From: Alphaproteobacteria bacterium | Lineage (GTDB): Bacteria; Pseudomonadota; Alphaproteobacteria; UBA8366; GCA-2717185 | Length of the DNA: 64,000 nucleotides | Reading direction: 5' to 3' | Assembly: GCA_012103325.1 (NCBI GenBank) | Contig: WLWY01000014.1 | Coordinates: forward strand, 21,218-85,217 | Shown here: piece by piece, positions 1 to 64,000 of the stretch | How positions within the stretch are numbered: the stretch's first letter is position 1 | Layout: the number at the start of each line of letters is the position of its first letter | Position numbers and translations under genes: made by a program | Notes under the pieces: generated by a model | The model's database searches: none | Seen by the model: the letters and a program-made list of their open reading frames with translations, nothing else | Told to the model about the DNA's origin: nothing

Positions 1-126
1 ACAGGGCATCAATCCTGATCCGGTCGATTCTAATAGATAGAGCAAACAAACAGGGTAATCGAGAAGCGCCAAAAGCCGAACCGCTTCCAATTTGAACGCT
101 TTACTGTAATGACGTCGCTCATTCAT
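1..126 (-). mobile_element. possible 5' end of an IS3-family transposase OrfA running off the left edge (weak)
   Basis: Own translation of the minus strand from ATG 126-124 gives MNERRHYSKAFKLEAVRLL..., like the RRxYSxEFKxEAV start of IS3-family OrfA. The resemblance fades after ~19 aa and only 42 codons lie in the window. Confidence 0.25.
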
Positions 127-275
127 GCGGCACCTCTCCATGGGAAATTGTCCCCGTTCTAAGGTGTCCGTCAAACCCGGGTTAGCTCACTTCTGCCTTC
201 ATAGACTTGAAATATAGCGGTTCGGGCTGAGCTGACGGTGAACCCGGCATTCAATTCCACCCAATTTCAGTGACA

Positions 276-299
276 CCAATTACGGTGCCAATTACGGTG
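276..299. repeat. 12-bp tandem direct repeat CCAATTACGGTG x2
   Basis: Two perfect adjacent copies read directly, in the non-coding stretch beyond the 3' end of the TPR-like gene. Confidence 0.8.
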
Positions 300-364
300 A
301 TAGTGCATTTAATTGGCAGGGATGGAGCCAGTCACGATGCAAAAGCGCACCACCAGCCCTTTGC

Positions 365-1150
365 CTATTCGGAATTCAGTTCTTCTTCAGGCTGCTCGCT
401 TATTTGCGGCCTTGGCGGCGGGGGCGATCTCAATACCTTATCGAGGTCATCCAGATAAGCTTGCGGCGCGCCCGGAATTTTCGCTGCAACATCCTTAGCC
501 AGCTTGAGGGACAGTATTGCCTCATTTTTCCGTCCGACCCTTTGGGCGATACCGGCGTGGACATAAAGCCCATGGGCGAATTCGAGCAGGATCGAATTGA
601 CGCGTTCCTTCGCATTTTCATCCTGAAAACGATCGGTGGCGACTTCCGTCTTGAGCAGCACGCTGTATCGCTTGTTCGCCGCGAGGACCAAACGCCGCGC
701 GCGGTCGAACTCGTCTCGATTGGACATGTCCATCGCGCGATAGATCAGGTAACGCGGAATAGCAAAGGGCGAGGCTGAACGCTGCGCCAAATTGTTTGCC
801 GCGCCAAAAATTCTGTCCGCATCCTCGAAACGGCCCTGATTGCTTATTTCCAGGCCCAACCGGATCACCGCGTTGCCACATACCGATGCATTCTCTCCAT
901 AGTGCGACTGGCAAAGGATCACGGCACGCCGATAGGCCGCCTCCGCGCTTTGGAAGTCGCCCGTCGCGTTGAATCGGGCGCCGTCCTTGATAAGGCGCTG
1001 ATACTCGGACATCGTTTCTTGCGTAGACCTCGGCAGATCGGTCCGCCCGGTTTGCGCATTTGACGGCTCTATTCCCATAACTGCCACAACGGACGCGGCA
1101 ATAACGGGAATGATCCAGCAGCGGCGGCGTAATCTCAGTGCGAAATTCAT
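365..1150 (-). CDS. secreted TPR-like repeat protein, directly abutting the giant exoprotein gene
   Basis: 261-aa ORF. N-terminus MNFALRLRRRCWIIPVIAASVVAVMG...NAQ looks like a Sec signal peptide. Helical-repeat segments such as GDFQSAEAAYRRAVILCQ and GRFEDADRIFGAANNLAQ are TPR-like. Pro-rich, acidic C-terminus. Its ATG (1150-1148) follows the tpsA TAG (1153-1151) with no gap. Confidence 0.7.
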   Translation of the reverse strand: MNFALRLRRRCWIIPVIAASVVAVMGIEPSNAQTGRTDLPRSTQETMSEYQRLIKDGARFNATGDFQSAEAAYRRAVILCQSHYGENASVCGNAVIRLGLEISNQGRFEDADRIFGAANNLAQRSASPFAIPRYLIYRAMDMSNRDEFDRARRLVLAANKRYSVLLKTEVATDRFQDENAKERVNSILLEFAHGLYVHAGIAQRVGRKNEAILSLKLAKDVAAKIPGAPQAYLDDLDKVLRSPPPPRPQISEQPEEELNSE

Positions 1151-4100
1151 CTAATCGTCTTCCGCCTGAAACCGGGAAAAGCTCGGAGTGGAGATACCCG
1201 TTGTGTCAGGCGCCGTCCCATCCGCGAGAATTCCCTGAATGCCGCGCTGATAGTAAAGCAGCCCGGGGATGACGACGGTGGGTTTCCCTCTGAACACATC
1301 TCCCGGAGCAGAGTTTGTGGCAATCCGGTCGTAACGGCTCAAGATTTCGCGCACGTCGCCCTCATTCACGATCAATTCGTCGTCCGACCTTGGCGCGCGC
1401 CGGTTGGGGCTATCTTCGTTGAGATTTCTCTCCTGATTGATCTTGATTTTTATATCGTCTCCTGACGACTCGAGCGCTGCGAGCAACAAGTCGTCCCCGC
1501 GCCTGATCGGTACCTCGCGATTTTCCTGCCGCAGGGCGATCTCCTCCCCACCCCCGAACGGGAAGCGAGGTCCAACGCGGGGGCCTTCGATCAAGATTCT
1601 GCCGAGTCCGCGGCCAAGCCGGTTTCCGATGGCACCCGTTTCGATGCGGATGGTGTCCAATTGACCGCCATCGACCCCGGAGGAACCCGGAGGCGGGGGC
1701 GGTGCCGGGCAAAAGCTCTTAAGGCACCCGTTCACCCGATGTGTCGGCGCGTCAGGCATAATGGTGGCGGTCGCAGCGGCCGGTCCGGCAAAGCCACCTA
1801 CAGTCGTGTTAAACAGGTTTGCGGTCGGTCCGTTCAAGGTCAACGACGCCACGGTGAGCCCCGACCCCGAGACGGCGCCATTCAACGTCGTTACGCCGGC
1901 GTTGACGCTTGTACCCGTATTGACGGCCGTTCCGGTGACATCGAGGGTCCCGGAGATATTCGATACGCCAAGGGTGATCGCGTTGATATCGACGAGTGTC
2001 GTGTTACCCGCTCGCGCGATAGCCACGCTGCCAAAGTTGTTGCCGGCAACATCCAGTGTAATGGCATTGACCGTAGCGCCGGCATCGAGAACCGTCGCCC
2101 CGGTCACGCGCGTCGCCGCGCTGTCCGTAATGACCCCCGCCGTTGTCAGATTGAAGGCTCCGGCTCTCACGCCGTTCACACCGCCGACTGCACCGATATC
2201 GATGCCATCGGCGTCGGTAAAGGTAGCATTCCGTCCGGGTGCATCGATGGCAAGGGTATCGACATCGGTGCTCGCATCGGTGACGTTGATCGGGGCACCG
2301 GCGGTGATCGCCAGGCCGGTCTCGATAATCCCGCCCGCCGTCGCTGTCACGCCAGCCCCCGTGACCAAGTGCAGAGCGGTGCCGCCGGGCGTGACATCTG
2401 CCGAGACGGTAATCGCACCTGCTGTGCCACTACCGATCCGCAGAAGCCCGGCATTGATCGACTGAAGCTCCGCGTCCGCTAGCTCCACCGTGTTTCCGGC
2501 GGCGTCCGCCCCGGATCCAAGATCGATCGCGGCACCGTTGGAGGCAACCAACGTCGTTGTTGCCGCGCCGCTATCCAACGTTCCCGTCAGCACCATCTTG
2601 TTGGCGGTGACCGTAAGCGGGTTGCCCGTCGTCGCGAGAGTCCTGGTCGCGGCCACCGTGAACGTGCCGCTGCCGTTGTTGTCCGAGTCCGCGTCGATCG
2701 TGGTTACACCGTTCGTGCCGATATTGTCGTTAATCGTCACGCCATTCGCCGCCGTCACGTCCAGAGTTCCGGCGATGGTTGATGCGGCAAGTGTTAGGGC
2801 ATTGGCGTCTCTGAGAGCGATGTTGCGGCCGGAGGCAATGCCGATGGCAGCAAAATCGTTGCCGGCATTGTCGAGCGTGATGTCGTTGCCTGCGCCCGCC
2901 GTCACGGTCGTCGTTCCCGTCACCGCCAGCGCACCGCTCTGGGTCACCGTACCCGCCGCCGTCACACCCAGGGTCCCTGAAACCGTCGACGCCCCCAGCA
3001 CCAGCGCGTTGGCATCCCGCAAGCTCACATTCCGGCCCGTGGTGATTGCGATCGTCCCGAAGTCATTGCCAACGTTATTAAGCGTAATGTCGTTGCCCGC
3101 ACCTGCCGCCAGGGTCGTAACTCCCGTCACATCCAGCGCGCCCGACTGCGTCACCGTGCCCGCCGCCGTCACGTTCAGCGTTCCCGATACGGTGGACGCC
3201 CCCAGGGCAATCCCATTCGCATCAAGCAAGATCACATTGCGGCCCGAGGCGATGGCAACCGTACCGAAATCGTTGCCCGCGATGTCGAACGTAATGTCGT
3301 TGCCCGCGCCCGCGGTTACCGTCGTGACGCCAGTCACGGCCAACGCGCTGGTGTCCGTCACAGCACCGCCTGTGTTGAGATTGAAGGTCCCCGCCGTGAC
3401 ACCCACGACACTGTCCACGGTGCCGATATCCAACCCGTCCGTATCGGTGAAGGTGACGGTCTGTCCCGCAGCGGCAACGGCCAGCGTATCGGCATCCGTG
3501 CTCGTGTCGGTGATGTTAATCGTTCCCCCGGCGGAGATCGCCAGGTTGGTCTCGACGATGCCGCCCGCCGTGCCGGTAACGCCCGAACCCGTTCTCAGGT
3601 GCAGCGTGTCCGTATTCGCCGGTGTGACGTCCGCGCTGACCGTAATACCGCCCGCGCCAGCAGCGCCGATAGTGATGCTGTCTGCTGTGACGTTGTCGAT
3701 TTCAGCGCCGGTCAGTTCCAGCGTGTTGATCACATTATCACCGCCGCCTGCGGCGTCACCCAGATCGATGGCGTCGCCCGCCGTCGAAGATTTCAGCGTC
3801 ACCAGCTGACCCGTCGCCGTGATCGTACCGGCGATATTCAGGTCGTCCGCCGTGTAGCTATGCGCACCGCCGGTCGAGGCGACATCCGCCCCCGCCGCAA
3901 TCGCGATGCTCGCATCGTTCGCCGCCGCCGCGAGGGTGATCGTCGTCGTCGCAGCGATATCGTTGGCCGCCGCGGTGTTCGACACGTCGATGTTGCCCGT
4001 CGTCGCGGTCAGGGCGACGGCTCCGGCGTCGGTGTCGACGCCAACAACACTATCCACCGTGCCAACCGTGAAACCGTCCGCGTCGGTGTAGTCGATATCG

Positions 4101-7100
4101 CCCGTCGTTGTCTTGATCGCCAGGGTCGTGGCGTTCTGCTGCGCATCGCTGAACGTCACCGCACCAGCCGCCGTCACCGCCAGATTGGTTTCGATAATCC
4201 CGCCCGCCGTCGCCGTCACCGAGGAACCGGTGACTAGTTGAACCGTCGTCACCCCGCCGCCCGCACCGCTGCCCGGCGTTACATCGGCCGTGACCGTGAC
4301 CGCACCCACCGTGCCGCTGCCGACCACCAGCGTATCCGCGGTGATCGCTTGCAGCTCCGCATTCGTCAGTTCCAGCGTATCGATCACATTGTCGCCGCCG
4401 CCCGCCGCATCGCCCAGATCGATGGCATCGCCCGCCGTCGCGGACTTCAGCGTCACCATCTGTCCTGTCGCCGTGATCGTGCCGGCGATACTCAGATCGT
4501 CCGCCGTGTAGCTATGCGCGCCGCCACCCGACTCAATGTCGGCACCGGCGAAAATCAAGATGAGGCCATTGTCCGCCGCCGCCGTCAGCGCAATCGTCGT
4601 CGTCGCGGCGATATCGTCCGCCGCCGTCGTGTTCAATACGGTGATGCTGCCCGTCGTCGCGGTCAGGTCAACCGAACCGAAATCGGTGTCGACGCCCCTC
4701 ACACCGTCGACCGTGCTGACCGTAAAGCTGTCCGCGTCGGTATAGGCGACATCACCGGTCGTGGTTTTGATCGCCAGGATCGTAACGTCCTGCTGCGCAT
4801 CGCTGAACGTCACCGCACCAGCGGCCGAAACCGCCAGGTTCGTTTCGATCACGCCGCCCGCCGTGGCCGTTACCGCAGAGCCGCTCGCCAAATGCAGCGT
4901 ATCCGTATTCGCCGGCGTGACGTCCGTCGATACGACAAGCGCACCCGATGCCCCGCTGCCGACCACGATCGTGCCGGCCGTGATCCGGTCCAGATCGGTA
5001 TTCGTCACTTCAAAGACATTGGCCCGGGCGGTATCGCTACCCAAATCGATCGCGTCCGCGTCGTTGACCGTTTCCGGCGCCAACGTCACGGTCCGGGTTG
5101 CGTTGGTGATGGTACCAACGATATCAATATCGTCTGCCGTCAGCGTAATCGTGCCACTGGTCGACTCGACATCCGCACCGCCGGCAATTGTAATCAGCGC
5201 TTCATTCGCCGCCGCGGTGAGAGCGATCGCAGTCGCGGCCTCGATATCATTCGCCGCCGCCGTATCGGACACCGAAAGGGTTCCCGCGTTTGCGGTTAAT
5301 GAAACCGCACCGGTATCGCTGTCCACGCCAACGACGCTACCCACGGTCCCGACCGTAAAGCCGTCCGCGTCGGTGTAGGCGATATCGCCCGCCGTCGTTT
5401 TGATCGCCAGGGTCGTGACATTCTGCTGCGCATCGCTGAACGTCACCGCACCGCCTGCGGTCACCGATAGGTTGGTTTCGACAATCGCCCCCGCCGTGGC
5501 CGTCACCGTCGAGCCGGTCGTCAGGTGCAGCGTATCGCCATTCGGCGTTACGTCGGCGCTCACCGTGACCGCTCCTGCCGTACCGCTGCCGATCACCAGC
5601 GTATCCGCTGTGACGGCCTGCAGCTCCGTATTCGTCAGTTCCAGCGTATCGGCCACGTTATCGCCGCCGCCCGCCGCATCACCCAGATCGATGGCATCTC
5701 CCGCCGTGAAGGATTTCAGCGTTACCAGTTGATTCGTTGCCGTAATCGTACCGGCGATATCGAGATCATCAGCCGTATAGCTGTGCGCGCCGCCCGCCGA
5801 GGCGATGTTCGCCCCTGCTGCAAGGGCTATGCTGGCATTGTCCGCCGCCGCCGCGAGGGTAATCGTCGTCGTCGCGGCGATGTCACTTGCCGCCGTCGTA
5901 TTTGACACGGCGATATTGCCCGTCGTCGCCGTCAACGAAATCCCGCCCGCATCCGTATCGACACCATCCACACCGTCCACTGTGCCGACCGTGAAGCCGT
6001 CCGCGTCGGTGTAGGCGATGTCGCCGGTTGTCGTCTTGATCGCCAGGTTGGTGACGTTCTGCTGCGCATCGCTGAACGTCACGGCGCCATCCGCCGACAC
6101 GGCGAGGTTTGCCACCACGATACCGCCCGCCGTCGCCGTGACCGTCGACCCCGTGGTCAGGTGCAATAAGTTCCCACCCGGCGTTACATCGGCGCTCACC
6201 GTAATTGCGCCCGTCGTCGCATCGCCGACGATCAGGCTGCCGGAGGTTATGTTGCCCAGCTCCGCCACGCTGAGGTTCAAGCCGCCACCCGCACCGCCGA
6301 GATCGATCGCGCCACCGTCCGACGCGAGGAGCGTTGTGACCGCCGCACCGCTGTTCACCGTGCCTGTAAGCGCCATGTCATTCGCGGTGATCGTCAGCGC
6401 GTTGCCACCGGTGATCAGCGCCTTGGTCGCAGCAACCGTAAAGTCACCTGCGCCGTTGTTATCCGTATCCGCATCGATAGTCGTCACGCCAGCCGTGGTG
6501 ACGTTCATGTTGAACGTGACACCGGCTTGAGCATTCAGTGTCAGCGCCTTGAAGCTTGAATCGTTGGTCGAAAAATCGATTGCCGCGCCTGCACCGCCGG
6601 CGTCGAGCGTGACCGTTCCGTTGATGTTGGCGAGGTCCACACCGGAAACGACGTTGTCGACGGTAATACTACCCGAGTTGGAGCCCCCAATCGTGAGGCC
6701 GTTTGCCGTAATCCGCTGCAATTCGGCATTGCTGATCGTGGCGTCGCGCGCGGTTGCGCCGACACCGATGGTGCGGCCGTTTGTAACGGTAAGCGTCGTG
6801 AGTGCCGTGCCGCTATTCAGCGATCCATCGATCGCGAAGTCGGCAGCGATGATGGTCAGCAATTCGTTCCCGGTATTCACCGTCCTTGTCGCAGCAATCG
6901 TGAATGTGCCAAGGCCGTCCGCATCGTTATCCGCGTTGAGCAGCAGCGGCACGGTGACATTGAAGTCGTCGGCAAAGGTGAGACCGTCGGCCGAGGATAT
7001 CTCCAGCGCCGTGCCCGGGGCAAGGACGACACCGCCGCCGATCACAACCGCATCGATCGCATCCGGCGCGCCGTCCGTATCCGCCAGCAGTCCGATCCCG

Positions 7101-10100
7101 CCGACAGTGGAGGTAAGGTTGGCGTCCACGAGAACCCCATCGTCGGCACGGGCTGAGACGGCCCGGAAGGACGAGGCATTGTTGGCAAAGGTTACATCCG
7201 CGCCCGCGTTATCACCGGCGTCGAACGTTACGGTGGTGGCGATATTGGCCGTAACGGCAGCCGTCAGATTATCGACTATGATGCTTCCGGACGCGGCCCC
7301 GCCGAGCGTCAGGTTGTTTGCCGTGATACGCTGAAATTCGACGGCGGTGATCGTCGCATCGCCGGCGGTATCGCCTACCCCGAGAGTACCGCTGTCGGAA
7401 ACGAGCAGCGATGTATCAGTGGTACTGCTGTTCAGCGTGCCGTTCAGTACAAAATCGTTTGCCGTGACGGTGAGCGTGTTGCTCCCGGTGCTCAGCGTCC
7501 TGCCGCCAGCAATTGTAAAGTCGCCGACGCCATTATTGTCCGCATCGGCATCGAAGATCGTCGTGCCCGACGTCGTCACGCTTTGATTCAACGCGATGCC
7601 GGCATTGGCGTTTGCCGTCAGGGCACCGAACGAGGAAGCTCCGGTCGCGAACGTGACGGTTTGACCCGCCTTGGTCGCGTTCAGGGTCAGAGCGCCGGAT
7701 ATGTTCGCCGAATTCGCCACCGATATACCGTTCACGGTGATCGAATCATTGGTCGCGTCGCCGATGATGAGCCCGTTCGCCGTAATATTCTGCAACTCGG
7801 CGCCAGACAGCGTGAACGCGCCAGCCGTCGCACCCACACCGATGGTACCGCCGTCGGAGACCAGAAGCGTGGTCGCCGCGGCTCCGCTGGTCAAGGTGCC
7901 GCTGATCGCGACGTCGTTGGCCGTAATCGAAAGCGTATTGCCCGCCGTCGTCACCGACTTGCCGCCCGCAACGGTGAAGTCGCCCGTGCCGTCATTGTTC
8001 GTATCGGTGTCGATTGCAACGGCGCCCGTCGCCACGATGTTTTCGTTAACGGCAAGACCGGCGACCGTATTGACCGTCACACCGGCGGCGGCGACACCCG
8101 TAACGCCGGCGACGGTGCTAATATCAAGGCCGTCGGCGTCGGTGAAGGTAACGGTCTGCCCCGCGGCGCTGACGGCGAACGTATCGACATCAGTGTTCAC
8201 GTCGGTCACGTTGACGGTTCCGCCGGCAGTAATCGCCAGGTCGGTTTCGATGATCCCGCCCGCCGTCGCCGTGACGGTCGATCCGGTCACCAGATGCAAA
8301 GCGGTGCCGCCCGGGGTTACATCCGCCGAGACGGTGACGGCCCCGGCCGTGCCATTACCGATCTGCAGCAGCGCGGCGCTGATCGACTGAAGCTCCGCGT
8401 TGGAGAGTTCGATTGTGTTCCCGGCGGCATCCGAGACCGAGCCGAGATTGACCGCCGCGCTATTCGAGGCGATCAACGTCGTGTCCGCCGTGCCACTGTC
8501 AAGCGACCCGGTCAGCACAAACTTGTTGGCCGTGATCGTGAGGGCCTGGTTGGTGGTCGCAAGCGTCTTGGTTGCGGCGACCGTGAAGGTGCCGCTGCCG
8601 TTGTCGTCCGAGTCGGCGTTTACGGTCGTCGTGCCGTTCGTGGTGACGTCGTCGCTGATGGTGATACCGTTGGTTGCCGTCGCATCCAGCGTTCCGGCAA
8701 TACTCGACACGCCAAGCGCGAGGGCGTTGGTGTCGGCCAGGGCAACGTTGCGGCCGGAGGTTACGATAACGGTCGCAAAGTCGTTGGCCGCATTATTGAG
8801 CGTGATGTCGTTGCCGGCACCGGCGGCAATCGTCGTTGTCCCGTTGGTTCCCAGCGCACCCGATTGGGTCACCGTGCCGGCCGTCGTCACGTCCAACGTT
8901 CCCGATATCGTCGAGGTGCCGAGGATCAGTGCGTTCGCGTCCCGCAGCGCGACATTGCGACCGGTGGTGATGGCGACCGTCGCGAAGTCGTTAGCGGCGT
9001 TATTCAAGGTGATATCATTGCCCGCGCCCGCGGCAATCGTCGCGATTCCCGTAATGTCCAACGCGGCCGATTGGGTCACGGTGCCCGCCGCCGTCACGCC
9101 CAGGGTTCCCGCGACCGTGGAGGCACCAAGTACGATCGCGTTTGCATCGCGCAGGTCGACATTGCGGCCCGAGGCGATGGCGACGGTAGAGAAGTCGTTG
9201 GCGGCGTTGTTCAGCGTGATGTCGTTGCCGGCACCCGCCGTGACCGTCGTCGTGCCCGTCACCGCCAATGCGCCGCTCTGCGTCACCGTGCCCGCCGCCG
9301 TCACATCCAGCGTTCCCGAGACCGTCGAGGCGCCCAGCGCCAACGCGTTTGCATCCCGCAAGGTCACGTTGCGGCCCGTGGTGATGGCGATCGTCCCAAA
9401 GTCATTGCCGGCGTTACCGAGCGTGATGTCGTTGCCGGCACCCGCCGCCAGGGTCGTCGTGCCCGTCACATCCAGCGCGCCGGACTGCGTCACCGTGCCT
9501 GCCGCCGTCAGGTTCAACGTCCCCGAGACCGTCGACGGTCCCAGGGCGATCGCATTCGTATCCCGCAAGATCACATTACGGCCCGAGGCGATGGCGACCG
9601 TGCCGAAATCGTTGCCCGCGATGTCGAACGTAACGTCGTTGCCAGCACCCACCGTCACCGTCGTGACGCCAGTCACGGCCAGCGCGCTGGTGTCTGTAAC
9701 CGCACCGCCGGCATTGAGATTGAAGGTTGTCGCCGTAACGCCCACGACACTGTCCACCGTGCCGATATCGAGCCCGTCCGTATCGGTGAAGGTGACGATC
9801 TGACCCGCGGCAGCAATTGCCAACGTATCGACATCCGTGCTCGTATCGGTGAGGTTCACCGTGCCCCCGGCACTGATCGCGAGATCGGTCTCAACGATCC
9901 CGCCCGCCGTTCCGGTAACGCTCGAGCCGGTTCTCAGGTGCAGTGTGGTGACATTCGCCGGGGTGATATCGGCGCTAATCGTAATCGCGCCGGCCCCGGA
10001 CGCGCCGATTTCAAGCGTGCCGGCGGTGATGGAGTTCAGGTCGGCGGCGGTCAGCTCCAATTCGTTGGCCGTACCGTTATCGGTTCCAATATCGATCGAA

Positions 10101-13100
10101 TCGGCGCCGGAAGCGCTTTTCAGCGTTACCTTCTGCCCCGTGGCGGTGATGGAGCCGGTGATATCGATCTGGTCGGCGGTGTAGGTATGCGCCCCTCCAG
10201 TGCCCCGTATATGCGCGCTTCCGCTGTTGATCGCGATCGTTGAATTGTTTGCGGATGCCGTGAGCGCGACGGTTCCGCCCGCCAGGACATCGTCAGCATC
10301 ACCGACGTTGGTAATAGTGATATCGCCGGTCAGCGCAGTTAGGCTGACGGACCCAGCGTTGGCTTTCACGCCACCCTTGTTGGCCCCGAGGATCCCAATG
10401 GTCGCAAACCCGTCCGCATCGACATAGGTAACGTTACCGAGCGGCGTACTGAGATTGATGTTGCTGAAATCGGTCGCCGCATTGTCCAGCACGATGCCGG
10501 TCTCCGCATCCACCGCGAGCCTGGTGCCGCTCAACACGCCGGTGCCGCTGTCGATCACGTCCGCCGCGCTCTCCAGCCTGGTTACCAGCGATCCAACCGC
10601 AATGGCGTCGGTGATGTCGATCCGCGCGGTGTTGGTCTTGTCACCGAGGACGAAGGTGTTCCCGAGGGAAATGCGGCCGAACTCCGCGGCTGAAATCTCC
10701 AGCGTATTGGCCGTAGCGTCGCCGACGGCCCCCAGATCGATGGCCGTGGCGGTGTCGAAGGGTTGAATGCGAACCACGTTCGTGCCGCCGCTTGCCGCGA
10801 TACTCCCGGTACCGGTGATATCCAGATTGTCGGCCTGGACGAGAATCGTCGAACCGTTGTTCTGGTTCAAACTCACCGCGGCATTCAGCGTCACGAACTG
10901 CTCGGCCTGCTCGGTAATGAGGTCAATTCCGGTATTGGCCGTCGTGGTGTTATCGACGGTGATACTGCCGGTCCGGGCGGTCAACGTAACCTTGCCGTTC
11001 GTGGACGACACACCCGTGACGCCATCGACGGCGCCCACTGCAAACCCGTCGGCATCGGTGTAGGTAACGTCGCCTGCCGTCGTGGTCAGGGCGACCGTAT
11101 CGACATCCGTGTTCGCATCGGTAAGCACAATGGCGGCGGATACGGCGAGGTTGGTTTCGATGATGCCACCCGCCGTGCCAGTCACCGTCGAGCCGGTCAC
11201 CAGGTGCAGCGTGTTCGTATTCGCCGGCGTCACGTCCGCGCTAACAACGATCGCACCTGCCGTGCCGTCGCCGATGGTCAGGCTGCCGGCCGTGACGTTG
11301 TTCAGCTCCGTCGCGCTGAGATTGAGCCCGCCGCCGGCCCCGCCGAGATCGATCGCACCGCCATCCGATACCAGCAAAGTCGTCTTCGCCGTGCCGCTGC
11401 TCACCGTACCTGTCAGGGCCATATCGTTGGCGGTGATCGTCAGCGCATTGTTGCCGACATTAAGCGCCTGTGCGCCCGCAACGGTAAAATCGCCAGCGCC
11501 GCTGCCGTCGGCGTCGGCGTTGATGATCGTCGTCCCTGCCGTGGTCAGCCCGGTGTTGATGTTGACGCCATTGTCGGCGCTCACCGTCAGGGCCCGGTTG
11601 ACCGACGATGCGGTGCCCGAGAAGGTCACCACCGAAGTCGCCGCGCCCGCCGTCAGACTCAGCGATCCGGTCACGTTGGCGAGGTCCGCGTTCTGTAGAT
11701 TGTCCACCGTGATCGTCCCAGCGGTGGCGCCGCCGATGGTCAGGTCTCCAGCGGTAATCCGGGCGAGTTCGGCCTTGGAAAGCTGGAAGGTTCCAGCGCC
11801 GTCAGCGACCCCAATCGTGTTGCCGTTGGTTGACTCCAATGTAGTGGAAGCCGCGCCGCTCGTGATGTTGCCCTGCAGGTCGATGGCGGCGGCAATGATG
11901 GTCAGCGGATTGCCCGAAGTCGACAAGGTCGTGCCGCCGCTCTGCGTGTAGGTGCCGGTGCCGTTATTGTCGTTATCGGCATTCAGCGTGGTGGCCCCGG
12001 TCGTGGCGAAATCACCGAACGTCAACCCGTTGGCCGCCGTGAAACTCACCGCGCCGAGCGTTTCGACGGTGCCGGTTGTCGTAAGCGTTCCCGCCATCGT
12101 CAGGCTTGCGCCATTGGCGACGCTGACCTTGTCGCCCTGCGAGTCGCCTAAGGTGTCCGCATCGGCCAGGAGCGCCAAATTGCCCACGTCGGTGGTAATA
12201 TCCACATTCACGAAGATGGTGTCGTCGGCATTCACGGTCAGCGCGTTGAAGGTCGATGCCGCGGTGGCGAAGGTCACGTCGCCGTCATTCACCGTCGCGT
12301 TCAACGTGACCGTACCGGTGATGTTGTTGGAATTGGGCGCGCTGATGCCGTTCACGGTGATGTTGCCGTTCGTATTGTCACCGATGACCAGTCCGGTGGC
12401 GGTAATACGGCTCAGTTCGCCGCCATCGATGGTGTAATCGCCCGCCGTAGCCCCCAAGCCGATGGTACCGCCGTCCGACACCAAGAGTGTGGTCGTCCCC
12501 GCCCCGCTGTTCAACGCACCGGTCAGCACCAGATCGTTGGCGGTAATCGTCAGCGCCGCGCCGCCGGTGGCAAAGGTATCCCCGCCGCTGGCAATCGTGA
12601 AGTCGCCGGTCCCGTTATTGTCGGTGTCCGTATCCACGATGGTGGTGCCGGCGGTCGTCAGTCCTGCGTTCAACGCCACGCCGTTGGCGGCGTTGAGGGT
12701 CAGTGCGCCGGCGCCGGTCATGGTGCTGCGGGCGTTGAGGGTCAGCGATCCCGCGGAGGCGACGGCCGCGCCCGCGACGAACGTGATGTCGTCGTTGGCG
12801 CTGTTGACGCCATCGAAGTTGCCGTCCAGTTCCAGATTGCCGACAGTTGTGGTGACATTCTGATTCACCGCCAAGCCGTCATCCGACCGGAACGTCAGCG
12901 AACCGGCGGAGACGCCCACGATCCCCGCCACCGTGCCTATCGCGGTGGCGCCGTTATCCTCGACCAGGACCGTCTGGCCGGCAGCGCTGATCGCGATCGT
13001 ATCGATGGCCGTGCTGGCTTCCGAAATATCGACGGCGCCGCCCGCCGTCACCGCCAGGTTGGTTTCAATGATGCCGCCGCCCGACGCCGCGTCGGCATCG

Positions 13101-16100
13101 ACGGTCGACGCCGTGATCAGGTGCAAGGTCGTGCCGCCCGGCGTTACGTCGTTGACCACCGAGATGGCGCCCGAATTGACGTGACCGATGGTGATCTGGC
13201 CGGCGGTGATGTTGGCCAATTCGGCGACACTCACTTTAAGGATGTTATCCACATCGCTACTGGCAGCGTTACCGAGGTTAATCGCGTCGCCATCCTGCGT
13301 GGAACGGATGACCACGGTGCGTCCGGTGTTGGTGATGGTGCCCGATGCGTTGCCGGAGAGATCGTCGGCCTGGATCGTCACCGTGCCACCCGTGCTGCGA
13401 ATATCCGTATTGGCGCCCTGCGCGAACGTGTTGTTCGCCACGGCGGTCAACAGATTGATGTCGCCCGTGGCGTCAATGTCGTTGGCGATGCCCGCATCGG
13501 CCAGCGTCAGATCGCCGGTATTGGTTGTAATGGTGATCGCGCCATTGTCGGTGTTGAGGCCGCGCTCGAAGCTGGCTGCGAAGCCTGTGTCCGTGCCGAT
13601 GGCGAGCGCAGTCGCATCCGTGTACTGGATCGCGCCTATGGTCGTTGTGGCGGCAAAGACATCGGCCTCGTTGGCTTCCGTCAGGGTGATTGCCGCCTGG
13701 GTATCGATCACCAGATTGGGCGAGGTGATTGTCGCACCAGCGGACTGGGTCACGGCGCCGGACGCGAAGATCCGCAGGTTTGTTACGCTGGCAAGAGCCG
13801 GGTCGATGGCGCCTTGGACGGTGACGGTTCCGAAACGATTAGCCGCCGCATCGGACCCCAATTCCAGGCGGGTGGTGCCGCCAACAATGAAATCCAGTTC
13901 GGCATCCGAAAGCTCAAGCGCCGCGTTACCGAAATTGTCGGCCGCGCCCAGGAGCAAATCGCGGTCCTGTGTGAGAGGCCGCAAGGTAATATCGCCTTCG
14001 ATCTGCATATTGCCGGCCACGGCCAGGTCATTGGTGGTGATGAGGAGGCTGCCCCCGCTTCTGCCGCGTACGGTTGCGCCCGCCGCCACATCGACGCGCT
14101 GGGCGCTTAACACAACGCCGGCGCCGCGCAAATCCTGACTCGCCGCACTATTATTGATGGTGATGGTGCCGGCGTTGGCGGTAACTGTGGTCAGGCCGGC
14201 GCCGGCACTCGATGAATCAATCTTTTCGTTCGCCGTAATGTTGCCGGCGGTCGCAGTCAGGGTGATGAAGCCGCTCGTGTTTGCGACCCCCGTGACGCCG
14301 TTTACCACACCCGTCGCAAATCCATCCGCATCGACAAAGGTGATATTGTCGGTCGCCGCGATAGCCAGCGTATCGACATCGTTCGCCGCAACATCCAGCG
14401 TTGTCGCCGCCGACACCGACAGATTCTGGACCGACAGGTTCGTGGCGATGATCGCCTGGGTATCCGTCAGCGCGCCATTCACGACCAGGTTGAAGGTACC
14501 CGCCGTCGCACCGACGATTGCGTTCACCGTATCGATATCCAGATCGTCGGCATCGCGGAAAGTCACGGTCTGAAGCGCCGCGCTGACCGCGAGATTGTCG
14601 ACGTCGTTGGTGGCGGAATTGAGCGTGGTCGTGCCGGTATTCGTGATCGACAGGTTCGTCGCGACGATATTTTGGGCTTGGGTCAGCGCGCCACCGGCCG
14701 TCAGGTTCACCGTCGCCGCCGTGATGCCGGTGACGGTGCTCACCGTGTCGATGTCCAAATCGTCCACGTCGACGAATGTGACTGTCTGACCGCCTGCGCT
14801 AATCGCCAAATTGTTAACGTCGGTATTCGCGTTTGAGATGTCGACCGTGCCGCCAGCAGTGATGGCGAGATCGTTTTCGATGATGCGGCCCGCCGTACCG
14901 GTCACGGTCGAACCGGTCACCAAACTCAAGGCGGTCACGTCGGCGCCGGCCGTGCTGCCCGGCGTTATGTCCGCACCAATCGTAATCGCGCCCGCCGTGC
15001 CGTCGCCGATGATCAGCACGGAAGCGGCAATCGTTTGCAGCTCCGCATTGCTGAGGTCGAGCGCGCCGCTCACGCCACCGAGGTCGATGGTGCCACTGTT
15101 CGAGACCAGGAGTGTCGTCGTATTCGTGCCACTGTCGATCGTGCCGTTCAGCACCATATCGGCGGCCGTAATCGATAGCGTGTTGTTCGTCGTGCTGATC
15201 GTCGTGCCGCCATTCAACGTGAACGTCCCGGCGCCGTCATTGTTCGAATCCGCATTGATGACGGTCGCGCTCGCCGTCGTCAGGTCGGCGCCAAGCGTAA
15301 ACCCGTTCGGCGCCGTAAAGGATGCCCCGCCGGGGCTGACAACGGATCCGTTCGCGGCATTCAGGGTTAAACTACCGCCCGCCGTGATGGTAACGCCGGC
15401 GGCGAGAGTGATATCGTCGGCATTACCGCTGGTCTGCGCCGTATCGCTATCGGCGTCGATCACCAGCGCCCCCGCGGTGGTCGAGATATTGTCGTTCAGG
15501 TTGATGCCATCCCGGGCGTTGAGCGTCAGGCCGTTGCCACCGACGAGCTTTCCTGTGGTGGCATCGAGCGTAAGCGCGCCGAAAGCGTCCACGGTCACTC
15601 CGTCGGCGAAGATTACCCGGTCACCTGTAACGGCTGTATCCGCCGCATTGTCCGCATCCCCTTCAAGCGTGAGATCACCCGCGTCCGTCGTCAGATTGAC
15701 GCTGACCGCAATACCGTCGTCCGCATTCGCGGTGAGAGCGTTGAAGATCGACGCCCCCGTCTCAAACGAGACCGTCGCGTTGTCCAGCGTGGCGTCCAGT
15801 GTCACGGTACCCGAAATATTATTCGAGTTCGCCGCCGTGATGCCGTTCACGGTGATACTGCCGTTGGTGCCGTCGCCGATGATCAGGCCGGTGGCTGTGA
15901 TGTTCTCAAGCTCCGCGCCGCTGAGCGTGAAGTCCCGCGCCGTCCCGCCGATCCCGATCGTGCGGCCATTGGTCGCCCGCAAGGTCGTTAGCGCCGTTCC
16001 GCTGTTCAAGCTGCCATTCGTCAGGTCGATATCGGCCGCGACGACGGTCAGGGGGTTGTTCGTCGTGCTGACCGTAGCCACGCTGTCGACGGTAAAGGTG

Positions 16101-19100
16101 CCTGTACCGTTGGCGTCGTTGTCGGCGTTGAACGTCGTATTGCCCGCAAGGGCAAGGCTGCTACTAAAGGTCAAGCCATTCGCCGCCGACAGGGTCAAGG
16201 CACCCGACGCCGTCAGGCCGCCATTCTGCGCGGCTAAGGTCAGGCCGCTGGCGGTCGTCAACGTCACACCGTTCGCGAAGACGATGTCGTCGTTGACATC
16301 GCCAAGATTGTCCGCGTCGCCGTCGAGCGCCAGATTGCCGATATCGGTCGTGATATCGACGGCCACCGTAATGCGGTCGTCTGCATTGGCGCTCAGCGCA
16401 TTGAAGGTCGAGGCCACCGTGGCGAAAGTCAGCGTCGCATTGTCCCGAGTCGCGTTCAGCGTGACGGTCCCGGTGACGTTGTTCGAATTTGCCTCGATGA
16501 TGTTGTTGACGGTGATATTGCCGCTGGTCGCATCGCCGATGGTGAGGCCGGTCGCCGCGATGTTCTGAAGCTCGGCACCGCTCAACGTATAATCGCCCGC
16601 CGTATCGCCGAGTCCGATTGTCCCGCCGTCCGACACCAACAACGTCGTCGCCGCGCCACCGCTGTTCAGACCCCCCGAGGTGTTCAAGTTCAGATCGTTG
16701 GCGGTGATGTTGAGCGTGTTTCCACCTGTCGTAATCGTCGCACCGTTAGCGACGGTCAGGTCGCCAGTACCGTCGGCATTGTTGTCCGCGTTGATGGTCA
16801 TGGCGGCACCGGTCGTCGTGCCGTCGTTGAATGTGATCCCGCTATTGGCATTGAGGGTGAGGGTGCCCTGAACATCGATGTCACCCGTGTTGCCGGTCAG
16901 CGTCATCGACCCAGCGCTATCCAACGTCACCGCGTTGAAGGTGATCCTGTCCGGGCCCGTATCGCCGGCGTTGTTGTTCGAGTCGGCGGTGATCGTCATG
17001 TCGCCGCCCGTGGTGGTCAGCCCAACGAGGAACAGGATCGTGTCTCTGGCGTTGGCCGTCACCGCATTGAGGCTGCTGGCGCCACTGTCGAAAGTGACCC
17101 GGCCGTCGCTACCATTCGCGGTCAGCGTTGTGGTGCCGGTGATGGAAGTGTTGCTGACGTTCTCAACGTCGATAATCGTAATCGTGTTATCACCGATGGT
17201 CAGGTTGTTGGCGATGATGCGATCGAACTCAGCATCGGTGATCCGCATGTCCCTGGTGATTCCGGAACCCAGATCGATGGTGCCGCCGTTCGCCCGGGTG
17301 ATGGTCATATCACCGGCACCCGATGTGATGCTGCCTGACGTGGTGTTGACCGCTAGGTCGGCTGCAATGATATCCAGCTGATTTCCGCCGGATGACAACG
17401 CCGCACCGGCGGAAACGGTCAAGGTGCCCGTACCGTCGTTATTGTTGTCCGCGTCCACCGTAAGGACGCCGGCCGACGCCACGTTGTCGTTGACGGTGAT
17501 CCCGGAATCGGCGTTCAGGGTCATCGCACCTGCGCCGGTGACGCCGCCGCTTGTCGCGTCCAGGGTCAGGCCGGCTGCCGAATCCAGGATCACGTTGGCT
17601 GAAATGTCGATGTTATCGGTGCCGGACCCGCCTGCGTCGGCGGCGTTATCGGAATCGCCGTCAAACGTCATGGCGCCTGTATCCGTCGTCACATTGGCCG
17701 TAATGTCGATGCCATCTCGCGCATTGGCGGTCAGCGCATTGAAGGTAGAGGCCCCCGTAAACGTGACGATCGAACCGGCCTCGCTGGCGTTCACGGCCAA
17801 CGTGCCAATGCCGTTGGAATTTGCGCCGGAAACGCTTTCCACTGTGATGTTTCCGCCGTTAAAGGTGAGCGTGCCCACCGTGGTGTTGCCCAGTTCGGAA
17901 TCGCCGTAGTTCAGATTGGATACGTTGCCGCCGACGGTGATAGTCCGGCCATTGGTTGCGTTGACCGTGACGCCGGCGCCCGCCGCCGTGATAGACCCGG
18001 TCATCACGAATTCCGACGCGTCGATGCTCAAAGTGTTGCCGCCCGTGTTCACGGCACCATTGATGTTGATCTGGCCGGCGCCGTCATTGCCGGTGTCCGC
18101 ATTGAATACCGTCGCCCCCGCCGTCGTCAGATTATCCGAGATGGTCAATCCGGCATTCGCGTTCAGGGTCAGACCGACAGTACCGGTGATCTTCCCGGTC
18201 GTAGCGTTCAGGCTTACCGAGCCGACGGTTGCCGCCAGGGTTCGGGCGCCTGTAACCGCGATACTATCTGCCCCCGTAGCGCCATCCGCGTCCGCGGCAT
18301 TGTCCGCGTCACCTTCCAAATTCAGGTTGCCGGTGGTCGCTGTCAGGTTGGTGGAAATATTGATGCCGTCGTCTGCATTCGCCGCCAGATTAGCGAACTG
18401 CGATGCGACGCCCGAAAAGATAATCGCCGTGTTATCCCGGGTGCCGTCGATGGTAATGTTGCCGGTGATATTGCCGAGATCCGCCGTCTGCACGTTGTCG
18501 ACCGTGATATTACCCGTATTGGCGCCGCCGAAGGTCAGGTTCGCGGCCGTCAGGCGCGCCATCTCGGCTTTCGAGACCGAGAACGCGCCGGCCCCATCAC
18601 CCAGACCCAGGGCAATGCCATTGGTCGCCTCGATCGTCATGTTCCCGGCACCCGCCGTCAGCGCGCCCGTGCCGGTAATCACCAGGTCCGCCGCTATCAC
18701 GCCCAGGTCGTTGCCTTGGGTGTCGAAGGTTATCCCGTTGTTGACCGTAAACGTGCCCGTGCCATCCGCATTGGAATCGGCATTGATCGTTGTCGCGCCG
18801 CCAATCGTGAGGTCGCTGCTAAGCGTAAAGCCGTCGGCGATGTTAAGGACCAGGCTACCCGTTGCGCCGACGCCGCCCGTCGTCGCCGTCAGCGTCAGCG
18901 CGCCCGCGACATCGAGGGTAATGGTCCCGGCGCCGAACTGCAGCGCATCGTCACCCGCGTCGTCGAAATCGTCGAAATCGCCGTTGAGGGACAGCGCGCC
19001 GATGTCCGTCGTCAGATCGACATTGACGTCCATGCCCGCATCCGCATTCGCAGTGAGGGCATTGAAGGTCGATGCGGTGCCGGAGAAGGTGATCGTCGAT

Positions 19101-22100
19101 TCGTTCCGGATCGCGTTAAGGGCAACCGTGCCGATGTTGTTCGAATTCGCCGCCGTGATCCCGTCGACGGTGTAGTTGCCCTGATTTGCACCACCCAGGT
19201 TCACGATCGTCGCCGTGATGCGCTCGAGCTCGGTACCCGAAATTTCCAAGGTGTCGGCGATGTTATTGACGCCGTCGTCACCCAGATTCAGCGCGTCGCC
19301 TGCCGTGCTGGAGGCGATGGTCACGGTCTGTCCCGTCGCGTCGGTCGCGGCGCCGATCGTAATGTCGTCGGCGGTATAGGTGTGTGCGCCCGCCGTCGCC
19401 GTCACCGCGGCCAGGGTCAGCGCATTGTTGTCGCCACCCGCCGTCATCGCGACGGCGCCGCCGGCGGTGACCGTGCCCGTTGCGGTCAGATTTCCAGCCA
19501 CGGTCGTTAGCGTAACGTTGCCCGCGTTCGCCGTTGTCGCCGCGACGGTGAGCGCGTTCGCATCGACGAACGTAAGATTACCTGTGTTGGTCGAGGCGGT
19601 GATGGTCCCCGTGAAATCGTTTGCCACATTATCGAGGGTGATCCCGGTCGCGGCGTCGAAGGTCAGAGCGCCAGCGCCCGTGCTAGTGGCCGCCGTTTGA
19701 ACGACATCGGCATTGTTCTGGATCGTGGTGGGAATTGCGGGAATGTTGGAAATATCGCCGGCGATGGTAACTGTTCCGGTGCTGGCCAGCGTGCCGATGT
19801 TGATGACATCCAGGCTTTGACCGCCCAGATTGAGGCGCGCAAGTTCAGCGTTGGTCAGTTCCATCGTGGTGTTGCCGCCGGTATTTGCGACTCCACCTAA
19901 ATTGATCTGTTGGGTAGCCGTTAGGGTTTGGACGTTAAGCGTGTGAGTGCCCGCCGCTTGATTGGTGCCGAAGCTGCCCGTTGCGGTGTTGATTTCGAGG
20001 TCATCCGTGATGATGGTCAGAGCGAGCGTACCGGTCCCGGCTAAACGAATTGTGGCGTTGACGTTCGTCGTGGCATCCACGCCGTTATTGGTAATCGTGA
20101 CGGCCTCCACCCCTTCAATGGCGCTGTCGATATTAAGGGTGCCGGCGACTGTCAGGTTTATATTGTCGCCGGTCATACCAACGAGGCCATCGACGGTGCC
20201 GACAGTCAGGTCATCCACATCTACGAAGGTGCCAAAATTATTGGAGTCGCCCTCGATCGCGACGGTATCGACGTCGTTCGCAGCCGAATCCAGAACGACA
20301 TTTCTTTGAAGCGATTGGGCGCGCAGGTTTTGCACGGCAATGCTGCCGGCTCCCGTATCGTTGATGGCACCGTCATTGGCAAATAACGTGAGCGTATTTG
20401 TGTTCGCCGGCGTGATCGCGGCGGTAACGTCTAAGGTTCCAGTACCATTGGCGCTAATTTGAAGAATGCCGGCGGTGACGATATCGATTTCGCCGTCCGA
20501 CAGCTCCACCGTATTGGCGGCAACATCCGTCGCCGATCCCAAATCTACGGAGCCGTTCGTGCCGGCGGCCAAGGTCGTCCTCGCCGTTCCGCTGCTGATG
20601 GATGTCCCTGCCAACGCCATCTTACTGGCGGTAATGGTGATATCGTTGTTGCCGGCGACAAGCGATTTCGTGGCGGCGAGCGTGAAGTTACCCGTGCCAT
20701 CGTTATTGCTATCCGCATTTATGGCGGTGACGCCTGCAGCCGTCACGTTCTCGTTAACCGCTATGCCGTCCAGAGCATTCAACGTCAGCGCCGCCGATGC
20801 GATGCCCGTAACACCGGCAACCGAACCGACCGTGAGATCGCCCGCGCCGTCGGCCACATTGACCGTCTGCCCTGCCGCACTGATGGCAATTGTGCCGATG
20901 GCCGTGGTGGCCTCGCTGGTATCCACAGCACCGCCCGCTGTGACCGCGAGGTTGGTTGCCGTAATGCCGCCGCCCGACGCCGTGTCCGCATCAACGGTGG
21001 AATTCGTTACTATGTGAAGCGTTGCCGTGTTGGCCGGACTGATGTCGGCGGCCACCGTCACCGCGCCCGCCGCGCCGGTGCCAAATGTCAGCTGCGACGC
21101 CGTCACGAGGTCCAGCTCGGCGTCAGAAATTTCCAAGGTGTCGGCGAGGTTTATAACGCCGTCGTCACCCAGGTTGATGGCGTCGCCCGCCGTGGTAGAG
21201 ACAATCGTTATCGTCTGACCCGTCGCGTTAATCGCACCGCCGATAGTAATGTCGTCGGCGGTATAGGTGTGTGTGCCCGACGCCGCCGTGACCGCGGCCA
21301 GGGTCAGCGCATTGTTGTCGCCACCCGCCGTGATGGCGACGGCGCCGCCGGCGGTGACCGTACCCGTCGCGGTCAGGTTCCCGGCTACGGTGGTTAGCGT
21401 AACGTTGCCCGCGTTCGCCGTTGCCGCCGCCACGGTGAGCGCATTGGCGTCGACAAGCGTAAGGTTGCCTGCGTCGGTCGACGCGGTAATCGTCCCCGTG
21501 AAATCGTTGCCGACATTATCCAAGGTAATGCCCGTGGCCGCGTTGAACGTTATCGCGCTCATCGAGGCGGCGGCGGTTTGAATGATGTCCGCGTTGTTCG
21601 CAATCGTCCGGGTACCGGTGGCCAATTGGGTGATGTCGCCCGAAATCGTAATCTGGCCCGTGGCGCCGGCGGCTCCGATATTCACGATATTGAATATCTG
21701 ACCCCCGGTCTGAAGGCGGCCCAATTCGTCGTTGGTCAGCTCCATGACGCCGTTGGCGGCAACATCGGCGGCGCCAAAGTTGATCTGCTGACCGGCCGTC
21801 AACGTGTTAATGGTCAGCGTATGGCTGCCGGTGCCGTTGGTGCGCCGCAGATCGCCGGTAGCGGTAATCTCCAAATCATCCGCGGTGATTACCACGGCTC
21901 GGGTGCCTGCGCCTGTTTCCTGAACGCGGGCGTTGATAGTCGTGGTGGCGTCGACGCCGTTATTGGTGAGAACCACGTCGCGGCTGCTATTAATGAGGTT
22001 GTTGATGGCAAAAGCACCGCCGGCGGTCAGGAAAACACTTCGGCCGGTGACCCCGGCGACGCCATCGACCGTGCCGATGATGAGGTCATCCGTATCGACG

Positions 22101-25100
22101 AAGGTCACGTTGAAGCCGGGAGAGTTGGACGCCAGCGTGTCGACATCGTTGGTCGCGGCGTCCAAAATCGGAGACGCACCGCCTTCAAGCCGCAGGTTCG
22201 CGACCGCGATGCTTCCGACGCCCGTATCGGTGATCGTCGTCGCCGACTGCAGCATTACCGTCGTCGCGTTGGTGAAGGTAATGGGATTGGTGATTTCGAT
22301 GGCGGTAGTGTTGCCGATTTGCAAAACGCCGGCGGTGGTGATGCGGTCAAGCTCGGTGTCGGTGAGTTCCAGGACCCCGGCCGTGTTCACGGCGTCGTTG
22401 TTGCCGAGATCGACCGTACCCGTGCTCGGCGTCAGAATAATCCGACCCGTGCCCGAATTGACGGTGCTGGTTGCATCGAGTGCGATATCCGACGCGATGA
22501 TGGTGACGGCGTCGTTGGTGGTCAGAATATCGGCATTGGCGGCAACGGTGAACACGCCGTCGTCGCCCGCATTGTCGGTATCCGCATCGACGGTCAAGAT
22601 GTCCGTAGTCAAGTCCTGGTTTACGGTCACGCCCGCTTCGGCGTTGATCGTCAGATCGTCGAAAGCGGAGGCGGCGGTGTCGAACGTCACCGAGGAACCG
22701 GCCAACGTCGCGTTCAACGTCACCGTGCCGGTAATCTGATCGACATCCGTGTTGGCGATGCCGTTGACGGTGATGGCGCCGTTGGTGGCGTCGCCGATGG
22801 TCAACCCGGTCGCCGTAATGGCGTTAAGCTCCGCCGCCGAAACCGTGAAATTCAGCGCCGTGCCGCCCAAACCGATGGTGCCGCCGTCCGACACCAGCAG
22901 CGTCGCCGCCGCCGCGCCTGAGTCGATCGCGCCCGTGCCCGTCAGGATAAGGTCGTTAGCGGTAATGGTTATGGCGCTACCGCCCGAAGAAACCGTCGCC
23001 CCCGTCGCGACGGTGAGGTCGCCGTCGTTGCCGGCATTGTCGGAATCGGCATCGATGACGGTCGTCCCCGCCGTCGTCAGGTTGTTGTTGATCGTGATCC
23101 CGGTCGCCGCATTAAGGGTCAGCGCGCCCGCACCGTCAATACCGCCCGTGGTGGCGTCGAGTGTGATCGATCCCGGCGCGGTAATGACCTGCCCGGCGGC
23201 GAAGGTGACCTTGTCTCCGGTCACTGCTGTGTCGGCAAAGTTGTCGGCGTCGCCGTCCAAGGTCAGGTTGCCCGCCGCGATCACCGGGACCACGTCGACC
23301 GCGATGCCATCATCCGCGCTGGCGGTGAGCCCGTTGAATGTGGAAGCGGCAGTGGACAGTGCGATCGTAGCGTTATCGTTAAGCGCGTTCAGGGTGACGG
23401 CGCCGGTAATCAACGTCGCCGTAACGCCATCGACCGTAATGACGCCCTGCCCAGCGCCCCCGAGAGAAAGCGCGCCCGCCGCGATCAGGTCAAGTGCCGT
23501 ATCGGCGATTTCCAGCGTGTCGGCGATATTGTTGACGCCGTCGTCGCCCAGATTCAACGCATCGCCCGCCGTGTCGGATGCGATGGTTACGGTCTGTCCC
23601 GTCGCCGTGATTGCACCGCCTATGGTGATATCGTCGCCGATATAGGTGTGAGCGCCCGCCGCCGCCGTTACCGCCGCCAGGGTCAGCGCGTTGTTGTCAC
23701 CGCCCGCCGTCATGGCAACGGCGCCGCCGGCGGTAACTGTGCCAGTTGCGGTCAGGTTTCCAGCCACGGTCGTCAGCGTAACGTTGCCCGCGGTGGCTGT
23801 CGTCGCCGCGACGGTGAATGCGTTGGCGTCGACGAGGGTAAGGTTGCCCGTGTCGGTCGACGCGGTGATGGTGCCCGTGAAATCGTTTGCCACGTTATCG
23901 AGGGTGATCCCGGTCGCGGCGTTGAACGTTATCGCGCTCATGGCCGTCGCGGCAGTCTGGATGATCGCCGCGTTGTTCCTGATCGTCCTCGTACCGGTAT
24001 CCAGGTTAGTGATGCTGCCGGAAATGGTTATCTGACCCGTGCCGGTACCGCCGGCGTCGCCGATATTGATGACATTGAATTCGTCGGCGGCGGTGGAGAG
24101 CAGCGCCAGCTCGGCGTTGGTCAGTTCCATGACCCCATTGCCGGGCGTGTTTGCGACCCCGCCCAGATTGATCTGCTGACCGGCGGTTACCGTGTTGATA
24201 TCCAGAGTGTGGGTGCCCGAATTGTTGGTCCGCTGGAACCCACCCGCGGTGATCTCCAGATCGTCGGCGTTGACCGTAATAGAACGCGTTCCGCTGGCCG
24301 TTTCCTGAACCACGGCGTTGACGGTCGTGGTGGCGTCGGCCGCGTTGTTGGTAAGGACAATACTGCGTGCGCTGTTGACGGTGTTGTTGATGGTGAAAGC
24401 GCCATTCGCGGTTATTGTAATATTATTGCCGGCAATTCCGAACACGCCGTCCACCGCCCCGATGATGAGGTCGTCGGTATCAACGAAGGTTACGTTGAAA
24501 CCAGGCGAATTGGACGCCAGCGTGTCCACATCATTGGTCGCAGCATCCAACGTCGGAGCCGCGCCGCCTTCGAGCCGCAGGTTCGCGACGGCGATGCTTC
24601 CGGCACCCGTATCGTCGATCGTCGTAGCGGACTGCAGCGTCACGGTCGTCGCGTTGGTGAAACTAACGGGATTGGTGATGTCGATGGCAGTGGCGGTGGC
24701 GTCACCGATTTGCAGAACGCCTGTCGTGGTGACGCGGTCAAGCTCGGTGTCGGTGAGCTCCAGGACCGCGGCCGTGTTCACGGCGTCGTTGTTGCCAAGA
24801 TCAATAGTGCCGGTGCTCGGCGCCAGAATAATCCGGCCCGTGCCAGAATTGAGGGTGCCGGTGGCGTCGAACGCCATGTCCGAGGCGGTGACGGTGACGG
24901 CGTCGTTGGAGGTCAGAATATCGGCGTTGGCGGCGATCGTGAACACGCCGTCGTCGCCGGCGTTGTCGGTATCCGCATCGACGGTCAGAATGTCCGTGGT
25001 CAGGTCCTGGTTTACGGTCACGCCCGCTTCGGCGTTGACCGTCAGATCGTCGAAAGTAGAGGCAGCGGTGTCGAACGTCACCGAGGATCCGGCCGCCGTC

Positions 25101-28100
25101 GCGTTCAAGGTCACCGTGCCCGTAATCTGATCAACATCCGTGTTGGCGATGCCGTTGACGGTGATAGATCCGGCGGTGGCGTCGCCGATGGTCAGCCCGG
25201 TCGCCGTGATGGCGTTAAGCTCCGCCGCCGAAACCGTGAAGTTCAGCGCCGTGCCGCCGAGGCCAATTGTACCGCCGTCCGACACCAGCAGCGTCGCCGC
25301 CGCGGCACCACTATTCAATGTGCTGGTCAGAGCGAAGTCGTTGGCGGTGATCGAAAGCGCATTGCCGCCCGTCGCCAGGGCCGCCGCGCCCGTGAAGTCA
25401 CCGGTGCCGTCCGCGTTACTGTCGGCGTTGATGGCCGTGGTCCCCGCCGACGTCAGACCGACATTCACTGTAACGCCGTCGAGCGCGGTCAGCGTCATCG
25501 CTCCGGCGGTGGTCGAAGCGCCGGTGGCGAACGTGATGGTCCCGGCGGCTCCGGTGGCGACAAGCGCCAGTTCGCCCACCCCGGCATTGGTAAAGCCGTT
25601 GACCGTCATGGTCGTGGCGTTGGCGTCGCCGATGGTCAGGGTGCCGGTGGTGGTGATGTTGTCGAGCTCGGCATCCGAAAGATCGAAGGCCCCCGAAGCG
25701 GTTCCGCCCAGCCCAAACGCGCTGGCGGTGGTTGAGGTCAACGTGACGGCGCCAGCGCCGGCATTGATAGCACCGGTCGTATTCATAAGGATGTCATCGG
25801 CGGCGATCGAAACCGTGCCGCCGCCCGACGCCAGCGTCGTCGCATCGGCAATCGTGAAGTCGCCGACGCCGTTATTGTCGGTGTCGGTGTCGATGGCGAC
25901 CGCAGCGGTGGCCGTGATCGCCTGATTTACGGTCAATCCGGCCGCTGTATTGAGCGTCAGTCCCGCCGAAGTGATCCCGACAATTCCGTCCACCGTACTA
26001 ACGGTTAGGTCGTCCACGTCGGTGAAGGCGAAGGTCTGGCCGCCGCTAACCGCGATATTGTCGACGTCGTGAGCGCCCGACGACATATCTACCGCGCCAC
26101 CGCTGGTGATCCGCAGATTGGCGGTTGTCAGCGCGCCGGCACCGGTATCCGTGATGGTGTCGGCGGAATTGAGAATTACGGGATCGATCAGCGCGGGACT
26201 AAAGGCGCCCGCTACCTGAATGTCGGAGCCGGCGACGGTAGTGCTGATCACCAGATCGCCGGCGGTGATGCGGTCGATTTCCGTGTCGGTGATCGAAAGG
26301 TTCCCGCCGGCGGCGCCGAGGGTAACCAACCCAGTCGCTGAGGAAATCGTCGTCCGGGCGGCGCCGGACGTCACGGTCCCCGTCGCATCCAGGACGAGGT
26401 CGCCGACGATGGTCAACGCGTTGCCGGTGGTGTCGATCGTCACGCCGGCGGCGACGGTAAGCCCTTCGGCGTTGTTGGTGTTGTCGAAATTTGCGTCGAT
26501 GCTGGTAACGCCGCTCGTCGTTATGTTGTTGCTGACGGTTATGCCGCTATCGGCATTCAATGTCGTTGCCGCCGCCGTGATGCCGACGACCCCCTGAACG
26601 GTGCCGACGGTGAACGCGCTGGTGTCGCGAAGCGTGACGGTTTGGCCCGCATTGCTAACCGCGACCGTGCCGAAATCGTTCGAGGCGTTATCCAACTGAA
26701 CAATATTGCCCGCCGTGATCGCCAAGCCGCCACCGCCCAGATCAACGATCTTGGTGTCCAGAACGTTACCTCCGACGGTGAGCACCAGGTCGCCACCGTT
26801 CATTAAGGCACCGTGGGTCCCGGTCCCGCCGCCGCCGATGCCCGTGCCGTTGAACGTATTGTTGAACGTAATATTGTTCGTCTCGGTGACGAATGCGTCG
26901 CTTCCCTGGGTTTCGACAGCGAGGTTCACCGCCTGAATCCGTATGGGCGCCGCCAAAGTGCCGATGGTGCCCCGTGTGGCGCCACCGTTCAGAACTTTCA
27001 GAACCACCGTCTCGGTAGCCGTTATCAGGGAACCAGCATCAACTCGCCTAACGCCGCCGGCTGGGCCGACCGAGCCTGAATGGCTTATGTTAATATTATT
27101 GCCGGTGAGCACATCGAGCGTGATATCACCCGCGTCCCGGTTGGTTTTCGCCGTCGCGTTTTCCAGAATAACGAGGATGTTGTTCGTCCCCGAGTTCAGG
27201 GTAGTGCCTGCGGCCTGCGTAATCACGGCCGCTCCGGCGTCGCGGTTGGCGCCCTGGGCCGCATCCGAATTCGCTTCCAGTCTCAGCCGCTCGTTGTTGG
27301 TCGTAATCGAGGCGTTAATCAGAATCGAGCGGCCGGCGGACAAATTGAGCCGCCCGTTCGTCCCCCCACCGGCGGCTATAATCGCTTCGTTGATGGTGAT
27401 GTCGTTGTTCGCTTCCAGATCGACATTCACATCCGCATTCATAAGTGCCGTAATCTGATCGGCATCGAAGGTGACATCGGCGGCCGAACTCTCGGCGAAC
27501 AGGTTGGTGTTTATGTTATCGGCGCCGCCATTGGCGATCGTGATGTTTTTGGGATCGAACAGGATTGTCCCGCCAGCCCCGTGCGCCGACGACAGGTCGA
27601 CTTGACCGCGATAGGTCAGCGATTGCTTGCCCGATATTTCGGCGAACCCGCCATCGCCTCCTTCGGCGCCGCCGCTTGCGGTTACGAAGCCATCGAAGTT
27701 CGTGACCTCGTCGGCCCAGACGATGATCCTGCCGCCGTCGCCGTTGGTATCGGCATTGGCATTGATTTCGGCATCCGGGCTGACATAGGTCGCCGTCGCG
27801 TTACGCTCCTCGCCCTTGCCCTGGAAGTTGCCGCCGACAAGAATTTCGCCGCCGCCCGCATCGCCGGACGCAACGACGAACGCATTGTCGAACAGACCGA
27901 CATATTCGCCGAGCACTGTTACCTTGCCACCGGCCTCGCCGGTATCGTCGCCGATCGCGCGCAACGTTCCCGACACTTGTGTGATGCCCGGACCCGTGTA
28001 GCCGAGTACGATCTCGCCGCCCTGCGTGTCGATGGTGTTGGCCTGGACGATGCCGTCGGTGTTGATGACACTCTGCACGACCGCGCCGACATTGCTCGCC

Positions 28101-28960
28101 GCGAGAGTCACGATGCCACCGTCGGCGATGATGCTGCCGGCGTTGCCGATCAGCGCCTCGACCGGCGAGCCGTCGGCCTCGGTCGGTGTCTCCCGAACGC
28201 CGATGCCGAAGGTGATCAGATTGTCGCCATAGATGTCCAACGTGAACGTCTCGGCCGCGCCCAACGTGACACGGCCGAGTCGCGCGGCGATGACGCCGTT
28301 GTTGCGCACCGACGGCGCAACCAGCGCGGCGTACCCCGTGTCGGCAATCGTGATCTGTCCGAAGTTGACGACCGACGCGTTGGGATTGTCCGAAGGAATC
28401 GAAAAGTCGAAATTGCTGTTCAGGAAATCTTCGTTGCGGATGTCGGTGGTGGTCGCGACGATGCCGGAAACATCGATGCGCGCATTCTGCCCGAAGATGA
28501 TTCCATTCGGATTGACCAGCATGATCTGACCGTTGGCTCGGAGCTGGCCGAGGATTTGCGACGGGTCGGCACCGAGAACGCGGTTCAGTGTAATCGAAGA
28601 AGCGGATGGCTGATGGAACTGAGTGATCTCATTCGCGCCGATGGAGAAACTTTGCCAGTTGATAATCCCGCGATCGGTGGACTGAAAAATATCGAGCCGG
28701 TTGCCGTTTTCCTGAATGTTGATGTTTCCGGATACGACGTTGCCGCCCGAAGGATTGGCGCGTGCAGTATCGGAAAACGAAAAGCCGTTACCGAGCGCAA
28801 CCGCCGCTGCAAGAACAAACGATATCGCACCCTTGGTTCGCCGGGATACACCGAGCCGCGCGCGCGAGTCCGGGCGCCGCGATACCGAGGCAAAAAGCCT
28901 CGACCCCACGCGGGCGATAGACGCAACCGCTCGTGTCACCGCAACGTTCAACCGAACCAC
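1151..28960 (-). CDS. giant two-partner-secretion exoprotein (TpsA, filamentous haemagglutinin-like), 9,269 aa
   Basis: Uninterrupted 27.8-kb ORF. The N-terminal TPS (haemagglutination activity) domain shows NPSGGNVVSG, ITLNRVLG and LVNPNGIIFG motifs after a signal-like segment (RRTKGAISFVLAAAVALG...ARA). The rest is a T/A/G/N/D/V-rich beta-helix-type repeat shaft. The start is uncertain: GTG 28960 or an in-frame GTG near 28909. Confidence 0.95.
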   Translation of the reverse strand: MVRLNVAVTRAVASIARVGSRLFASVSRRPDSRARLGVSRRTKGAISFVLAAAVALGNGFSFSDTARANPSGGNVVSGNINIQENGNRLDIFQSTDRGIINWQSFSIGANEITQFHQPSASSITLNRVLGADPSQILGQLRANGQIMLVNPNGIIFGQNARIDVSGIVATTTDIRNEDFLNSNFDFSIPSDNPNASVVNFGQITIADTGYAALVAPSVRNNGVIAARLGRVTLGAAETFTLDIYGDNLITFGIGVRETPTEADGSPVEALIGNAGSIIADGGIVTLAASNVGAVVQSVINTDGIVQANTIDTQGGEIVLGYTGPGITQVSGTLRAIGDDTGEAGGKVTVLGEYVGLFDNAFVVASGDAGGGEILVGGNFQGKGEERNATATYVSPDAEINANADTNGDGGRIIVWADEVTNFDGFVTASGGAEGGDGGFAEISGKQSLTYRGQVDLSSAHGAGGTILFDPKNITIANGGADNINTNLFAESSAADVTFDADQITALMNADVNVDLEANNDITINEAIIAAGGGTNGRLNLSAGRSILINASITTNNERLRLEANSDAAQGANRDAGAAVITQAAGTTLNSGTNNILVILENATAKTNRDAGDITLDVLTGNNINISHSGSVGPAGGVRRVDAGSLITATETVVLKVLNGGATRGTIGTLAAPIRIQAVNLAVETQGSDAFVTETNNITFNNTFNGTGIGGGGTGTHGALMNGGDLVLTVGGNVLDTKIVDLGGGGLAITAGNIVQLDNASNDFGTVAVSNAGQTVTLRDTSAFTVGTVQGVVGITAAATTLNADSGITVSNNITTSGVTSIDANFDNTNNAEGLTVAAGVTIDTTGNALTIVGDLVLDATGTVTSGAARTTISSATGLVTLGAAGGNLSITDTEIDRITAGDLVISTTVAGSDIQVAGAFSPALIDPVILNSADTITDTGAGALTTANLRITSGGAVDMSSGAHDVDNIAVSGGQTFAFTDVDDLTVSTVDGIVGITSAGLTLNTAAGLTVNQAITATAAVAIDTDTDNNGVGDFTIADATTLASGGGTVSIAADDILMNTTGAINAGAGAVTLTSTTASAFGLGGTASGAFDLSDAELDNITTTGTLTIGDANATTMTVNGFTNAGVGELALVATGAAGTITFATGASTTAGAMTLTALDGVTVNVGLTSAGTTAINADSNADGTGDFTGAAALATGGNALSITANDFALTSTLNSGAAAATLLVSDGGTIGLGGTALNFTVSAAELNAITATGLTIGDATAGSITVNGIANTDVDQITGTVTLNATAAGSSVTFDTAASTFDDLTVNAEAGVTVNQDLTTDILTVDADTDNAGDDGVFTIAANADILTSNDAVTVTASDMAFDATGTLNSGTGRIILAPSTGTIDLGNNDAVNTAAVLELTDTELDRVTTTGVLQIGDATATAIDITNPVSFTNATTVTLQSATTIDDTGAGSIAVANLRLEGGAAPTLDAATNDVDTLASNSPGFNVTFVDTDDLIIGAVDGVFGIAGNNITITANGAFTINNTVNSARSIVLTNNAADATTTVNAVVQETASGTRSITVNADDLEITAGGFQRTNNSGTHTLDINTVTAGQQINLGGVANTPGNGVMELTNAELALLSTAADEFNVINIGDAGGTGTGQITISGSITNLDTGTRTIRNNAAIIQTAATAMSAITFNAATGITLDNVANDFTGTITASTDTGNLTLVDANAFTVAATTATAGNVTLTTVAGNLTATGTVTAGGAVAMTAGGDNNALTLAAVTAAAGAHTYIGDDITIGGAITATGQTVTIASDTAGDALNLGDDGVNNIADTLEIADTALDLIAAGALSLGGAGQGVITVDGVTATLITGAVTLNALNDNATIALSTAASTFNGLTASADDGIAVDVVPVIAAGNLTLDGDADNFADTAVTGDKVTFAAGQVITAPGSITLDATTGGIDGAGALTLNAATGITINNNLTTAGTTVIDADSDNAGNDGDLTVATGATVSSGGSAITITANDLILTGTGAIDSGAAAATLLVSDGGTIGLGGTALNFTVSAAELNAITATGLTIGDATNGAITVNGIANTDVDQITGTVTLNATLAGSSVTFDTAASAFDDLTINAEAGVTVNQDLTTDILTVDADTDNAGDDGVFTVAANADILTTNDAVTIIASDIALDATSTVNSGTGRIILTPSTGTVDLGNNDAVNTAGVLELTDTELDRITTAGVLQIGNTTAIEITNPITFTNATTVMLQSATTITDTGVGSIAVANLRLEGGASPILDAATNDVDTLASNSPGFNVTFVDTDDLIIGTVDGVAGVTGRSVFLTAGGAFAINNLINSSRDVVLTNNGVDATTTINARVQETGAGTRAVVITADDLEITATGDLRRTNGTGSHTLTINTLTAGQQINFGAADVAANGVMELTNDELGRLQTGGQIFNIVNIGAAGATGQITISGDITQLATGTRTIANNADIIQTAAASMSAITFNAATGITLDNVGNDFTGTITASTDAGNLTLVDANALTVAAATANAGNVTLTTVAGNLTATGTVTAGGAVAITAGGDNNALTLAAVTAASGTHTYTADDITIGGAINATGQTITIVSTTAGDAINLGDDGVINLADTLEISDAELDLVTASQLTFGTGAAGAVTVAADISPANTATLHIVTNSTVDADTASGGGITATNLAVTAGGAVDTSEATTAIGTIAISAAGQTVNVADGAGDLTVGSVAGVTGIASAALTLNALDGIAVNENVTAAGVTAINADSNNDGTGNFTLAATKSLVAGNNDITITASKMALAGTSISSGTARTTLAAGTNGSVDLGSATDVAANTVELSDGEIDIVTAGILQISANGTGTLDVTAAITPANTNTLTLFANDGAINDTGAGSIAVQNLRAQSLQRNVVLDSAANDVDTVAIEGDSNNFGTFVDVDDLTVGTVDGLVGMTGDNINLTVAGTLNIDSAIEGVEAVTITNNGVDATTNVNATIRLAGTGTLALTIITDDLEINTATGSFGTNQAAGTHTLNVQTLTATQQINLGGVANTGGNTTMELTNAELARLNLGGQSLDVINIGTLASTGTVTIAGDISNIPAIPTTIQNNADVVQTAATSTGAGALTFDAATGITLDNVANDFTGTITASTNTGNLTFVDANALTVAATTANAGNVTLTTVAGNLTATGTVTAGGAVAMTAGGDNNALTLAAVTATAGAHTYTADDITIGAATDATGQTVTIASSTAGDALNLGDDGVNNIADTLEISGTELERITATIVNLGGANQGNYTVDGITAANSNNIGTVALNAIRNESTITFSGTASTFNALTANADAGMDVNVDLTTDIGALSLNGDFDDFDDAGDDALQFGAGTITLDVAGALTLTATTGGVGATGSLVLNIADGFTLSSDLTIGGATTINADSNADGTGTFTVNNGITFDTQGNDLGVIAADLVITGTGALTAGAGNMTIEATNGIALGLGDGAGAFSVSKAEMARLTAANLTFGGANTGNITVDNVQTADLGNITGNITIDGTRDNTAIIFSGVASQFANLAANADDGINISTNLTATTGNLNLEGDADNAADADGATGADSIAVTGARTLAATVGSVSLNATTGKITGTVGLTLNANAGLTISDNLTTAGATVFNADTGNDGAGQININGAVNTGGNTLSIDASEFVMTGSITAAGAGVTVNATNGRTITVGGNVSNLNYGDSELGNTTVGTLTFNGGNITVESVSGANSNGIGTLAVNASEAGSIVTFTGASTFNALTANARDGIDITANVTTDTGAMTFDGDSDNAADAGGSGTDNIDISANVILDSAAGLTLDATSGGVTGAGAMTLNADSGITVNDNVASAGVLTVDADNNNDGTGTLTVSAGAALSSGGNQLDIIAADLAVNTTSGSITSGAGDMTITRANGGTIDLGSGITRDMRITDAEFDRIIANNLTIGDNTITIIDVENVSNTSITGTTTLTANGSDGRVTFDSGASSLNAVTANARDTILFLVGLTTTGGDMTITADSNNNAGDTGPDRITFNAVTLDSAGSMTLTGNTGDIDVQGTLTLNANSGITFNDGTTTGAAMTINADNNADGTGDLTVANGATITTGGNTLNITANDLNLNTSGGLNSGGAATTLLVSDGGTIGLGDTAGDYTLSGAELQNIAATGLTIGDATSGNITVNNIIEANSNNVTGTVTLNATRDNATLTFATVASTFNALSANADDRITVAVDITTDIGNLALDGDADNLGDVNDDIVFANGVTLTTASGLTLAAQNGGLTASGALTLSAANGLTFSSSLALAGNTTFNADNDANGTGTFTVDSVATVSTTNNPLTVVAADIDLTNGSLNSGTALTTLRATNGRTIGIGGTARDFTLSGAELENITATGLIIGDGTNGSITVNGITAANSNNISGTVTLDATLDNATVSFETGASIFNALTANADDGIAVSVNLTTDAGDLTLEGDADNAADTAVTGDRVIFADGVTVDAFGALTLDATTGKLVGGNGLTLNARDGINLNDNISTTAGALVIDADSDTAQTSGNADDITLAAGVTITAGGSLTLNAANGSVVSPGGASFTAPNGFTLGADLTTASATVINADSNNDGAGTFTLNGGTTISTTNNTLSITAADMVLNGTIDSGTNTTTLLVSNSGTIDLGGVSGALDLSNAELQTIAASVLIIGDGTAGAITIGADITPGSTAGADVTALSLVTGSTVTGTAGRIIENDLAITAGGTVDISNANTDVNNLAISAGGQTVTFVDVDDLDIDTVSTVTGITAATVNLTAGGALTQAQNIVATNLSITNTGTTTLNSATNDVDNLAVSAALQTVTFRDADDLDIDTVNAIVGATAGTFNLVVNGALTDTQAIIATNLSVQNLSVSAATTLDVAANDVDTLAIAATDNITFVDADGFATGVVNGVTGVANTSGFITLTATAGNITANEKIDSSSAGAGLTTVTANAGTITINNSAASQDLRGAGVVLSAQRVDVAAGATVRGRSGGSLLITTNDLAVAGNMQIEGDITLRPLTQDRDLLLGAADNFGNAALELSDAELDFIVGGTTRLELGSDAAANRFGTVTVQGAIDPALASVTNLRIFASGAVTQSAGATITSPNLVIDTQAAITLTEANEADVFAATTTIGAIQYTDATALAIGTDTGFAASFERGLNTDNGAITITTNTGDLTLADAGIANDIDATGDINLLTAVANNTFAQGANTDIRSTGGTVTIQADDLSGNASGTITNTGRTVVIRSTQDGDAINLGNAASSDVDNILKVSVAELANITAGQITIGHVNSGAISVVNDVTPGGTTLHLITASTVDADAASGGGIIETNLAVTAGGAVDISEASTAIDTIAISAAGQTVLVEDNGATAIGTVAGIVGVSAGSLTFRSDDGLAVNQNVTTTVGNLELDGNFDGVNSANDDITFVAGAAVASAGSLTLNARSTMTGAGALTLNAANGVALNAGLTTAGTTIVDTDTDNNGTGDFTIASGGDTFATGGAALTITANDLVLTGALNSGAGTTTLLVSDGGTIGLGATAGDYTIDGGELSRITATGLVIGDNTNGNITVNGISAPNSNNITGTVTLNATVNDGDVTFATAASTFNALTVNADDTIFVNVDITTDVGNLALLADADTLGDSQGDKVSVANGASLTMAGTLTTTGTVETLGAVSFTAANGLTFGDFATTGATTLNADNDNNGTGTYTQSGGTTLSTSGNPLTIIAAAIDLQGNITSGAASTTLESTNGNTIGVADGAGTFQLSKAELARITAGDLTIGGATAGTITVDNLQNADLANVTGSLSLTAGAATSVVTFSGTASSVNRALTVSADNGVNINTGLTTAGTTIINADADGSGAGDFTVAGAQALNVGNNALTITANDMALTGTVSSGTAKTTLLVSDGGAIDLGGAGGGLNLSATELNNVTAGSLTIGDGTAGAIVVSADVTPANTNTLHLVTGSTVTGTAGGIIETNLAVSAAIVLTDANTDVDTVALTTTAGDVTYTDADGFAVGAVDGVTGVSSTNGKVTLTARTGSITVDNTTTANTGIDLITEQAEQFVTLNAAVSLNQNNGSTILVQADNLDITGTGSIAASGGTNVVRIQPFDTATAIDLGAVGDATANTLEISAAEFGRISLGNTFVLGDKTNTARIDITDAIAVGSLVTRLESAADVIDSGTGVLSGTRLAVDAETGIVLDNAATDFSNINLSTPLGNVTYVDADGFATIGILGANKGGVKANAGSVSLTALTGDITITNVGDADDVLAGGTVALTASANNSTIAINSGSAHIRGTGGAHTYTADQIDITGSITATGQKVTLKSASGADSIDIGTDNGTANELELTAADLNSITAGTLEIGASGAGAITISADITPANVTTLHLRTGSSVTGTAGGIVETDLAISAGGTVNLTDTSTDVDTLAIAAAGQIVTFTDTDGLDIGTVDSVVGVTATTFNLNAGGAVTDTSALAVTGVTTVTVGAGNDVTFDIAGNDFGTVAIASGRNVILRDTNAIALGPSTVSGTLNLTAAGTVTQSGALDVTGTTTLAAGAGNDITLGNAGNDFGTIAITTGRNVTLRDANALALGASTVSGTLDVTAAGTVTQSGALAVTGTTTVTAGAGNDITLNNAANDFSTVAIASGRNVDLRDANAIVLGASTVAGTLGVTAAGTVTQSAALDITGIATIAAGAGNDITLNNAANDFATVAITTGRNVALRDANALILGTSTISGTLDVTTAGTVTQSGALGTNGTTTIAAGAGNDITLNNAANDFATVIVTSGRNVALADTNALALGVSSIAGTLDATATNGITISDDVTTNGTTTVNADSDDNGSGTFTVAATKTLATTNQALTITANKFVLTGSLDSGTADTTLIASNSAAVNLGSVSDAAGNTIELSNAELQSISAALLQIGNGTAGAVTVSADVTPGGTALHLVTGSTVTATAGGIIETDLAITAGGTVNVTDVNTDVDTFAVSAAGQTVTFTDADGLDISTVAGVTGVAAAGVTVNTVAGLAVNENIVATGAVAIDTDTNNDGTGDFTVAGGKSVTTAGNTLSITANDVAISGTLTSGAAATTLLVSDGGTIGVGATAGAFTLSGAELQNITANGLIIGDATNDSITVNGISVANSANISGALTLNATKAGQTVTFATGASSFGALTANANAGIALNQSVTTSGTTIFDADADNNGVGDFTIAGGRTLSTGSNTLTVTANDFVLNGTLNSSTTDTSLLVSDSGTLGVGDTAGDATITAVEFQRITANNLTLGGAASGSIIVDNLTAAVTANIATTVTFDAGDNAGADVTFANNASSFRAVSARADDGVLVDANLTSTVGGIGLLADTDGAPDAIDAVVIGGGVVLAPGTALEISSADGLTFADDFNVTVPLLLNADNDADGLGTFTIAATRTVNTGNELLTIIAADFAIDGSLNSGTALTTLTVTNGRTIGVGATARDATISNAELQRITANGLTIGGSNSGSITVDNVVSGVDLANINGTVTLDAGGAGAAIDFSTNDSSFKALTLNAQAGVTFNMNVTTAGVTTIDADTDNNGAGDFTVAATKALITGGNALTITANDMALTGTVNSGAAVTTLLASDGGAIDLGGAGGGLNLSVAELGNITSGSLIVGDATTGAITVSADVTPGGNLLHLTTGSTVTATAGGIVVANLAVSADGAVTFSDAQQNVTNLAIKTTTGDIAYTDADGFTVGTVDGVDGVDTDAGGISLTATTGNIAVSNTTAASDIAATTTITLAAAADNASIALAAGANIASAGGAHSYTADDLDIAGTITATNQLVTLKSFTAGDAIDLGDAAGGGDNVADTLELTNTELQAVTADTLVIGSGTAGAVTVSADVTPNGDTLHLTTGSTVTATAGAIVETNLSVTAGGAVTFSDAQQNVTTLAIKTTAGDIAYTDADGFTVGTVGSVVGVDSDTGAVSLTANAGTLSVSDTAAANDIEAATAIALTAAANEALITIAGGADVESTSGTITLTADDIDIVGTITNATRTVTLAPETVNDADAIDLGSDTARANVFEVTNTDLDRITAGTIVVGSGASGALVVSTDVTPANTDTLHLASGSAVTATAGGVIETNLAVSAAGAVTFSDAQQDVTILAIKTTTGDVAYTDADSFTVSTVDGVRGVDTDFGSVDLTATTGSITVLNTTAADDIAATTTIALTAAADNGLILIFAGADIESGGGAHSYTADDLSIAGTITATGQMVTLKSATAGDAIDLGDAAGGGDNVIDTLELTNAELQAITADTLVVGSGTVGAVTVTADVTPGSGAGGGVTTVQLVTGSSVTATAGGIIETNLAVTAAGAVTFSDAQQNATTLAIKTTTGDIDYTDADGFTVGTVDSVVGVDTDAGAVALTATTGNIDVSNTAAANDIAATTTITLAAAANDASIAIAAGADVASTGGAHSYTADDLNIAGTITATGQLVTLKSSTAGDAIDLGDAAGGGDNVINTLELTGAEIDNVTADSITIGAAGAGGITVSADVTPANTDTLHLRTGSGVTGTAGGIVETNLAISAGGTINITDTSTDADTLAVAAAGQTVTFTDTDGLDIGTVDSVVGVTAGTFNLNTGGAVTDTSALAVTGVTTVTAGAGNDITFDIAGNDFGTVAIASGRNVILLDANGIALGASTVSGTLNVTAAGTVTQSGALDVTGVTTLAAGAGNDITLNNVGNDFGTIAITTGRNVSLRDANALVLGASTVSGTLGVTAAGTVTQSGALAVTGTTTVTAGAGNDITLDNAGNDFAAIGIASGRNIALRDANALTLAASTIAGTLDVTAANGVTINDNIGTNGVTTIDADSDNNGSGTFTVAATRTLATTGNPLTVTANKMVLTGTLDSGAATTTLVASNGAAIDLGSGADAAGNTVELADAELQSINAGLLRIGSGTAGAITVSADVTPGGTALHLVTGAGVTATAGGIIETGLAITAGAPINVTDASTDVDTLAIDAPGRNATFTDADGIDIGAVGGVNGVRAGAFNLTTAGVITDSAATRVTGATVLDAGATVNAITLDVAGNNFGSVAIARAGNTTLVDINAITLGVSNISGTLDVTGTAVNTGTSVNAGVTTLNGAVSGSGLTVASLTLNGPTANLFNTTVGGFAGPAAATATIMPDAPTHRVNGCLKSFCPAPPPPPGSSGVDGGQLDTIRIETGAIGNRLGRGLGRILIEGPRVGPRFPFGGGEEIALRQENREVPIRRGDDLLLAALESSGDDIKIKINQERNLNEDSPNRRAPRSDDELIVNEGDVREILSRYDRIATNSAPGDVFRGKPTVVIPGLLYYQRGIQGILADGTAPDTTGISTPSFSRFQAEDD

Positions 28961-29131
28961 TCGATTTCGCTTGAAAAACTGCGGCTATTTTAAGTGTCGG
29001 ACTGGTGAACATATGGTTAATGACTGGCCGGTACTATCGTGTGAGTTGCGTATCGCAAGCCTGCGCTCAAAAATGAGCGAACGCACCAGAAAAAGACAAT
29101 TCCGAATAAAAACTTCAGGCGCCGAAATCGG

Positions 29132-30868
29132 TTAAAATCGCGCGCTCATGAAAACAAAAAATCGCCCGTTCCGGTCCTCTTCATTGCCCGGCGTGCGGCC
29201 AAGTGGAACGGCGTATTCCATCCGCAGATCGGACCAGTTGAACAGATTGACTTGCATGCCCAACCCCGTCGATCCGAGCCCCAGTCTGGACCCCGCCGAA
29301 GACGAGGTTTCTTCATTCCACGTCACGCCATAATCAAAAAATGCGTAGGGACGGGTTCGTCCGACATGGCGCAGATCGATGCGCCAATCGTAACCCAGTT
29401 CAGCGGACAGGGCGCCGCCGAGTTCGCCGGTCAGTTCGCCGGAATTGAACGCGCGGCCGTAGCGCGCACCACCAAGCGCAAACTCGTGCGATGCCGGCAA
29501 CGGCCCGAAGGCATATTGACCGGACGCCCTCGCCAACAAATCGAAGCGGTGACCGAGTGCGCGGGCATGAACGAGATCCAATGTGAGCATCGTAAAGTCG
29601 GGTTCGGAATCGGCCCGCGACGTCGCGTGCACATCGGGATCGCTCGCCGCCAGAATCGGCAGTCCTTGCGTCAGTTCGAACACGCCGCCATTCCGTCCAC
29701 CGAGGAATCCCGTCTGCGTGAAATTGACAGTGGCGCGCGCCGTCCGAATCCGGTCACGGGAAAACCGATCGCTCAACAACTCGACTTCCGTGTTGAGATA
29801 AGAGAAGCCTAATCCCGCCGTCAGGGAGTAGTTTCGCTGGAGCAGAATCGGATAGCTCAGATCGATATCGCCGCTCTCACTTCGAGTAACCGTGTCGAAC
29901 TCTTTCAGCGTAAATCCCGGATTGCTTTTCGTGATACCGAAGACACCCGCAACGCGCATTCCGTTGACGCCGATCCGCTGCGAATAGCTCAGGCTGGCCG
30001 ACCTCAATTCCTCGGTCTCATGCGCAATCGTCGCGCTGACGCCGACACGCTCGGCGAAGATCGAAACCGGGCTCAATGAAACGCCGGCATCGTATCGCCA
30101 CGGTCCGGTAAATTCGGAACCGCGATTGTTGATGCCGGCCTGAGCGCCCGCCAAAACATGCTTCGCCTGCACCACCAGATCGGACGCGCCGCGCGTTTTT
30201 TCCGAGCGCTGCAGAACGCCGGTCGCGGTCACGCCGGCAATCTGTCCGGCAAGGAGAAGCCGGCGCTCCAAAGGTGCCAGTCGCAGCGGGCGTTCTCCGA
30301 CAATCGGCCGAAGCGTGCTTTCGATGATCCGCTGCAACGATTCGTCGACGCCGATGACACGGATGTCATCGATGAACCCTTCCACCACGGCAATCCGGAA
30401 CACGCCATCGCGCACCGCCTGCGGCGGCACATACGCGAAGCTGAGGAAATATCCGTCCAAGTGATAGCGCGCCTGAATCGCTTCGGCGATCGCATAGAAC
30501 TGCCCGAACGTGATGGTCTTGCCGAGCAGGTGGCGGTACAACTCGGCAAGCTCCGCCTCGCGATAGGCCGTCACCCCTTCGAGTTTGATCTCCTTCAACT
30601 CGAAGGTTTTCTGCAGAAGCGCCGGCGGCGGCTTCACGCCGGCCGGCAACTCGATCTGTAGTTCCAGTTCAGCAGAGGGATCGGGTAGAGACGGCGTCGG
30701 CGGCTCACGCCGGCCAGGCTCCACGGCACCAGGAAGCACGGCCGGCGGCGTCTGCACCACGACCTGCGAATGCGCAATATGCGGCATGAGCAGCAGCACC
30801 ACGCAAGTGATGCTCCGCCACATAGCAAACGCCCAACGGACGGCCACAATACTATTCCCCGCCCGCAT
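29132..30868 (-). CDS. TpsB outer-membrane transporter (ShlB/FhaC/HecB family, POTRA plus beta-barrel)
   Basis: 578 aa with signal peptide (MWRSITCVVLLLMPHIAHS). POTRA-like segment FELKEIKLEGVTAY...DGVFRIAVVEGFIDDIRV. C-terminal beta-barrel ending in F (FVFMSARF). Lies immediately upstream of tpsA on the same strand. Confidence 0.92.
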   Translation of the reverse strand: MRAGNSIVAVRWAFAMWRSITCVVLLLMPHIAHSQVVVQTPPAVLPGAVEPGRREPPTPSLPDPSAELELQIELPAGVKPPPALLQKTFELKEIKLEGVTAYREAELAELYRHLLGKTITFGQFYAIAEAIQARYHLDGYFLSFAYVPPQAVRDGVFRIAVVEGFIDDIRVIGVDESLQRIIESTLRPIVGERPLRLAPLERRLLLAGQIAGVTATGVLQRSEKTRGASDLVVQAKHVLAGAQAGINNRGSEFTGPWRYDAGVSLSPVSIFAERVGVSATIAHETEELRSASLSYSQRIGVNGMRVAGVFGITKSNPGFTLKEFDTVTRSESGDIDLSYPILLQRNYSLTAGLGFSYLNTEVELLSDRFSRDRIRTARATVNFTQTGFLGGRNGGVFELTQGLPILAASDPDVHATSRADSEPDFTMLTLDLVHARALGHRFDLLARASGQYAFGPLPASHEFALGGARYGRAFNSGELTGELGGALSAELGYDWRIDLRHVGRTRPYAFFDYGVTWNEETSSSAGSRLGLGSTGLGMQVNLFNWSDLRMEYAVPLGRTPGNEEDRNGRFFVFMSARF

Positions 30869-31130
30869 TTTCCCCGGACCTTGAAATGCTCAATGGGCAA
30901 CGTTTTTCTACTTATCGGAGCCGTCAAAATGCGGCCCTTCGTCACGATATTTTACGCATACCGCGTTCAACCAAGAATACACGGATTGAGCAGATTCGAA
31001 AGCGCAAAGCTGTAGAAGCAGACGAGGCTTTGTGCGCTACACGGAATTGTGAGGGCTGACGCGACACAGCGCGCCTGTCGGAGCAATGGAACCGATTGCC
31101 TCGTCCCGAGATACGGATGTATGAAGGGAT

Positions 31131-32069
31131 ATGGACGAATCGCGCATTGTTTCTCTGCTGCCGAGCGCAACTGAAATCGTTGCAATCTTGGGTGCACGGG
31201 ATCGGTTGGTTGGCCGCTCGCACGAATGCGACTTTCCGCCAAACGTGACGTCCTTACCGGTCTGCACCGCGGCGCGGCTGGACGCGACCGCATCGAGCCG
31301 CGACATTGACCGCGCCGTCAAACACGCGCTTAAAGATGCCCTCGCGGTATACGACGTATTCGAGGATCAACTGCAGGCGCTATCACCGAAAATCGTCGTG
31401 ACGCAGGATCAATGCGACGTGTGTGCCGTTCCTCTCGCAGACGTGGAGACTGCCGTTTCGTCTCTTACCGGCCAAGCGGTGGAGATCGTCACACTGCATC
31501 CGAGCGACCTTGACGCCGTCTACGACGATATTCGGCGCGTCGGCACTGCAATTGGCGCTCCCGCAGCGGCGACCGCCGTTGTTGCTGACATGACACAGCG
31601 CTGCCAAGCCATCTCAACGAAGGCCGAAACCCTGGATGCGCCGTCCGTCGCCTGTATCGAATGGACGGACCCGCTCATGGCGGCGGGCAACTGGGTGCCG
31701 GAACTCGTCAGTCTCGCGGGCGGGCGCGACGTATTTGGCATTCCTGGGAAGCATGCCCCATGGATTACTTGGGAAGGCTTACGAAACGCCGACCCCGATA
31801 TCATCGTCTTCATGCCATGCGGTTTTGGCCTGACGCGGTGCCGAGAAGAAGCCAAGATAGTGGCGGAAGTTCCGGGCTGGAGGGACTTTTGCGCGGTCAA
31901 ATCCGGCCGAGTCTACGTCACCGACGGTAATAGCTACTTCAATCGGCCGGGTCCGCGCCTCGTCGATTCTCTGGAAATCATGGCGGAGATACTTCACCCG
32001 GAAATATTCGCATTCGGCCACGAAACAGCGAAAGGCGGCAGTGGCTGGGCTAGGAGCCTGTCCAAGTAA
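31131..32069 (+). CDS. periplasmic-binding-protein fold protein (cobalamin/iron-siderophore binding type, no obvious signal peptide)
   Basis: 312 aa. N-terminus RIVSLLPSATEIVAILGARDRLVGRSHECDFP is typical of the class III PBP (BtuF/FhuD-like) fold. The last 6 codons and the stop lie inside the left terminal repeat of the MITE-like element. Confidence 0.8.
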   Translation: MDESRIVSLLPSATEIVAILGARDRLVGRSHECDFPPNVTSLPVCTAARLDATASSRDIDRAVKHALKDALAVYDVFEDQLQALSPKIVVTQDQCDVCAVPLADVETAVSSLTGQAVEIVTLHPSDLDAVYDDIRRVGTAIGAPAAATAVVADMTQRCQAISTKAETLDAPSVACIEWTDPLMAAGNWVPELVSLAGGRDVFGIPGKHAPWITWEGLRNADPDIIVFMPCGFGLTRCREEAKIVAEVPGWRDFCAVKSGRVYVTDGNSYFNRPGPRLVDSLEIMAEILHPEIFAFGHETAKGGSGWARSLSK

Positions 32070-32324
32070 TGCTTACGGTCTGCACTGCGTTTTCAAGGGG
32101 TTGGGCTAGGATGGTGTCGCGTGGCGATGCCGGGGGGCATCGCAAGCGGTACCGGACGACATCCCAGCCCCTTGAAAACGCAGCCCTTTGGGTCGACCAG
32201 AGAAATGCGCATGCCGCGTCGTGAGCGCTTGACGATACTTCCGGCATCGCCAGCGCACCCTCTCCTAACATGCACGCTTCTCTGGTCGATGCAGACCGTA
32301 AGCATTACTTGGACAGGCTCCTAG
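32050..32324. mobile_element. MITE-like non-autonomous element with perfect 35-bp terminal inverted repeats
   Basis: CTAGGAGCCTGTCCAAGTAATGCTTACGGTCTGCA (32050-32084) is the exact reverse complement of 32290-32324. The interior has no credible ORF. It folds into two further long hairpins (32085-32113 with 32161-32184; 32192-32203 with 32278-32289). Confidence 0.55.
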
Positions 32325-32442
32325 GTTTCGTGGTTGAACCCGCATAGCCCGTAGAACAGCACAAAGCACAGCCGGTAACCTTTACTCCATCATTCCCGGC
32401 CATATATCAAACGCGCAACCACCCTGAGGAGGCCGCCGGACC

Positions 32443-33312
32443 ATGCCACGCCATATGCCCGATAAAGCATTCAAGAACCCGGACTTCGTCAACAGCCGGG
32501 ACGGCCGCGTCATGCGCATCATGGCCGAATATCTCGAGCCGCAGAAACGCCTGCGCGATGCGGGGATCGAGGATACGATCGTGTTTTTCGGCTCAGCCCG
32601 CACTCCCGCGCTCGACGACGCGACAGGCGCCCTCGCCGCGCTGCGCGAAACGCCGGACACCCCGCCGGAAGTGATTGCACGCGCCGAACGCGGCGTCGAA
32701 ATGGCCAAATACTACGAAGCAGCCCGCGAGCTTTCCTACAAGTTAACGGAATGGGCTGCGGAATTAGCGCGGGCCCAAGGCGACAGCGGACACCGGTTTT
32801 CGGTCGTTACCGGCGGCGGCCCCGGGATCATGGAGGCGGCGAATCGCGGCGCCGCGGAAGCCGGCGGCAGCACCATCGGCATGAACATTTCCCTGCCCTT
32901 CGAGCAATACCCGAACGAGTACATATCCGATGGCCTCGCCTTTGAATTCCACTACTTCTTCATGCGGAAGTTCTGGCTGGTTTATCTCGCCAAAGCCGCC
33001 GTTGTCATGCCGGGCGGGTTCGGCACCCTGGACGAATTCATGGAAGTTCTGACTCTGGTCCAAACCGAGAAGATTCGCCGTGATCTCCCGATCATCCTGT
33101 TCGGCTCGGAATATTGGAGAAACATCGTGGAGTTCGAACCGATGGCCGAGTTCGGCACGATAGACTTAACGGATTTGGACCTGTTCCACATTACGGACTC
33201 TGTAGACGATGCATTCGAATGGCTGAAAGATCAACTGTCCGGGTGGGCGGTGGACAACCCGGGCGCGGGCCTTACGACCGATGTAGAGATCGTCGGAAAG
33301 CCGGACCGCTAA
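32443..33312 (+). CDS. LOG family protein (TIGR00730-type Rossmann fold, cytokinin riboside 5'-monophosphate phosphoribohydrolase-like)
   Basis: 289 aa with the PGGFGTLDEFMEVLTLVQT (PGGxGTxxE) motif and GGGPGIMEAANRGA. Confidence 0.85.
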   Translation: MPRHMPDKAFKNPDFVNSRDGRVMRIMAEYLEPQKRLRDAGIEDTIVFFGSARTPALDDATGALAALRETPDTPPEVIARAERGVEMAKYYEAARELSYKLTEWAAELARAQGDSGHRFSVVTGGGPGIMEAANRGAAEAGGSTIGMNISLPFEQYPNEYISDGLAFEFHYFFMRKFWLVYLAKAAVVMPGGFGTLDEFMEVLTLVQTEKIRRDLPIILFGSEYWRNIVEFEPMAEFGTIDLTDLDLFHITDSVDDAFEWLKDQLSGWAVDNPGAGLTTDVEIVGKPDR

Positions 33313-33343
33313 CACGGATCTCAAGACAAGGCACGATAACGCG

Positions 33344-33838
33344 ATGGCGGATGTTCGACGATTAACAGCATCGGATGCGGAAATCTATCGGGAGATCCGG
33401 CTGGAAGGGCTTGATCGCCACCCCGAGGCGTTTGGTGCGTCTTTCGATACAGAAGCAACCGAGGACATTGCGTTCTTCGCCGGCCGATTAACGGGCAGCA
33501 CCGTGTTTGGCGGTTTCGACGGGCAAGCGCTGCTGGGCGTTGCGGGATGTTTCACGACAACGCAGGAGAAAGAGCGCCACAAGGCCACCTTGTTCGGCAT
33601 GTATGTCCGCGAAGCGGCGCGGGGCAAGGGGCTTGGAAAACTGCTTGTCGAGGCGGTGCTGAAAGAAGCCGGCAACCACGCCGAAATCATTCGGCTGACC
33701 GTCGTTACCACGAACGCGGCCGCGCGCGATTTATATGAACGCTGCGGCTTCGAGTGTTATGGCATCGAACCAAAGTCCCTGAAAGTCGCCGGCCGGTATT
33801 ACGATGAAGCCCTGATGTATAAGCACCTGCGCGGCTAA
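33344..33838 (+). CDS. GNAT family N-acetyltransferase
   Basis: 164 aa. Acetyl-CoA binding motif-A-like VREAARGKGLGKLLVEAV and C-terminal RDLYERCGFE. Confidence 0.85.
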   Translation: MADVRRLTASDAEIYREIRLEGLDRHPEAFGASFDTEATEDIAFFAGRLTGSTVFGGFDGQALLGVAGCFTTTQEKERHKATLFGMYVREAARGKGLGKLLVEAVLKEAGNHAEIIRLTVVTTNAAARDLYERCGFECYGIEPKSLKVAGRYYDEALMYKHLRG

Positions 33839-33910
33839 CCGGCAATGGCAAGGTGACCGTTTGAATCCATGCCGAGGGCTGTTCCCCACGGAACCCCGCC
33901 TATCACCCTT

Positions 33911-33921
33911 GGGCTTGGCCC
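33911..33921. repeat. target-site duplication (left copy) GGGCTTGGCCC
   Basis: The identical 11-mer recurs at 35190-35200, immediately outside the IS inverted repeats. Confidence 0.7.
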
Positions 33922-35189
33922 ACTGTTGTCCGGTTTAATTCAGTGGACGGTTTGCATGGCATTGATTCTACTGGTGACCAATCGTTTGGCGACGTTTTGG
34001 ACACGGGAAAGGATCAACACCATGCGGCATGAGAATAGCGTATTTCATGATCTGATGAAGCGTGTTCCTTGGGATCGTTTTGCGGCTTTGGTGGAACGGC
34101 ATGAAGCCGACAAACACGTTCGCCGCCTGAGCACGAAGGACCAGTTCATCGCCCTGCTATATGCTCAGCTTTCCGGTGCGGTGAGCTTGCGCGAGATCGT
34201 CGGCGGTCTACAGAGCCATCGTGCCCGGCTCTATCATGTCGGCGGTCGCCTTGTGACGCGTTCGACGCTGGCCGATGCGAACGCGACGCGGCCGAGCGCG
34301 GTGTTCTCGGAGCTGTTCACGGCGTTGGTTGGGCGCGCCGGGCGCGGGTTGCGGCGGACGCTTGGCGAGGCGACCTACCTGATCGATGCCAGTCCGCTTG
34401 CCTTGAGTGGCCGGGGATCGCAGTGGGCGTATTTTTCGGCCAGGGCCTGTGGCGCGAAACTGCATGTGGTTTACGATGCGGGCGCCGAACACCCGGTCTA
34501 CGCGGCGGTGACGCCGGCAAAGACCGCCGATATCAAGGTGGCGCAGGAGATGCCGATCGAGGCGGGCGCGACCTATGTCTTTGATCTGGCTTACTACGAT
34601 TACGCCTGGTGGGCGAAGCTCGACGCCGCGGGTTGCCGCATTGTCACCCGTTTCAAGTCGCACACGCCGCTAACAGAGGCCACCGATCGGGCGGTGCCCG
34701 AGGGCGAAGACATCTTGTCCGACCGGGTCGGCCTGCTGCCCAAACGGCAAAGGATGAGCCGCAAAAACCCCTTCTCCAAGCCCGTGCGCGAAGTCACGGT
34801 GCGGATCGATACCGGCAAGACCCTCCGGATCCTGTCCAACGATCTGGACGCCTCGGCCCGGCAAATCGCCGACCTCTATAAGCGCCGCTGGGCGATCGAG
34901 CTGTTCTTTCGCTGGGTCAAACAGAACCTCAAAATCCGGCACTTCCTCGGCCGGTCCGAGAATGCCGTGCGCATTCAGATCACCGTTGCCCTGATCGCCT
35001 ATCTCTTGCTTCACCTCGCAAAAGCCGATCAGAAAACCGTCAAATCCCCGCTCGCATTCGCTCGCCTCGTCCGAACAAACCTCATGCATCGAAAGCGCAT
35101 TGACCGTCTGCTCGAACCTGAACCAAACACACCTCAATGCCAAAATCAGTTGGCCTTCATATGTTAGAGAAATTAAACCGGACAACAGT
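33922..35189 (+). mobile_element. IS4-family insertion sequence (~1.27 kb)
   Basis: 19-bp terminal inverted repeats ACTGTTGTCCGGTTTAATT (33922-33940) and AATTAAACCGGACAACAGT (35171-35189). One DDE transposase gene, flanked by an 11-bp direct repeat. Confidence 0.8.
34022..35167 (+). CDS. IS4-family DDE transposase (DUF4372-type N-terminus)
   Basis: MRHENSVFHDLMKRVPWDRFAALVERHEADKHVRRLSTKDQFIALLYAQLSG... and C-terminal YKRRWAIELFFRWVKQNLKI are typical of IS4-family transposases. The ORF-track start (33869) lies outside the left IR, so the CDS is trimmed to the first ATG inside the element. Confidence 0.85.
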   Translation: MRHENSVFHDLMKRVPWDRFAALVERHEADKHVRRLSTKDQFIALLYAQLSGAVSLREIVGGLQSHRARLYHVGGRLVTRSTLADANATRPSAVFSELFTALVGRAGRGLRRTLGEATYLIDASPLALSGRGSQWAYFSARACGAKLHVVYDAGAEHPVYAAVTPAKTADIKVAQEMPIEAGATYVFDLAYYDYAWWAKLDAAGCRIVTRFKSHTPLTEATDRAVPEGEDILSDRVGLLPKRQRMSRKNPFSKPVREVTVRIDTGKTLRILSNDLDASARQIADLYKRRWAIELFFRWVKQNLKIRHFLGRSENAVRIQITVALIAYLLLHLAKADQKTVKSPLAFARLVRTNLMHRKRIDRLLEPEPNTPQCQNQLAFIC

Positions 35190-35200
35190 GGGCTTGGCCC
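35190..35200. repeat. target-site duplication (right copy) GGGCTTGGCCC
   Basis: See 33911-33921. Confidence 0.7.
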
Positions 35201-35234
35201 GAGGGTCCATACTTCAACGAGGACGCTTGCCATC

Positions 35235-35530
35235 GGCATGGATACTCGGGTCAAGCCCGAATATGACGGAGGGGGAAAGAACGGCATCACCGGCATCGAA
35301 CGCTCCTCTGACACCCCCAACTTGGCTCAACCCGTCATCCTCAGCACAGATACCGTCATCCTCGACTTGATCGAGGATCCAGTCCGCCGTTCGAAAGGCC
35401 ACCGTCCCGTTAATACCAAGGAGCGGACCATACGAGCGGCTGTGTGGTTTCATCGTTGTATGGATCCTCGATCAAGTCGAGGATGACGGCGTTGGTGTGT
35501 CGGGGATGACGGCGTTGGCTGGTTGGGACG
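35235..35530. repeat. cluster of REP-like palindromic units (GGAT(C/A)CTCG...CGAGGATGAC type)
   Basis: GGATACTCGGGTCAAGCCCGAATATGACGG (~35239-35268). CCGTCATCCTCGACTTGATCGAGGATCC (~35355-35382) and its inverted copy GGATCCTCGATCAAGTCGAGGATGACGG (~35462-35489). GACGGCGTTGG x3 as direct repeats at ~35484-35535. Confidence 0.55.
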
Positions 35531-35745
35531 GCGTTGGTTGGTGCTGAGCGAGCCGCGTCCCCTACGCTTGTGCCGCGGACGGCGATATCACACTACCTTT
35601 ATGCGATGGCGTCCATGATGGCGCGGGGCTTCAAGTAATCGCCCTACCCGTTGTTTTCAGCTGCATATCCGGCTTCGGAACAATAAATATAAAATTTTAT
35701 CTAAATAAAATTGAAATTAAAGTAAGTATTTCTTTAATTTTACAA

Positions 35746-35925
35746 GTAATTCGAAACGATAATTCTTGTAACTGTCGTAGAATTTGCTATTATTTGAATG
35801 TCATTTCTTCCTGACATACGAGATGATTTGAGTATGACCTCTGTACGAGGCTCCCTCTAAGTCCCCCCGGCTCTTACTTCCTATCCCCCTCCCTCCCTCT
35901 CCTCGCAGCCGGGGGGATTTTTTTT
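35746..35925 (+). ncRNA. candidate small RNA with CU-rich (anti-Shine-Dalgarno-like) loops; 5' end uncertain
   Basis: An AT-rich island carries two sigma70-like hexamer pairs: TTGAAA-N17-TTAATT (35711-35739) and TTGTAA-N16-TATTAT (35766-35793). They precede a non-coding stretch with a hairpin ATGTCA/TGACAT (35798-35817, loop UUUCUUCC). A GC-clamped hairpin plus T8 follows, with loop CUUACUUCCUAUCCCCCUCCCUCCCUCUCCUCGCA. No ORF. Confidence 0.3.
35863..35925 (+). terminator. intrinsic-terminator-like hairpin (CCCCCCGGC...GCCGGGGGG) followed by T8
   Basis: 9-bp all-GC stem (35863-35871 with 35908-35916), A, then TTTTTTTT (35918-35925). The U-tract is on the plus strand. The loop is unusually long (36 nt). 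It ends 1 nt before the stop of the convergent SDR gene. Confidence 0.55.
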
Positions 35926-35926
35926 G

Positions 35927-36688
35927 CTACATCGCGCTAATACCGCCATCGATGACCAGTTCCGCGCCTGTCGTGAAACTCGACTCGTCGGAGGCCAGAT
36001 AGAGTATGGCGTAGGCGACTTCCAAAGGCTGACCGACGCGGCCGAGCGGGATTTGGCGCGCGAACTTGCCTAGCGCGACCTCGGCACCGAATTTCTCCTT
36101 GTGCCGGTCCAGAATTGGTGTGTCGATGAAAGCAGGGTGAATCGAGTTGCTTCGGATGTTGTAGCCCTTGCGCGCGCAATGCAGCGCGACCGACTTGCTC
36201 AAATGACGCACAGCTGCCTTGGAGGAATTATAGGCGGCCATATTGGCGCCCGCGACGATGCCGGCGACTGATGAGATAGTCACGATCGATCCGCCACCGC
36301 TTTTCGCCATCTCTGGTATCGCATGCTTGCAGCCCAAGAAGACGGAATCGAGATTGATTGCGTGGACGCGTTGCCACTCCTCCAGTTCGATATCCTCGAC
36401 CGTCTTGGTGAGGCCGATCCCCGCGCTATTAAGCAAAATATGGAGCCCGCCGAAAGCATCGACCGTCTGCCGGATGGCATCGATCCATTGATCTTCCCGG
36501 GTCACATCATGCCGTAGGAATATCGCCGCATCGCCGATCTCCTCTGCAACCGCCCGGCCGCCTTCTTCGTTTATGTCCGTAACCACCACCCGCGCGCCTT
36601 CGCGCGCAAACAACAATGCCGACTCTTTCCCCAATCCCGATGCCCCGCCGGTAACCAACGCGACCTTACCTGCAACTCGATCCACCAT
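35927..36688 (-). CDS. SDR family oxidoreductase (classical, 3-oxoacyl-ACP reductase / hydroxysteroid dehydrogenase-like)
   Basis: 253 aa. TGGASGLG cofactor motif, NSAG, and the catalytic YNSSKAAV (YxxxK). Confidence 0.9.
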   Translation of the reverse strand: MVDRVAGKVALVTGGASGLGKESALLFAREGARVVVTDINEEGGRAVAEEIGDAAIFLRHDVTREDQWIDAIRQTVDAFGGLHILLNSAGIGLTKTVEDIELEEWQRVHAINLDSVFLGCKHAIPEMAKSGGGSIVTISSVAGIVAGANMAAYNSSKAAVRHLSKSVALHCARKGYNIRSNSIHPAFIDTPILDRHKEKFGAEVALGKFARQIPLGRVGQPLEVAYAILYLASDESSFTTGAELVIDGGISAM

Positions 36689-36842
36689 GCCGTACTCCTT
36701 TCGATGCCAGTGTCTTGCCTGACAGGATACGTTGCAAGGGAGTACGGAGAAACTGACGTTGAGATTAAATTAAGGAAGTCGTCGCAAATGATTGGCGTCT
36801 GAATACTTTCGCTTTATGCTGCCGATAACGTGGGAGACGAAT

Positions 36843-37100
36843 ATGCGGTATGGATTTATTGCTTGTTTGCTGATGCTTGGTGGTTGCGGAGGCCTCGAAG
36901 CCTATGACAGCGCACGCAGCCTGTCGGAGACCATTCACTTCCTTGAGAAGCATAACGGCTTGATGAGCAAGGAAGCCGTCGGGGACAATCCTTACGATAA
37001 CGATCCGGATTACAGGACAGCGTATTGTAAGATCGGTGATATTCAGCACTGGTCGACCGTGACCGCATGCCTGAATTCGAACGGCAAGCCGCAAATCTAG
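36843..37100 (+). CDS. small lipoprotein, paralog 1 (unknown family)
   Basis: MRYGFIACLLMLGGC lipobox. Shares NPYDNDPxYRxxYC...STVxAC with the next gene. Trimmed from ORF 36792 to the ATG in front of the signal peptide. Confidence 0.65.
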   Translation: MRYGFIACLLMLGGCGGLEAYDSARSLSETIHFLEKHNGLMSKEAVGDNPYDNDPDYRTAYCKIGDIQHWSTVTACLNSNGKPQI

Positions 37101-37194
37101 AACCAGCCCAGCAAGCACCTCTTCGTGGCTCGCGCGGCCTGCGGCTGGCCGGTTGCGCTATTCTGAATTTTCAAGAACTCAGAGGAAGGTCCGA

Positions 37195-37443
37195 ATGCGT
37201 CCTTTTGTGACTCTCTTGTTCCTCCTCAGCGGATGCGACGCAGTGGATGCCGTCGAAAACGCGCGCACGCCCTCGGAAGCAATTTACCTCCTGCGCCAGA
37301 GCGAGGATGAGAAACGCGTCAACCCGTACGATAACGACCCCAGATATCGCGCCGTTTACTGCTCGGTCGATGGGGTTGAGTTCCGATCCACCGTCAATGC
37401 CTGCAGCAAGGCAAACGGCGAAGCGCGGCTGACGAACCAGTAA
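37195..37443 (+). CDS. small lipoprotein, paralog 2 (unknown family)
   Basis: MRPFVTLLFLLSGC lipobox, with AGAGGAAGG Shine-Dalgarno 5 nt upstream. Same NPYDNDPRYRAVYC...STVNAC motif. Confidence 0.7.
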   Translation: MRPFVTLLFLLSGCDAVDAVENARTPSEAIYLLRQSEDEKRVNPYDNDPRYRAVYCSVDGVEFRSTVNACSKANGEARLTNQ

Positions 37444-37463
37444 AAATCAGCCGAGACGAAGCG

Positions 37464-38837
37464 TTATTTAGCCACCGCTAGAGGTTCCGGAATGGGTTCG
37501 CCGCAGGCCAGCTGCGGATCCCGTTGCGTCGACTCCCAACCCGGCATCTTTTTGAGCTGCGCACAATCGAGGCCGATAGCGCCCCGGATATCGGCGCTGG
37601 AAATGAAGGTTTCGCTGAATTCGGCTTCGGTAAAATCGACGCTTCGCAAGTCGGCGCCCGCAAAGATAACCCTTCGCAGCTTCGCGCCAACCAGATAGGC
37701 CCCCTTCAGGTTCGCGCGAAAGAAACTCACATTGGTCAACGTCGTGTCCGAGAGATCCGCGCCTTCAAGATTCGCCATATTGAAGTTCTTCAGCGCCTTT
37801 TCCTCGCCGCGGAGCGAAATACCGGTCAAGTCGGCGCCCCGCAGGTCGGCGCGCTCCAGGTCGCGCGACACCAGGTCCGCTTCCCGCAAATCGGCCTTGG
37901 CAAGGCTCAGGCCGCGGGTCAAAGGCCTTTGCTGCATCTGCACGATCTGTTGCGGCGCTTCCGACGGTTCGGTCGTCGTCGGTTCGGTGACCGAAACCGG
38001 CGCTGCCGGTGCGACCGCAATTTGCGTATCCGCTTCCCGTACCCATTCCGGCATTGCCGCCACGACAATCGGCTCCGCGACATCGGAAGCAAACCCGATC
38101 AATGTCGGTCCATGTTCGACCGAACGCTCCCATATAAACTTGACCGAAACGGTAACCAGAACGACCAGAACGACCCACAGCGACGCATACCGCCAGCCGC
38201 GGCGATGGGCGGCGGGCCGGTAGCGGATTTCGAGCCAGACCAGTACCGTCGTGACCAGTGCGGTCATCAGCAACAGCAGCGGCAAGTCCGCCAACCCACT
38301 CGCCTTCCATACGAAAATGAGCATGACCAGGGGCGCCAGCCAATAGAACAGGAACCCGGTGAGCAGCTGTGCGAACCGCCCCGGCATGTTGAAGACGAAC
38401 GGCAAGGGCTGTGTGACCATTCCCGGCGGTATGTTGCGCCAGTAGGCGATAAAAATGTGCATGTAGATAACCAGCCCGATCAGAACGATCGGCCCGACGA
38501 TCAAGAAGTTCGAGAAATCGATATCCGTGTTGGCAAAGGGCAGCTTTATCTTGTTGTTGTTCTCGACCAACAGCGCGTCCGGCGTCCCCAGGGTCAGGAT
38601 GCAAAAGAAGCAGTAGCCGACGATGGTGAGCATGACGCGGCGGATCGTCTTCGACGCTTCGTCGTGCAGTTCCTGCCAGTTCGGTCTGTCTCCGACTTCC
38701 GACGGGTCCGGTGGCCACCACCAGCGGCGCGGCCATTTCGAGTCGTCGCTCAGACGACCGGCGATACGGCTTATAAGCGGCGCTTCGGTTGTCGCCGCGC
38801 TATCGCCCACCGTTTGGCGATCCGTGCCTTCAACCAT
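37464..38837 (-). CDS. multi-pass membrane protein with C-terminal pentapeptide-repeat domain
   Basis: 457 aa. Several hydrophobic helices in the N-terminal half. The C-terminal part ADLREADLVSRDLERADLRGADLTGISLRG...ANLEGADLSDTTLTNVSFFRANLKGAYLVGAKLRRVIFAGADLRSVDF is a classic A(D/N)LxX pentapeptide repeat. Confidence 0.85.
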   Translation of the reverse strand: MVEGTDRQTVGDSAATTEAPLISRIAGRLSDDSKWPRRWWWPPDPSEVGDRPNWQELHDEASKTIRRVMLTIVGYCFFCILTLGTPDALLVENNNKIKLPFANTDIDFSNFLIVGPIVLIGLVIYMHIFIAYWRNIPPGMVTQPLPFVFNMPGRFAQLLTGFLFYWLAPLVMLIFVWKASGLADLPLLLLMTALVTTVLVWLEIRYRPAAHRRGWRYASLWVVLVVLVTVSVKFIWERSVEHGPTLIGFASDVAEPIVVAAMPEWVREADTQIAVAPAAPVSVTEPTTTEPSEAPQQIVQMQQRPLTRGLSLAKADLREADLVSRDLERADLRGADLTGISLRGEEKALKNFNMANLEGADLSDTTLTNVSFFRANLKGAYLVGAKLRRVIFAGADLRSVDFTEAEFSETFISSADIRGAIGLDCAQLKKMPGWESTQRDPQLACGEPIPEPLAVAK

Positions 38838-38926
38838 CGACGCGCCCTCCGTCCCGGTTTATGCCGCCTTGCTCGAAATCACCTTCTGTCCGTTAACGGG
38901 ATCATACCGTCAGTAAGATCTGATCG

Positions 38927-40168
38927 CTACACCACCTCATCCGCGCGCAAGGACGCGATTGCCTTTGCGTCATAGCCGAGTTCCGCCAGGATCGCATCGG
39001 TGTGCTCACCAATCCCCGGCGGCGGAACGTCCGCACTGGGCGTATCGACAGGCGATTGAAACCCGGCGCCAACCGTACGGACCCTTTCATCGAGCCCCTG
39101 TGGTGCTGGCAGATCGAGCAGCACATTGCGGTGCGCGAGCTGTGGTTGCGCGACGGCTTGCGGCACCGTCAGAATTTCCGAGGCCGGCGCGCCCACCTCG
39201 GCCAGCTTGGGCACCCAGTTCGCGGCAGTATCGGCCAGGAACAGCTCGTCGAGAATGGCGCGCAGCGCACTGTAGTTTTCCTTGCGCGCCGCATCGGTGG
39301 CAAAGCGCGGGTCTTCGATCAATCCTGGGCGGCCAAGCGCCGTGAACAGCCCCCGAACCTGATTATCGAGAAGGACTGCCGTTAGGATATATCCTTCCTT
39401 TGTCTTGAATTGCTCCGCCGTCGCCAGCCCCGTGATCGACGAATTGCCGTTCGTCGTCGGCACCGTTCCGGCATTCAAAAAGTTCGCGACCAGAGGACCG
39501 AGCTGCGTCAGCGCGCTATCGAGCATCGCCACGTCGAGGAATTGTCCCTCGCCGGTCACTTCCCGGCGGAACAGGGCGCTGGCAATCGCGTAGGCTGCGG
39601 TGATCCCGGTCGTCATGTCGACGACGGTGAAGCCGATCCGCGTCGGTCCGTTTTCGGGGAACCCGGTCGTCGACGTCATGCCGGAGGCTGCCTGAATGGC
39701 ACTGTCGTACGCAGCAGCACCCGATCTCGGACCCTCCTGCCCGTAACCGGATATCGAACAGTAGACGATTGAGGGATTGATCGCCTTGATGGCCTCGTAA
39801 CCGAATCCCAGGCGGTCAACGACACCCGCCTTGAAGTTCTGAATGAATACGTCGGAGTCTTTGACGAGCCGGTGCACGATCTCCGCGGCGCGTTCGTGCT
39901 TGAGGTCGAGCGTTATCGACCGCTTGCCCGCATTGACGCTCATAAACAGCGGCGCCATGCGTTTGTCCAGGAACGCGCCGGACGTCAGCATCCCACGTGC
40001 CTGATCGCCGGAACCGCGCACCTCCACCTTGATCACGTCGGCACCAAGCAGGGCGAGTTGCTGCGTCGCGAACGGTCCCGCAAGAACCTGGGAAAAATCC
40101 GCGACCCGAATATTCTCAAAAGCTTTCGCCATGCCTGCTCCAATATTTGAACTTCGATGCCTTGACAC
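38927..40168 (-). CDS. family III CoA-transferase (CaiB/BaiF family)
   Basis: 413 aa. N-terminal RVADFSQVLAGPFATQQLALLGADVIKVE is the family signature. Confidence 0.9.
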   Translation of the reverse strand: MSRHRSSNIGAGMAKAFENIRVADFSQVLAGPFATQQLALLGADVIKVEVRGSGDQARGMLTSGAFLDKRMAPLFMSVNAGKRSITLDLKHERAAEIVHRLVKDSDVFIQNFKAGVVDRLGFGYEAIKAINPSIVYCSISGYGQEGPRSGAAAYDSAIQAASGMTSTTGFPENGPTRIGFTVVDMTTGITAAYAIASALFRREVTGEGQFLDVAMLDSALTQLGPLVANFLNAGTVPTTNGNSSITGLATAEQFKTKEGYILTAVLLDNQVRGLFTALGRPGLIEDPRFATDAARKENYSALRAILDELFLADTAANWVPKLAEVGAPASEILTVPQAVAQPQLAHRNVLLDLPAPQGLDERVRTVGAGFQSPVDTPSADVPPPGIGEHTDAILAELGYDAKAIASLRADEVV

Positions 40169-40248
40169 CCATCGCGGCTATAATGCGATATCGCAACGGT
40201 TCGGCAAACCGTCCGCTTCACCCGCGTAATAATACCAAGGATCGTTTT

Positions 40249-42333
40249 ATGAGTTACCGCATCGGCGTCGATATCGGTGGCACCTTCACAGACTTCGCGC
40301 TGTATGGAGCGGACGGCGGCACAATGGCCATCCACAAACAATTGACCACACCGGACGATCCCTCCGTTGCCGTGCTCGAAGGGATCGGCGACCTGCTGTC
40401 CCGCAACGATGTTGCCATGGCGGCTGTGGACGAAGTCGCCCATGGCACGACACTGGTTACCAACGCCATCATCGAGCGGCGCGGTGCCGTCACCGGGATG
40501 CTGGTAACCAAGGGCTTCAGCGATATTCCCGACATGCGGCTGGAGCAACGCTACGACCTGTTCGATCTGCGGCTCGAGTTTCCAACTGCACTCGTCGACC
40601 GGCCGCGACGCCGCGAGATCGCGGAACGCATCCGCTTCGATGGCACCATCGCCGAAGCCGTCGACCTGGACGCAGCGCGCAAGGCGATCGGCGATCTGGT
40701 GGAAACGCATGGGATCGAAGCGCTGGCCGTCTGCTTTTTGCATGCCTATGCAAACCCGGCGCACGAGACAGCGGTCGCGGAAATGGCAAGACGTGACTTT
40801 CCCGATCTCTACGTGACCGCATCGGCGGACGTGGTGCCGTCGATGCGCGAGTACGAGCGCTGGACCACGGCTTGCATCAACGCCTACACGCAACCCATGT
40901 TCGACCGTTATCTCGGCCGGCTGGAAGGCGGGCTGTCGGAACTGGGGTTCACCGGCAAGCTGTACATCATGACATCGAGCGGCGGCGTGCTGGCCCCCGA
41001 TGCCGCCCGGCAGTATCCCGTCCGCATGCTCGAATCCGGCCCCGCGGCAGGTGTCCTGATGTCCGCGCTGCACGGGCGCGCGATGGATCTGCCGGAACTG
41101 CTTTCCTTCGATATGGGCGGCACGACCGCGAAGGGCGCGCTGGTCCGGGGCGGCGCGCCGCTGCGCAAGTACGAGATGGAAGTCGCCCGGGTGCACGATT
41201 TCAAGCGCGGCAGCGGCCTGCCGGTCGTCACGCCGGCCATCGACATGATCGAAATCGGCGCCGGCGGCGGCTCGATTGCAGACATCGATGAGCGTGGGCT
41301 CCTGCGCGTCGGACCGCACAGCGCGGGCGCCGACCCCGGCCCCGCCTGCTACGGCGCCGGCGGCAGGAAGGCAACCCTGACCGACGCCAATCTGATCCTT
41401 GGCTATCTCGACCCCGATCATTTTCTCGGCGGTGACATGGCGCTGGACGTGAAGGCCGCAGAGCAGGCCATTCAGGATACGGTCGCGACGCCGCTGAGCC
41501 TCGACCTGCCCCGCGCCGCTTGGGGCATTCACGAAATCATCAACGAGGATGTTGCCCGCGCCTTTCGCATTCACGCCTCGGAGCGCGGTTTCGATTACCG
41601 GGATTCGAGCATGGTCGCGTTTGGTGGGTCGGGGCCGCTGCACGCTCTGGCCATCGCCCGCATCTTGAAGGTTCCCCGCGTGATCTTCCCCATCGGCGCT
41701 GGGGTGATGTCGGCATTGGGCTTGTTGGCGAACCCGCTGGCCTTCGAATTGAGCCGGTCGCGCATCGCCTTGCTCGACGATCTCGACCGGGAAGCCTTTG
41801 CGGCCACCTTCGCGACGCTGATCGACGATGCCACCGGCTTCCTACGGCGCGCCGATATCGCATCCGGCGATATCACCGTCCGGTGCATTGTCGACATGCG
41901 CTATTACGGACAAGGCCGGGAGATCGAAATCGTCCTACCGGATACCAATATCGCGGCACAGTTCGACGCACTGACCACATTGTTCGAAGCACGATACGCG
42001 GCGCTGTTTTCGGTCAGCACGCCGGGAGGGCCGCTGGAAATCGTCAACTGGAAGGTCGAGGCCACGGGACCCGATACAGGTCTGCAAAGCGGCTACAAAA
42101 TGACGACCGCGGCTGCCGCGAAAAGCGACGCCCGGAAAGGCATACGCCGCGCCTATTTCAACACCGACGCTTACGATTGCCCCGTCTACGACCGTTACCA
42201 GCTCGACGCCGGTGTGACAATCGAAGGGCCGGCCATGGTCGAGGAGCGGGAATCGACCTGCGTCATCGGTCCCGGCGAAACGGCCAATGTAGATGCTGCC
42301 GGAAATCTGATCGCTGAGCTGGGAGTGAACTGA
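40249..42333 (+). CDS. hyuA: hydantoinase/oxoprolinase family, A (beta) subunit
   Basis: MSYRIGVDIGGTFTDF start typical of HyuA / N-methylhydantoinase A / acetone carboxylase beta. Trimmed from the ORF-track start 40147 to ATG 40249. Confidence 0.9.
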   Translation: MSYRIGVDIGGTFTDFALYGADGGTMAIHKQLTTPDDPSVAVLEGIGDLLSRNDVAMAAVDEVAHGTTLVTNAIIERRGAVTGMLVTKGFSDIPDMRLEQRYDLFDLRLEFPTALVDRPRRREIAERIRFDGTIAEAVDLDAARKAIGDLVETHGIEALAVCFLHAYANPAHETAVAEMARRDFPDLYVTASADVVPSMREYERWTTACINAYTQPMFDRYLGRLEGGLSELGFTGKLYIMTSSGGVLAPDAARQYPVRMLESGPAAGVLMSALHGRAMDLPELLSFDMGGTTAKGALVRGGAPLRKYEMEVARVHDFKRGSGLPVVTPAIDMIEIGAGGGSIADIDERGLLRVGPHSAGADPGPACYGAGGRKATLTDANLILGYLDPDHFLGGDMALDVKAAEQAIQDTVATPLSLDLPRAAWGIHEIINEDVARAFRIHASERGFDYRDSSMVAFGGSGPLHALAIARILKVPRVIFPIGAGVMSALGLLANPLAFELSRSRIALLDDLDREAFAATFATLIDDATGFLRRADIASGDITVRCIVDMRYYGQGREIEIVLPDTNIAAQFDALTTLFEARYAALFSVSTPGGPLEIVNWKVEATGPDTGLQSGYKMTTAAAAKSDARKGIRRAYFNTDAYDCPVYDRYQLDAGVTIEGPAMVEERESTCVIGPGETANVDAAGNLIAELGVN

Positions 42334-42344
42334 TGCGGACGGAA

Positions 42345-42462
42345 CCGTCGTCCACCCCCACCTTAATCCTCCCCCCTCAAGGAGGAGGAGAGCAACTTGT
42401 TAATCTGTTTTAGTTTTCCCTTCCCCCTTGAGGGGGGAAGGCTAGGAAGGGGGTGGACGACG
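42345..42462. repeat. REP-like intergenic element, head-to-head pair (family GGGGAAGGCTAGGA(A/T)GGGGG)
   Basis: Left arm CCGTCGTCCACCCCCACCTTAATCCTCCCCCCTCAAGG and right arm CCTTGAGGGGGGAAGGCTAGGAAGGGGGTGGACGACGG are imperfect reverse complements. A second copy of the family lies at 48327-48437. Confidence 0.7.
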
Positions 42463-42496
42463 GCTCCCCTGAAAAAGTTAGCAGGAGGACCCTAGT

Positions 42497-44134
42497 ATGA
42501 CGGAGCAGACATACGACGCAGTAAGCCTCGCCATCATGTGGGACCGCCTGATCTCGGTTACCGACGAGATCGTCTCGACCCTGGTACGCACGTCCTTTTC
42601 GACCATCGTGCGGGAAAGCTACGACCTGTCCGTCGTGCTGCTGGACGCCGATGGGCGATTGATGGCGCAAGGCTCCTACAGCGTGCCGGTCTTCATCGGC
42701 ACGGCGCCGCGCACTCTGCGCTACATGCTGGACAAGTTTCCGCCGGAGACCCTGCGCCCCGGCGACGTGATTGCCACCAACGACCCCTGGATGGGGACCG
42801 GCCACATCTTCGATATCTCCGTCATGCGGCCGGTGTTTCGCGGCGACAGGCTTGTCGGCTACACGATGAGCATTACGCATCTGCCGGATATCGGCGGGCT
42901 CGGCTTCGGCGCTTCAGCCACGGAGATATTCCACGAAGGCCTGCGCCTGCCGATCTGCAAGCTCGCGAACGAAGGGGTGCTGGACCCTTTTATCCTGGAG
43001 CTGGTCGAAGTCAATGTGCGAGTGCCGGACCAGACAATCGGCGATCTGCTTGCCAACGTCACCTGCAACGAAGTCGGTGGCCGGCAGCTGCTCGACTTCA
43101 TGGACGAATATGGTGTCGAGGATCTCGGTCCCCTTTCCGAGGCGATCCGTGCCCAGTCGGAGCGGGCGATGCGCGACAAGATCGCCGAGATCAAGAACGG
43201 CACTTACCGCCACGAAATCCAGATCGAAGGAGTCGAGGCGCCGATTACGCTTGCCTGCACCTTGGCGGTCGAGGATGAGGATATCCACGCCGACTTCACC
43301 GGCACCGGCGGCTGCGTGCGGCACGGCATCAACGTGCCGCTCTGCTACACCAATGCGATGACGCTCTATGCCATCAAGTGCCTGACCGCCGGCAACATCC
43401 CGAACAATGAAGGCTTCACCCGTCCGGTCACGGTCAGCGCGCCGGAAGGCTGCCTGCTCAACGCACAGCCGCCCTCGCCCACCGGCGGGCGGCACATCAT
43501 CGGTCACTTTGTGCCGTCACTGATCTTCGGCGCGCTGGCCGACGCGGCACCGGACAAGGTGCAGGCGGATTGCGGCATGATGGATTTGATGACGATCCAG
43601 GGCACCGCCCCGAACGGCCGCGGCATCTCCACGATATATTTCTCCGCCGGCGGCTTCGGCGCCCTCTCCGGCCAGGACGGCCACGACACCGTGCCGGGCC
43701 CGTCCAACATGGCAGTCGTGCCAGTCGAAACGTGGGAGACCATCACCGGCATGACGGTGATGGAAAAGCGCTTCCTGCCCGATTCCGGCGGTCCCGGCGC
43801 AGCGCGTGGCGGTGTCGGCCAAGCCGTCGTCCTTCGCAATGACAGCGGCCATCCCATGACCGTCTTCTGCATGGCCAACCGCACGGAATTTCCACCGGTC
43901 GGCTATCACGGCGGGCAACCGGGCCAGATGCGCGAACATCAGATCAACGGCAAAACCGTGCACCCCAAGGGCAGCTATATCCTGCAGGACGGCGACACGA
44001 TCACGTTGCAACAGGCCGGCGGCGGCGGGATCGGCGCCCCCAAGGACCGGCCGCGCGAGAAGGTGCTGGCGGACATCGAAGCCGGGTTTGTGACAAAAGA
44101 GGGTGCAGATCGGGATTATGGCGTCGAGATCTAA
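42497..44134 (+). CDS. hyuB: hydantoinase B/oxoprolinase family protein
   Basis: 545 aa. AGGAGG Shine-Dalgarno. DPWMGTGHIFDISVMRPVF and C-terminal GGGGIGAP...R...V..D motifs typical of HyuB. Paired with hyuA. Confidence 0.9.
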   Translation: MTEQTYDAVSLAIMWDRLISVTDEIVSTLVRTSFSTIVRESYDLSVVLLDADGRLMAQGSYSVPVFIGTAPRTLRYMLDKFPPETLRPGDVIATNDPWMGTGHIFDISVMRPVFRGDRLVGYTMSITHLPDIGGLGFGASATEIFHEGLRLPICKLANEGVLDPFILELVEVNVRVPDQTIGDLLANVTCNEVGGRQLLDFMDEYGVEDLGPLSEAIRAQSERAMRDKIAEIKNGTYRHEIQIEGVEAPITLACTLAVEDEDIHADFTGTGGCVRHGINVPLCYTNAMTLYAIKCLTAGNIPNNEGFTRPVTVSAPEGCLLNAQPPSPTGGRHIIGHFVPSLIFGALADAAPDKVQADCGMMDLMTIQGTAPNGRGISTIYFSAGGFGALSGQDGHDTVPGPSNMAVVPVETWETITGMTVMEKRFLPDSGGPGAARGGVGQAVVLRNDSGHPMTVFCMANRTEFPPVGYHGGQPGQMREHQINGKTVHPKGSYILQDGDTITLQQAGGGGIGAPKDRPREKVLADIEAGFVTKEGADRDYGVEI

Positions 44135-44157
44135 TAGGGAAAAAGCGGGGCACTCAA

Positions 44158-44649
44158 GTGAATGACCAGAAAGAACTGGAGGGCGGCTGCGCCTGCGGCA
44201 CGGTCCGCTATCGCATGACGTCAAAACCCCTGTTCGTGCATTGCTGCCACTGCCGCTGGTGCCAGCGCGAGTCGGGCGCGGCATTCGCCATTAATGCGAT
44301 GATCGAGTCCGACCGCGTCGTGTTGCTGCAAGGCATGCCGGAAATTGTCGACACGCCATCGGAAAGCGGTAACGGACAAAAATTCGCCCGCTGCCCGGCT
44401 TGCAAAGTCGCACTGTGGAGTACCTATACCGGCGCGGGCGAACTGATCCGCTTCGTGCGTGCGGGCACGCTCGACGATCCCGACCGGGTACCGCCCGACA
44501 TTCATATCTACACGGCGTCGAAACAGCCCTGGATCATCCTGCCCTCCAATGTTCCGGCGGTTGAGGAATACTATCGCCGCAGCCAGTATTGGCCGGAAGA
44601 CAGCCTCGCGCGGCGCAAGGCGTGCTATGCCAAACACGGCGCAGGCTGA
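44158..44649 (+). CDS. GFA family protein (CENP-V/glutathione-dependent formaldehyde-activating domain)
   Basis: Cys clusters GGCACGTVRY, HCCHCRWCQRESG and CPACK. GTG start. Confidence 0.8.
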   Translation: MNDQKELEGGCACGTVRYRMTSKPLFVHCCHCRWCQRESGAAFAINAMIESDRVVLLQGMPEIVDTPSESGNGQKFARCPACKVALWSTYTGAGELIRFVRAGTLDDPDRVPPDIHIYTASKQPWIILPSNVPAVEEYYRRSQYWPEDSLARRKACYAKHGAG

Positions 44650-44678
44650 GCCTCTTTATCGTTTGAAAGGACAAAACC

Positions 44679-45614
44679 ATGCAAGCCGTCCGCGTCGACC
44701 CGAACGCACCGGGCCATCTGAAACTGACCGATGCGCCCGATCCCGTGCCCCTGTCGAGCCAGGCGCTCGTCGATGTGAAGGCGATTTCGCTCAACCTCGG
44801 CGAAGTGAAGCGAGCGCGGCGCAGCGAACCGGGCACGCTACTCGGCTGGGACGTCGCCGGTGTCGTTGCGGAGAAAGCCGCAGATGGCTCCGGCCCCGCC
44901 GTCGGCACGCGCGTCGTCGGCGTCATGAATACCGGCGCCTGGGCGGAACGGGCCGCCATCGAAACCGCCTGGATGGCGCCCCTGCCAGATAGCGTCTCGT
45001 TCGAAGTGGCATCGACCTTGCCGGTCGCGGGACTGACGGCGCTGTACAGCCTGGAACAGGCGGGCCAGTTGCTCGGCCGGCGCGTGCTGGTGACGGGCGC
45101 GTCGGACGGCGTTGGGCTGTATGCGATCCGGCTCGCCAAACTGTCGGGGGCCACAGTCACGGCGTTGGTCCGGCGCGAGGAAGCCCGCGGCGTAGCCGAA
45201 GCGGCCGGTGCGGACCATGTCGTCGTCGGCGAAAACGGAAAGACCGCCGCCGCGCACGCGCCCTATCACTGCGTCTTGGATTCGGTCGGCGGTCCGGTGC
45301 TGGCCGATGCGCTCAAGATGGTCGCCCGCGGTGGCATCCTCGTCAGCTACGGCGTTTCCGCCGGCGAAGACGCGCTTATCAATGCCCGCGAATTCTTCAT
45401 CACCGGGCGGAGCCGCTATTACGGGCTTTATCTCTTCACCGAGTTCGGCCGCAGGCCGGCCCGGGACGGCCTGCGCGTGCTCGCGGACCTCGTCGCCGAC
45501 GGCAAGCTCGACGTGCATATCGAGGCACGCGCCGACCTTGCCGGATTGGGCGGTCTCGCGGAGCGGCTTTTCAATCGCGAGATTTCCGGTAAGGCCGTCG
45601 TACTTGTCGATTAA
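44679..45614 (+). CDS. MDR-superfamily oxidoreductase (quinone oxidoreductase / zinc-type alcohol dehydrogenase-like)
   Basis: 311 aa. GroES-like N-terminus and nucleotide-binding VLVTGASDGVGLYAIRLAK. Confidence 0.85.
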   Translation: MQAVRVDPNAPGHLKLTDAPDPVPLSSQALVDVKAISLNLGEVKRARRSEPGTLLGWDVAGVVAEKAADGSGPAVGTRVVGVMNTGAWAERAAIETAWMAPLPDSVSFEVASTLPVAGLTALYSLEQAGQLLGRRVLVTGASDGVGLYAIRLAKLSGATVTALVRREEARGVAEAAGADHVVVGENGKTAAAHAPYHCVLDSVGGPVLADALKMVARGGILVSYGVSAGEDALINAREFFITGRSRYYGLYLFTEFGRRPARDGLRVLADLVADGKLDVHIEARADLAGLGGLAERLFNREISGKAVVLVD

Positions 45615-45662
45615 GTCTGCTTTGACTTAGCCTATACGGAACCACTATCGGGAGCACGCGAT

Positions 45663-46103
45663 ATGACAACCGAAATGACGACTCTCAAGCTGAAGAAACT
45701 GGCCGATTCGAGCCGCGTCGAATTCGGTCCTCTGGCGCATTACAATCCGCTCATTGCGGATGGCGACACGCCGGTGCGCACGGGCATCCAGACCTCAGCC
45801 CCCGGCTACGTCGCGCCGATGCATTGGCATCCCTACATCGAAATCCTGTTCATCATCGAAGGCGAGATGGAAGCCTGGCTCGAAGGCGGCGAGAACGATC
45901 CGGTCCGCCTCGGACCCGGCGATTCCGTGGCGCTGCCCGCGAACGTGCCGCATTCCTTCCGCACGGTCGGCGATAAGACGATGCGGCTGCTCGGCATCCA
46001 TTCAAGCTCGGACCGGACTGTAAATTATCTCGACCGGGAAACGGATGCAGACGGTTATCCGATCCTCTACGCGGAGACGAAGCCGCAGGCGCAGGCAAGC
46101 TGA
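45663..46103 (+). CDS. cupin domain protein
   Basis: 146 aa. Cupin motifs PMHWHPYIEILFIIEGE and PANVPHSF. Confidence 0.8.
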   Translation: MTTEMTTLKLKKLADSSRVEFGPLAHYNPLIADGDTPVRTGIQTSAPGYVAPMHWHPYIEILFIIEGEMEAWLEGGENDPVRLGPGDSVALPANVPHSFRTVGDKTMRLLGIHSSSDRTVNYLDRETDADGYPILYAETKPQAQAS

Positions 46104-46111
46104 CGGCCAGC

Positions 46112-46549
46112 TTGCTTAACGCCGAACAGCGCGCGTTTTTGCAATCGCAGCGCACCGCTACACTTGCGACCGCGGATGCGGCAGGCGCGCCCCATGTGCT
46201 CCCGGTTTGCTTTCTCGCCGAAGCGGCTACCGTCTACATCGCCATCGACGAGAAACCGAAGCGTGTCGCCGGACGCAATCTCAAGCGGTTGCGCAACATC
46301 GCCGAAAACCCGCAGGTCGCGTTGGTCGCCGATCATTACGACGATGCCGATTGGTCCAGGCTCGGCTGGGTCATGGTGCGGGGCCGCGCCGAGATCCTCG
46401 AAAACGGACCGGAACACACGCGCGCGCAACAGGGACTGAAAGCGCGCTATTCGCAATACGCGGAAATGGCGTTGGAGCGTCTCCCGGTCATCGCCATTCG
46501 CATCGAACGAGTCACCAGTTGGGGCGATCTCAAGAGCACAATCAGTTGA
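46112..46549 (+). CDS. pyridoxamine 5'-phosphate oxidase (PPOX) family protein
   Basis: 145 aa. LATADAAGAPHVLPVCF...IAIDEKPK...NPQVALVADHYDDADWSRLGWVMVRGRAEIL is typical of the PPOX split-barrel class. TTG start, so the start is uncertain. Confidence 0.7.
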   Translation: MLNAEQRAFLQSQRTATLATADAAGAPHVLPVCFLAEAATVYIAIDEKPKRVAGRNLKRLRNIAENPQVALVADHYDDADWSRLGWVMVRGRAEILENGPEHTRAQQGLKARYSQYAEMALERLPVIAIRIERVTSWGDLKSTIS

Positions 46550-46614
46550 TTGGCCATCGCTCGAACCCGTCCGATAAGCTGCGGCAACGAAACCGCATTG
46601 CAGGGAGCATAGAT

Positions 46615-47505
46615 ATGCGCAAGGGATTGCTTACCACCATCGCCGCCGCCGCGCTGCTGACGATACCGTTGGGCGCACAGGCTCAGATGGACGATGTGAA
46701 AATCAAAGCCCAGAAGCTGACCGATGGCATTCATATGCTACGGGGCAAGGGCGGCAATATCGGCGTGCTGACCGGCCCGGACGGCACCTTCATGATCGAC
46801 GACCAGTTCGCACCGCTGACGGACAAGATCCTGGCCGCGATCAAGGAAATCGGTGGCGACGTGCCGCGCTTCATGATCAACACGCATTACCATCACGATC
46901 ATACCGGCGGAAACGAAAACCTCGGCAATAAGGGCGTTATCATCGTCAGCCATGACAATGTCCGCAAGAAACTGGTCAACGGGGCCACGATCAAGGCCTT
47001 CAACAAGGTCATCCCACCCGCGGCAAAAGCCGCCGTACCGGTCATCACGTTTGCCGAGGAAATGACGTTTCATCTGAACGGCGAAACCCTACACGTCTTC
47101 CATAGCAGCAACGCGCACACCGACGGCGACAGCATCATCCATTTCAAGAAGGCCAATGTGATCCACGCCGGCGACACCTTCTTCAACGGTTTCTATCCGT
47201 TTATCGACACCGGCGCCGGCGGCACGGTGCAGGGCGTTATCGCGGCCGTCGACAAGATGCTGGCGCTGGCCGACGACAATACGAAGATTATTCCGGGACA
47301 CGGTCCGTTGGCGGACAAGGCCGCGCTTGTCGCGTACCGCACTATGCTGATGACGGCACAGACCCGGCTGAGCAGCTTAAAATCGTCCGGGAAGTCCGCC
47401 GCCGACGCGGTCGCCGCGAAACCGCTCTCGGATCTAGAGACCACGTGGGGCAAGGGTTTCCTGCCGACCGACAAGTGGATCACGATCGTCTACGACGGCG
47501 TCTAA
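46615..47505 (+). CDS. secreted MBL-fold metallo-hydrolase
   Basis: Signal peptide MRKGLLTTIAAAALLTIPLGAQA and HYHHDHTGG (HxHxDH) motif. The ORF-track start 46207 overlaps the PPOX gene and was trimmed to ATG 46615. Confidence 0.85.
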   Translation: MRKGLLTTIAAAALLTIPLGAQAQMDDVKIKAQKLTDGIHMLRGKGGNIGVLTGPDGTFMIDDQFAPLTDKILAAIKEIGGDVPRFMINTHYHHDHTGGNENLGNKGVIIVSHDNVRKKLVNGATIKAFNKVIPPAAKAAVPVITFAEEMTFHLNGETLHVFHSSNAHTDGDSIIHFKKANVIHAGDTFFNGFYPFIDTGAGGTVQGVIAAVDKMLALADDNTKIIPGHGPLADKAALVAYRTMLMTAQTRLSSLKSSGKSAADAVAAKPLSDLETTWGKGFLPTDKWITIVYDGV

Positions 47506-47651
47506 ACCCAGTTTTTCGGACCCCACAAACCAAAACCGCCTCGGCGTGAGCCGGGACGGTCTGCGTTGCGTCGCTACCTTATTTTCATCACGCCGCAACC
47601 GTTGCCATTATTTATAACGGCCGATTGTTATCAAATTATCGACCATGAAAT

Positions 47652-48302
47652 TTATTTTTTGCCGCCCGCGCGAGACACGATGAAGTCCCAGCGCGCAGCG
47701 ACCGTCGCGGGCGCCGCCATAGCGTGATCGTCGTCGAGCCATTGTACGGTATAATCGGCCTCAAGCTTTCTGAAACAGGCATGCGACGCGTCGTCCATCC
47801 AATCGTCGGCCTTACCGACCTGTATCAGGCACCGGTCGTTATCGATTTTCTCCAGGCAGGTGTCCATGTCGAAGGGCCGCAGTTCCGCAATACGGGCCAG
47901 CTCCGCCGGGCCGTCGAGCCTTTCACGGAACTTTCTGGCCGATGCCAGTTCGCTGTGCGCCCGGTAATCGCTCAGTGCGGGAATCACCCCAGGGAACACC
48001 AATCCATCGAAGCTGCCGTCCCGCGCCGCCGCGTAGGCGAGCAGGCTACCGCCATGGTTTCGCCCAATACCGAAGACGCGAATACCGGGCGTCGCCTCCC
48101 GAATCTGGGTGATCTCTTCGGCAATTGTATCGGCAACGGCATTGAAATAGGGCGGTCGGGAATCGATCGGGTGCCCCTTTACCGGCGCCAAGACGAGCGC
48201 ATGCGCCGTCGCGTCTCGCTCCCGCGCGGCGGCCTCGTCTTCCGGAAACGGCAATGCGTCGGCGCCGGGCACTAGAATGACATGGATCGCTGTACTGGGC
48301 AT
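47652..48302 (-). CDS. hypothetical protein, weakly alpha/beta-hydrolase-like
   Basis: 216-222 aa ORF with good codon bias. ATG 48302 is preceded by GGGAG. No clean GxSxG nucleophile elbow (GIGRNHGGS), so the family call is weak. Confidence 0.5.
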   Translation of the reverse strand: MPSTAIHVILVPGADALPFPEDEAAARERDATAHALVLAPVKGHPIDSRPPYFNAVADTIAEEITQIREATPGIRVFGIGRNHGGSLLAYAAARDGSFDGLVFPGVIPALSDYRAHSELASARKFRERLDGPAELARIAELRPFDMDTCLEKIDNDRCLIQVGKADDWMDDASHACFRKLEADYTVQWLDDDHAMAAPATVAARWDFIVSRAGGKK

Positions 48303-48326
48303 TACCTTCGACTCCCACACTCACCG

Positions 48327-48437
48327 CCGTCCACCCCCACCCTAGCCCTCCCCCATCGAGGGGGAGGGGAAATGTGGTGAAACTCACAATGATATAATCC
48401 CTTCCCCCCTTGCGGGGGAAGGCTAGGATGGGGGGTG
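48327..48437. repeat. REP-like intergenic element, second copy of the 42345-42462 family
   Basis: CCGTCCACCCCCACCCTAGCCCTCCCCCATCGAGGGGGAGGGG ... CCCTTCCCCCCTTGCGGGGGAAGGCTAGGATGGGGGGTG. The arms are mutually reverse-complementary and each is itself hairpin-forming. Confidence 0.7.
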
Positions 48438-48471
48438 CTTTGCCACCAAAGCTTCTTTGAGAGAATATGAC

Positions 48472-49488
48472 ATGATGCAGCGAAACAACTTCCTGGACGT
48501 AATCTATACCCATACGGAGGGGGAGCCGACCTGCATCATTCATAGCGGCATCCCCTACCCGCACGGGCTCGACATTCTCGGCAAGCGCCAGTTCCTGATC
48601 GACAATTTTGACCACGTCCGAACCGCGCTGATGCAGGAACCGCGCGGCCACAACGACATGTTCGGCGTTTTCCTAACACCGCCGTCGCAACCGGACATGG
48701 ACGCCGGCATGCTGTGGATCGACGGCGAACGGTTCGTCGAGATGTGCGGCCACGGCACCATCGCGCTCGCCATGGTGATGGCGTCACACGGTATGATGCG
48801 AAAGGTCGAAGAGCCCTCGACCTGGATCAACTTCGAGACCCCGGCCGGCCCTGTGAAGGCCGAAGTCCATAGCGAAAACGGTGCGGCGCAGTGGACCCGG
48901 TTCCAGAACGTGCCCGCCTTCGTGTTCGCCCAGGACGTACCCATCGAACTGCCCGGCTACGGCGCGCTGACGGCGGACATCTCCTTCGGCGGCAACTTCT
49001 TCGCCGTCGTCAGATGGCCGGATACGGAACGGCCCATCGGCCTGGAGAACGGCAAGCTGCTCTCAGAAATGGGCCTGCTGGTCAAGGAGCAGATCAACGC
49101 CAAGATGAACGTCCAGCACCCGGTCGAGAAACATATCCAGGGCCTGCATTTCTGCACTTTCTGGCAGGACGGCGACCGGCCCGACAGCCTGTACAGGAAC
49201 GTGCATGTCTTCAGCGACGGCAAGCTCGACCGCTCACCCGGCGGCACCGGCACCAGCATGATGATGGCGACCTTCGAAGCACGCGGAAAGATGAAGATGG
49301 GCGAGACGATCAAGTCCGAAGGGCTGCTCGGCAGCGGCCAGTTCGAAGGCTGCCTGATCGGCGAAACGACCATCGGCAACCACCGCGCCGTCATTCCCAC
49401 GGTGAAGGGCACCGCGAAAATCACCGGCTACGCGAAGTGGCTGCTCGATCCCGATGACCCCGTGGGACAGGGGTTCGTTATTCGCTGA
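48472..49488 (+). CDS. proline racemase superfamily protein (4-hydroxyproline epimerase / 3-hydroxyproline dehydratase-like)
   Basis: YTHTEGEPTCII, first catalytic motif EMCGHG, and second motif DRSPGGTGTS, where Gly sits at the position where racemases and epimerases have Cys. Start placed at ATG 48472. Confidence 0.85.
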   Translation: MMQRNNFLDVIYTHTEGEPTCIIHSGIPYPHGLDILGKRQFLIDNFDHVRTALMQEPRGHNDMFGVFLTPPSQPDMDAGMLWIDGERFVEMCGHGTIALAMVMASHGMMRKVEEPSTWINFETPAGPVKAEVHSENGAAQWTRFQNVPAFVFAQDVPIELPGYGALTADISFGGNFFAVVRWPDTERPIGLENGKLLSEMGLLVKEQINAKMNVQHPVEKHIQGLHFCTFWQDGDRPDSLYRNVHVFSDGKLDRSPGGTGTSMMMATFEARGKMKMGETIKSEGLLGSGQFEGCLIGETTIGNHRAVIPTVKGTAKITGYAKWLLDPDDPVGQGFVIR

Positions 49489-49513
49489 ACCACCGATCCA
49501 ACGAGAGAACATC

Positions 49514-49990
49514 ATGAGCAAAGGCAAGAAACACCACTACGAAATCAGTATGGTCTGGACCGGCGCGACAGAAGGCCCGGCGAAGGATTATCACACCTAT
49601 TCGCGGGAGCATCGTTTCGAAGCGCCCGGCAAGCCGCCTCTTATCGGTTCGGCCGACCCGGCCTTCCGGGGCGATGCCGGCCAATACAATCCGGAAGAAC
49701 TGTTGCTCGCCGCCCTATCCGGTTGCCACATGCTTTGGTATCTGCATCTCTGTACGGCGAAGAAAATCACCGTCGTAAGCTACGAAGACCACGTCGAGGG
49801 CATGATGACGGAGGAACCCCGGGCCGGACGCTTCGTCGAAGCGACGATCAAGCCGACGGTCACCATCGCAGCAGGGGACGATGTGGCACTGGCGGTAGAG
49901 CTGCACGAACGGGCGCACAGTGAGTGCTTCATTGCCAATTCGGTCAATTTCCCGATCCACTGCGAACCGACGATTCAGACTCAGGATTGA
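49514..49990 (+). CDS. OsmC family peroxiredoxin-like protein
   Basis: 158 aa. Two conserved Cys contexts, LSGCHMLWY and HSECFIANS. Confidence 0.8.
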   Translation: MSKGKKHHYEISMVWTGATEGPAKDYHTYSREHRFEAPGKPPLIGSADPAFRGDAGQYNPEELLLAALSGCHMLWYLHLCTAKKITVVSYEDHVEGMMTEEPRAGRFVEATIKPTVTIAAGDDVALAVELHERAHSECFIANSVNFPIHCEPTIQTQD

Positions 49991-49999
49991 TTCACCTTC

Positions 50000-50891
50000 T
50001 TATGCCCCGCGACGGCGGACTAACTCGCGGTGCAGAATGTAGAGCCCGCTCAGAATGAGGATCACCGTGCCCGCCACGACCCATTGATCGGGCAGATCGT
50101 CCCAGAAGATGTACCCAAGTCCGCCGGCCCAGAGGATCGACGAATAGCGGAAGGGCGCGACGAGGCCTGCTTCGGCCATGCGGAAGGTCTCTACCATGCA
50201 ATAATGGCCACAGCCGGTGATCAACCCGCCGACCGCGATCAGGGCAAAATCTTCGGTGCTCGGCAGCTTCCAGGTACCGGCGACAACGGTACACAGGCCC
50301 GCGAGGCCGACCGCGGCCGTCGTCGTCACCAGAATGCCATTGGCGGTTTCCCGCGCGTTCGTCATGCGCCGCGTAAACAGATCGCGCGTGGCATCCATCA
50401 ACGCCGTCCCAAGCGGCAGCAGTGCCGCCAGCCGCCATAGATCGCCGCCGGGTCGGATAATGACCAGGACTCCGATGAAACCGACCACAACCGCCGCCCA
50501 GCGCCGGATTCCGACATGCTCCCCCAGGACCGGTGTTGCCAGGGCGGTGAGGAACAGCGGTGCGACGAAGGTGATCGCGATCACGTCGGCCAAGGGTAGG
50601 AGCCGCACCGCATTCATGAACAGGAAGGCGGAGCATACGACACAGGATGCCCGCAGGAGATGGACCTTGGGGTTACCGATCCGGGCGGAGTGACCCCCCC
50701 CCGGCACGCCAGATGAAGAAACCAATCGCCACGAAGATGAAAGCCGAACGCATGAACAGGACTTGGCCTGCCGGGTAGCCCGCCGACAGCAATTTCAGGA
50801 TCGCGTTGTTCAGGCTCATGAAGAAACTGCCGGCGAGCATGAACATGATCCCATACAGCGGCGCGTTCGCCGTCGCCCGGTCCGACTGCAT
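50000..50891 (-). pseudogene. DMT/EamA family permease, reading frame broken in a G9 homopolymer
   Basis: N-terminal 66 codons (MQSDRATANAPLYGIMFMLAGSFFMSLNN...FIWRAGGG) run from ATG 50891 and stop at 50673. The remainder (HSARIGNPKVHLLRAS...RELVRRRGA) continues in another frame down to 50000. The two parts align end-to-end with the upstream paralog. The frame change maps to C9 at 50694-50702 (plus strand). Confidence 0.8.
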
Positions 50892-51784
50892 CAATTCGAA
50901 CCGCCGCGCTGCCGCATCATTTCCCGGCGCAGGATGTACAAACCACTGGCCACCAAAATCACGGTCCCCGCAATCACCCAGGTATCCGGCAGATCCCCCC
51001 AGAACAAATACCCCATCGCAACGGCATACAAGATGCTGGAATATTTGAACGGCGCGACGAGACCGGCTTCCGCATGGCGAAAGGTCTCGATCATGCAGTA
51101 ATGTCCGAAGCCACTGACCATGCCGCCCATGGCGATCAAGGCGAAATCCTTGGGAGTCGGGACAATCCAGCCCAACGGCAAGGTCATCAGGCCGGAGAGG
51201 GCCACAGCCGCCGTCGTTGTTACCAGAATCGAGTTCGACGTTTCCCGCGGCGCGATACGCCGCGTGATCAAGTCGCGCATCGCCGCGGCAAAGGCCGAGC
51301 CTAGTGGCAAAAGTACGGCCAGGCGCACCACATCGCCGGTCGGCCGCGTGATGATCAGGACACCGATGAAGCCAACGAGGACTGCCGACCAGCGCCGCCA
51401 TCCGACAAATTCGCCCAGTACCGGCGTCGCAAGCATGGTGATGAAGAGCGGTCCCGCAAAGGAAATGGCAGTGGCATCCGCAAGCGGCAGATACTTCACG
51501 CCGGTGACGAACATGAAAGCAGACGCAATCGTGAAGGCAGCGCGGAGTACGTGACCCTGAAAGCTCTCGACACGCGCAGATTTGAAGCCGCCTTCGCGCC
51601 AAATAAAATAAGCGATAGGGATGAAGATGAAACTACCGCGCATGAACAGAATCTGGCCCGCGGGGTAGCCCGCTGACATCCATTTCAGAACCGCGTTGTT
51701 CAGGCTCATGAAGAACGTGCCTGCGAGCATGAACAATATGCCGCGCAGAGCAGCGGAAGAAGAATCAGGCACGTTTGGCGGCAT
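50891..51784 (-). CDS. DMT/EamA family permease
   Basis: 297 aa, ~10 TM helices, two EamA-like halves. Its stop TGA overlaps the ATG of the downstream paralog (TGATG). Confidence 0.88.
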   Translation of the reverse strand: MPPNVPDSSSAALRGILFMLAGTFFMSLNNAVLKWMSAGYPAGQILFMRGSFIFIPIAYFIWREGGFKSARVESFQGHVLRAAFTIASAFMFVTGVKYLPLADATAISFAGPLFITMLATPVLGEFVGWRRWSAVLVGFIGVLIITRPTGDVVRLAVLLPLGSAFAAAMRDLITRRIAPRETSNSILVTTTAAVALSGLMTLPLGWIVPTPKDFALIAMGGMVSGFGHYCMIETFRHAEAGLVAPFKYSSILYAVAMGYLFWGDLPDTWVIAGTVILVASGLYILRREMMRQRGGSN

Positions 51785-51787
51785 GCG

Positions 51788-52807
51788 CTAGGCGCGCAGA
51801 TTTCTGATGGGCTTCGTCACCGTATCGCTGCCACCGGACCAGAGCGGCAGATACGTCATCTTTATGCCGGGGCCGCCCGTAACAATGGGATGGATATCCG
51901 CCGGCGCACGGGCCAGGGGCCGGCCGTCAAGGTCGCCAACGCCTTCATACGGAAAGGGCCGGCGCATTTCGTATAGGTAGGTCTGCACCCGAGTGAGATC
52001 CCAGCCATGGTTGGCGAGAGTGTCCGCCATCTCCGGCGATATCAGGAAGACCTGTTCGCCGCGTTCCGGCTTCCGCGTGGCGCTGGTTACGTCAATCGCC
52101 GCATTCATGGCGGCGGCAACGGGCTGCAGGACTAGTTCGGGCCCGTCGCGCTCCGCGGCCGGCAGGACTTCGTCCGTGCCAGACACGCCCAGCACCGTGA
52201 CGGCACTCTCTCCAGCGTCTAGGCCGCGCCGAACGTGCAAAGGCGGAAAGCCAACATGGTCGCCTTCAGCAAAACAGAACGTGTATTTGCCCGGCTGTCC
52301 CATCGTCGCCATATCGGCGATCCCGGCGCGCGCGCCGCCAACATTGCGCATCACGAGACTGACCGCCCGGCCAATGCAGGCGTTCGCGCGATTGCCGGGG
52401 CCGAGACAATTGCTACCGGCGTTGAGGCCGAGCTGCTGGACAATCGGCCCATGCACACAGACCGCCACCGCTGGTGTCCCCGTCGTGCTCAGAACGCCGA
52501 GCAGATTGAATTGCGGTTCGATACAGGCTTCAGCCGCCGTCAATACGACCGGCAGTTCTTCCGGTCGGCAACCGGCGAGAACGCAATTGTAGGCGACGGC
52601 CTTCAGGGTGAGTTCGCCCATTAGAGGCATGACATGGCCGAAAGACTGATCGGGTGCGCCACGTCCGTCCAGCATCGCGCTCAGCCGGTCCAGCGTCGGC
52701 GGCACCAGCGGCAGCCCATCGCTCAGCTCCACCCCTTCGAGCGCCGCCTGGCACTCTTCCCAGGACAGCGACCCGTCGAAGAGCGGCATATCATGCGGAT
52801 CGGGCAT
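51788..52807 (-). CDS. conserved hypothetical Cys-motif protein, divergent paralog C
   Basis: 339 aa from ATG 52807 (MPDPHDMPLFDG...). Shares SDGLPLVPPT, AGCR, GSNCLGPGNRAN, GQPGKYTFCFAEG and HVRRG with the two upstream genes. The ORF-track start 53224 is a spurious extension into the upstream gene. Confidence 0.8.
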   Translation of the reverse strand: MPDPHDMPLFDGSLSWEECQAALEGVELSDGLPLVPPTLDRLSAMLDGRGAPDQSFGHVMPLMGELTLKAVAYNCVLAGCRPEELPVVLTAAEACIEPQFNLLGVLSTTGTPAVAVCVHGPIVQQLGLNAGSNCLGPGNRANACIGRAVSLVMRNVGGARAGIADMATMGQPGKYTFCFAEGDHVGFPPLHVRRGLDAGESAVTVLGVSGTDEVLPAAERDGPELVLQPVAAAMNAAIDVTSATRKPERGEQVFLISPEMADTLANHGWDLTRVQTYLYEMRRPFPYEGVGDLDGRPLARAPADIHPIVTGGPGIKMTYLPLWSGGSDTVTKPIRNLRA

Positions 52808-53847
52808 CAGAGGTTTGCGACGCGGACGGAACAGTCTTCGGTGGAACCGAAAGTCGGAATATAGGCCGAGTGCTTGCCAGGCCCGCCGGCGACCAGGACC
52901 TGAATGCGGTCGGGCGATGGGGTCAGGTAGAACTTGCCGTTCATCACATTGCTTTCCCGATCGACCGTGTAGCTGCGCCGTTTCTCTTCCGGTACGCGGT
53001 CCACATCGATTGCGGAGGCTTCGTAAATCTTCTCCTGGATGTCCACAATCGACAACCCGTCGCGGTGGATCGTCTGCGCATGCTCCGGGCCGAGCGCCAC
53101 GATGTAGGGACCGTGACCGTGGAGAATATTGGCGCCAGTCTGAGAAATGGTCCCGGCAATGGTCGTGAGGATGCCGTCGGCGGTCGTGCTGGCATGGTCG
53201 TTGATGTTGTGCGGCGGCTCGCAAGACATAACTGTCACGACGCTGTCACCGGCCTCGAAGCCGCGACGTACGTGATAGGGCTCCCAAGGGCTCTCCTCCT
53301 CGTTCTCGCCGAAGCAGAATGTGAATTTGGCCGGCGAGCCCTGCGTCGCACGGTCCATCTCGCCCGGTTTGCCGCCCCCGATATTCAAAAGCGTGAGCTG
53401 CAACGCCCGGCCAATCGTGGCGTTCGCGCGATGCCCCTGGCCGAAACAGTTGCTGCCGCTATTGATATCGAGCGAGCGCCGCAGCGGCCCGTTGACGATC
53501 AGCGTGGGAGCGCAGGGATGGGTCGTCGCGAGAGTCCCGTGCAGGTTATAGGCGGGATTGAGAACGGCCCGGACAGCGGAAACGACGACCGGAAAATATT
53601 CCGCGCGGCATCCGGCCATGACCGCATTCGCCGCAATCCCGCGCAAAGTCGGCACAAGGCGGCGCGGCGACATCGGCGGAAACGGCTCATTGTCGCCGCG
53701 GCAAGTCTCAACAAAGCGCTCAACCGCGTCCTCCGTCGGCATGACGAGCGGAAGACCATCGCTCCAGCCCTGCTCGATGGCATAGTCGTTCCATTGTCCG
53801 GGATCGAAATCGCCAATGTCGAGGAACTCGCCGTCAGACATGCGCAA
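52807..53847 (-). CDS. conserved hypothetical Cys-motif protein, paralog B
   Basis: 346 aa, roughly 80% identical by eye to paralog A. Its stop TGA overlaps the ATG of paralog C. Confidence 0.85.
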   Translation of the reverse strand: MRMSDGEFLDIGDFDPGQWNDYAIEQGWSDGLPLVMPTEDAVERFVETCRGDNEPFPPMSPRRLVPTLRGIAANAVMAGCRAEYFPVVVSAVRAVLNPAYNLHGTLATTHPCAPTLIVNGPLRRSLDINSGSNCFGQGHRANATIGRALQLTLLNIGGGKPGEMDRATQGSPAKFTFCFGENEEESPWEPYHVRRGFEAGDSVVTVMSCEPPHNINDHASTTADGILTTIAGTISQTGANILHGHGPYIVALGPEHAQTIHRDGLSIVDIQEKIYEASAIDVDRVPEEKRRSYTVDRESNVMNGKFYLTPSPDRIQVLVAGGPGKHSAYIPTFGSTEDCSVRVANL

Positions 53848-54877
53848 CCCGCACCGAGCAGGCTTCGGTGAAACCGAAGGTCGGAATATAGGCGGAGTGC
53901 TTGCCGGGGCCGCCCGCGACCAGCACCTGGATGTCTTCCGGCGAGCGGGTCAGATAGTAGTGGTCGTCGACCGGTTCCTGCTCGCGGTCCTGCTCGTAGT
54001 TCGTCCGGTTCTCCGCCGATACGCGGGAAATGTGCACAGCGGACGCTTCGTAGAGCTTCTGCTGGATGTCCGGCACCGTCCAGGCGTCGCGATGGACCGT
54101 CTGCGCGTGCTCCGGCCCGAACACGACCGTATAGGGCGCCGTTCCGTAGATGACATTGGCACCGGTCTGCGAGATCGTGCCCGCAATCGTCATCAAAATG
54201 CCTTCGCCCGTCGTGCTGGCGTGATCGTTGACGTTATGCGGCGGCTCGCAGGGCAGTACCGTGACAACGCTGTCGTTCGCGTCGAAACCGCGGCGCACAT
54301 GATAGGGCTCCCACGGGCTCTCCTCTTCGTTCTCGCCAAAGCAGAAGGCGTATTTCGCCGGCGACCCTTGCGTTGAGCGATCCATCTCGCCCGGTTTCGC
54401 ACCGCCGACATTCAGCAAGGTCAATTGCACCGCGCGGCCAATGGTGGCGTTGGCGCGATGCCCCTGACCGAAACAGTTGCTGCCGCAATTGATATCCAAT
54501 TGTTTTCGGATTGGACCATTGAGGATCACGCCTGGCGCGCAGGGATGCGTCGTCGCCAAGGTGCCGTGCAGATTGTAGTCCGGATTGAGCAAGGCCCTCA
54601 CCGTCGAGACGACGACCGGAAAGTATTCCGCCTTGCATCCCGCCATAACCGCGTTCGCCGCGATGCTGTCCAATGTCGGGATGACCCGGCGCGGCGGCAT
54701 CGGTGGAAAGGGCTCGTTGTCGCCGCGGCAGGTTTCGACGAAGCGCGCGACCGCATCCTCCGTCGGCGCCAGCAAGGGCATGCCGTCGCTCCAGCCCTGG
54801 TCGATGGCATAATCGTTCCACTGCGCGGGATCGAGATCGCCGACCTCGATCACCTCGCTTTCAGTCACATCAGTCAT
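53834..54877 (-). CDS. conserved hypothetical Cys-motif protein, paralog A
   Basis: 347 aa. AGGAG Shine-Dalgarno between the TAA of the upstream selenoprotein gene (54886-54888) and ATG 54877. Overlaps paralog B by 14 nt. Confidence 0.85.
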   Translation of the reverse strand: MTDVTESEVIEVGDLDPAQWNDYAIDQGWSDGMPLLAPTEDAVARFVETCRGDNEPFPPMPPRRVIPTLDSIAANAVMAGCKAEYFPVVVSTVRALLNPDYNLHGTLATTHPCAPGVILNGPIRKQLDINCGSNCFGQGHRANATIGRAVQLTLLNVGGAKPGEMDRSTQGSPAKYAFCFGENEEESPWEPYHVRRGFDANDSVVTVLPCEPPHNVNDHASTTGEGILMTIAGTISQTGANVIYGTAPYTVVFGPEHAQTVHRDAWTVPDIQQKLYEASAVHISRVSAENRTNYEQDREQEPVDDHYYLTRSPEDIQVLVAGGPGKHSAYIPTFGFTEACSVRVAHV

Positions 54878-54885
54878 AATACTCC

Positions 54886-55413
54886 TTAAGCGCCGACAGC
54901 CTGCTTCAGTTCACCGGACGCCACGCCGATCCGTTCCGCCAACTCTTCGGCATTCAGCCCGCCGATGGGATGTTTGACGATCAGCAGTTTCGGATCCGCC
55001 TTACGCGCCTTGGCTTGCGCCCGCACCAGTGGCAGGAAGGTTTCGGTAATAACGATGTAGGTTTCGACGCCGCGTTTTTCGAGTTCGATACTGTCATGGA
55101 AACTCCACGACGAGCACGACCCTCAATCCGCCAGAGCGAGTATCGCCCCTTTGTATTTTCCGGCGACCTGCTCGATCAGTTCCGGCGGTGCGGGTTGCGC
55201 CGCGCTGTCCTTGAACAGGTAATCAATATTGTCGGTCGCGCGGAACGCGCCCATCTGGTCGCGCACGCCCTCAAGCAGTTCACGCGCGTTCGGTTTCGAG
55301 TTCGAGATAATGGCGATCGGGTCGCTGCCCCAATCGGCGGTACCGGCAATTACCGGCTCGCTGCTGTTGTCGGCCGCTTCCGGCAAGCCGAACGATGGAT
55401 TGACGATACGCAT
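54886..55413 (-). CDS. predicted selenoprotein, 175 aa, with in-frame TGA (Sec) in a D-U-G-S-C motif ('UGSC'-type)
   Basis: ATG 55413 (GGAGA Shine-Dalgarno upstream) ... KGAILALAD-TGA(55125-55123)-GSCSSWSFHDSIELEKRGVETYIVITETFLPLVRAQAKARKADPKLLIVKHPIGGLNAEELAERIGVASGELKQAVGA-TAA(54888-54886). The 78 codons after the TGA contain no ATG/GTG/TTG start in frame. They end exactly at the Shine-Dalgarno of the next gene. Hairpin 11 nt after the TGA; selB in the window. Confidence 0.75.
55089..55116 (-). promoter_or_regulatory. candidate bacterial SECIS hairpin
   Basis: mRNA positions +12 to +30 after UGA: GUCGUGGA-GUU-UCCAUGAC (8-bp stem, GU-containing apical loop). Extendable by UGCU/AGUA with a bulged C. 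Confidence 0.5.
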
Positions 55414-55491
55414 TCTGGTCTCCTTTTGCGAAGACCCACAGCCTAGTACTCTCTGCCGGAAAGAGGCAATACGTATCAGGGAGGAACCGGC

Positions 55492-56301
55492 ATGCGTCTC
55501 AAAGATAAGGTCGCCATCATCATCGGTGCGGGTCAGGCGCCAGGCGCCAGCGAGGCAATCGGCAATGGCCGCGCCACGGCGCTGCTTTTCGCCCGCGAAG
55601 GCGCCAAGGTCTTCTGCGTCGACCGCAATCTCGATTCGGCACAGGAGACCGCCAACCTCATCGGCAAAGAGAGCGGCGAAGCGGCCGCAACCGCCGCCGA
55701 CGTGACGGACGAAGACGCTATCGCCGCGGCGATCAGAGGCTGCGCCGACACATGGGGCCGAGTCGACATTCTGCACAACAATGTCGGCATCAGCGTCGAA
55801 GGAGGAGACGCCCCCCTCGCCGACGTAACAACCCAGGCGTTCGACCGGATCATGGACGTGAACCTTCTCGGCACCATGCTGGCCTGCAAACACGTCCTGC
55901 CGATCATGCGAGAACAAAACGGCGGCACCATCGTCAACATTTCCTCCGCCTCGTCCTACTGGACGGGACACCCGACGGTCCTCTATCCGGCGTCGAAGAT
56001 GGCGATGGTCAGCTTCACGCGTCAGATTGCCATTCAGAATGCGGACCGCGGCGTGCGGGCCAACGCCATCCTGCCCGGCCTGATGGATACGCCGATGGCG
56101 GTCGACCGCCGGGTCGAGGCGCTGGGCCGCACGCGCGAGGACATCGCCGCCGAGCGTGACGCTAAAGTTCCTCTGCTCGGCAAGATGGGCAACGGCTGGG
56201 ACGTGGCCTACGCTGCGCTGTTCCTCGCTTCAGACGAGGCGCGGTTCATCACCGGGATCGAAATGCCGGTCGACGGCGGTTCACTCGCCCGGGTCGGCTA
56301 A
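55492..56301 (+). CDS. SDR family oxidoreductase
   Basis: 269 aa. Gly-rich cofactor motif (IIGAGQAPG...), NNVG, catalytic YPASKMAM (YxxxK). Divergent from the selenoprotein operon across 78 bp. Confidence 0.88.
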   Translation: MRLKDKVAIIIGAGQAPGASEAIGNGRATALLFAREGAKVFCVDRNLDSAQETANLIGKESGEAAATAADVTDEDAIAAAIRGCADTWGRVDILHNNVGISVEGGDAPLADVTTQAFDRIMDVNLLGTMLACKHVLPIMREQNGGTIVNISSASSYWTGHPTVLYPASKMAMVSFTRQIAIQNADRGVRANAILPGLMDTPMAVDRRVEALGRTREDIAAERDAKVPLLGKMGNGWDVAYAALFLASDEARFITGIEMPVDGGSLARVG

Positions 56302-56919
56302 CCCTCTTCGACGAAACAGAGCGGCCAACGTCCGGTCGGCGCGAGCAAGCCGCCTGCGCAAAAAATCGCGGGTCCGATCCTGGTTATCGCTGTCATCCCG
56401 CCGCCAAACGGCAAGGGTCGCGAGGAAGACGGCCGTGAGACCCACTTCCTCGACCTGCCGCCGGCGGCCGCCAGCATCGAGCAACGCCGCCTCGCGCACC
56501 CACTGGATCGTGCGCGACAGGTTGAAGATCATCGGAACCCAATGGTGCGGATGCGACAGGTAGGTCTTCTCGCTCAGCATCTGGTGCGTGACCTCCCGAT
56601 GTTTCGCCAACGCGTCGAACCAGCGCATGAGGACAAAGTGGAGCCTGTCGGCTGCCGGCCATTGTGCAAAATCATCAGGCGGTGGCGCCAGCATGGTCTG
56701 CCAGGCATGTACGAACCAGGCATCGGCAACCCCGTCGAGATCCCGGTAGTGAGTCTGCAATTCGGCAAGCGGAATACCAAGCTGCTCTGCCACGGCCCGT
56801 AGGCGCACAGCGCTCCACCCAACGGTCTCGGCAAGCTCAATCGCGGCATCGACGACGCGTTCTTTCAGATCGCTGCGTGAACTGGATTTTGGGCGTTGTC
56901 TCGTAGCGCGCTTCGCCAT
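56281..56919 (-). CDS. TetR/AcrR family transcriptional regulator
   Basis: 212 aa. N-terminal HTH region VVDAAIELAETVGWSAVRLRAVAEQLGIPLAELQTHY. Its 3' end overlaps the SDR 3' end by 21 nt (convergent). Confidence 0.85.
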   Translation of the reverse strand: MAKRATRQRPKSSSRSDLKERVVDAAIELAETVGWSAVRLRAVAEQLGIPLAELQTHYRDLDGVADAWFVHAWQTMLAPPPDDFAQWPAADRLHFVLMRWFDALAKHREVTHQMLSEKTYLSHPHHWVPMIFNLSRTIQWVREAALLDAGGRRRQVEEVGLTAVFLATLAVWRRDDSDNQDRTRDFLRRRLARADRTLAALFRRRGLADPGE

Positions 56920-56988
56920 GGGCAGACCCTGCCTCGTTGCGCCTATGGAAACGAGTGTAGCCGAATTGCTGCCCGATGGTAAGCGGCG

Positions 56989-58236
56989 CTACTCAGCGCC
57001 TGCCGCGATCGCCGCCCGCCGCCGGTTCCCGGGTAGGAGTGCCGCCGCGCCGGCAGCCAACATCGCCGCCGAGCCAAATAGGATGAACAGAAATCCGAAA
57101 TCGCCATCCTTATCGAACAGCCAGCCCGCCAGATGGACGGTCAGTCCACCGACACCAAGCGCCAACACGAACTTCGCACCATAGGCCAGTGCCCGCCAAC
57201 GAAACGGCGTGTATCGAGCGACCAACATATTCTCCGCCGCCGCGAAGGCGAGCATGAAGCTCAATGTCAGCAGAACGGCGGTCAGCATTGTCACATCGCG
57301 CAGCGACACGATGACGAACAGCAACGGGACCTGCAGCAGCCAAAACACGATGTAAATCGCGCGCGCGGAATAGCGGTCCGCCATCCAGCCGCCCAATATG
57401 CTGCTGAACGACGCGAGACCGGAAACTACACCCACGAAGACGCCAATTTCGGTGTAACTTGCCGCCATTGCCGCACTGAGGCCCATTTCAAACAGTTTCG
57501 GCATGGTGTTGGTCAGCCCCGTATAGACGAACCCCGTGCAGGCCATCGTGACGGTGAGGACGATAAAGACCCGAACGAAGGCATCCGATTCCGGCGCCTC
57601 GGCCGGCGCGCGATCCGACGTGACTTCGCGAATCCAACCCGCACGCCATGCAGACAGCAGCGCCAACCCCGTTACGATCGACAGCACGCCTGGAATGATG
57701 AACGCGGCGCGCCACGTCACATAGTCGATCATCAAGCCGACGAAAACCGGCGCTATTGCACTGCCCGCATTCCCGAACACGCCGTTTATACCCAAGGTCA
57801 TCCCCTGCTTTTTTGCCGATGCGACAATCCAGGCGATGCCGACCGGGTGATAGATCGAGGCGAACAGACCGATCAGGGTCAATCCGACGAAAAGCCCCTC
57901 CGGTCCTTCCGCCAAGCCGGTGACGATGGCACCGGCCCCCATACCAATGAAAAAGACCACCATCATGCCGATCTGGCTCCACCGGTCGCCCAGCCATCCC
58001 GCAGGCAAGGCCGCAACGCCGAACAGCACAAGCCCCAGGCTCGACAAACCCAGCAACTCGCCATAGGCCAGATCGAACACCTTCGGCAGATACAGCACCG
58101 CCGTGGCGTACAGGACGGTAAACATATGCGTGTAAGTGTGCCCGACATTCGAAAAGACGATCGCCGTCAGAGCCTGTCTCTGCTCGCTATGTTCGGTCAT
58201 TGGTCGGGGCCCTTCGCAAGCTGCCACGCTCGGCAA
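56989..58236 (-). CDS. MFS transporter
   Basis: ~400-415 aa, about 12 hydrophobic helices, motif-A-like GWLGDRWS. The true start may be the internal MTEHSEQ (58200). Confidence 0.85.
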   Translation of the reverse strand: MPSVAACEGPRPMTEHSEQRQALTAIVFSNVGHTYTHMFTVLYATAVLYLPKVFDLAYGELLGLSSLGLVLFGVAALPAGWLGDRWSQIGMMVVFFIGMGAGAIVTGLAEGPEGLFVGLTLIGLFASIYHPVGIAWIVASAKKQGMTLGINGVFGNAGSAIAPVFVGLMIDYVTWRAAFIIPGVLSIVTGLALLSAWRAGWIREVTSDRAPAEAPESDAFVRVFIVLTVTMACTGFVYTGLTNTMPKLFEMGLSAAMAASYTEIGVFVGVVSGLASFSSILGGWMADRYSARAIYIVFWLLQVPLLFVIVSLRDVTMLTAVLLTLSFMLAFAAAENMLVARYTPFRWRALAYGAKFVLALGVGGLTVHLAGWLFDKDGDFGFLFILFGSAAMLAAGAAALLPGNRRRAAIAAGAE

Positions 58237-58297
58237 AATGACAGGCAGAGCGGGTCAGTACAATTAAAAATATAATGGTACCAATAGGTTCCGCATA

Positions 58298-58318
58298 CAC
58301 CAGACCAATTTTCTGGTG
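58298..58318. promoter_or_regulatory. possible operator palindrome CACCAGA-N7-TCTGGTG in the MFS/GMC divergent intergenic region
   Basis: Perfect 7-bp inverted repeat read directly. A TetR regulator gene is nearby. No experimental or comparative support. Confidence 0.25.
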
Positions 58319-58499
58319 ACCGTTCTCAACCCAATGGGGAGGCGGCTTCAAAATAGGCCGCGACGTCGGGGCAAAAAGCGGCAACGACAAACAGTGAACC
58401 TGCACGCAACCGATTTACCAGCTTGTCCCACATGCCATCCAAGGGCAGCATAACGAAAATCGAACGTCGCACATGCGGCGTTAAGAAATCGGGGGGATA

Positions 58500-60206
58500 A
58501 TGATTTACGATTATATCATCGTTGGCGGCGGTTCCGCCGGATCGGTGCTGGCGAACCGGCTGTCCGCGCGCAGCAGTAATACCGTGCTGGTGTGCGAAGC
58601 CGGCCAGGACACGCCGCATGGCAAGGTGCCGGCGGTCATCCTCGACAGCTATCCGGGTACCGCCTATCTCGACACGCGGTTCCATTGGACCGAACTTAAG
58701 GTCACGACACAAGTCGTCTCGCACAACAATCCCGACGAAAACCGCCCGCCCCTGCGCAAGTACGAGCAGGCCCGCGTTCTCGGCGGCGGCTCGTCGATCA
58801 ACGGTCAGTTGGCCAATCGCGGCGCGCCAAGCGACTTCAACGAATGGGACTCGCGTGGCGCCAAGGGCTGGGGTTGGGATTCCGTGCTGCCCTATTTCAA
58901 GAAGGTCGAGCGCGATATGGATTTCGACGGCCCCTACCACGGCAAGGAAGGCCGAATCCCCGTACGGCGCATCTTTCCCGACCTGTGGAACGGCTACTCG
59001 AAAGCGGCCGGTGAAGCGTTCAAGGCATCGGGCTTCGAATACCTCCCCGACCAAAATGGCGAGTTCAAGGACGGCTATTTTCCGATCACCTCGTCCAACG
59101 CCTACGAACGCCGTGTGTCCGCAGCAATCGGCTATCTCGACCCCGGCACACGGTTGCGCAAGAATTTGATGATTTCCACAAACACGCAAGTCCAGGAGCT
59201 CTTGTTCGAAGGCACGAAGTGCGTCGGCGTCAAGGCGCTGGTCGACGGTAAACAAACCGAATTTCGCGCCAACGAGGTCATCGTTTCCTCCGGCGCGATC
59301 CATTCGCCCGCGCATCTGATGCGCGCCGGCATCGGGCCGGTCGGGCATCTGAAGGATATGGGGATCGAAGTTCGCGCGAACCTGCCGGGTGTCGGCCAGC
59401 GCCTGATGGACCACCCCTCGATCGCCTGCGCCTCGTTCATCAAGCCGGAAGCGCGGATCAATGAATATACGCGCCGTCACATTCAGGTCTCCCTTCGCTA
59501 TTCCTCGGGGATCGGCGACGCCCCGCAGGGCGATATGTTCGCTGCGGCCGTCGCCAAATCCTCTTGGCATGCCGTCGGCGAGCAAATTGGGTCGATGATT
59601 ATTTTCGTGAACAAGACCTATTCGGAAACCGGACAGGTCAAACTAGCCTCCGCCGACTGGCGCGACGAACCGACGGTGGAGTTCAACCTTCTGTCCGACA
59701 AGCGCGATCTCGACCGGTTGGTCGACGGCTTTCGGCGCATGGCGATGCTGCAAGAGCACCCCGCGATGAAGGCGGTTACGAGCAATGTCTTTCCCGCAAG
59801 CTACAGCGACAAGGTCAAGCAGGTCGGTCTGGTCAATCGCAAGAACAAGATCCTGACCGGCATCATGGCGAAGCTGCTCGACGGTCCCGCATCGCTGCGC
59901 CGGTTTCTGATCGAGAAGCTGGTCATGGAAGGCTTCACCGTCGACGACGTGGTGCAGGACGACGACAAAGCCGAAGCCTTTGTGCGCGGCGCGGCGGTTG
60001 GCGTCTGGCACGCATCCTGCACCTGCCGGATGGGCACCGACGACGATCCGATGGCGGTCACCAGCAACACAGGCCGGGTTCGCGGCGTACAGGGTCTGCG
60101 CGTCGTCGACGCTTCGATCTTTCCGGTCGTGCCCTGCGCCAACACCAACTTCCCGACTCTGATGACCGCGGAGAAGATTAGCGATGCCATCCTCGACGGG
60201 CGCTGA
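58500..60206 (+). CDS. GMC family FAD-dependent oxidoreductase (choline dehydrogenase-like), copy 1
   Basis: 568 aa. YDYIIVGGGSAGSVLANRLS FAD fingerprint, GGGSSINGQ, C-terminal HASCTCRMG and the ...VVDASIFP active-site region. Confidence 0.92.
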   Translation: MIYDYIIVGGGSAGSVLANRLSARSSNTVLVCEAGQDTPHGKVPAVILDSYPGTAYLDTRFHWTELKVTTQVVSHNNPDENRPPLRKYEQARVLGGGSSINGQLANRGAPSDFNEWDSRGAKGWGWDSVLPYFKKVERDMDFDGPYHGKEGRIPVRRIFPDLWNGYSKAAGEAFKASGFEYLPDQNGEFKDGYFPITSSNAYERRVSAAIGYLDPGTRLRKNLMISTNTQVQELLFEGTKCVGVKALVDGKQTEFRANEVIVSSGAIHSPAHLMRAGIGPVGHLKDMGIEVRANLPGVGQRLMDHPSIACASFIKPEARINEYTRRHIQVSLRYSSGIGDAPQGDMFAAAVAKSSWHAVGEQIGSMIIFVNKTYSETGQVKLASADWRDEPTVEFNLLSDKRDLDRLVDGFRRMAMLQEHPAMKAVTSNVFPASYSDKVKQVGLVNRKNKILTGIMAKLLDGPASLRRFLIEKLVMEGFTVDDVVQDDDKAEAFVRGAAVGVWHASCTCRMGTDDDPMAVTSNTGRVRGVQGLRVVDASIFPVVPCANTNFPTLMTAEKISDAILDGR

Positions 60207-60300
60207 CGCGACGCGATGAAGCCTTTATCCTGCCTCGTTCGAATCTCGGTTATGATCGTGCGCAACTAGAGGCAAGAAACGATAGGTACGGGGAATTGGC

Positions 60301-62001
60301 ATGAGTTACGACTATATCATCGTCGGTGGCGGTTCGGCGGGGTCGGTGATGGCAAACCGTCTGTCGGCGAAAAGCGCAAACCGGGTCCTGCTGCTCGAAG
60401 CCGGTATCGATACGCCGCACGGCAAGGTGCCGCCGGATATTCTGGATAGCTATCCCGGCACCGCGTACTTCAATCCGCAATTCATCTGGAACGACCTGAA
60501 GGTCCATCTGCAACCGGTCTCGCACAACGCGCCGGATCAACGGCCGCCGTTGCGCAAATATGAGCAAGCGCGCGTCATGGGGGGCGGCTCGAGCATCAAT
60601 GGCCAGCTTGCCAATCGCGGCGCACCGCACGATTACGACGATTGGGAAGCGATGGGGGCCGAGGGCTGGAACTGGGAGTCCGTACTCCCCTATTTCCGGA
60701 AACTCGAACGCGACATGGATTTCGACGGCGAGTTTCACGGCAAAGAGGGACGCATTCCGATCCGCCGTCTCTTTCAGGACCTTTGGTCGGAGTTCGCGCA
60801 CGCATCAGCGGAAGGCTTCAAATCGGTCGGCTTCGATTACATCGAGGACCAGAACGGTAAGTTCCGCGACGGTTACTTCCCGCTAACGATGTCCAACGCC
60901 TACGACCGTCGGGTCTCCGCCGCCATCGGCTATCTTGACCCCGCGAGCCGGCAACGCCCGAACCTCGATCTACGTGCCGAGACGCGCGTCCAGGAAATCC
61001 TGTTCGACGGCACGAAGGCGACCGGTGTCGTTGTCAATCACAAAGGCCAAACGGAAACGCACCACGCCAACGAGATCATCCTCTGCTCCGGCGCCATACA
61101 TTCGCCCGCAATGCTCCTTCGGTCTGGTATCGGTCCCGTGGGACATCTGAAGGATATGGGCGTCGAGGTTCGCACCGCCCGCGAGGGCGTTGGGCAGAAC
61201 CTGATGGAACATCCGGCCATCGCCGTCTCCGCTTATCTGCATCCTTTCGCCCGACTCGATCCGCAGACCCGGCGGCACATCCATGTCGGCCTACGTTATT
61301 CATCGAAGTTAGGCGACTGCCCGCCGGGCGATATGTTCGCAGTTTGCGTCACAAAATCGGCGTGGCATTCGGTCGGCGACCGGCTCGGCTCGTTTCTCTC
61401 CTGGGTCAACAAATCCTATTCCACCGGGCAGGTCGTTCTGAATTCCGCCGATTGGCGCTCGGAACCAACGGTCGAGTTCAACATGCTGTCGGACCGGCGC
61501 GACCTGGACCGCCTGATGGATTGCTTCCGAATGCTGGTTCAAGTCTTCGAAAATCCACAGATGCAAAACGCGACCACAGATACGTTTCCATCAAGCTACA
61601 GCGAACGGGTGCGGAAAGTCGGCGTCGTTACGACGCGGAACAAGATCATCACTGGCGTAATGGGCCGGCTTCTCGATGGACCCGGCTGGCTGCGCAGCAA
61701 ACTTATTCAGTCGGTCTTGACCGAAGGCGACGACCTGCAAACGCTACTCAGCGATGACGATGCACTCGAAGCCTATATCCGCCGCACCGTGACAGGTACG
61801 TGGCACGCCTCCTGCACCTGCCGTATGGGCCGTGAGGACGACCCGATGGCGGTGACGGACCCTGCCGGCCGCGTACGCGGCGTTGCCGGGCTACGTGTCG
61901 TCGATGCGTCGGTCATGCCACGAGTGCCCTGCGCCAACACCAATATCCCGACCATCATGACATCGGAGAAGATCGCCGATGCCGTCCTTGCGGGGCGTTA
62001 G
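60301..62001 (+). CDS. GMC family FAD-dependent oxidoreductase, copy 2 (tandem paralog)
   Basis: 566 aa, collinear with copy 1 (roughly 60-65% identity by eye), same motifs. Confidence 0.92.
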   Translation: MSYDYIIVGGGSAGSVMANRLSAKSANRVLLLEAGIDTPHGKVPPDILDSYPGTAYFNPQFIWNDLKVHLQPVSHNAPDQRPPLRKYEQARVMGGGSSINGQLANRGAPHDYDDWEAMGAEGWNWESVLPYFRKLERDMDFDGEFHGKEGRIPIRRLFQDLWSEFAHASAEGFKSVGFDYIEDQNGKFRDGYFPLTMSNAYDRRVSAAIGYLDPASRQRPNLDLRAETRVQEILFDGTKATGVVVNHKGQTETHHANEIILCSGAIHSPAMLLRSGIGPVGHLKDMGVEVRTAREGVGQNLMEHPAIAVSAYLHPFARLDPQTRRHIHVGLRYSSKLGDCPPGDMFAVCVTKSAWHSVGDRLGSFLSWVNKSYSTGQVVLNSADWRSEPTVEFNMLSDRRDLDRLMDCFRMLVQVFENPQMQNATTDTFPSSYSERVRKVGVVTTRNKIITGVMGRLLDGPGWLRSKLIQSVLTEGDDLQTLLSDDDALEAYIRRTVTGTWHASCTCRMGREDDPMAVTDPAGRVRGVAGLRVVDASVMPRVPCANTNIPTIMTSEKIADAVLAGR

Positions 62002-62031
62002 GGCGCCTAAAGTTGAACTTAAAAAATGGAT

Positions 62032-62060
62032 CCGGGCTGCGATGGGAAGTCGCAGCCCGG
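62032..62060. terminator. GC-rich hairpin (11-bp stem CCGGGCTGCGA/TCGCAGCCCGG, 7-nt loop); orientation ambiguous
   Basis: Lies 30 nt after the GMC copy-2 stop. The only T/U run (AUCCAUUUUUU) is on the minus strand, 5 nt from the stem. Confidence 0.4.
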
Positions 62061-62275
62061 TGGGAGGGAGGAAAGATCGGACCGGTGTGCACGGTCTCAA
62101 CGATTACGAATGTAGCGAAACAGGTTTCTTCAAGCAGTGATATGCATCACAGAAGATCTTCTTTTCTAGAAAAGAAATTTGCATAAAATTTTATAAGAAT
62201 AATTATTTAAAGCTCATATAACTAGATATAAATTTTCATTACTTTATTTATACTTGTTTATTAATACTAAATATT

Positions 62276-62304
62276 TTGACATTCCCTATATTTTCAACTA
62301 ATAT
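62276..62304 (+). promoter_or_regulatory. near-consensus sigma70-type promoter TTGACA-N17-TAATAT
   Basis: TTGACA 62276-62281, 17-nt spacer, TAATAT 62299-62304, inside a ~200-bp AT-rich island. About 48 nt upstream of ATG 62353. Confidence 0.5.
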
Positions 62305-62352
62305 TTGGAGAAATTATTCAATATTATAGAACGTTGGGGCAAAAGTTCGAAA

Positions 62353-62628
62353 ATGCGCCAGGAAACGGTAGTATGGGCGTATAACGATATGGACGCAGCG
62401 CGCCGCCTATGGCCGCGCGTGAAGTCCATTATCGAGCGGCAGGTCGAGCGCGGAGAGCTTGAATTAAGTGTCTCTGATCAGCGCCGCATTATCGCTGCCG
62501 TGGTTAACGATTTACTGGAGCAGGAAAAACGGGGAAGACAGATCTGGTGCAAGCCGAAATCAATCAACCGGCTGCTTCGCCGTCTCCGAAAACAGAACAC
62601 CGAACTCTTAGAACAGCAAACGGCCTGA
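62353..62628 (+). CDS. small hypothetical protein (91 aa), basic C-terminus, lower GC than surroundings
   Basis: MRQETVVWAYNDMDAARRLWPRVKSIIERQVERGELELS...RLLRRLRKQNTELLEQQTA. No family recognised. The ORF-track TTG start at 62305 would coincide with the promoter, so ATG 62353 is preferred. Confidence 0.5.
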   Translation: MRQETVVWAYNDMDAARRLWPRVKSIIERQVERGELELSVSDQRRIIAAVVNDLLEQEKRGRQIWCKPKSINRLLRRLRKQNTELLEQQTA

Positions 62629-62637
62629 GTAAGGCGC

Positions 62638-64000
62638 CTAACGGTCGTTCTCTCCAAAAATTTCACTCGCACCGGCAATCAGCTGACGGCCATCCCCCGT
62701 CCGGCGCGTGAATCCGCGCTTATCGAAAAATTCTAGCAGAATAATCGCGAGATTCCGGCCGAGCCCTGAACGCTTGTTGTAAGCGCCAGCGGAAAAATTA
62801 CCGTCCGGCAACTCAGCCGCCATGTCTTCGCCGATTTGGGCCAACGCGAGAACCGTTTCCGGCAGGAAATAGCGATTGTCCGCCACACGGACCACCAATC
62901 CCGCCCGTGCGGCGCGCTGCAGGAAACGTTCGGTCGCCCGCCCGTCCAACGCCACCTCCTCGGCGATTTCCAGCACGCGGGGCGGCCGCAACCCGTGTTC
63001 CCGCAGCATTGGCTCGATCTGCGCCCAGAGCGCCGTGTCCTCCGTTGAAAAGGACGGCCGATGTCCCGGCAACATCAAATGCGTACCGTCCCGGGCGATA
63101 CGTTTCTCGCGCAACAGGTCCAGCGCGAGAGCGCTAAATACAGCCGGCGACGGCGAATGCGGGAGCGCGCGTCGAAGCCGCTCCTCCTCCGGCCCCGGCT
63201 GGTCGGGCCGCCGGGTGTGCCAGTCCTTCAAGGTCGCAACCACATCGTCGCGCAGCGCATCCCACGAGGGCCGCGCGATACCGACCGGATCGCGTGGCGG
63301 GCCGAGCCGGACCATATCGACGCTGTCCCAAAGCAGTTCCGCTTCCTCCGGCGCGATATTGCGCGCCTGCGCGAAGCGGTTCAGATCGACACCGCCAAGG
63401 CTCCCTGCGAGAATTTCCGTCAACGCCTCCGCCGCATCCGGGTTTGCCATCGCCCGAACCATCGTTAGCCGCTGCGGCCGGGCCCGCCCCCGCGCCGGCG
63501 AGAACGGATCAACGATCCGTCCGCCGCCGATCGTCCGCTGCGCCGACTGGTCACGTAAAATGAACCGGTCCCCGGCGAGCGCACCAACCGGCCCGTCGAG
63601 CACAAGCTGCACGAGACCCGTTTCCCCAGGTGTGATGGAGCCGCCCTCCAAGATCGCCACGCGCCCCGTCACCGCCGCAGCCGCCAGATGGGCATGCACC
63701 GGTGTCCAGTGTCGGAACGACCGCTGTTCCGAGCCCAGAATACGGACCATCGCATCGGCGCGGCGTGTCGGCGCGTGCGCCGTTTCGGCCAGGATCCAGT
63801 CGCCGCGGCGCACTGATTCCTTGTCGATATCGGCGCCGGTGATATTGAGCGCGCATCGTTCGCCGGCCAGCCCGCTATCCGCCTTGCGGTCCTGCGCGTG
63901 GATGGCGCGGACGCGAACCGGGTGTCCTGCCGGAGACAGCAGCAACCGGTCCCCCACCGCAACGTTTCCCGAATAAACGGTCCCGGTAACAACCAGTCCC
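62638..64000 (-). CDS. selB: selenocysteine-specific translation elongation factor SelB (5'-truncated by window edge)
   Basis: The frame stays open to the window edge (GLVVTGTVYSGNVAVGDRLLLSPAG...). EF-Tu-like beta-barrel domains II/III come first. A long C-terminal winged-helix extension follows (...ERFLQRAARAGLVVRVADNRYFLPE...NLAIILLEFFDKRGFTRRTGDGR), which is characteristic of SelB. Confidence 0.85.
   Translation of the reverse strand, partial: GLVVTGTVYSGNVAVGDRLLLSPAGHPVRVRAIHAQDRKADSGLAGERCALNITGADIDKESVRRGDWILAETAHAPTRRADAMVRILGSEQRSFRHWTPVHAHLAAAAVTGRVAILEGGSITPGETGLVQLVLDGPVGALAGDRFILRDQSAQRTIGGGRIVDPFSPARGRARPQRLTMVRAMANPDAAEALTEILAGSLGGVDLNRFAQARNIAPEEAELLWDSVDMVRLGPPRDPVGIARPSWDALRDDVVATLKDWHTRRPDQPGPEEERLRRALPHSPSPAVFSALALDLLREKRIARDGTHLMLPGHRPSFSTEDTALWAQIEPMLREHGLRPPRVLEIAEEVALDGRATERFLQRAARAGLVVRVADNRYFLPETVLALAQIGEDMAAELPDGNFSAGAYNKRSGLGRNLAIILLEFFDKRGFTRRTGDGRQLIAGASEIFGENDR

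Follow-up and report, generated by a model that had tools for sequence, protein, structure and literature searches.

A predicted UGSC-family selenoprotein with a SECIS-like hairpin heads an operon of unannotated X-family genes in an alphaproteobacterial genome

The UGSC family has been present in the literature since 2007-2008 (PMC1976440, PMC2398784). Among aquatic selenoproteins it is one of the major families, with 255 selenocysteine (Sec) and 21 cysteine (Cys) forms found in GOS (PMC2398784). The family is without an assigned function (PMC2398784, PMC1976440, PMC13188914), and reviews group it with the thioredoxin-fold redox selenoproteins (PMC2398784, PMC13188914). The 2008 paper reports a fusion of UGSC to an unnamed domain called 'Unknown_1' (PMC2398784). 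The UGSC selenoprotein itself is not new, and curated Pfam and NCBIfam models exist for it.

Described systems with comparable features are the redoxin-enzyme modules, such as Trx-MsrA/B, Grx-Prx and Trx/Grx-coupled ArsC, in which a small C/U-x-x-C domain adjoins or is fused to its client enzyme and is fed by a TrxR-type flavoprotein. The selenoproteins of glycine and D-proline reductase are small to medium-sized and function solely as parts of multi-subunit enzymes, with thioredoxin reductase regenerating them. Among these, GrdA has a C-x-x-U pair and GrdB a U-x-x-C pair. A U-x-x-C pair is also listed for PrdB (PMC2398784). Bacterial SECIS elements of the E. coli fdhF type, for which Zhang and Gladyshev gave a consensus in 2005, are hairpins inside the coding sequence just 3' of the UGA, with a loop of 3-9 nt, a stem of 4-16 bp, a G within the first two loop positions, a spacing of 16-37 nt and an MFE <= -7.5 (PMC13188914).

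The UGSC gene described here was analysed within a 64-kb window, which denotes the whole stretch of DNA under study, and the features discussed are collected in Table 1. Translation of the minus strand from 54886 to 55413 yields 96 codons, a TGA, 78 further codons and a TAA at 54888-54886. The ORF list gives only the N-terminal half, as a 282-aa ORF with a GTG start (55123..55971) that combines the 96-aa half with an extension overlapping the divergent SDR gene at 55492-56301; the original prediction had regarded this extension as spurious. The protein begins with MRIVNPSFG, and since 80/80 relatives align from residue 1 and an AAGGAG lies 6 nt before the ATG, the true start is placed at 55413. 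At the other end, the TAA does lie 8 nt before the ATG of the next gene, X1a, as had been stated, but the AGGAG described as standing between them shares the last A of the TAA. Similarly, the claim that the 78 codons after the TGA contain no possible start codon holds for ATG but not for GTG and TTG, both of which occur in frame, and a 46-aa ORF with a GTG start (54886..55026) is listed within this stretch. These codons leave the selenoprotein conclusion unchanged.

Table 1. Features of the UGSC locus and of the Sec machinery in the window.
Feature	Position	Strand	Description	Evidence
UGSC-family selenoprotein gene	54886..55413	-	175 codons including Sec97, then TAA	translation, Pfam/NCBIfam, 80 full-length orthologous loci
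Shine-Dalgarno-like AAGGAG	55420..55425	-	6 nt upstream of ATG 55413	seen in the sequence; function putative
In-frame UGA	55123..55125	-	codon 97, predicted to be read as selenocysteine, motif D-U-G-S-C	TGA/Cys column conservation
SECIS core (predicted)	55093..55111	-	8-bp stem 55111-55104/55100-55093, apical loop GUU 55103-55101	MFE, covariation
Extended lower stem	55079..55126	-	less conserved, takes in the UGA itself	MFE fold
X1a	53834..54877	-	347 aa, unannotated family; starts 8 nt after UGSC stop	
X1b	52807..53841	-	X1a paralogue (75% identity); ATG overlaps X1a end by 8 nt	
X2	51788..52807	-	distant paralogue (35% identity to X1a); start overlaps X1b stop (TGATG)	
EamA-family transporter	50891..51784	-	ATG 3 nt after X2 stop	Pfam PF00892
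selB (Sec-specific elongation factor)	62638..64000	-	C-terminal ~450 residues; frame open to window end	Pfam

At 61% GC, 78 consecutive codons without a stop are not uncommon by chance (P ~0.09), and therefore the weight rests on the comparative evidence. A TGA occupies the Sec column in 80/80 of the best relatives, all from distinct genomes and with 62-95% identity, and in 60/65 more distant metagenome loci. In all 30 distant full-length homologues aligned, this column holds a Cys (C-G-S-C), and a C-G-[SAGN]-C motif is found in about 102 of the 149 UGSC cluster representatives. Homologues aligning across the TGA with Sec or Cys had been proposed as the supporting observation, and both forms were recovered. 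Conserved sequence of coding type is present on both sides of the in-frame UGA: mean identity among orthologues is 77% in the C-terminal half compared with 66% in the N-terminal half, and substitutions at codon positions 1/2/3 stand in the ratio 0.20/0.15/0.49 after the TGA and 0.25/0.17/0.50 before it, with a bias towards third positions. The opposite pattern, in which homologues would end at Asp96 without conservation downstream, was not seen, as the half after the TGA is the more conserved one.

A hairpin that spans 11-30 nt downstream of the UGA is a candidate SECIS element. With a 3-nt loop beginning with G-U, an 8-bp stem, a loop start 19 nt past the UGA and an MFE of -9.3 kcal/mol for the core or -22 kcal/mol with the lower stem, it satisfies the published constraints and resembles the known bacterial elements in its position inside the coding sequence just 3' of the UGA, its small apical loop and its spacing. 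It differs from them in giving no match to an Rfam model; at gathering thresholds, no Rfam match was obtained in the 64-kb window, the hairpin included. Sequence and covariance models capture bacterial SECIS elements poorly, and an Rfam miss says little. Across 94 distinct sequences, the loop G and U are invariant, 95.5% of the stem cells are paired and compensatory double changes occur in 6/8 pairs, which was matched by 0/500 shuffles. This covariation appeared only once diverged metagenomic sequences were added, and was nil among the 81 close orthologues because the stem is invariant there. The other support comes from frozen synonymous sites: codons 102, 104, 105 and 107 are codon-invariant in the 81 coding sequences, and while 5/69 conserved degenerate codons are codon-invariant over the gene, 5/5 are at codons 96-107. 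Conservation of the lower-stem pairs is partial, with no double changes among close orthologues, and the single-sequence z-score of the hairpin is only -1.6.

The TGA at the Sec column in 80/80 and 60/65 loci, the Cys in distant forms and the covarying hairpin uphold the original prediction of a hidden selenoprotein gene with its TGA in a D-U-G-S-C motif. On these comparative grounds, we regard the stretch as one real selenocysteine gene, which in biochemical terms is a prediction. A ribosome arriving at UGA97 would not terminate; the hairpin would work as a bacterial SECIS bound by SelB with GTP and Sec-tRNASec, and selenocysteine would be inserted. A selB gene had been noted in the same window and is indeed there, with the Pfam domains Beta-barrel_SelB, SelB-wing_2, SelB-wing_3 and SelB_WH_2nd_bact; the gene is partial, its N-terminus lying beyond the window edge. 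Within the 64 kb, selA, selC and selD were not found, and ARAGORN detected no tRNA and hence no tRNA-Sec.

With Sec replaced by Cys, the product matches the Pfam family UGSC (PF24696) with 114.4 bits, above the gathering threshold of 25, and its residues 6-169 align to profile positions 5-166 of 172. The sole NCBIfam match is NF041046 (110.1 bits, E 9e-32), which carries exactly the name 'UGSC family (seleno)protein' that had been given in the original prediction. The curated equivalog cut-off of NF041046 is 125 bits, and because the product scores below it, the clade is a divergent member by NCBI's rule. The whole-length domain is shared with the UGSC prototype of Zhang and Gladyshev from 2007-2008 (Hyphomonas neptunium ABI76733.1), as are the U-G-S-C motif, the alternation of Sec and Cys and the size of about 175 aa with the described family. 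Departures from the described family are the score below the equivalog cut-off, the predicted fold and the near-constant neighbour X, which is defined here.

The fold was approached with an AF2 model (pLDDT 81) of a homologue that is 62% identical and has Gly at the Sec position, and for which the C-terminal half of the alignment is covered by three sequences only. The model consists of five successive beta-alpha units. The thioredoxin fold, by comparison, is a four-stranded mixed sheet with the order beta-alpha-beta-alpha-beta-beta-alpha and a CxxC at the N-terminus of helix 1. In a Foldseek search with the model, the best PDB matches were flavodoxin-like domains (TM ~0.5), lumazine synthase and a GH3 alpha/beta domain, and thioredoxin-fold proteins were absent from the top 50. 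A thioredoxin fold was therefore not adopted for UGSC; within the limits of this proxy, the fold is predicted to be flavodoxin-like, in contrast to the thioredoxin-like fold of the literature. U97-G-S-C100 is predicted to lie in the loop that joins strand 3 to the next helix, the position of a redox-active pair in which a selenenylsulfide may form. The originally proposed U-x-x-C redox layout is thus retained with regard to the motif between strand and helix, and replaced with regard to the fold.

The UGSC gene is the first of an operon in which a second family, termed X here, is present in three copies (X1a, X1b and X2), with gaps or overlaps between genes of at most 8 nt. The EamA transporter gene is probably the last one of the operon, and adjoins the UGSC-X module in no more than about 5 loci per locus set. 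X proteins are about 345 aa long and have no sequence match in Pfam (E up to 10) or NCBIfam, and two profile searches against the PDB gave nothing better than E ~0.1. X1a has at least 7,908 homologues, which are unnamed or 'hypothetical' among the 120 matches listed. Across 252 X sequences, Cys81 and Cys179 are conserved in 93% and 95%, respectively; Asp, Arg, Lys and Glu residues are conserved as well. An Fe-S cluster on three Cys was considered and dropped, as Cys135 is only 64% conserved. The AF2 model of X1a (pLDDT 82) has class I fumarate hydratase as its best Foldseek match (E ~1e-3, probability 0.9), with a TM of only 0.2-0.3 and an rmsd of 17 Å. This borderline match without a sequence match was not accepted as an assignment to the class I (Fe-S) fumarate hydratases, whose cluster is ligated by three cysteines, compared with two conserved Cys in the X family. 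With no confident structural relative, any chemistry proposed for X is a guess.

X follows UGSC in 77/80 genome loci, and an X2-type copy is present in 74/80. Fusions of UGSC and X make up 10/149 cluster representatives (BLASTP to X1a 1e-52 to 1e-94). In-frame fusions were also found in 30/65 metagenomic UGSC instances, 28 of them with a TGA, in a sample that was retrieved and ranked with a fused UGSC-X query and is therefore biased towards loci holding both domains. We infer that Unknown_1 of the 2008 paper is the X family. A TrxR-like flavoprotein gene (Pyr_redox_2, CAACDG motif) adjoins UGSC in 46/80 genome loci and was not found in the 64-kb window. The variable neighbours of the module are genes for small acids and amino acids, namely TctC/Bug binding proteins, MmgE/PrpD, CoA-transferase III, Liv-type ABC transporters and EamA. 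A connection with the proline-racemase and OsmC genes in the vicinity was rejected, as they stand next to the module in 1/80 and 0/80 loci, respectively. Fusion and operon linkage establish a functional association; the direction and nature of the chemistry are not given by them.

Taken as a whole, the reading of this gene as a UGSC selenoprotein with SECIS-driven Sec at UGA97 and a flavodoxin-like domain, acting as a probable redox or selenol-carrier partner of X, is held with high confidence. UGSC is probably a dedicated Sec/Cys redox (or selenol-carrier) partner of X1a, X1b and X2. The X proteins would be enzyme-like clients served by UGSC, which in many other bacteria is part of the same polypeptide. 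Since a TrxR-like flavoprotein is co-encoded in many genomes, the data suggest an electron path from NAD(P)H through the flavoprotein and UGSC (Se/S) to X, with no such flavoprotein within this window. The arrangement recalls the redoxin-enzyme modules in its small C/U-x-x-C domain that adjoins or is fused to a client, and in the NAD(P)H-dependent flavoprotein disulfide reductase near many UGSC loci. It differs from them in a redox domain predicted not to have the thioredoxin fold and in the unannotated client family.

The recoding itself could be disputed by taking the TGA as a true stop, a sequencing error or a codon reassigned to Trp or Gly, and the 78 codons as a remnant or a separate gene. 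Gene callers do end there, 118 of the 120 database homologues listed being cut at the TGA and typically 96 aa long; GTG and TTG are available in frame downstream, and two database entries render the Sec codon as W or G. Nevertheless, this explanation is extremely improbable given a TGA at one column in 140 independent loci, a more conserved downstream half with coding-type substitutions, a Cys at this column in distant homologues and the covarying SECIS. Moreover, TGA is the ordinary stop codon of 49/81 UGSC orthologues and of the neighbours X1a and X1b, so UGA is not reassigned genome-wide. If the protein is accepted as a selenoprotein, it might still be a stand-alone antioxidant or thiol-disulfide oxidoreductase, peroxidase- or thioredoxin-like, to which the adjacency of X would be incidental. 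The U-x-x-C motif and the placement of UGSC with thioredoxin-fold proteins in reviews (PMC2398784, PMC13188914) speak for this view, which is nevertheless improbable in light of the predicted flavodoxin-like fold, the presence of X in 77/80 loci and the repeated in-frame fusions.

A further alternative, unlikely but of more weight than the two above, is that UGSC serves as a subunit, catalytic or carrier, in a larger enzyme complex, in which Sec attacks the substrate or carries a fragment of it, and X1a, X1b and X2 bind the substrate. It would then resemble GrdB/PrdB or the Se-carboxymethyl carrier GrdA of the Stickland reductases, with which it shares a Sec-Cys pair. The tight linkage and frequent fusion with X fit this idea, the several X paralogues suggest a hetero-oligomer, and the variable neighbours are genes for small acids and amino acids. 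Strong retention of Sec over Cys is a typical pattern in proteins that need Sec for catalysis. Such a preponderance is seen in the 80/80 and 60/65 loci and in the 255 versus 21 forms from GOS (PMC2398784). Against it stands the lack of sequence likeness to GrdA, GrdB or PrdB, with UGSC as the only Pfam match (E up to 10), as well as the absence of grd and prd genes from the 64-kb window. The aerobic alphaproteobacterial context is a further difference from the Stickland systems. Membership in the Stickland reductases was accordingly rejected, as neither a GRDA or GRDB Pfam match nor partner genes in the window were found. The TrxR-like neighbour is compatible with both the redox-partner and the subunit model.

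For the family, this analysis adds the predicted flavodoxin-like fold, X as a near-constant neighbour and fusion partner, and the adjacency of a TrxR-like gene. In public protein collections, UGSC is represented almost wholly by fragments cut at the Sec codon or by W or G mistranslations, and in this window as well as in most related MAGs its annotation needs manual correction. The pairing and fusion with X, together with the TrxR-like neighbour, provide a testable functional hypothesis for a family that has been without a lead for nearly twenty years, and cultured carriers of the operon are available in Reyranella, Vineibacter and Enhydrobacter aerosaccus. More tentatively, and with somewhat less than even confidence, UGSC and X may form a widespread two-component selenoenzyme, in which X would represent a new fold or family of enzymes, with an activity that depends on a dedicated flavodoxin-fold Sec/Cys domain. 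In this window the domain has a gene of its own, in numerous bacteria from soil and water it is fused to X, and a TrxR-like flavoprotein of its own would often drive it. If this is true, a selenoprotein family that ranks among the most abundant in aquatic environments would form the redox arm of a new small-metabolite reductase.

The selenoprotein gene (UGSC gene) reads on the minus strand from an ATG, with AAGGAG upstream of it in the directly read sequence, through 96 codons, an in-frame TGA and 78 further codons to a TAA. The residues flanking the TGA are A-L-A-D-U-G-S-C-S-S-W. In the automatic ORF list only two pieces appear: the N-terminal half behind a GTG-started extension overlapping the divergent short-chain dehydrogenase (SDR) gene, and a 46-aa GTG-started ORF inside the post-TGA half. 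The original prediction of one gene continuing through an in-frame TGA, half-missed by the ORF track, proved real on both the reading frame and the comparative evidence. Its statement that the 78 post-TGA codons hold no start codon is true of ATG, but in-frame GTG and TTG occur.

Features of the window and their positions
Feature	Position	Strand	Remark
UGSC gene	55413-54886	-	first operon gene; ATG at 55413, TGA 55125-55123, TAA 54888-54886
AAGGAG	55425-55420	-	upstream of the UGSC ATG
SECIS core stem	55111-55104 with 55100-55093	-	8 bp
SECIS loop	55103-55101	-	G-U-U
Listed ORF	55123..55971	-	N-terminal half plus extension
Listed ORF	54886..55026	-	46 aa
X1a	54877-53834	-	8-nt gap after UGSC
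X1b	53841-52807	-	8-nt overlap with X1a
X2	52807-51788	-	1-nt overlap with X1b (TGATG)
EamA-type transporter	51784-50891	-	3-nt gap after X2
SDR	55492-56301		divergent from UGSC
selB (partial)	62638-64000	-	N-terminus beyond window end
9,269-codon ORF	1151-28960	-	TPS domain, DUF5649 repeats
ShlB/FhaC-type transporter	29132-30868	-	POTRA/Omp85
IS4-type transposase	33869-35167	+	DDE_Tnp_1 and DUF4372
Family III CoA-transferase	38927-40168	-	adjoins the hydantoinase/oxoprolinase pair
Hydantoinase/oxoprolinase A and B	40147-42333, 42497-44134	+	pair
Proline-racemase family	48457-49488	+	overlaps start of OsmC-like gene
OsmC-like	49454-49990	+
GMC-family FAD oxidoreductases	58500-60206, 60301-62001	+	tandem paralogues

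The open frame alone proves nothing, since a stop-free run of 78 codons has a chance probability of about 0.09 at 61% GC. What decides for readthrough is the comparative sequence evidence. Scanning one genome per species gave 196 relatives, and the best 80 (62-95% amino-acid identity), from marine Alphaproteobacteria, Rhodospirillaceae MAGs, Reyranella, Vineibacter and Enhydrobacter, were analysed. Their alignments start at residue 1 and cover the full length, and all 80 have a TGA in the same column, which is the support across the TGA that had been proposed as a check. The post-TGA half is better conserved than the pre-TGA half (mean identity 77% vs 66%), and substitutions by codon position 1/2/3 (0.20/0.15/0.49 after the TGA, 0.25/0.17/0.50 before it) have a coding pattern on both sides. 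Because TGA is also the terminal stop of 49 of 81 orthologous UGSC genes and ends two neighbouring genes in the window's operon, it is not reassigned. Among the 120 listed protein-database homologues, 118 stop at this TGA, typically after 96 aa. The two 'full-length' entries, P0001 and P0002, have Gly or Trp at the UGA position, indicating translation with the wrong genetic code; P0002 in addition continues beyond the true stop into the first part of the X gene.

The mRNA 3' of the UGA folds into a hairpin of -22 kcal/mol, whose core alone reaches -9.3 kcal/mol and whose loop starts 19 nt past the UGA. The hairpin agrees in all respects with the published consensus for bacterial SECIS elements: a loop of 3-9 nt with a G among its first two bases (as a rule with G or U next), a stem of 4-16 bp, a spacing of 16-37 nt and an MFE of at most -7.5 (PMC13188914). 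No covariation was found among 81 close orthologues because the stem does not vary there. Synonymous sites in the hairpin are frozen in this set: only five of 69 conserved degenerate codons are codon-invariant, and these are codons 96, 102, 104, 105 and 107. Of the six serine codons, only UCG is used for Ser102 and only AGU for Ser104, and His106 switches between CAU and CAC, giving G-U or G-C in the stem; at other conserved Ala and Thr positions all four codons occur. Adding 57 diverged metagenomic Sec-form sequences gave 94 distinct sequences in register. In these, the stem is paired in 95.5% of cells, both sides have changed in six of its eight pairs (24 cells), and the loop invariably opens with G and U; no slid register and not one of 500 shuffles matched these values. 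Comparative sequence analysis thus shows recoding of the UGA to Sec via a covarying SECIS hairpin, and a product that is a single 175-residue UGSC-domain protein. Some metagenomic contigs (L092, L102, L116) hold two UGSC-X modules, separate but only a few kb from each other, with differing motifs, e.g. AD-U-GSC-TSW and GD-U-GSC-SSG, and correspondingly different SECIS stems in which pairing is kept.

When the U is changed to C, the protein scores 114 bits against Pfam PF24696 'UGSC family', whose cut-off is 25. The family name given in the original prediction exists as NF041046 'UGSC family (seleno)protein', the sole NCBIfam match, at 110 bits and under the curated equivalog cut-off of 125. 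The first records of the 'UGSC-containing protein' are from Hyphomonas neptunium and a gutless-worm symbiont (PMC1976440); it was described as 'likely' thioredoxin-like and at times fused to an 'Unknown_1' domain (PMC2398784), and is still listed in a 2026 review among selenoproteins with largely uncharacterised functions (PMC13188914). An exhaustive HMMER search with a UGSC homologue returned 428 cluster representatives (E < 1e-3). The best 149 of these comprise about 102 Cys forms with [AG]-[DE]-C-G-[SAGN]-C and about 45 fragments. Cys stands opposite the window's UGA in all 30 aligned distant full-length forms, and N38, K40, K68, U/C97, G98, C100, D107 and P149 are invariant family-wide in the alignment.

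As a proxy for the structure, the 62%-identical homologue P0001 was modelled. This AF2 model (pLDDT 81, pTM 0.76), for which only three sequences cover the C-terminal half of the alignment, has five successive strand-helix units. It places the Sec position in the loop from strand 3 to the next helix, in keeping with the motif position in the proposed strand, U-x-x-C, helix layout. Foldseek matches in the PDB were flavodoxin-like domains, lumazine synthase and the GH3 alpha/beta domain (TM ~0.4-0.55), with no thioredoxin-fold protein among the top 50. The fold is therefore predicted to be flavodoxin-like, whereas the literature has assumed a thioredoxin fold.

The UGSC gene heads a tightly packed operon with the tandem paralogues X1a, X1b and X2 (~340 aa; X1b 75% and X2 35% identical to X1a). 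The X proteins have no Pfam match up to E 10, no NCBIfam match and no significant PDB sequence match with two different profiles. At least 7,908 homologues exist in databases, and all 120 listed are unnamed or 'hypothetical'. The X1a model is good (AF2, pLDDT 82, pTM 0.85), and its PDB matches are borderline, to class I fumarate hydratase (E ~1e-3, TM 0.2-0.3) and Toblerone-fold hydrolases; on this model, X was treated as lacking a confident structural relative. In a set of 252 X sequences, Cys81 (93%) and Cys179 (95%) are conserved, as are D31, T110, N143, R148, D166, K175, E182 and E256. The X family would merit its own family definition.

In 77 of 80 genome loci UGSC is followed by X, mostly by a pair of copies, one X1-type and the other X2-type. 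Fusions (485-564 aa) account for ten of the 149 family representatives; they begin with a UGSC domain carrying C-G-S-C and end in an X domain that matches X1a by BLASTP at 1e-52 to 1e-94. The 80 metagenomic contigs retrieved by fusion alignment contain 65 UGSC motifs (60 TGA, 5 Cys), 30 of them fused in frame to X (28 with TGA), in a sample biased towards loci with both domains because it was ranked with a fused query. Sequence comparison shows a genetic coupling of UGSC to the X family. A 290-aa pyridine-nucleotide-disulfide oxidoreductase (Pyr_redox_2) with a TrxR-like C-A-A-C-D-G motif adjoins in 46 of the 80 genome loci, directly upstream of UGSC on the same strand or after X2 (L033-L079, e.g. 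L071:5077-5988; L007, L009, L012-L014). It is absent from the 64-kb window; in the window and 11 close relatives among the 80 loci, the divergent SDR holds the upstream position instead. Variable neighbours include TctC/Bug-type binding proteins, MmgE/PrpD, CoA-transferase III, enoyl-CoA hydratase, amidohydrolase, Liv-type ABC transporters and EamA.

We infer that the U97/C100 pair may cycle between selenol/thiol and selenenylsulfide and would serve the X proteins. UGSC could be their dedicated reductant, the reading we prefer given the TrxR-like neighbour and the parallel with fused redoxin-enzyme modules. A second possibility is a catalytic or carrier subunit like the selenoproteins of Stickland reductases. 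Such a role agrees with how strongly Sec is favoured over Cys, but UGSC has no sequence relationship to those proteins.

As originally noted, selB is present in the window. This partial gene for the Sec-specific elongation factor encodes the beta-barrel and three winged-helix domains. No tRNA-Sec, selA or selD was found within the 64 kb, and nothing was identified between selB and the GMC oxidoreductase genes, which sit between an MFS transporter gene and selB. The proline-racemase/OsmC-like pair lies about 1.4 kb past the end of the UGSC operon and is not conserved there, occurring beside the module in 1 and 0 of 80 loci, respectively. CoA-transferase III also occurs near UGSC-X modules in six metagenomic loci. 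Elsewhere, the 9,269-codon ORF, whose product has a TPS secretion domain at its N-terminus, and the transporter gene directly upstream form a two-partner secretion system, whose giant FhaB-like exoprotein takes up 43% of the window. The transposase gene is flanked by GNAT acetyltransferase and SDR genes.

The finding is real and its earlier interpretation correct, while the selenoprotein itself is not novel, as the family already has a name in the literature and in both Pfam and NCBIfam. What is added here is the corrected annotation, a covariation-supported SECIS, a predicted flavodoxin-like rather than thioredoxin-like fold, and the definition of the UGSC-X module, in which a TrxR-like gene is optional and which offers a functional lead open to testing.
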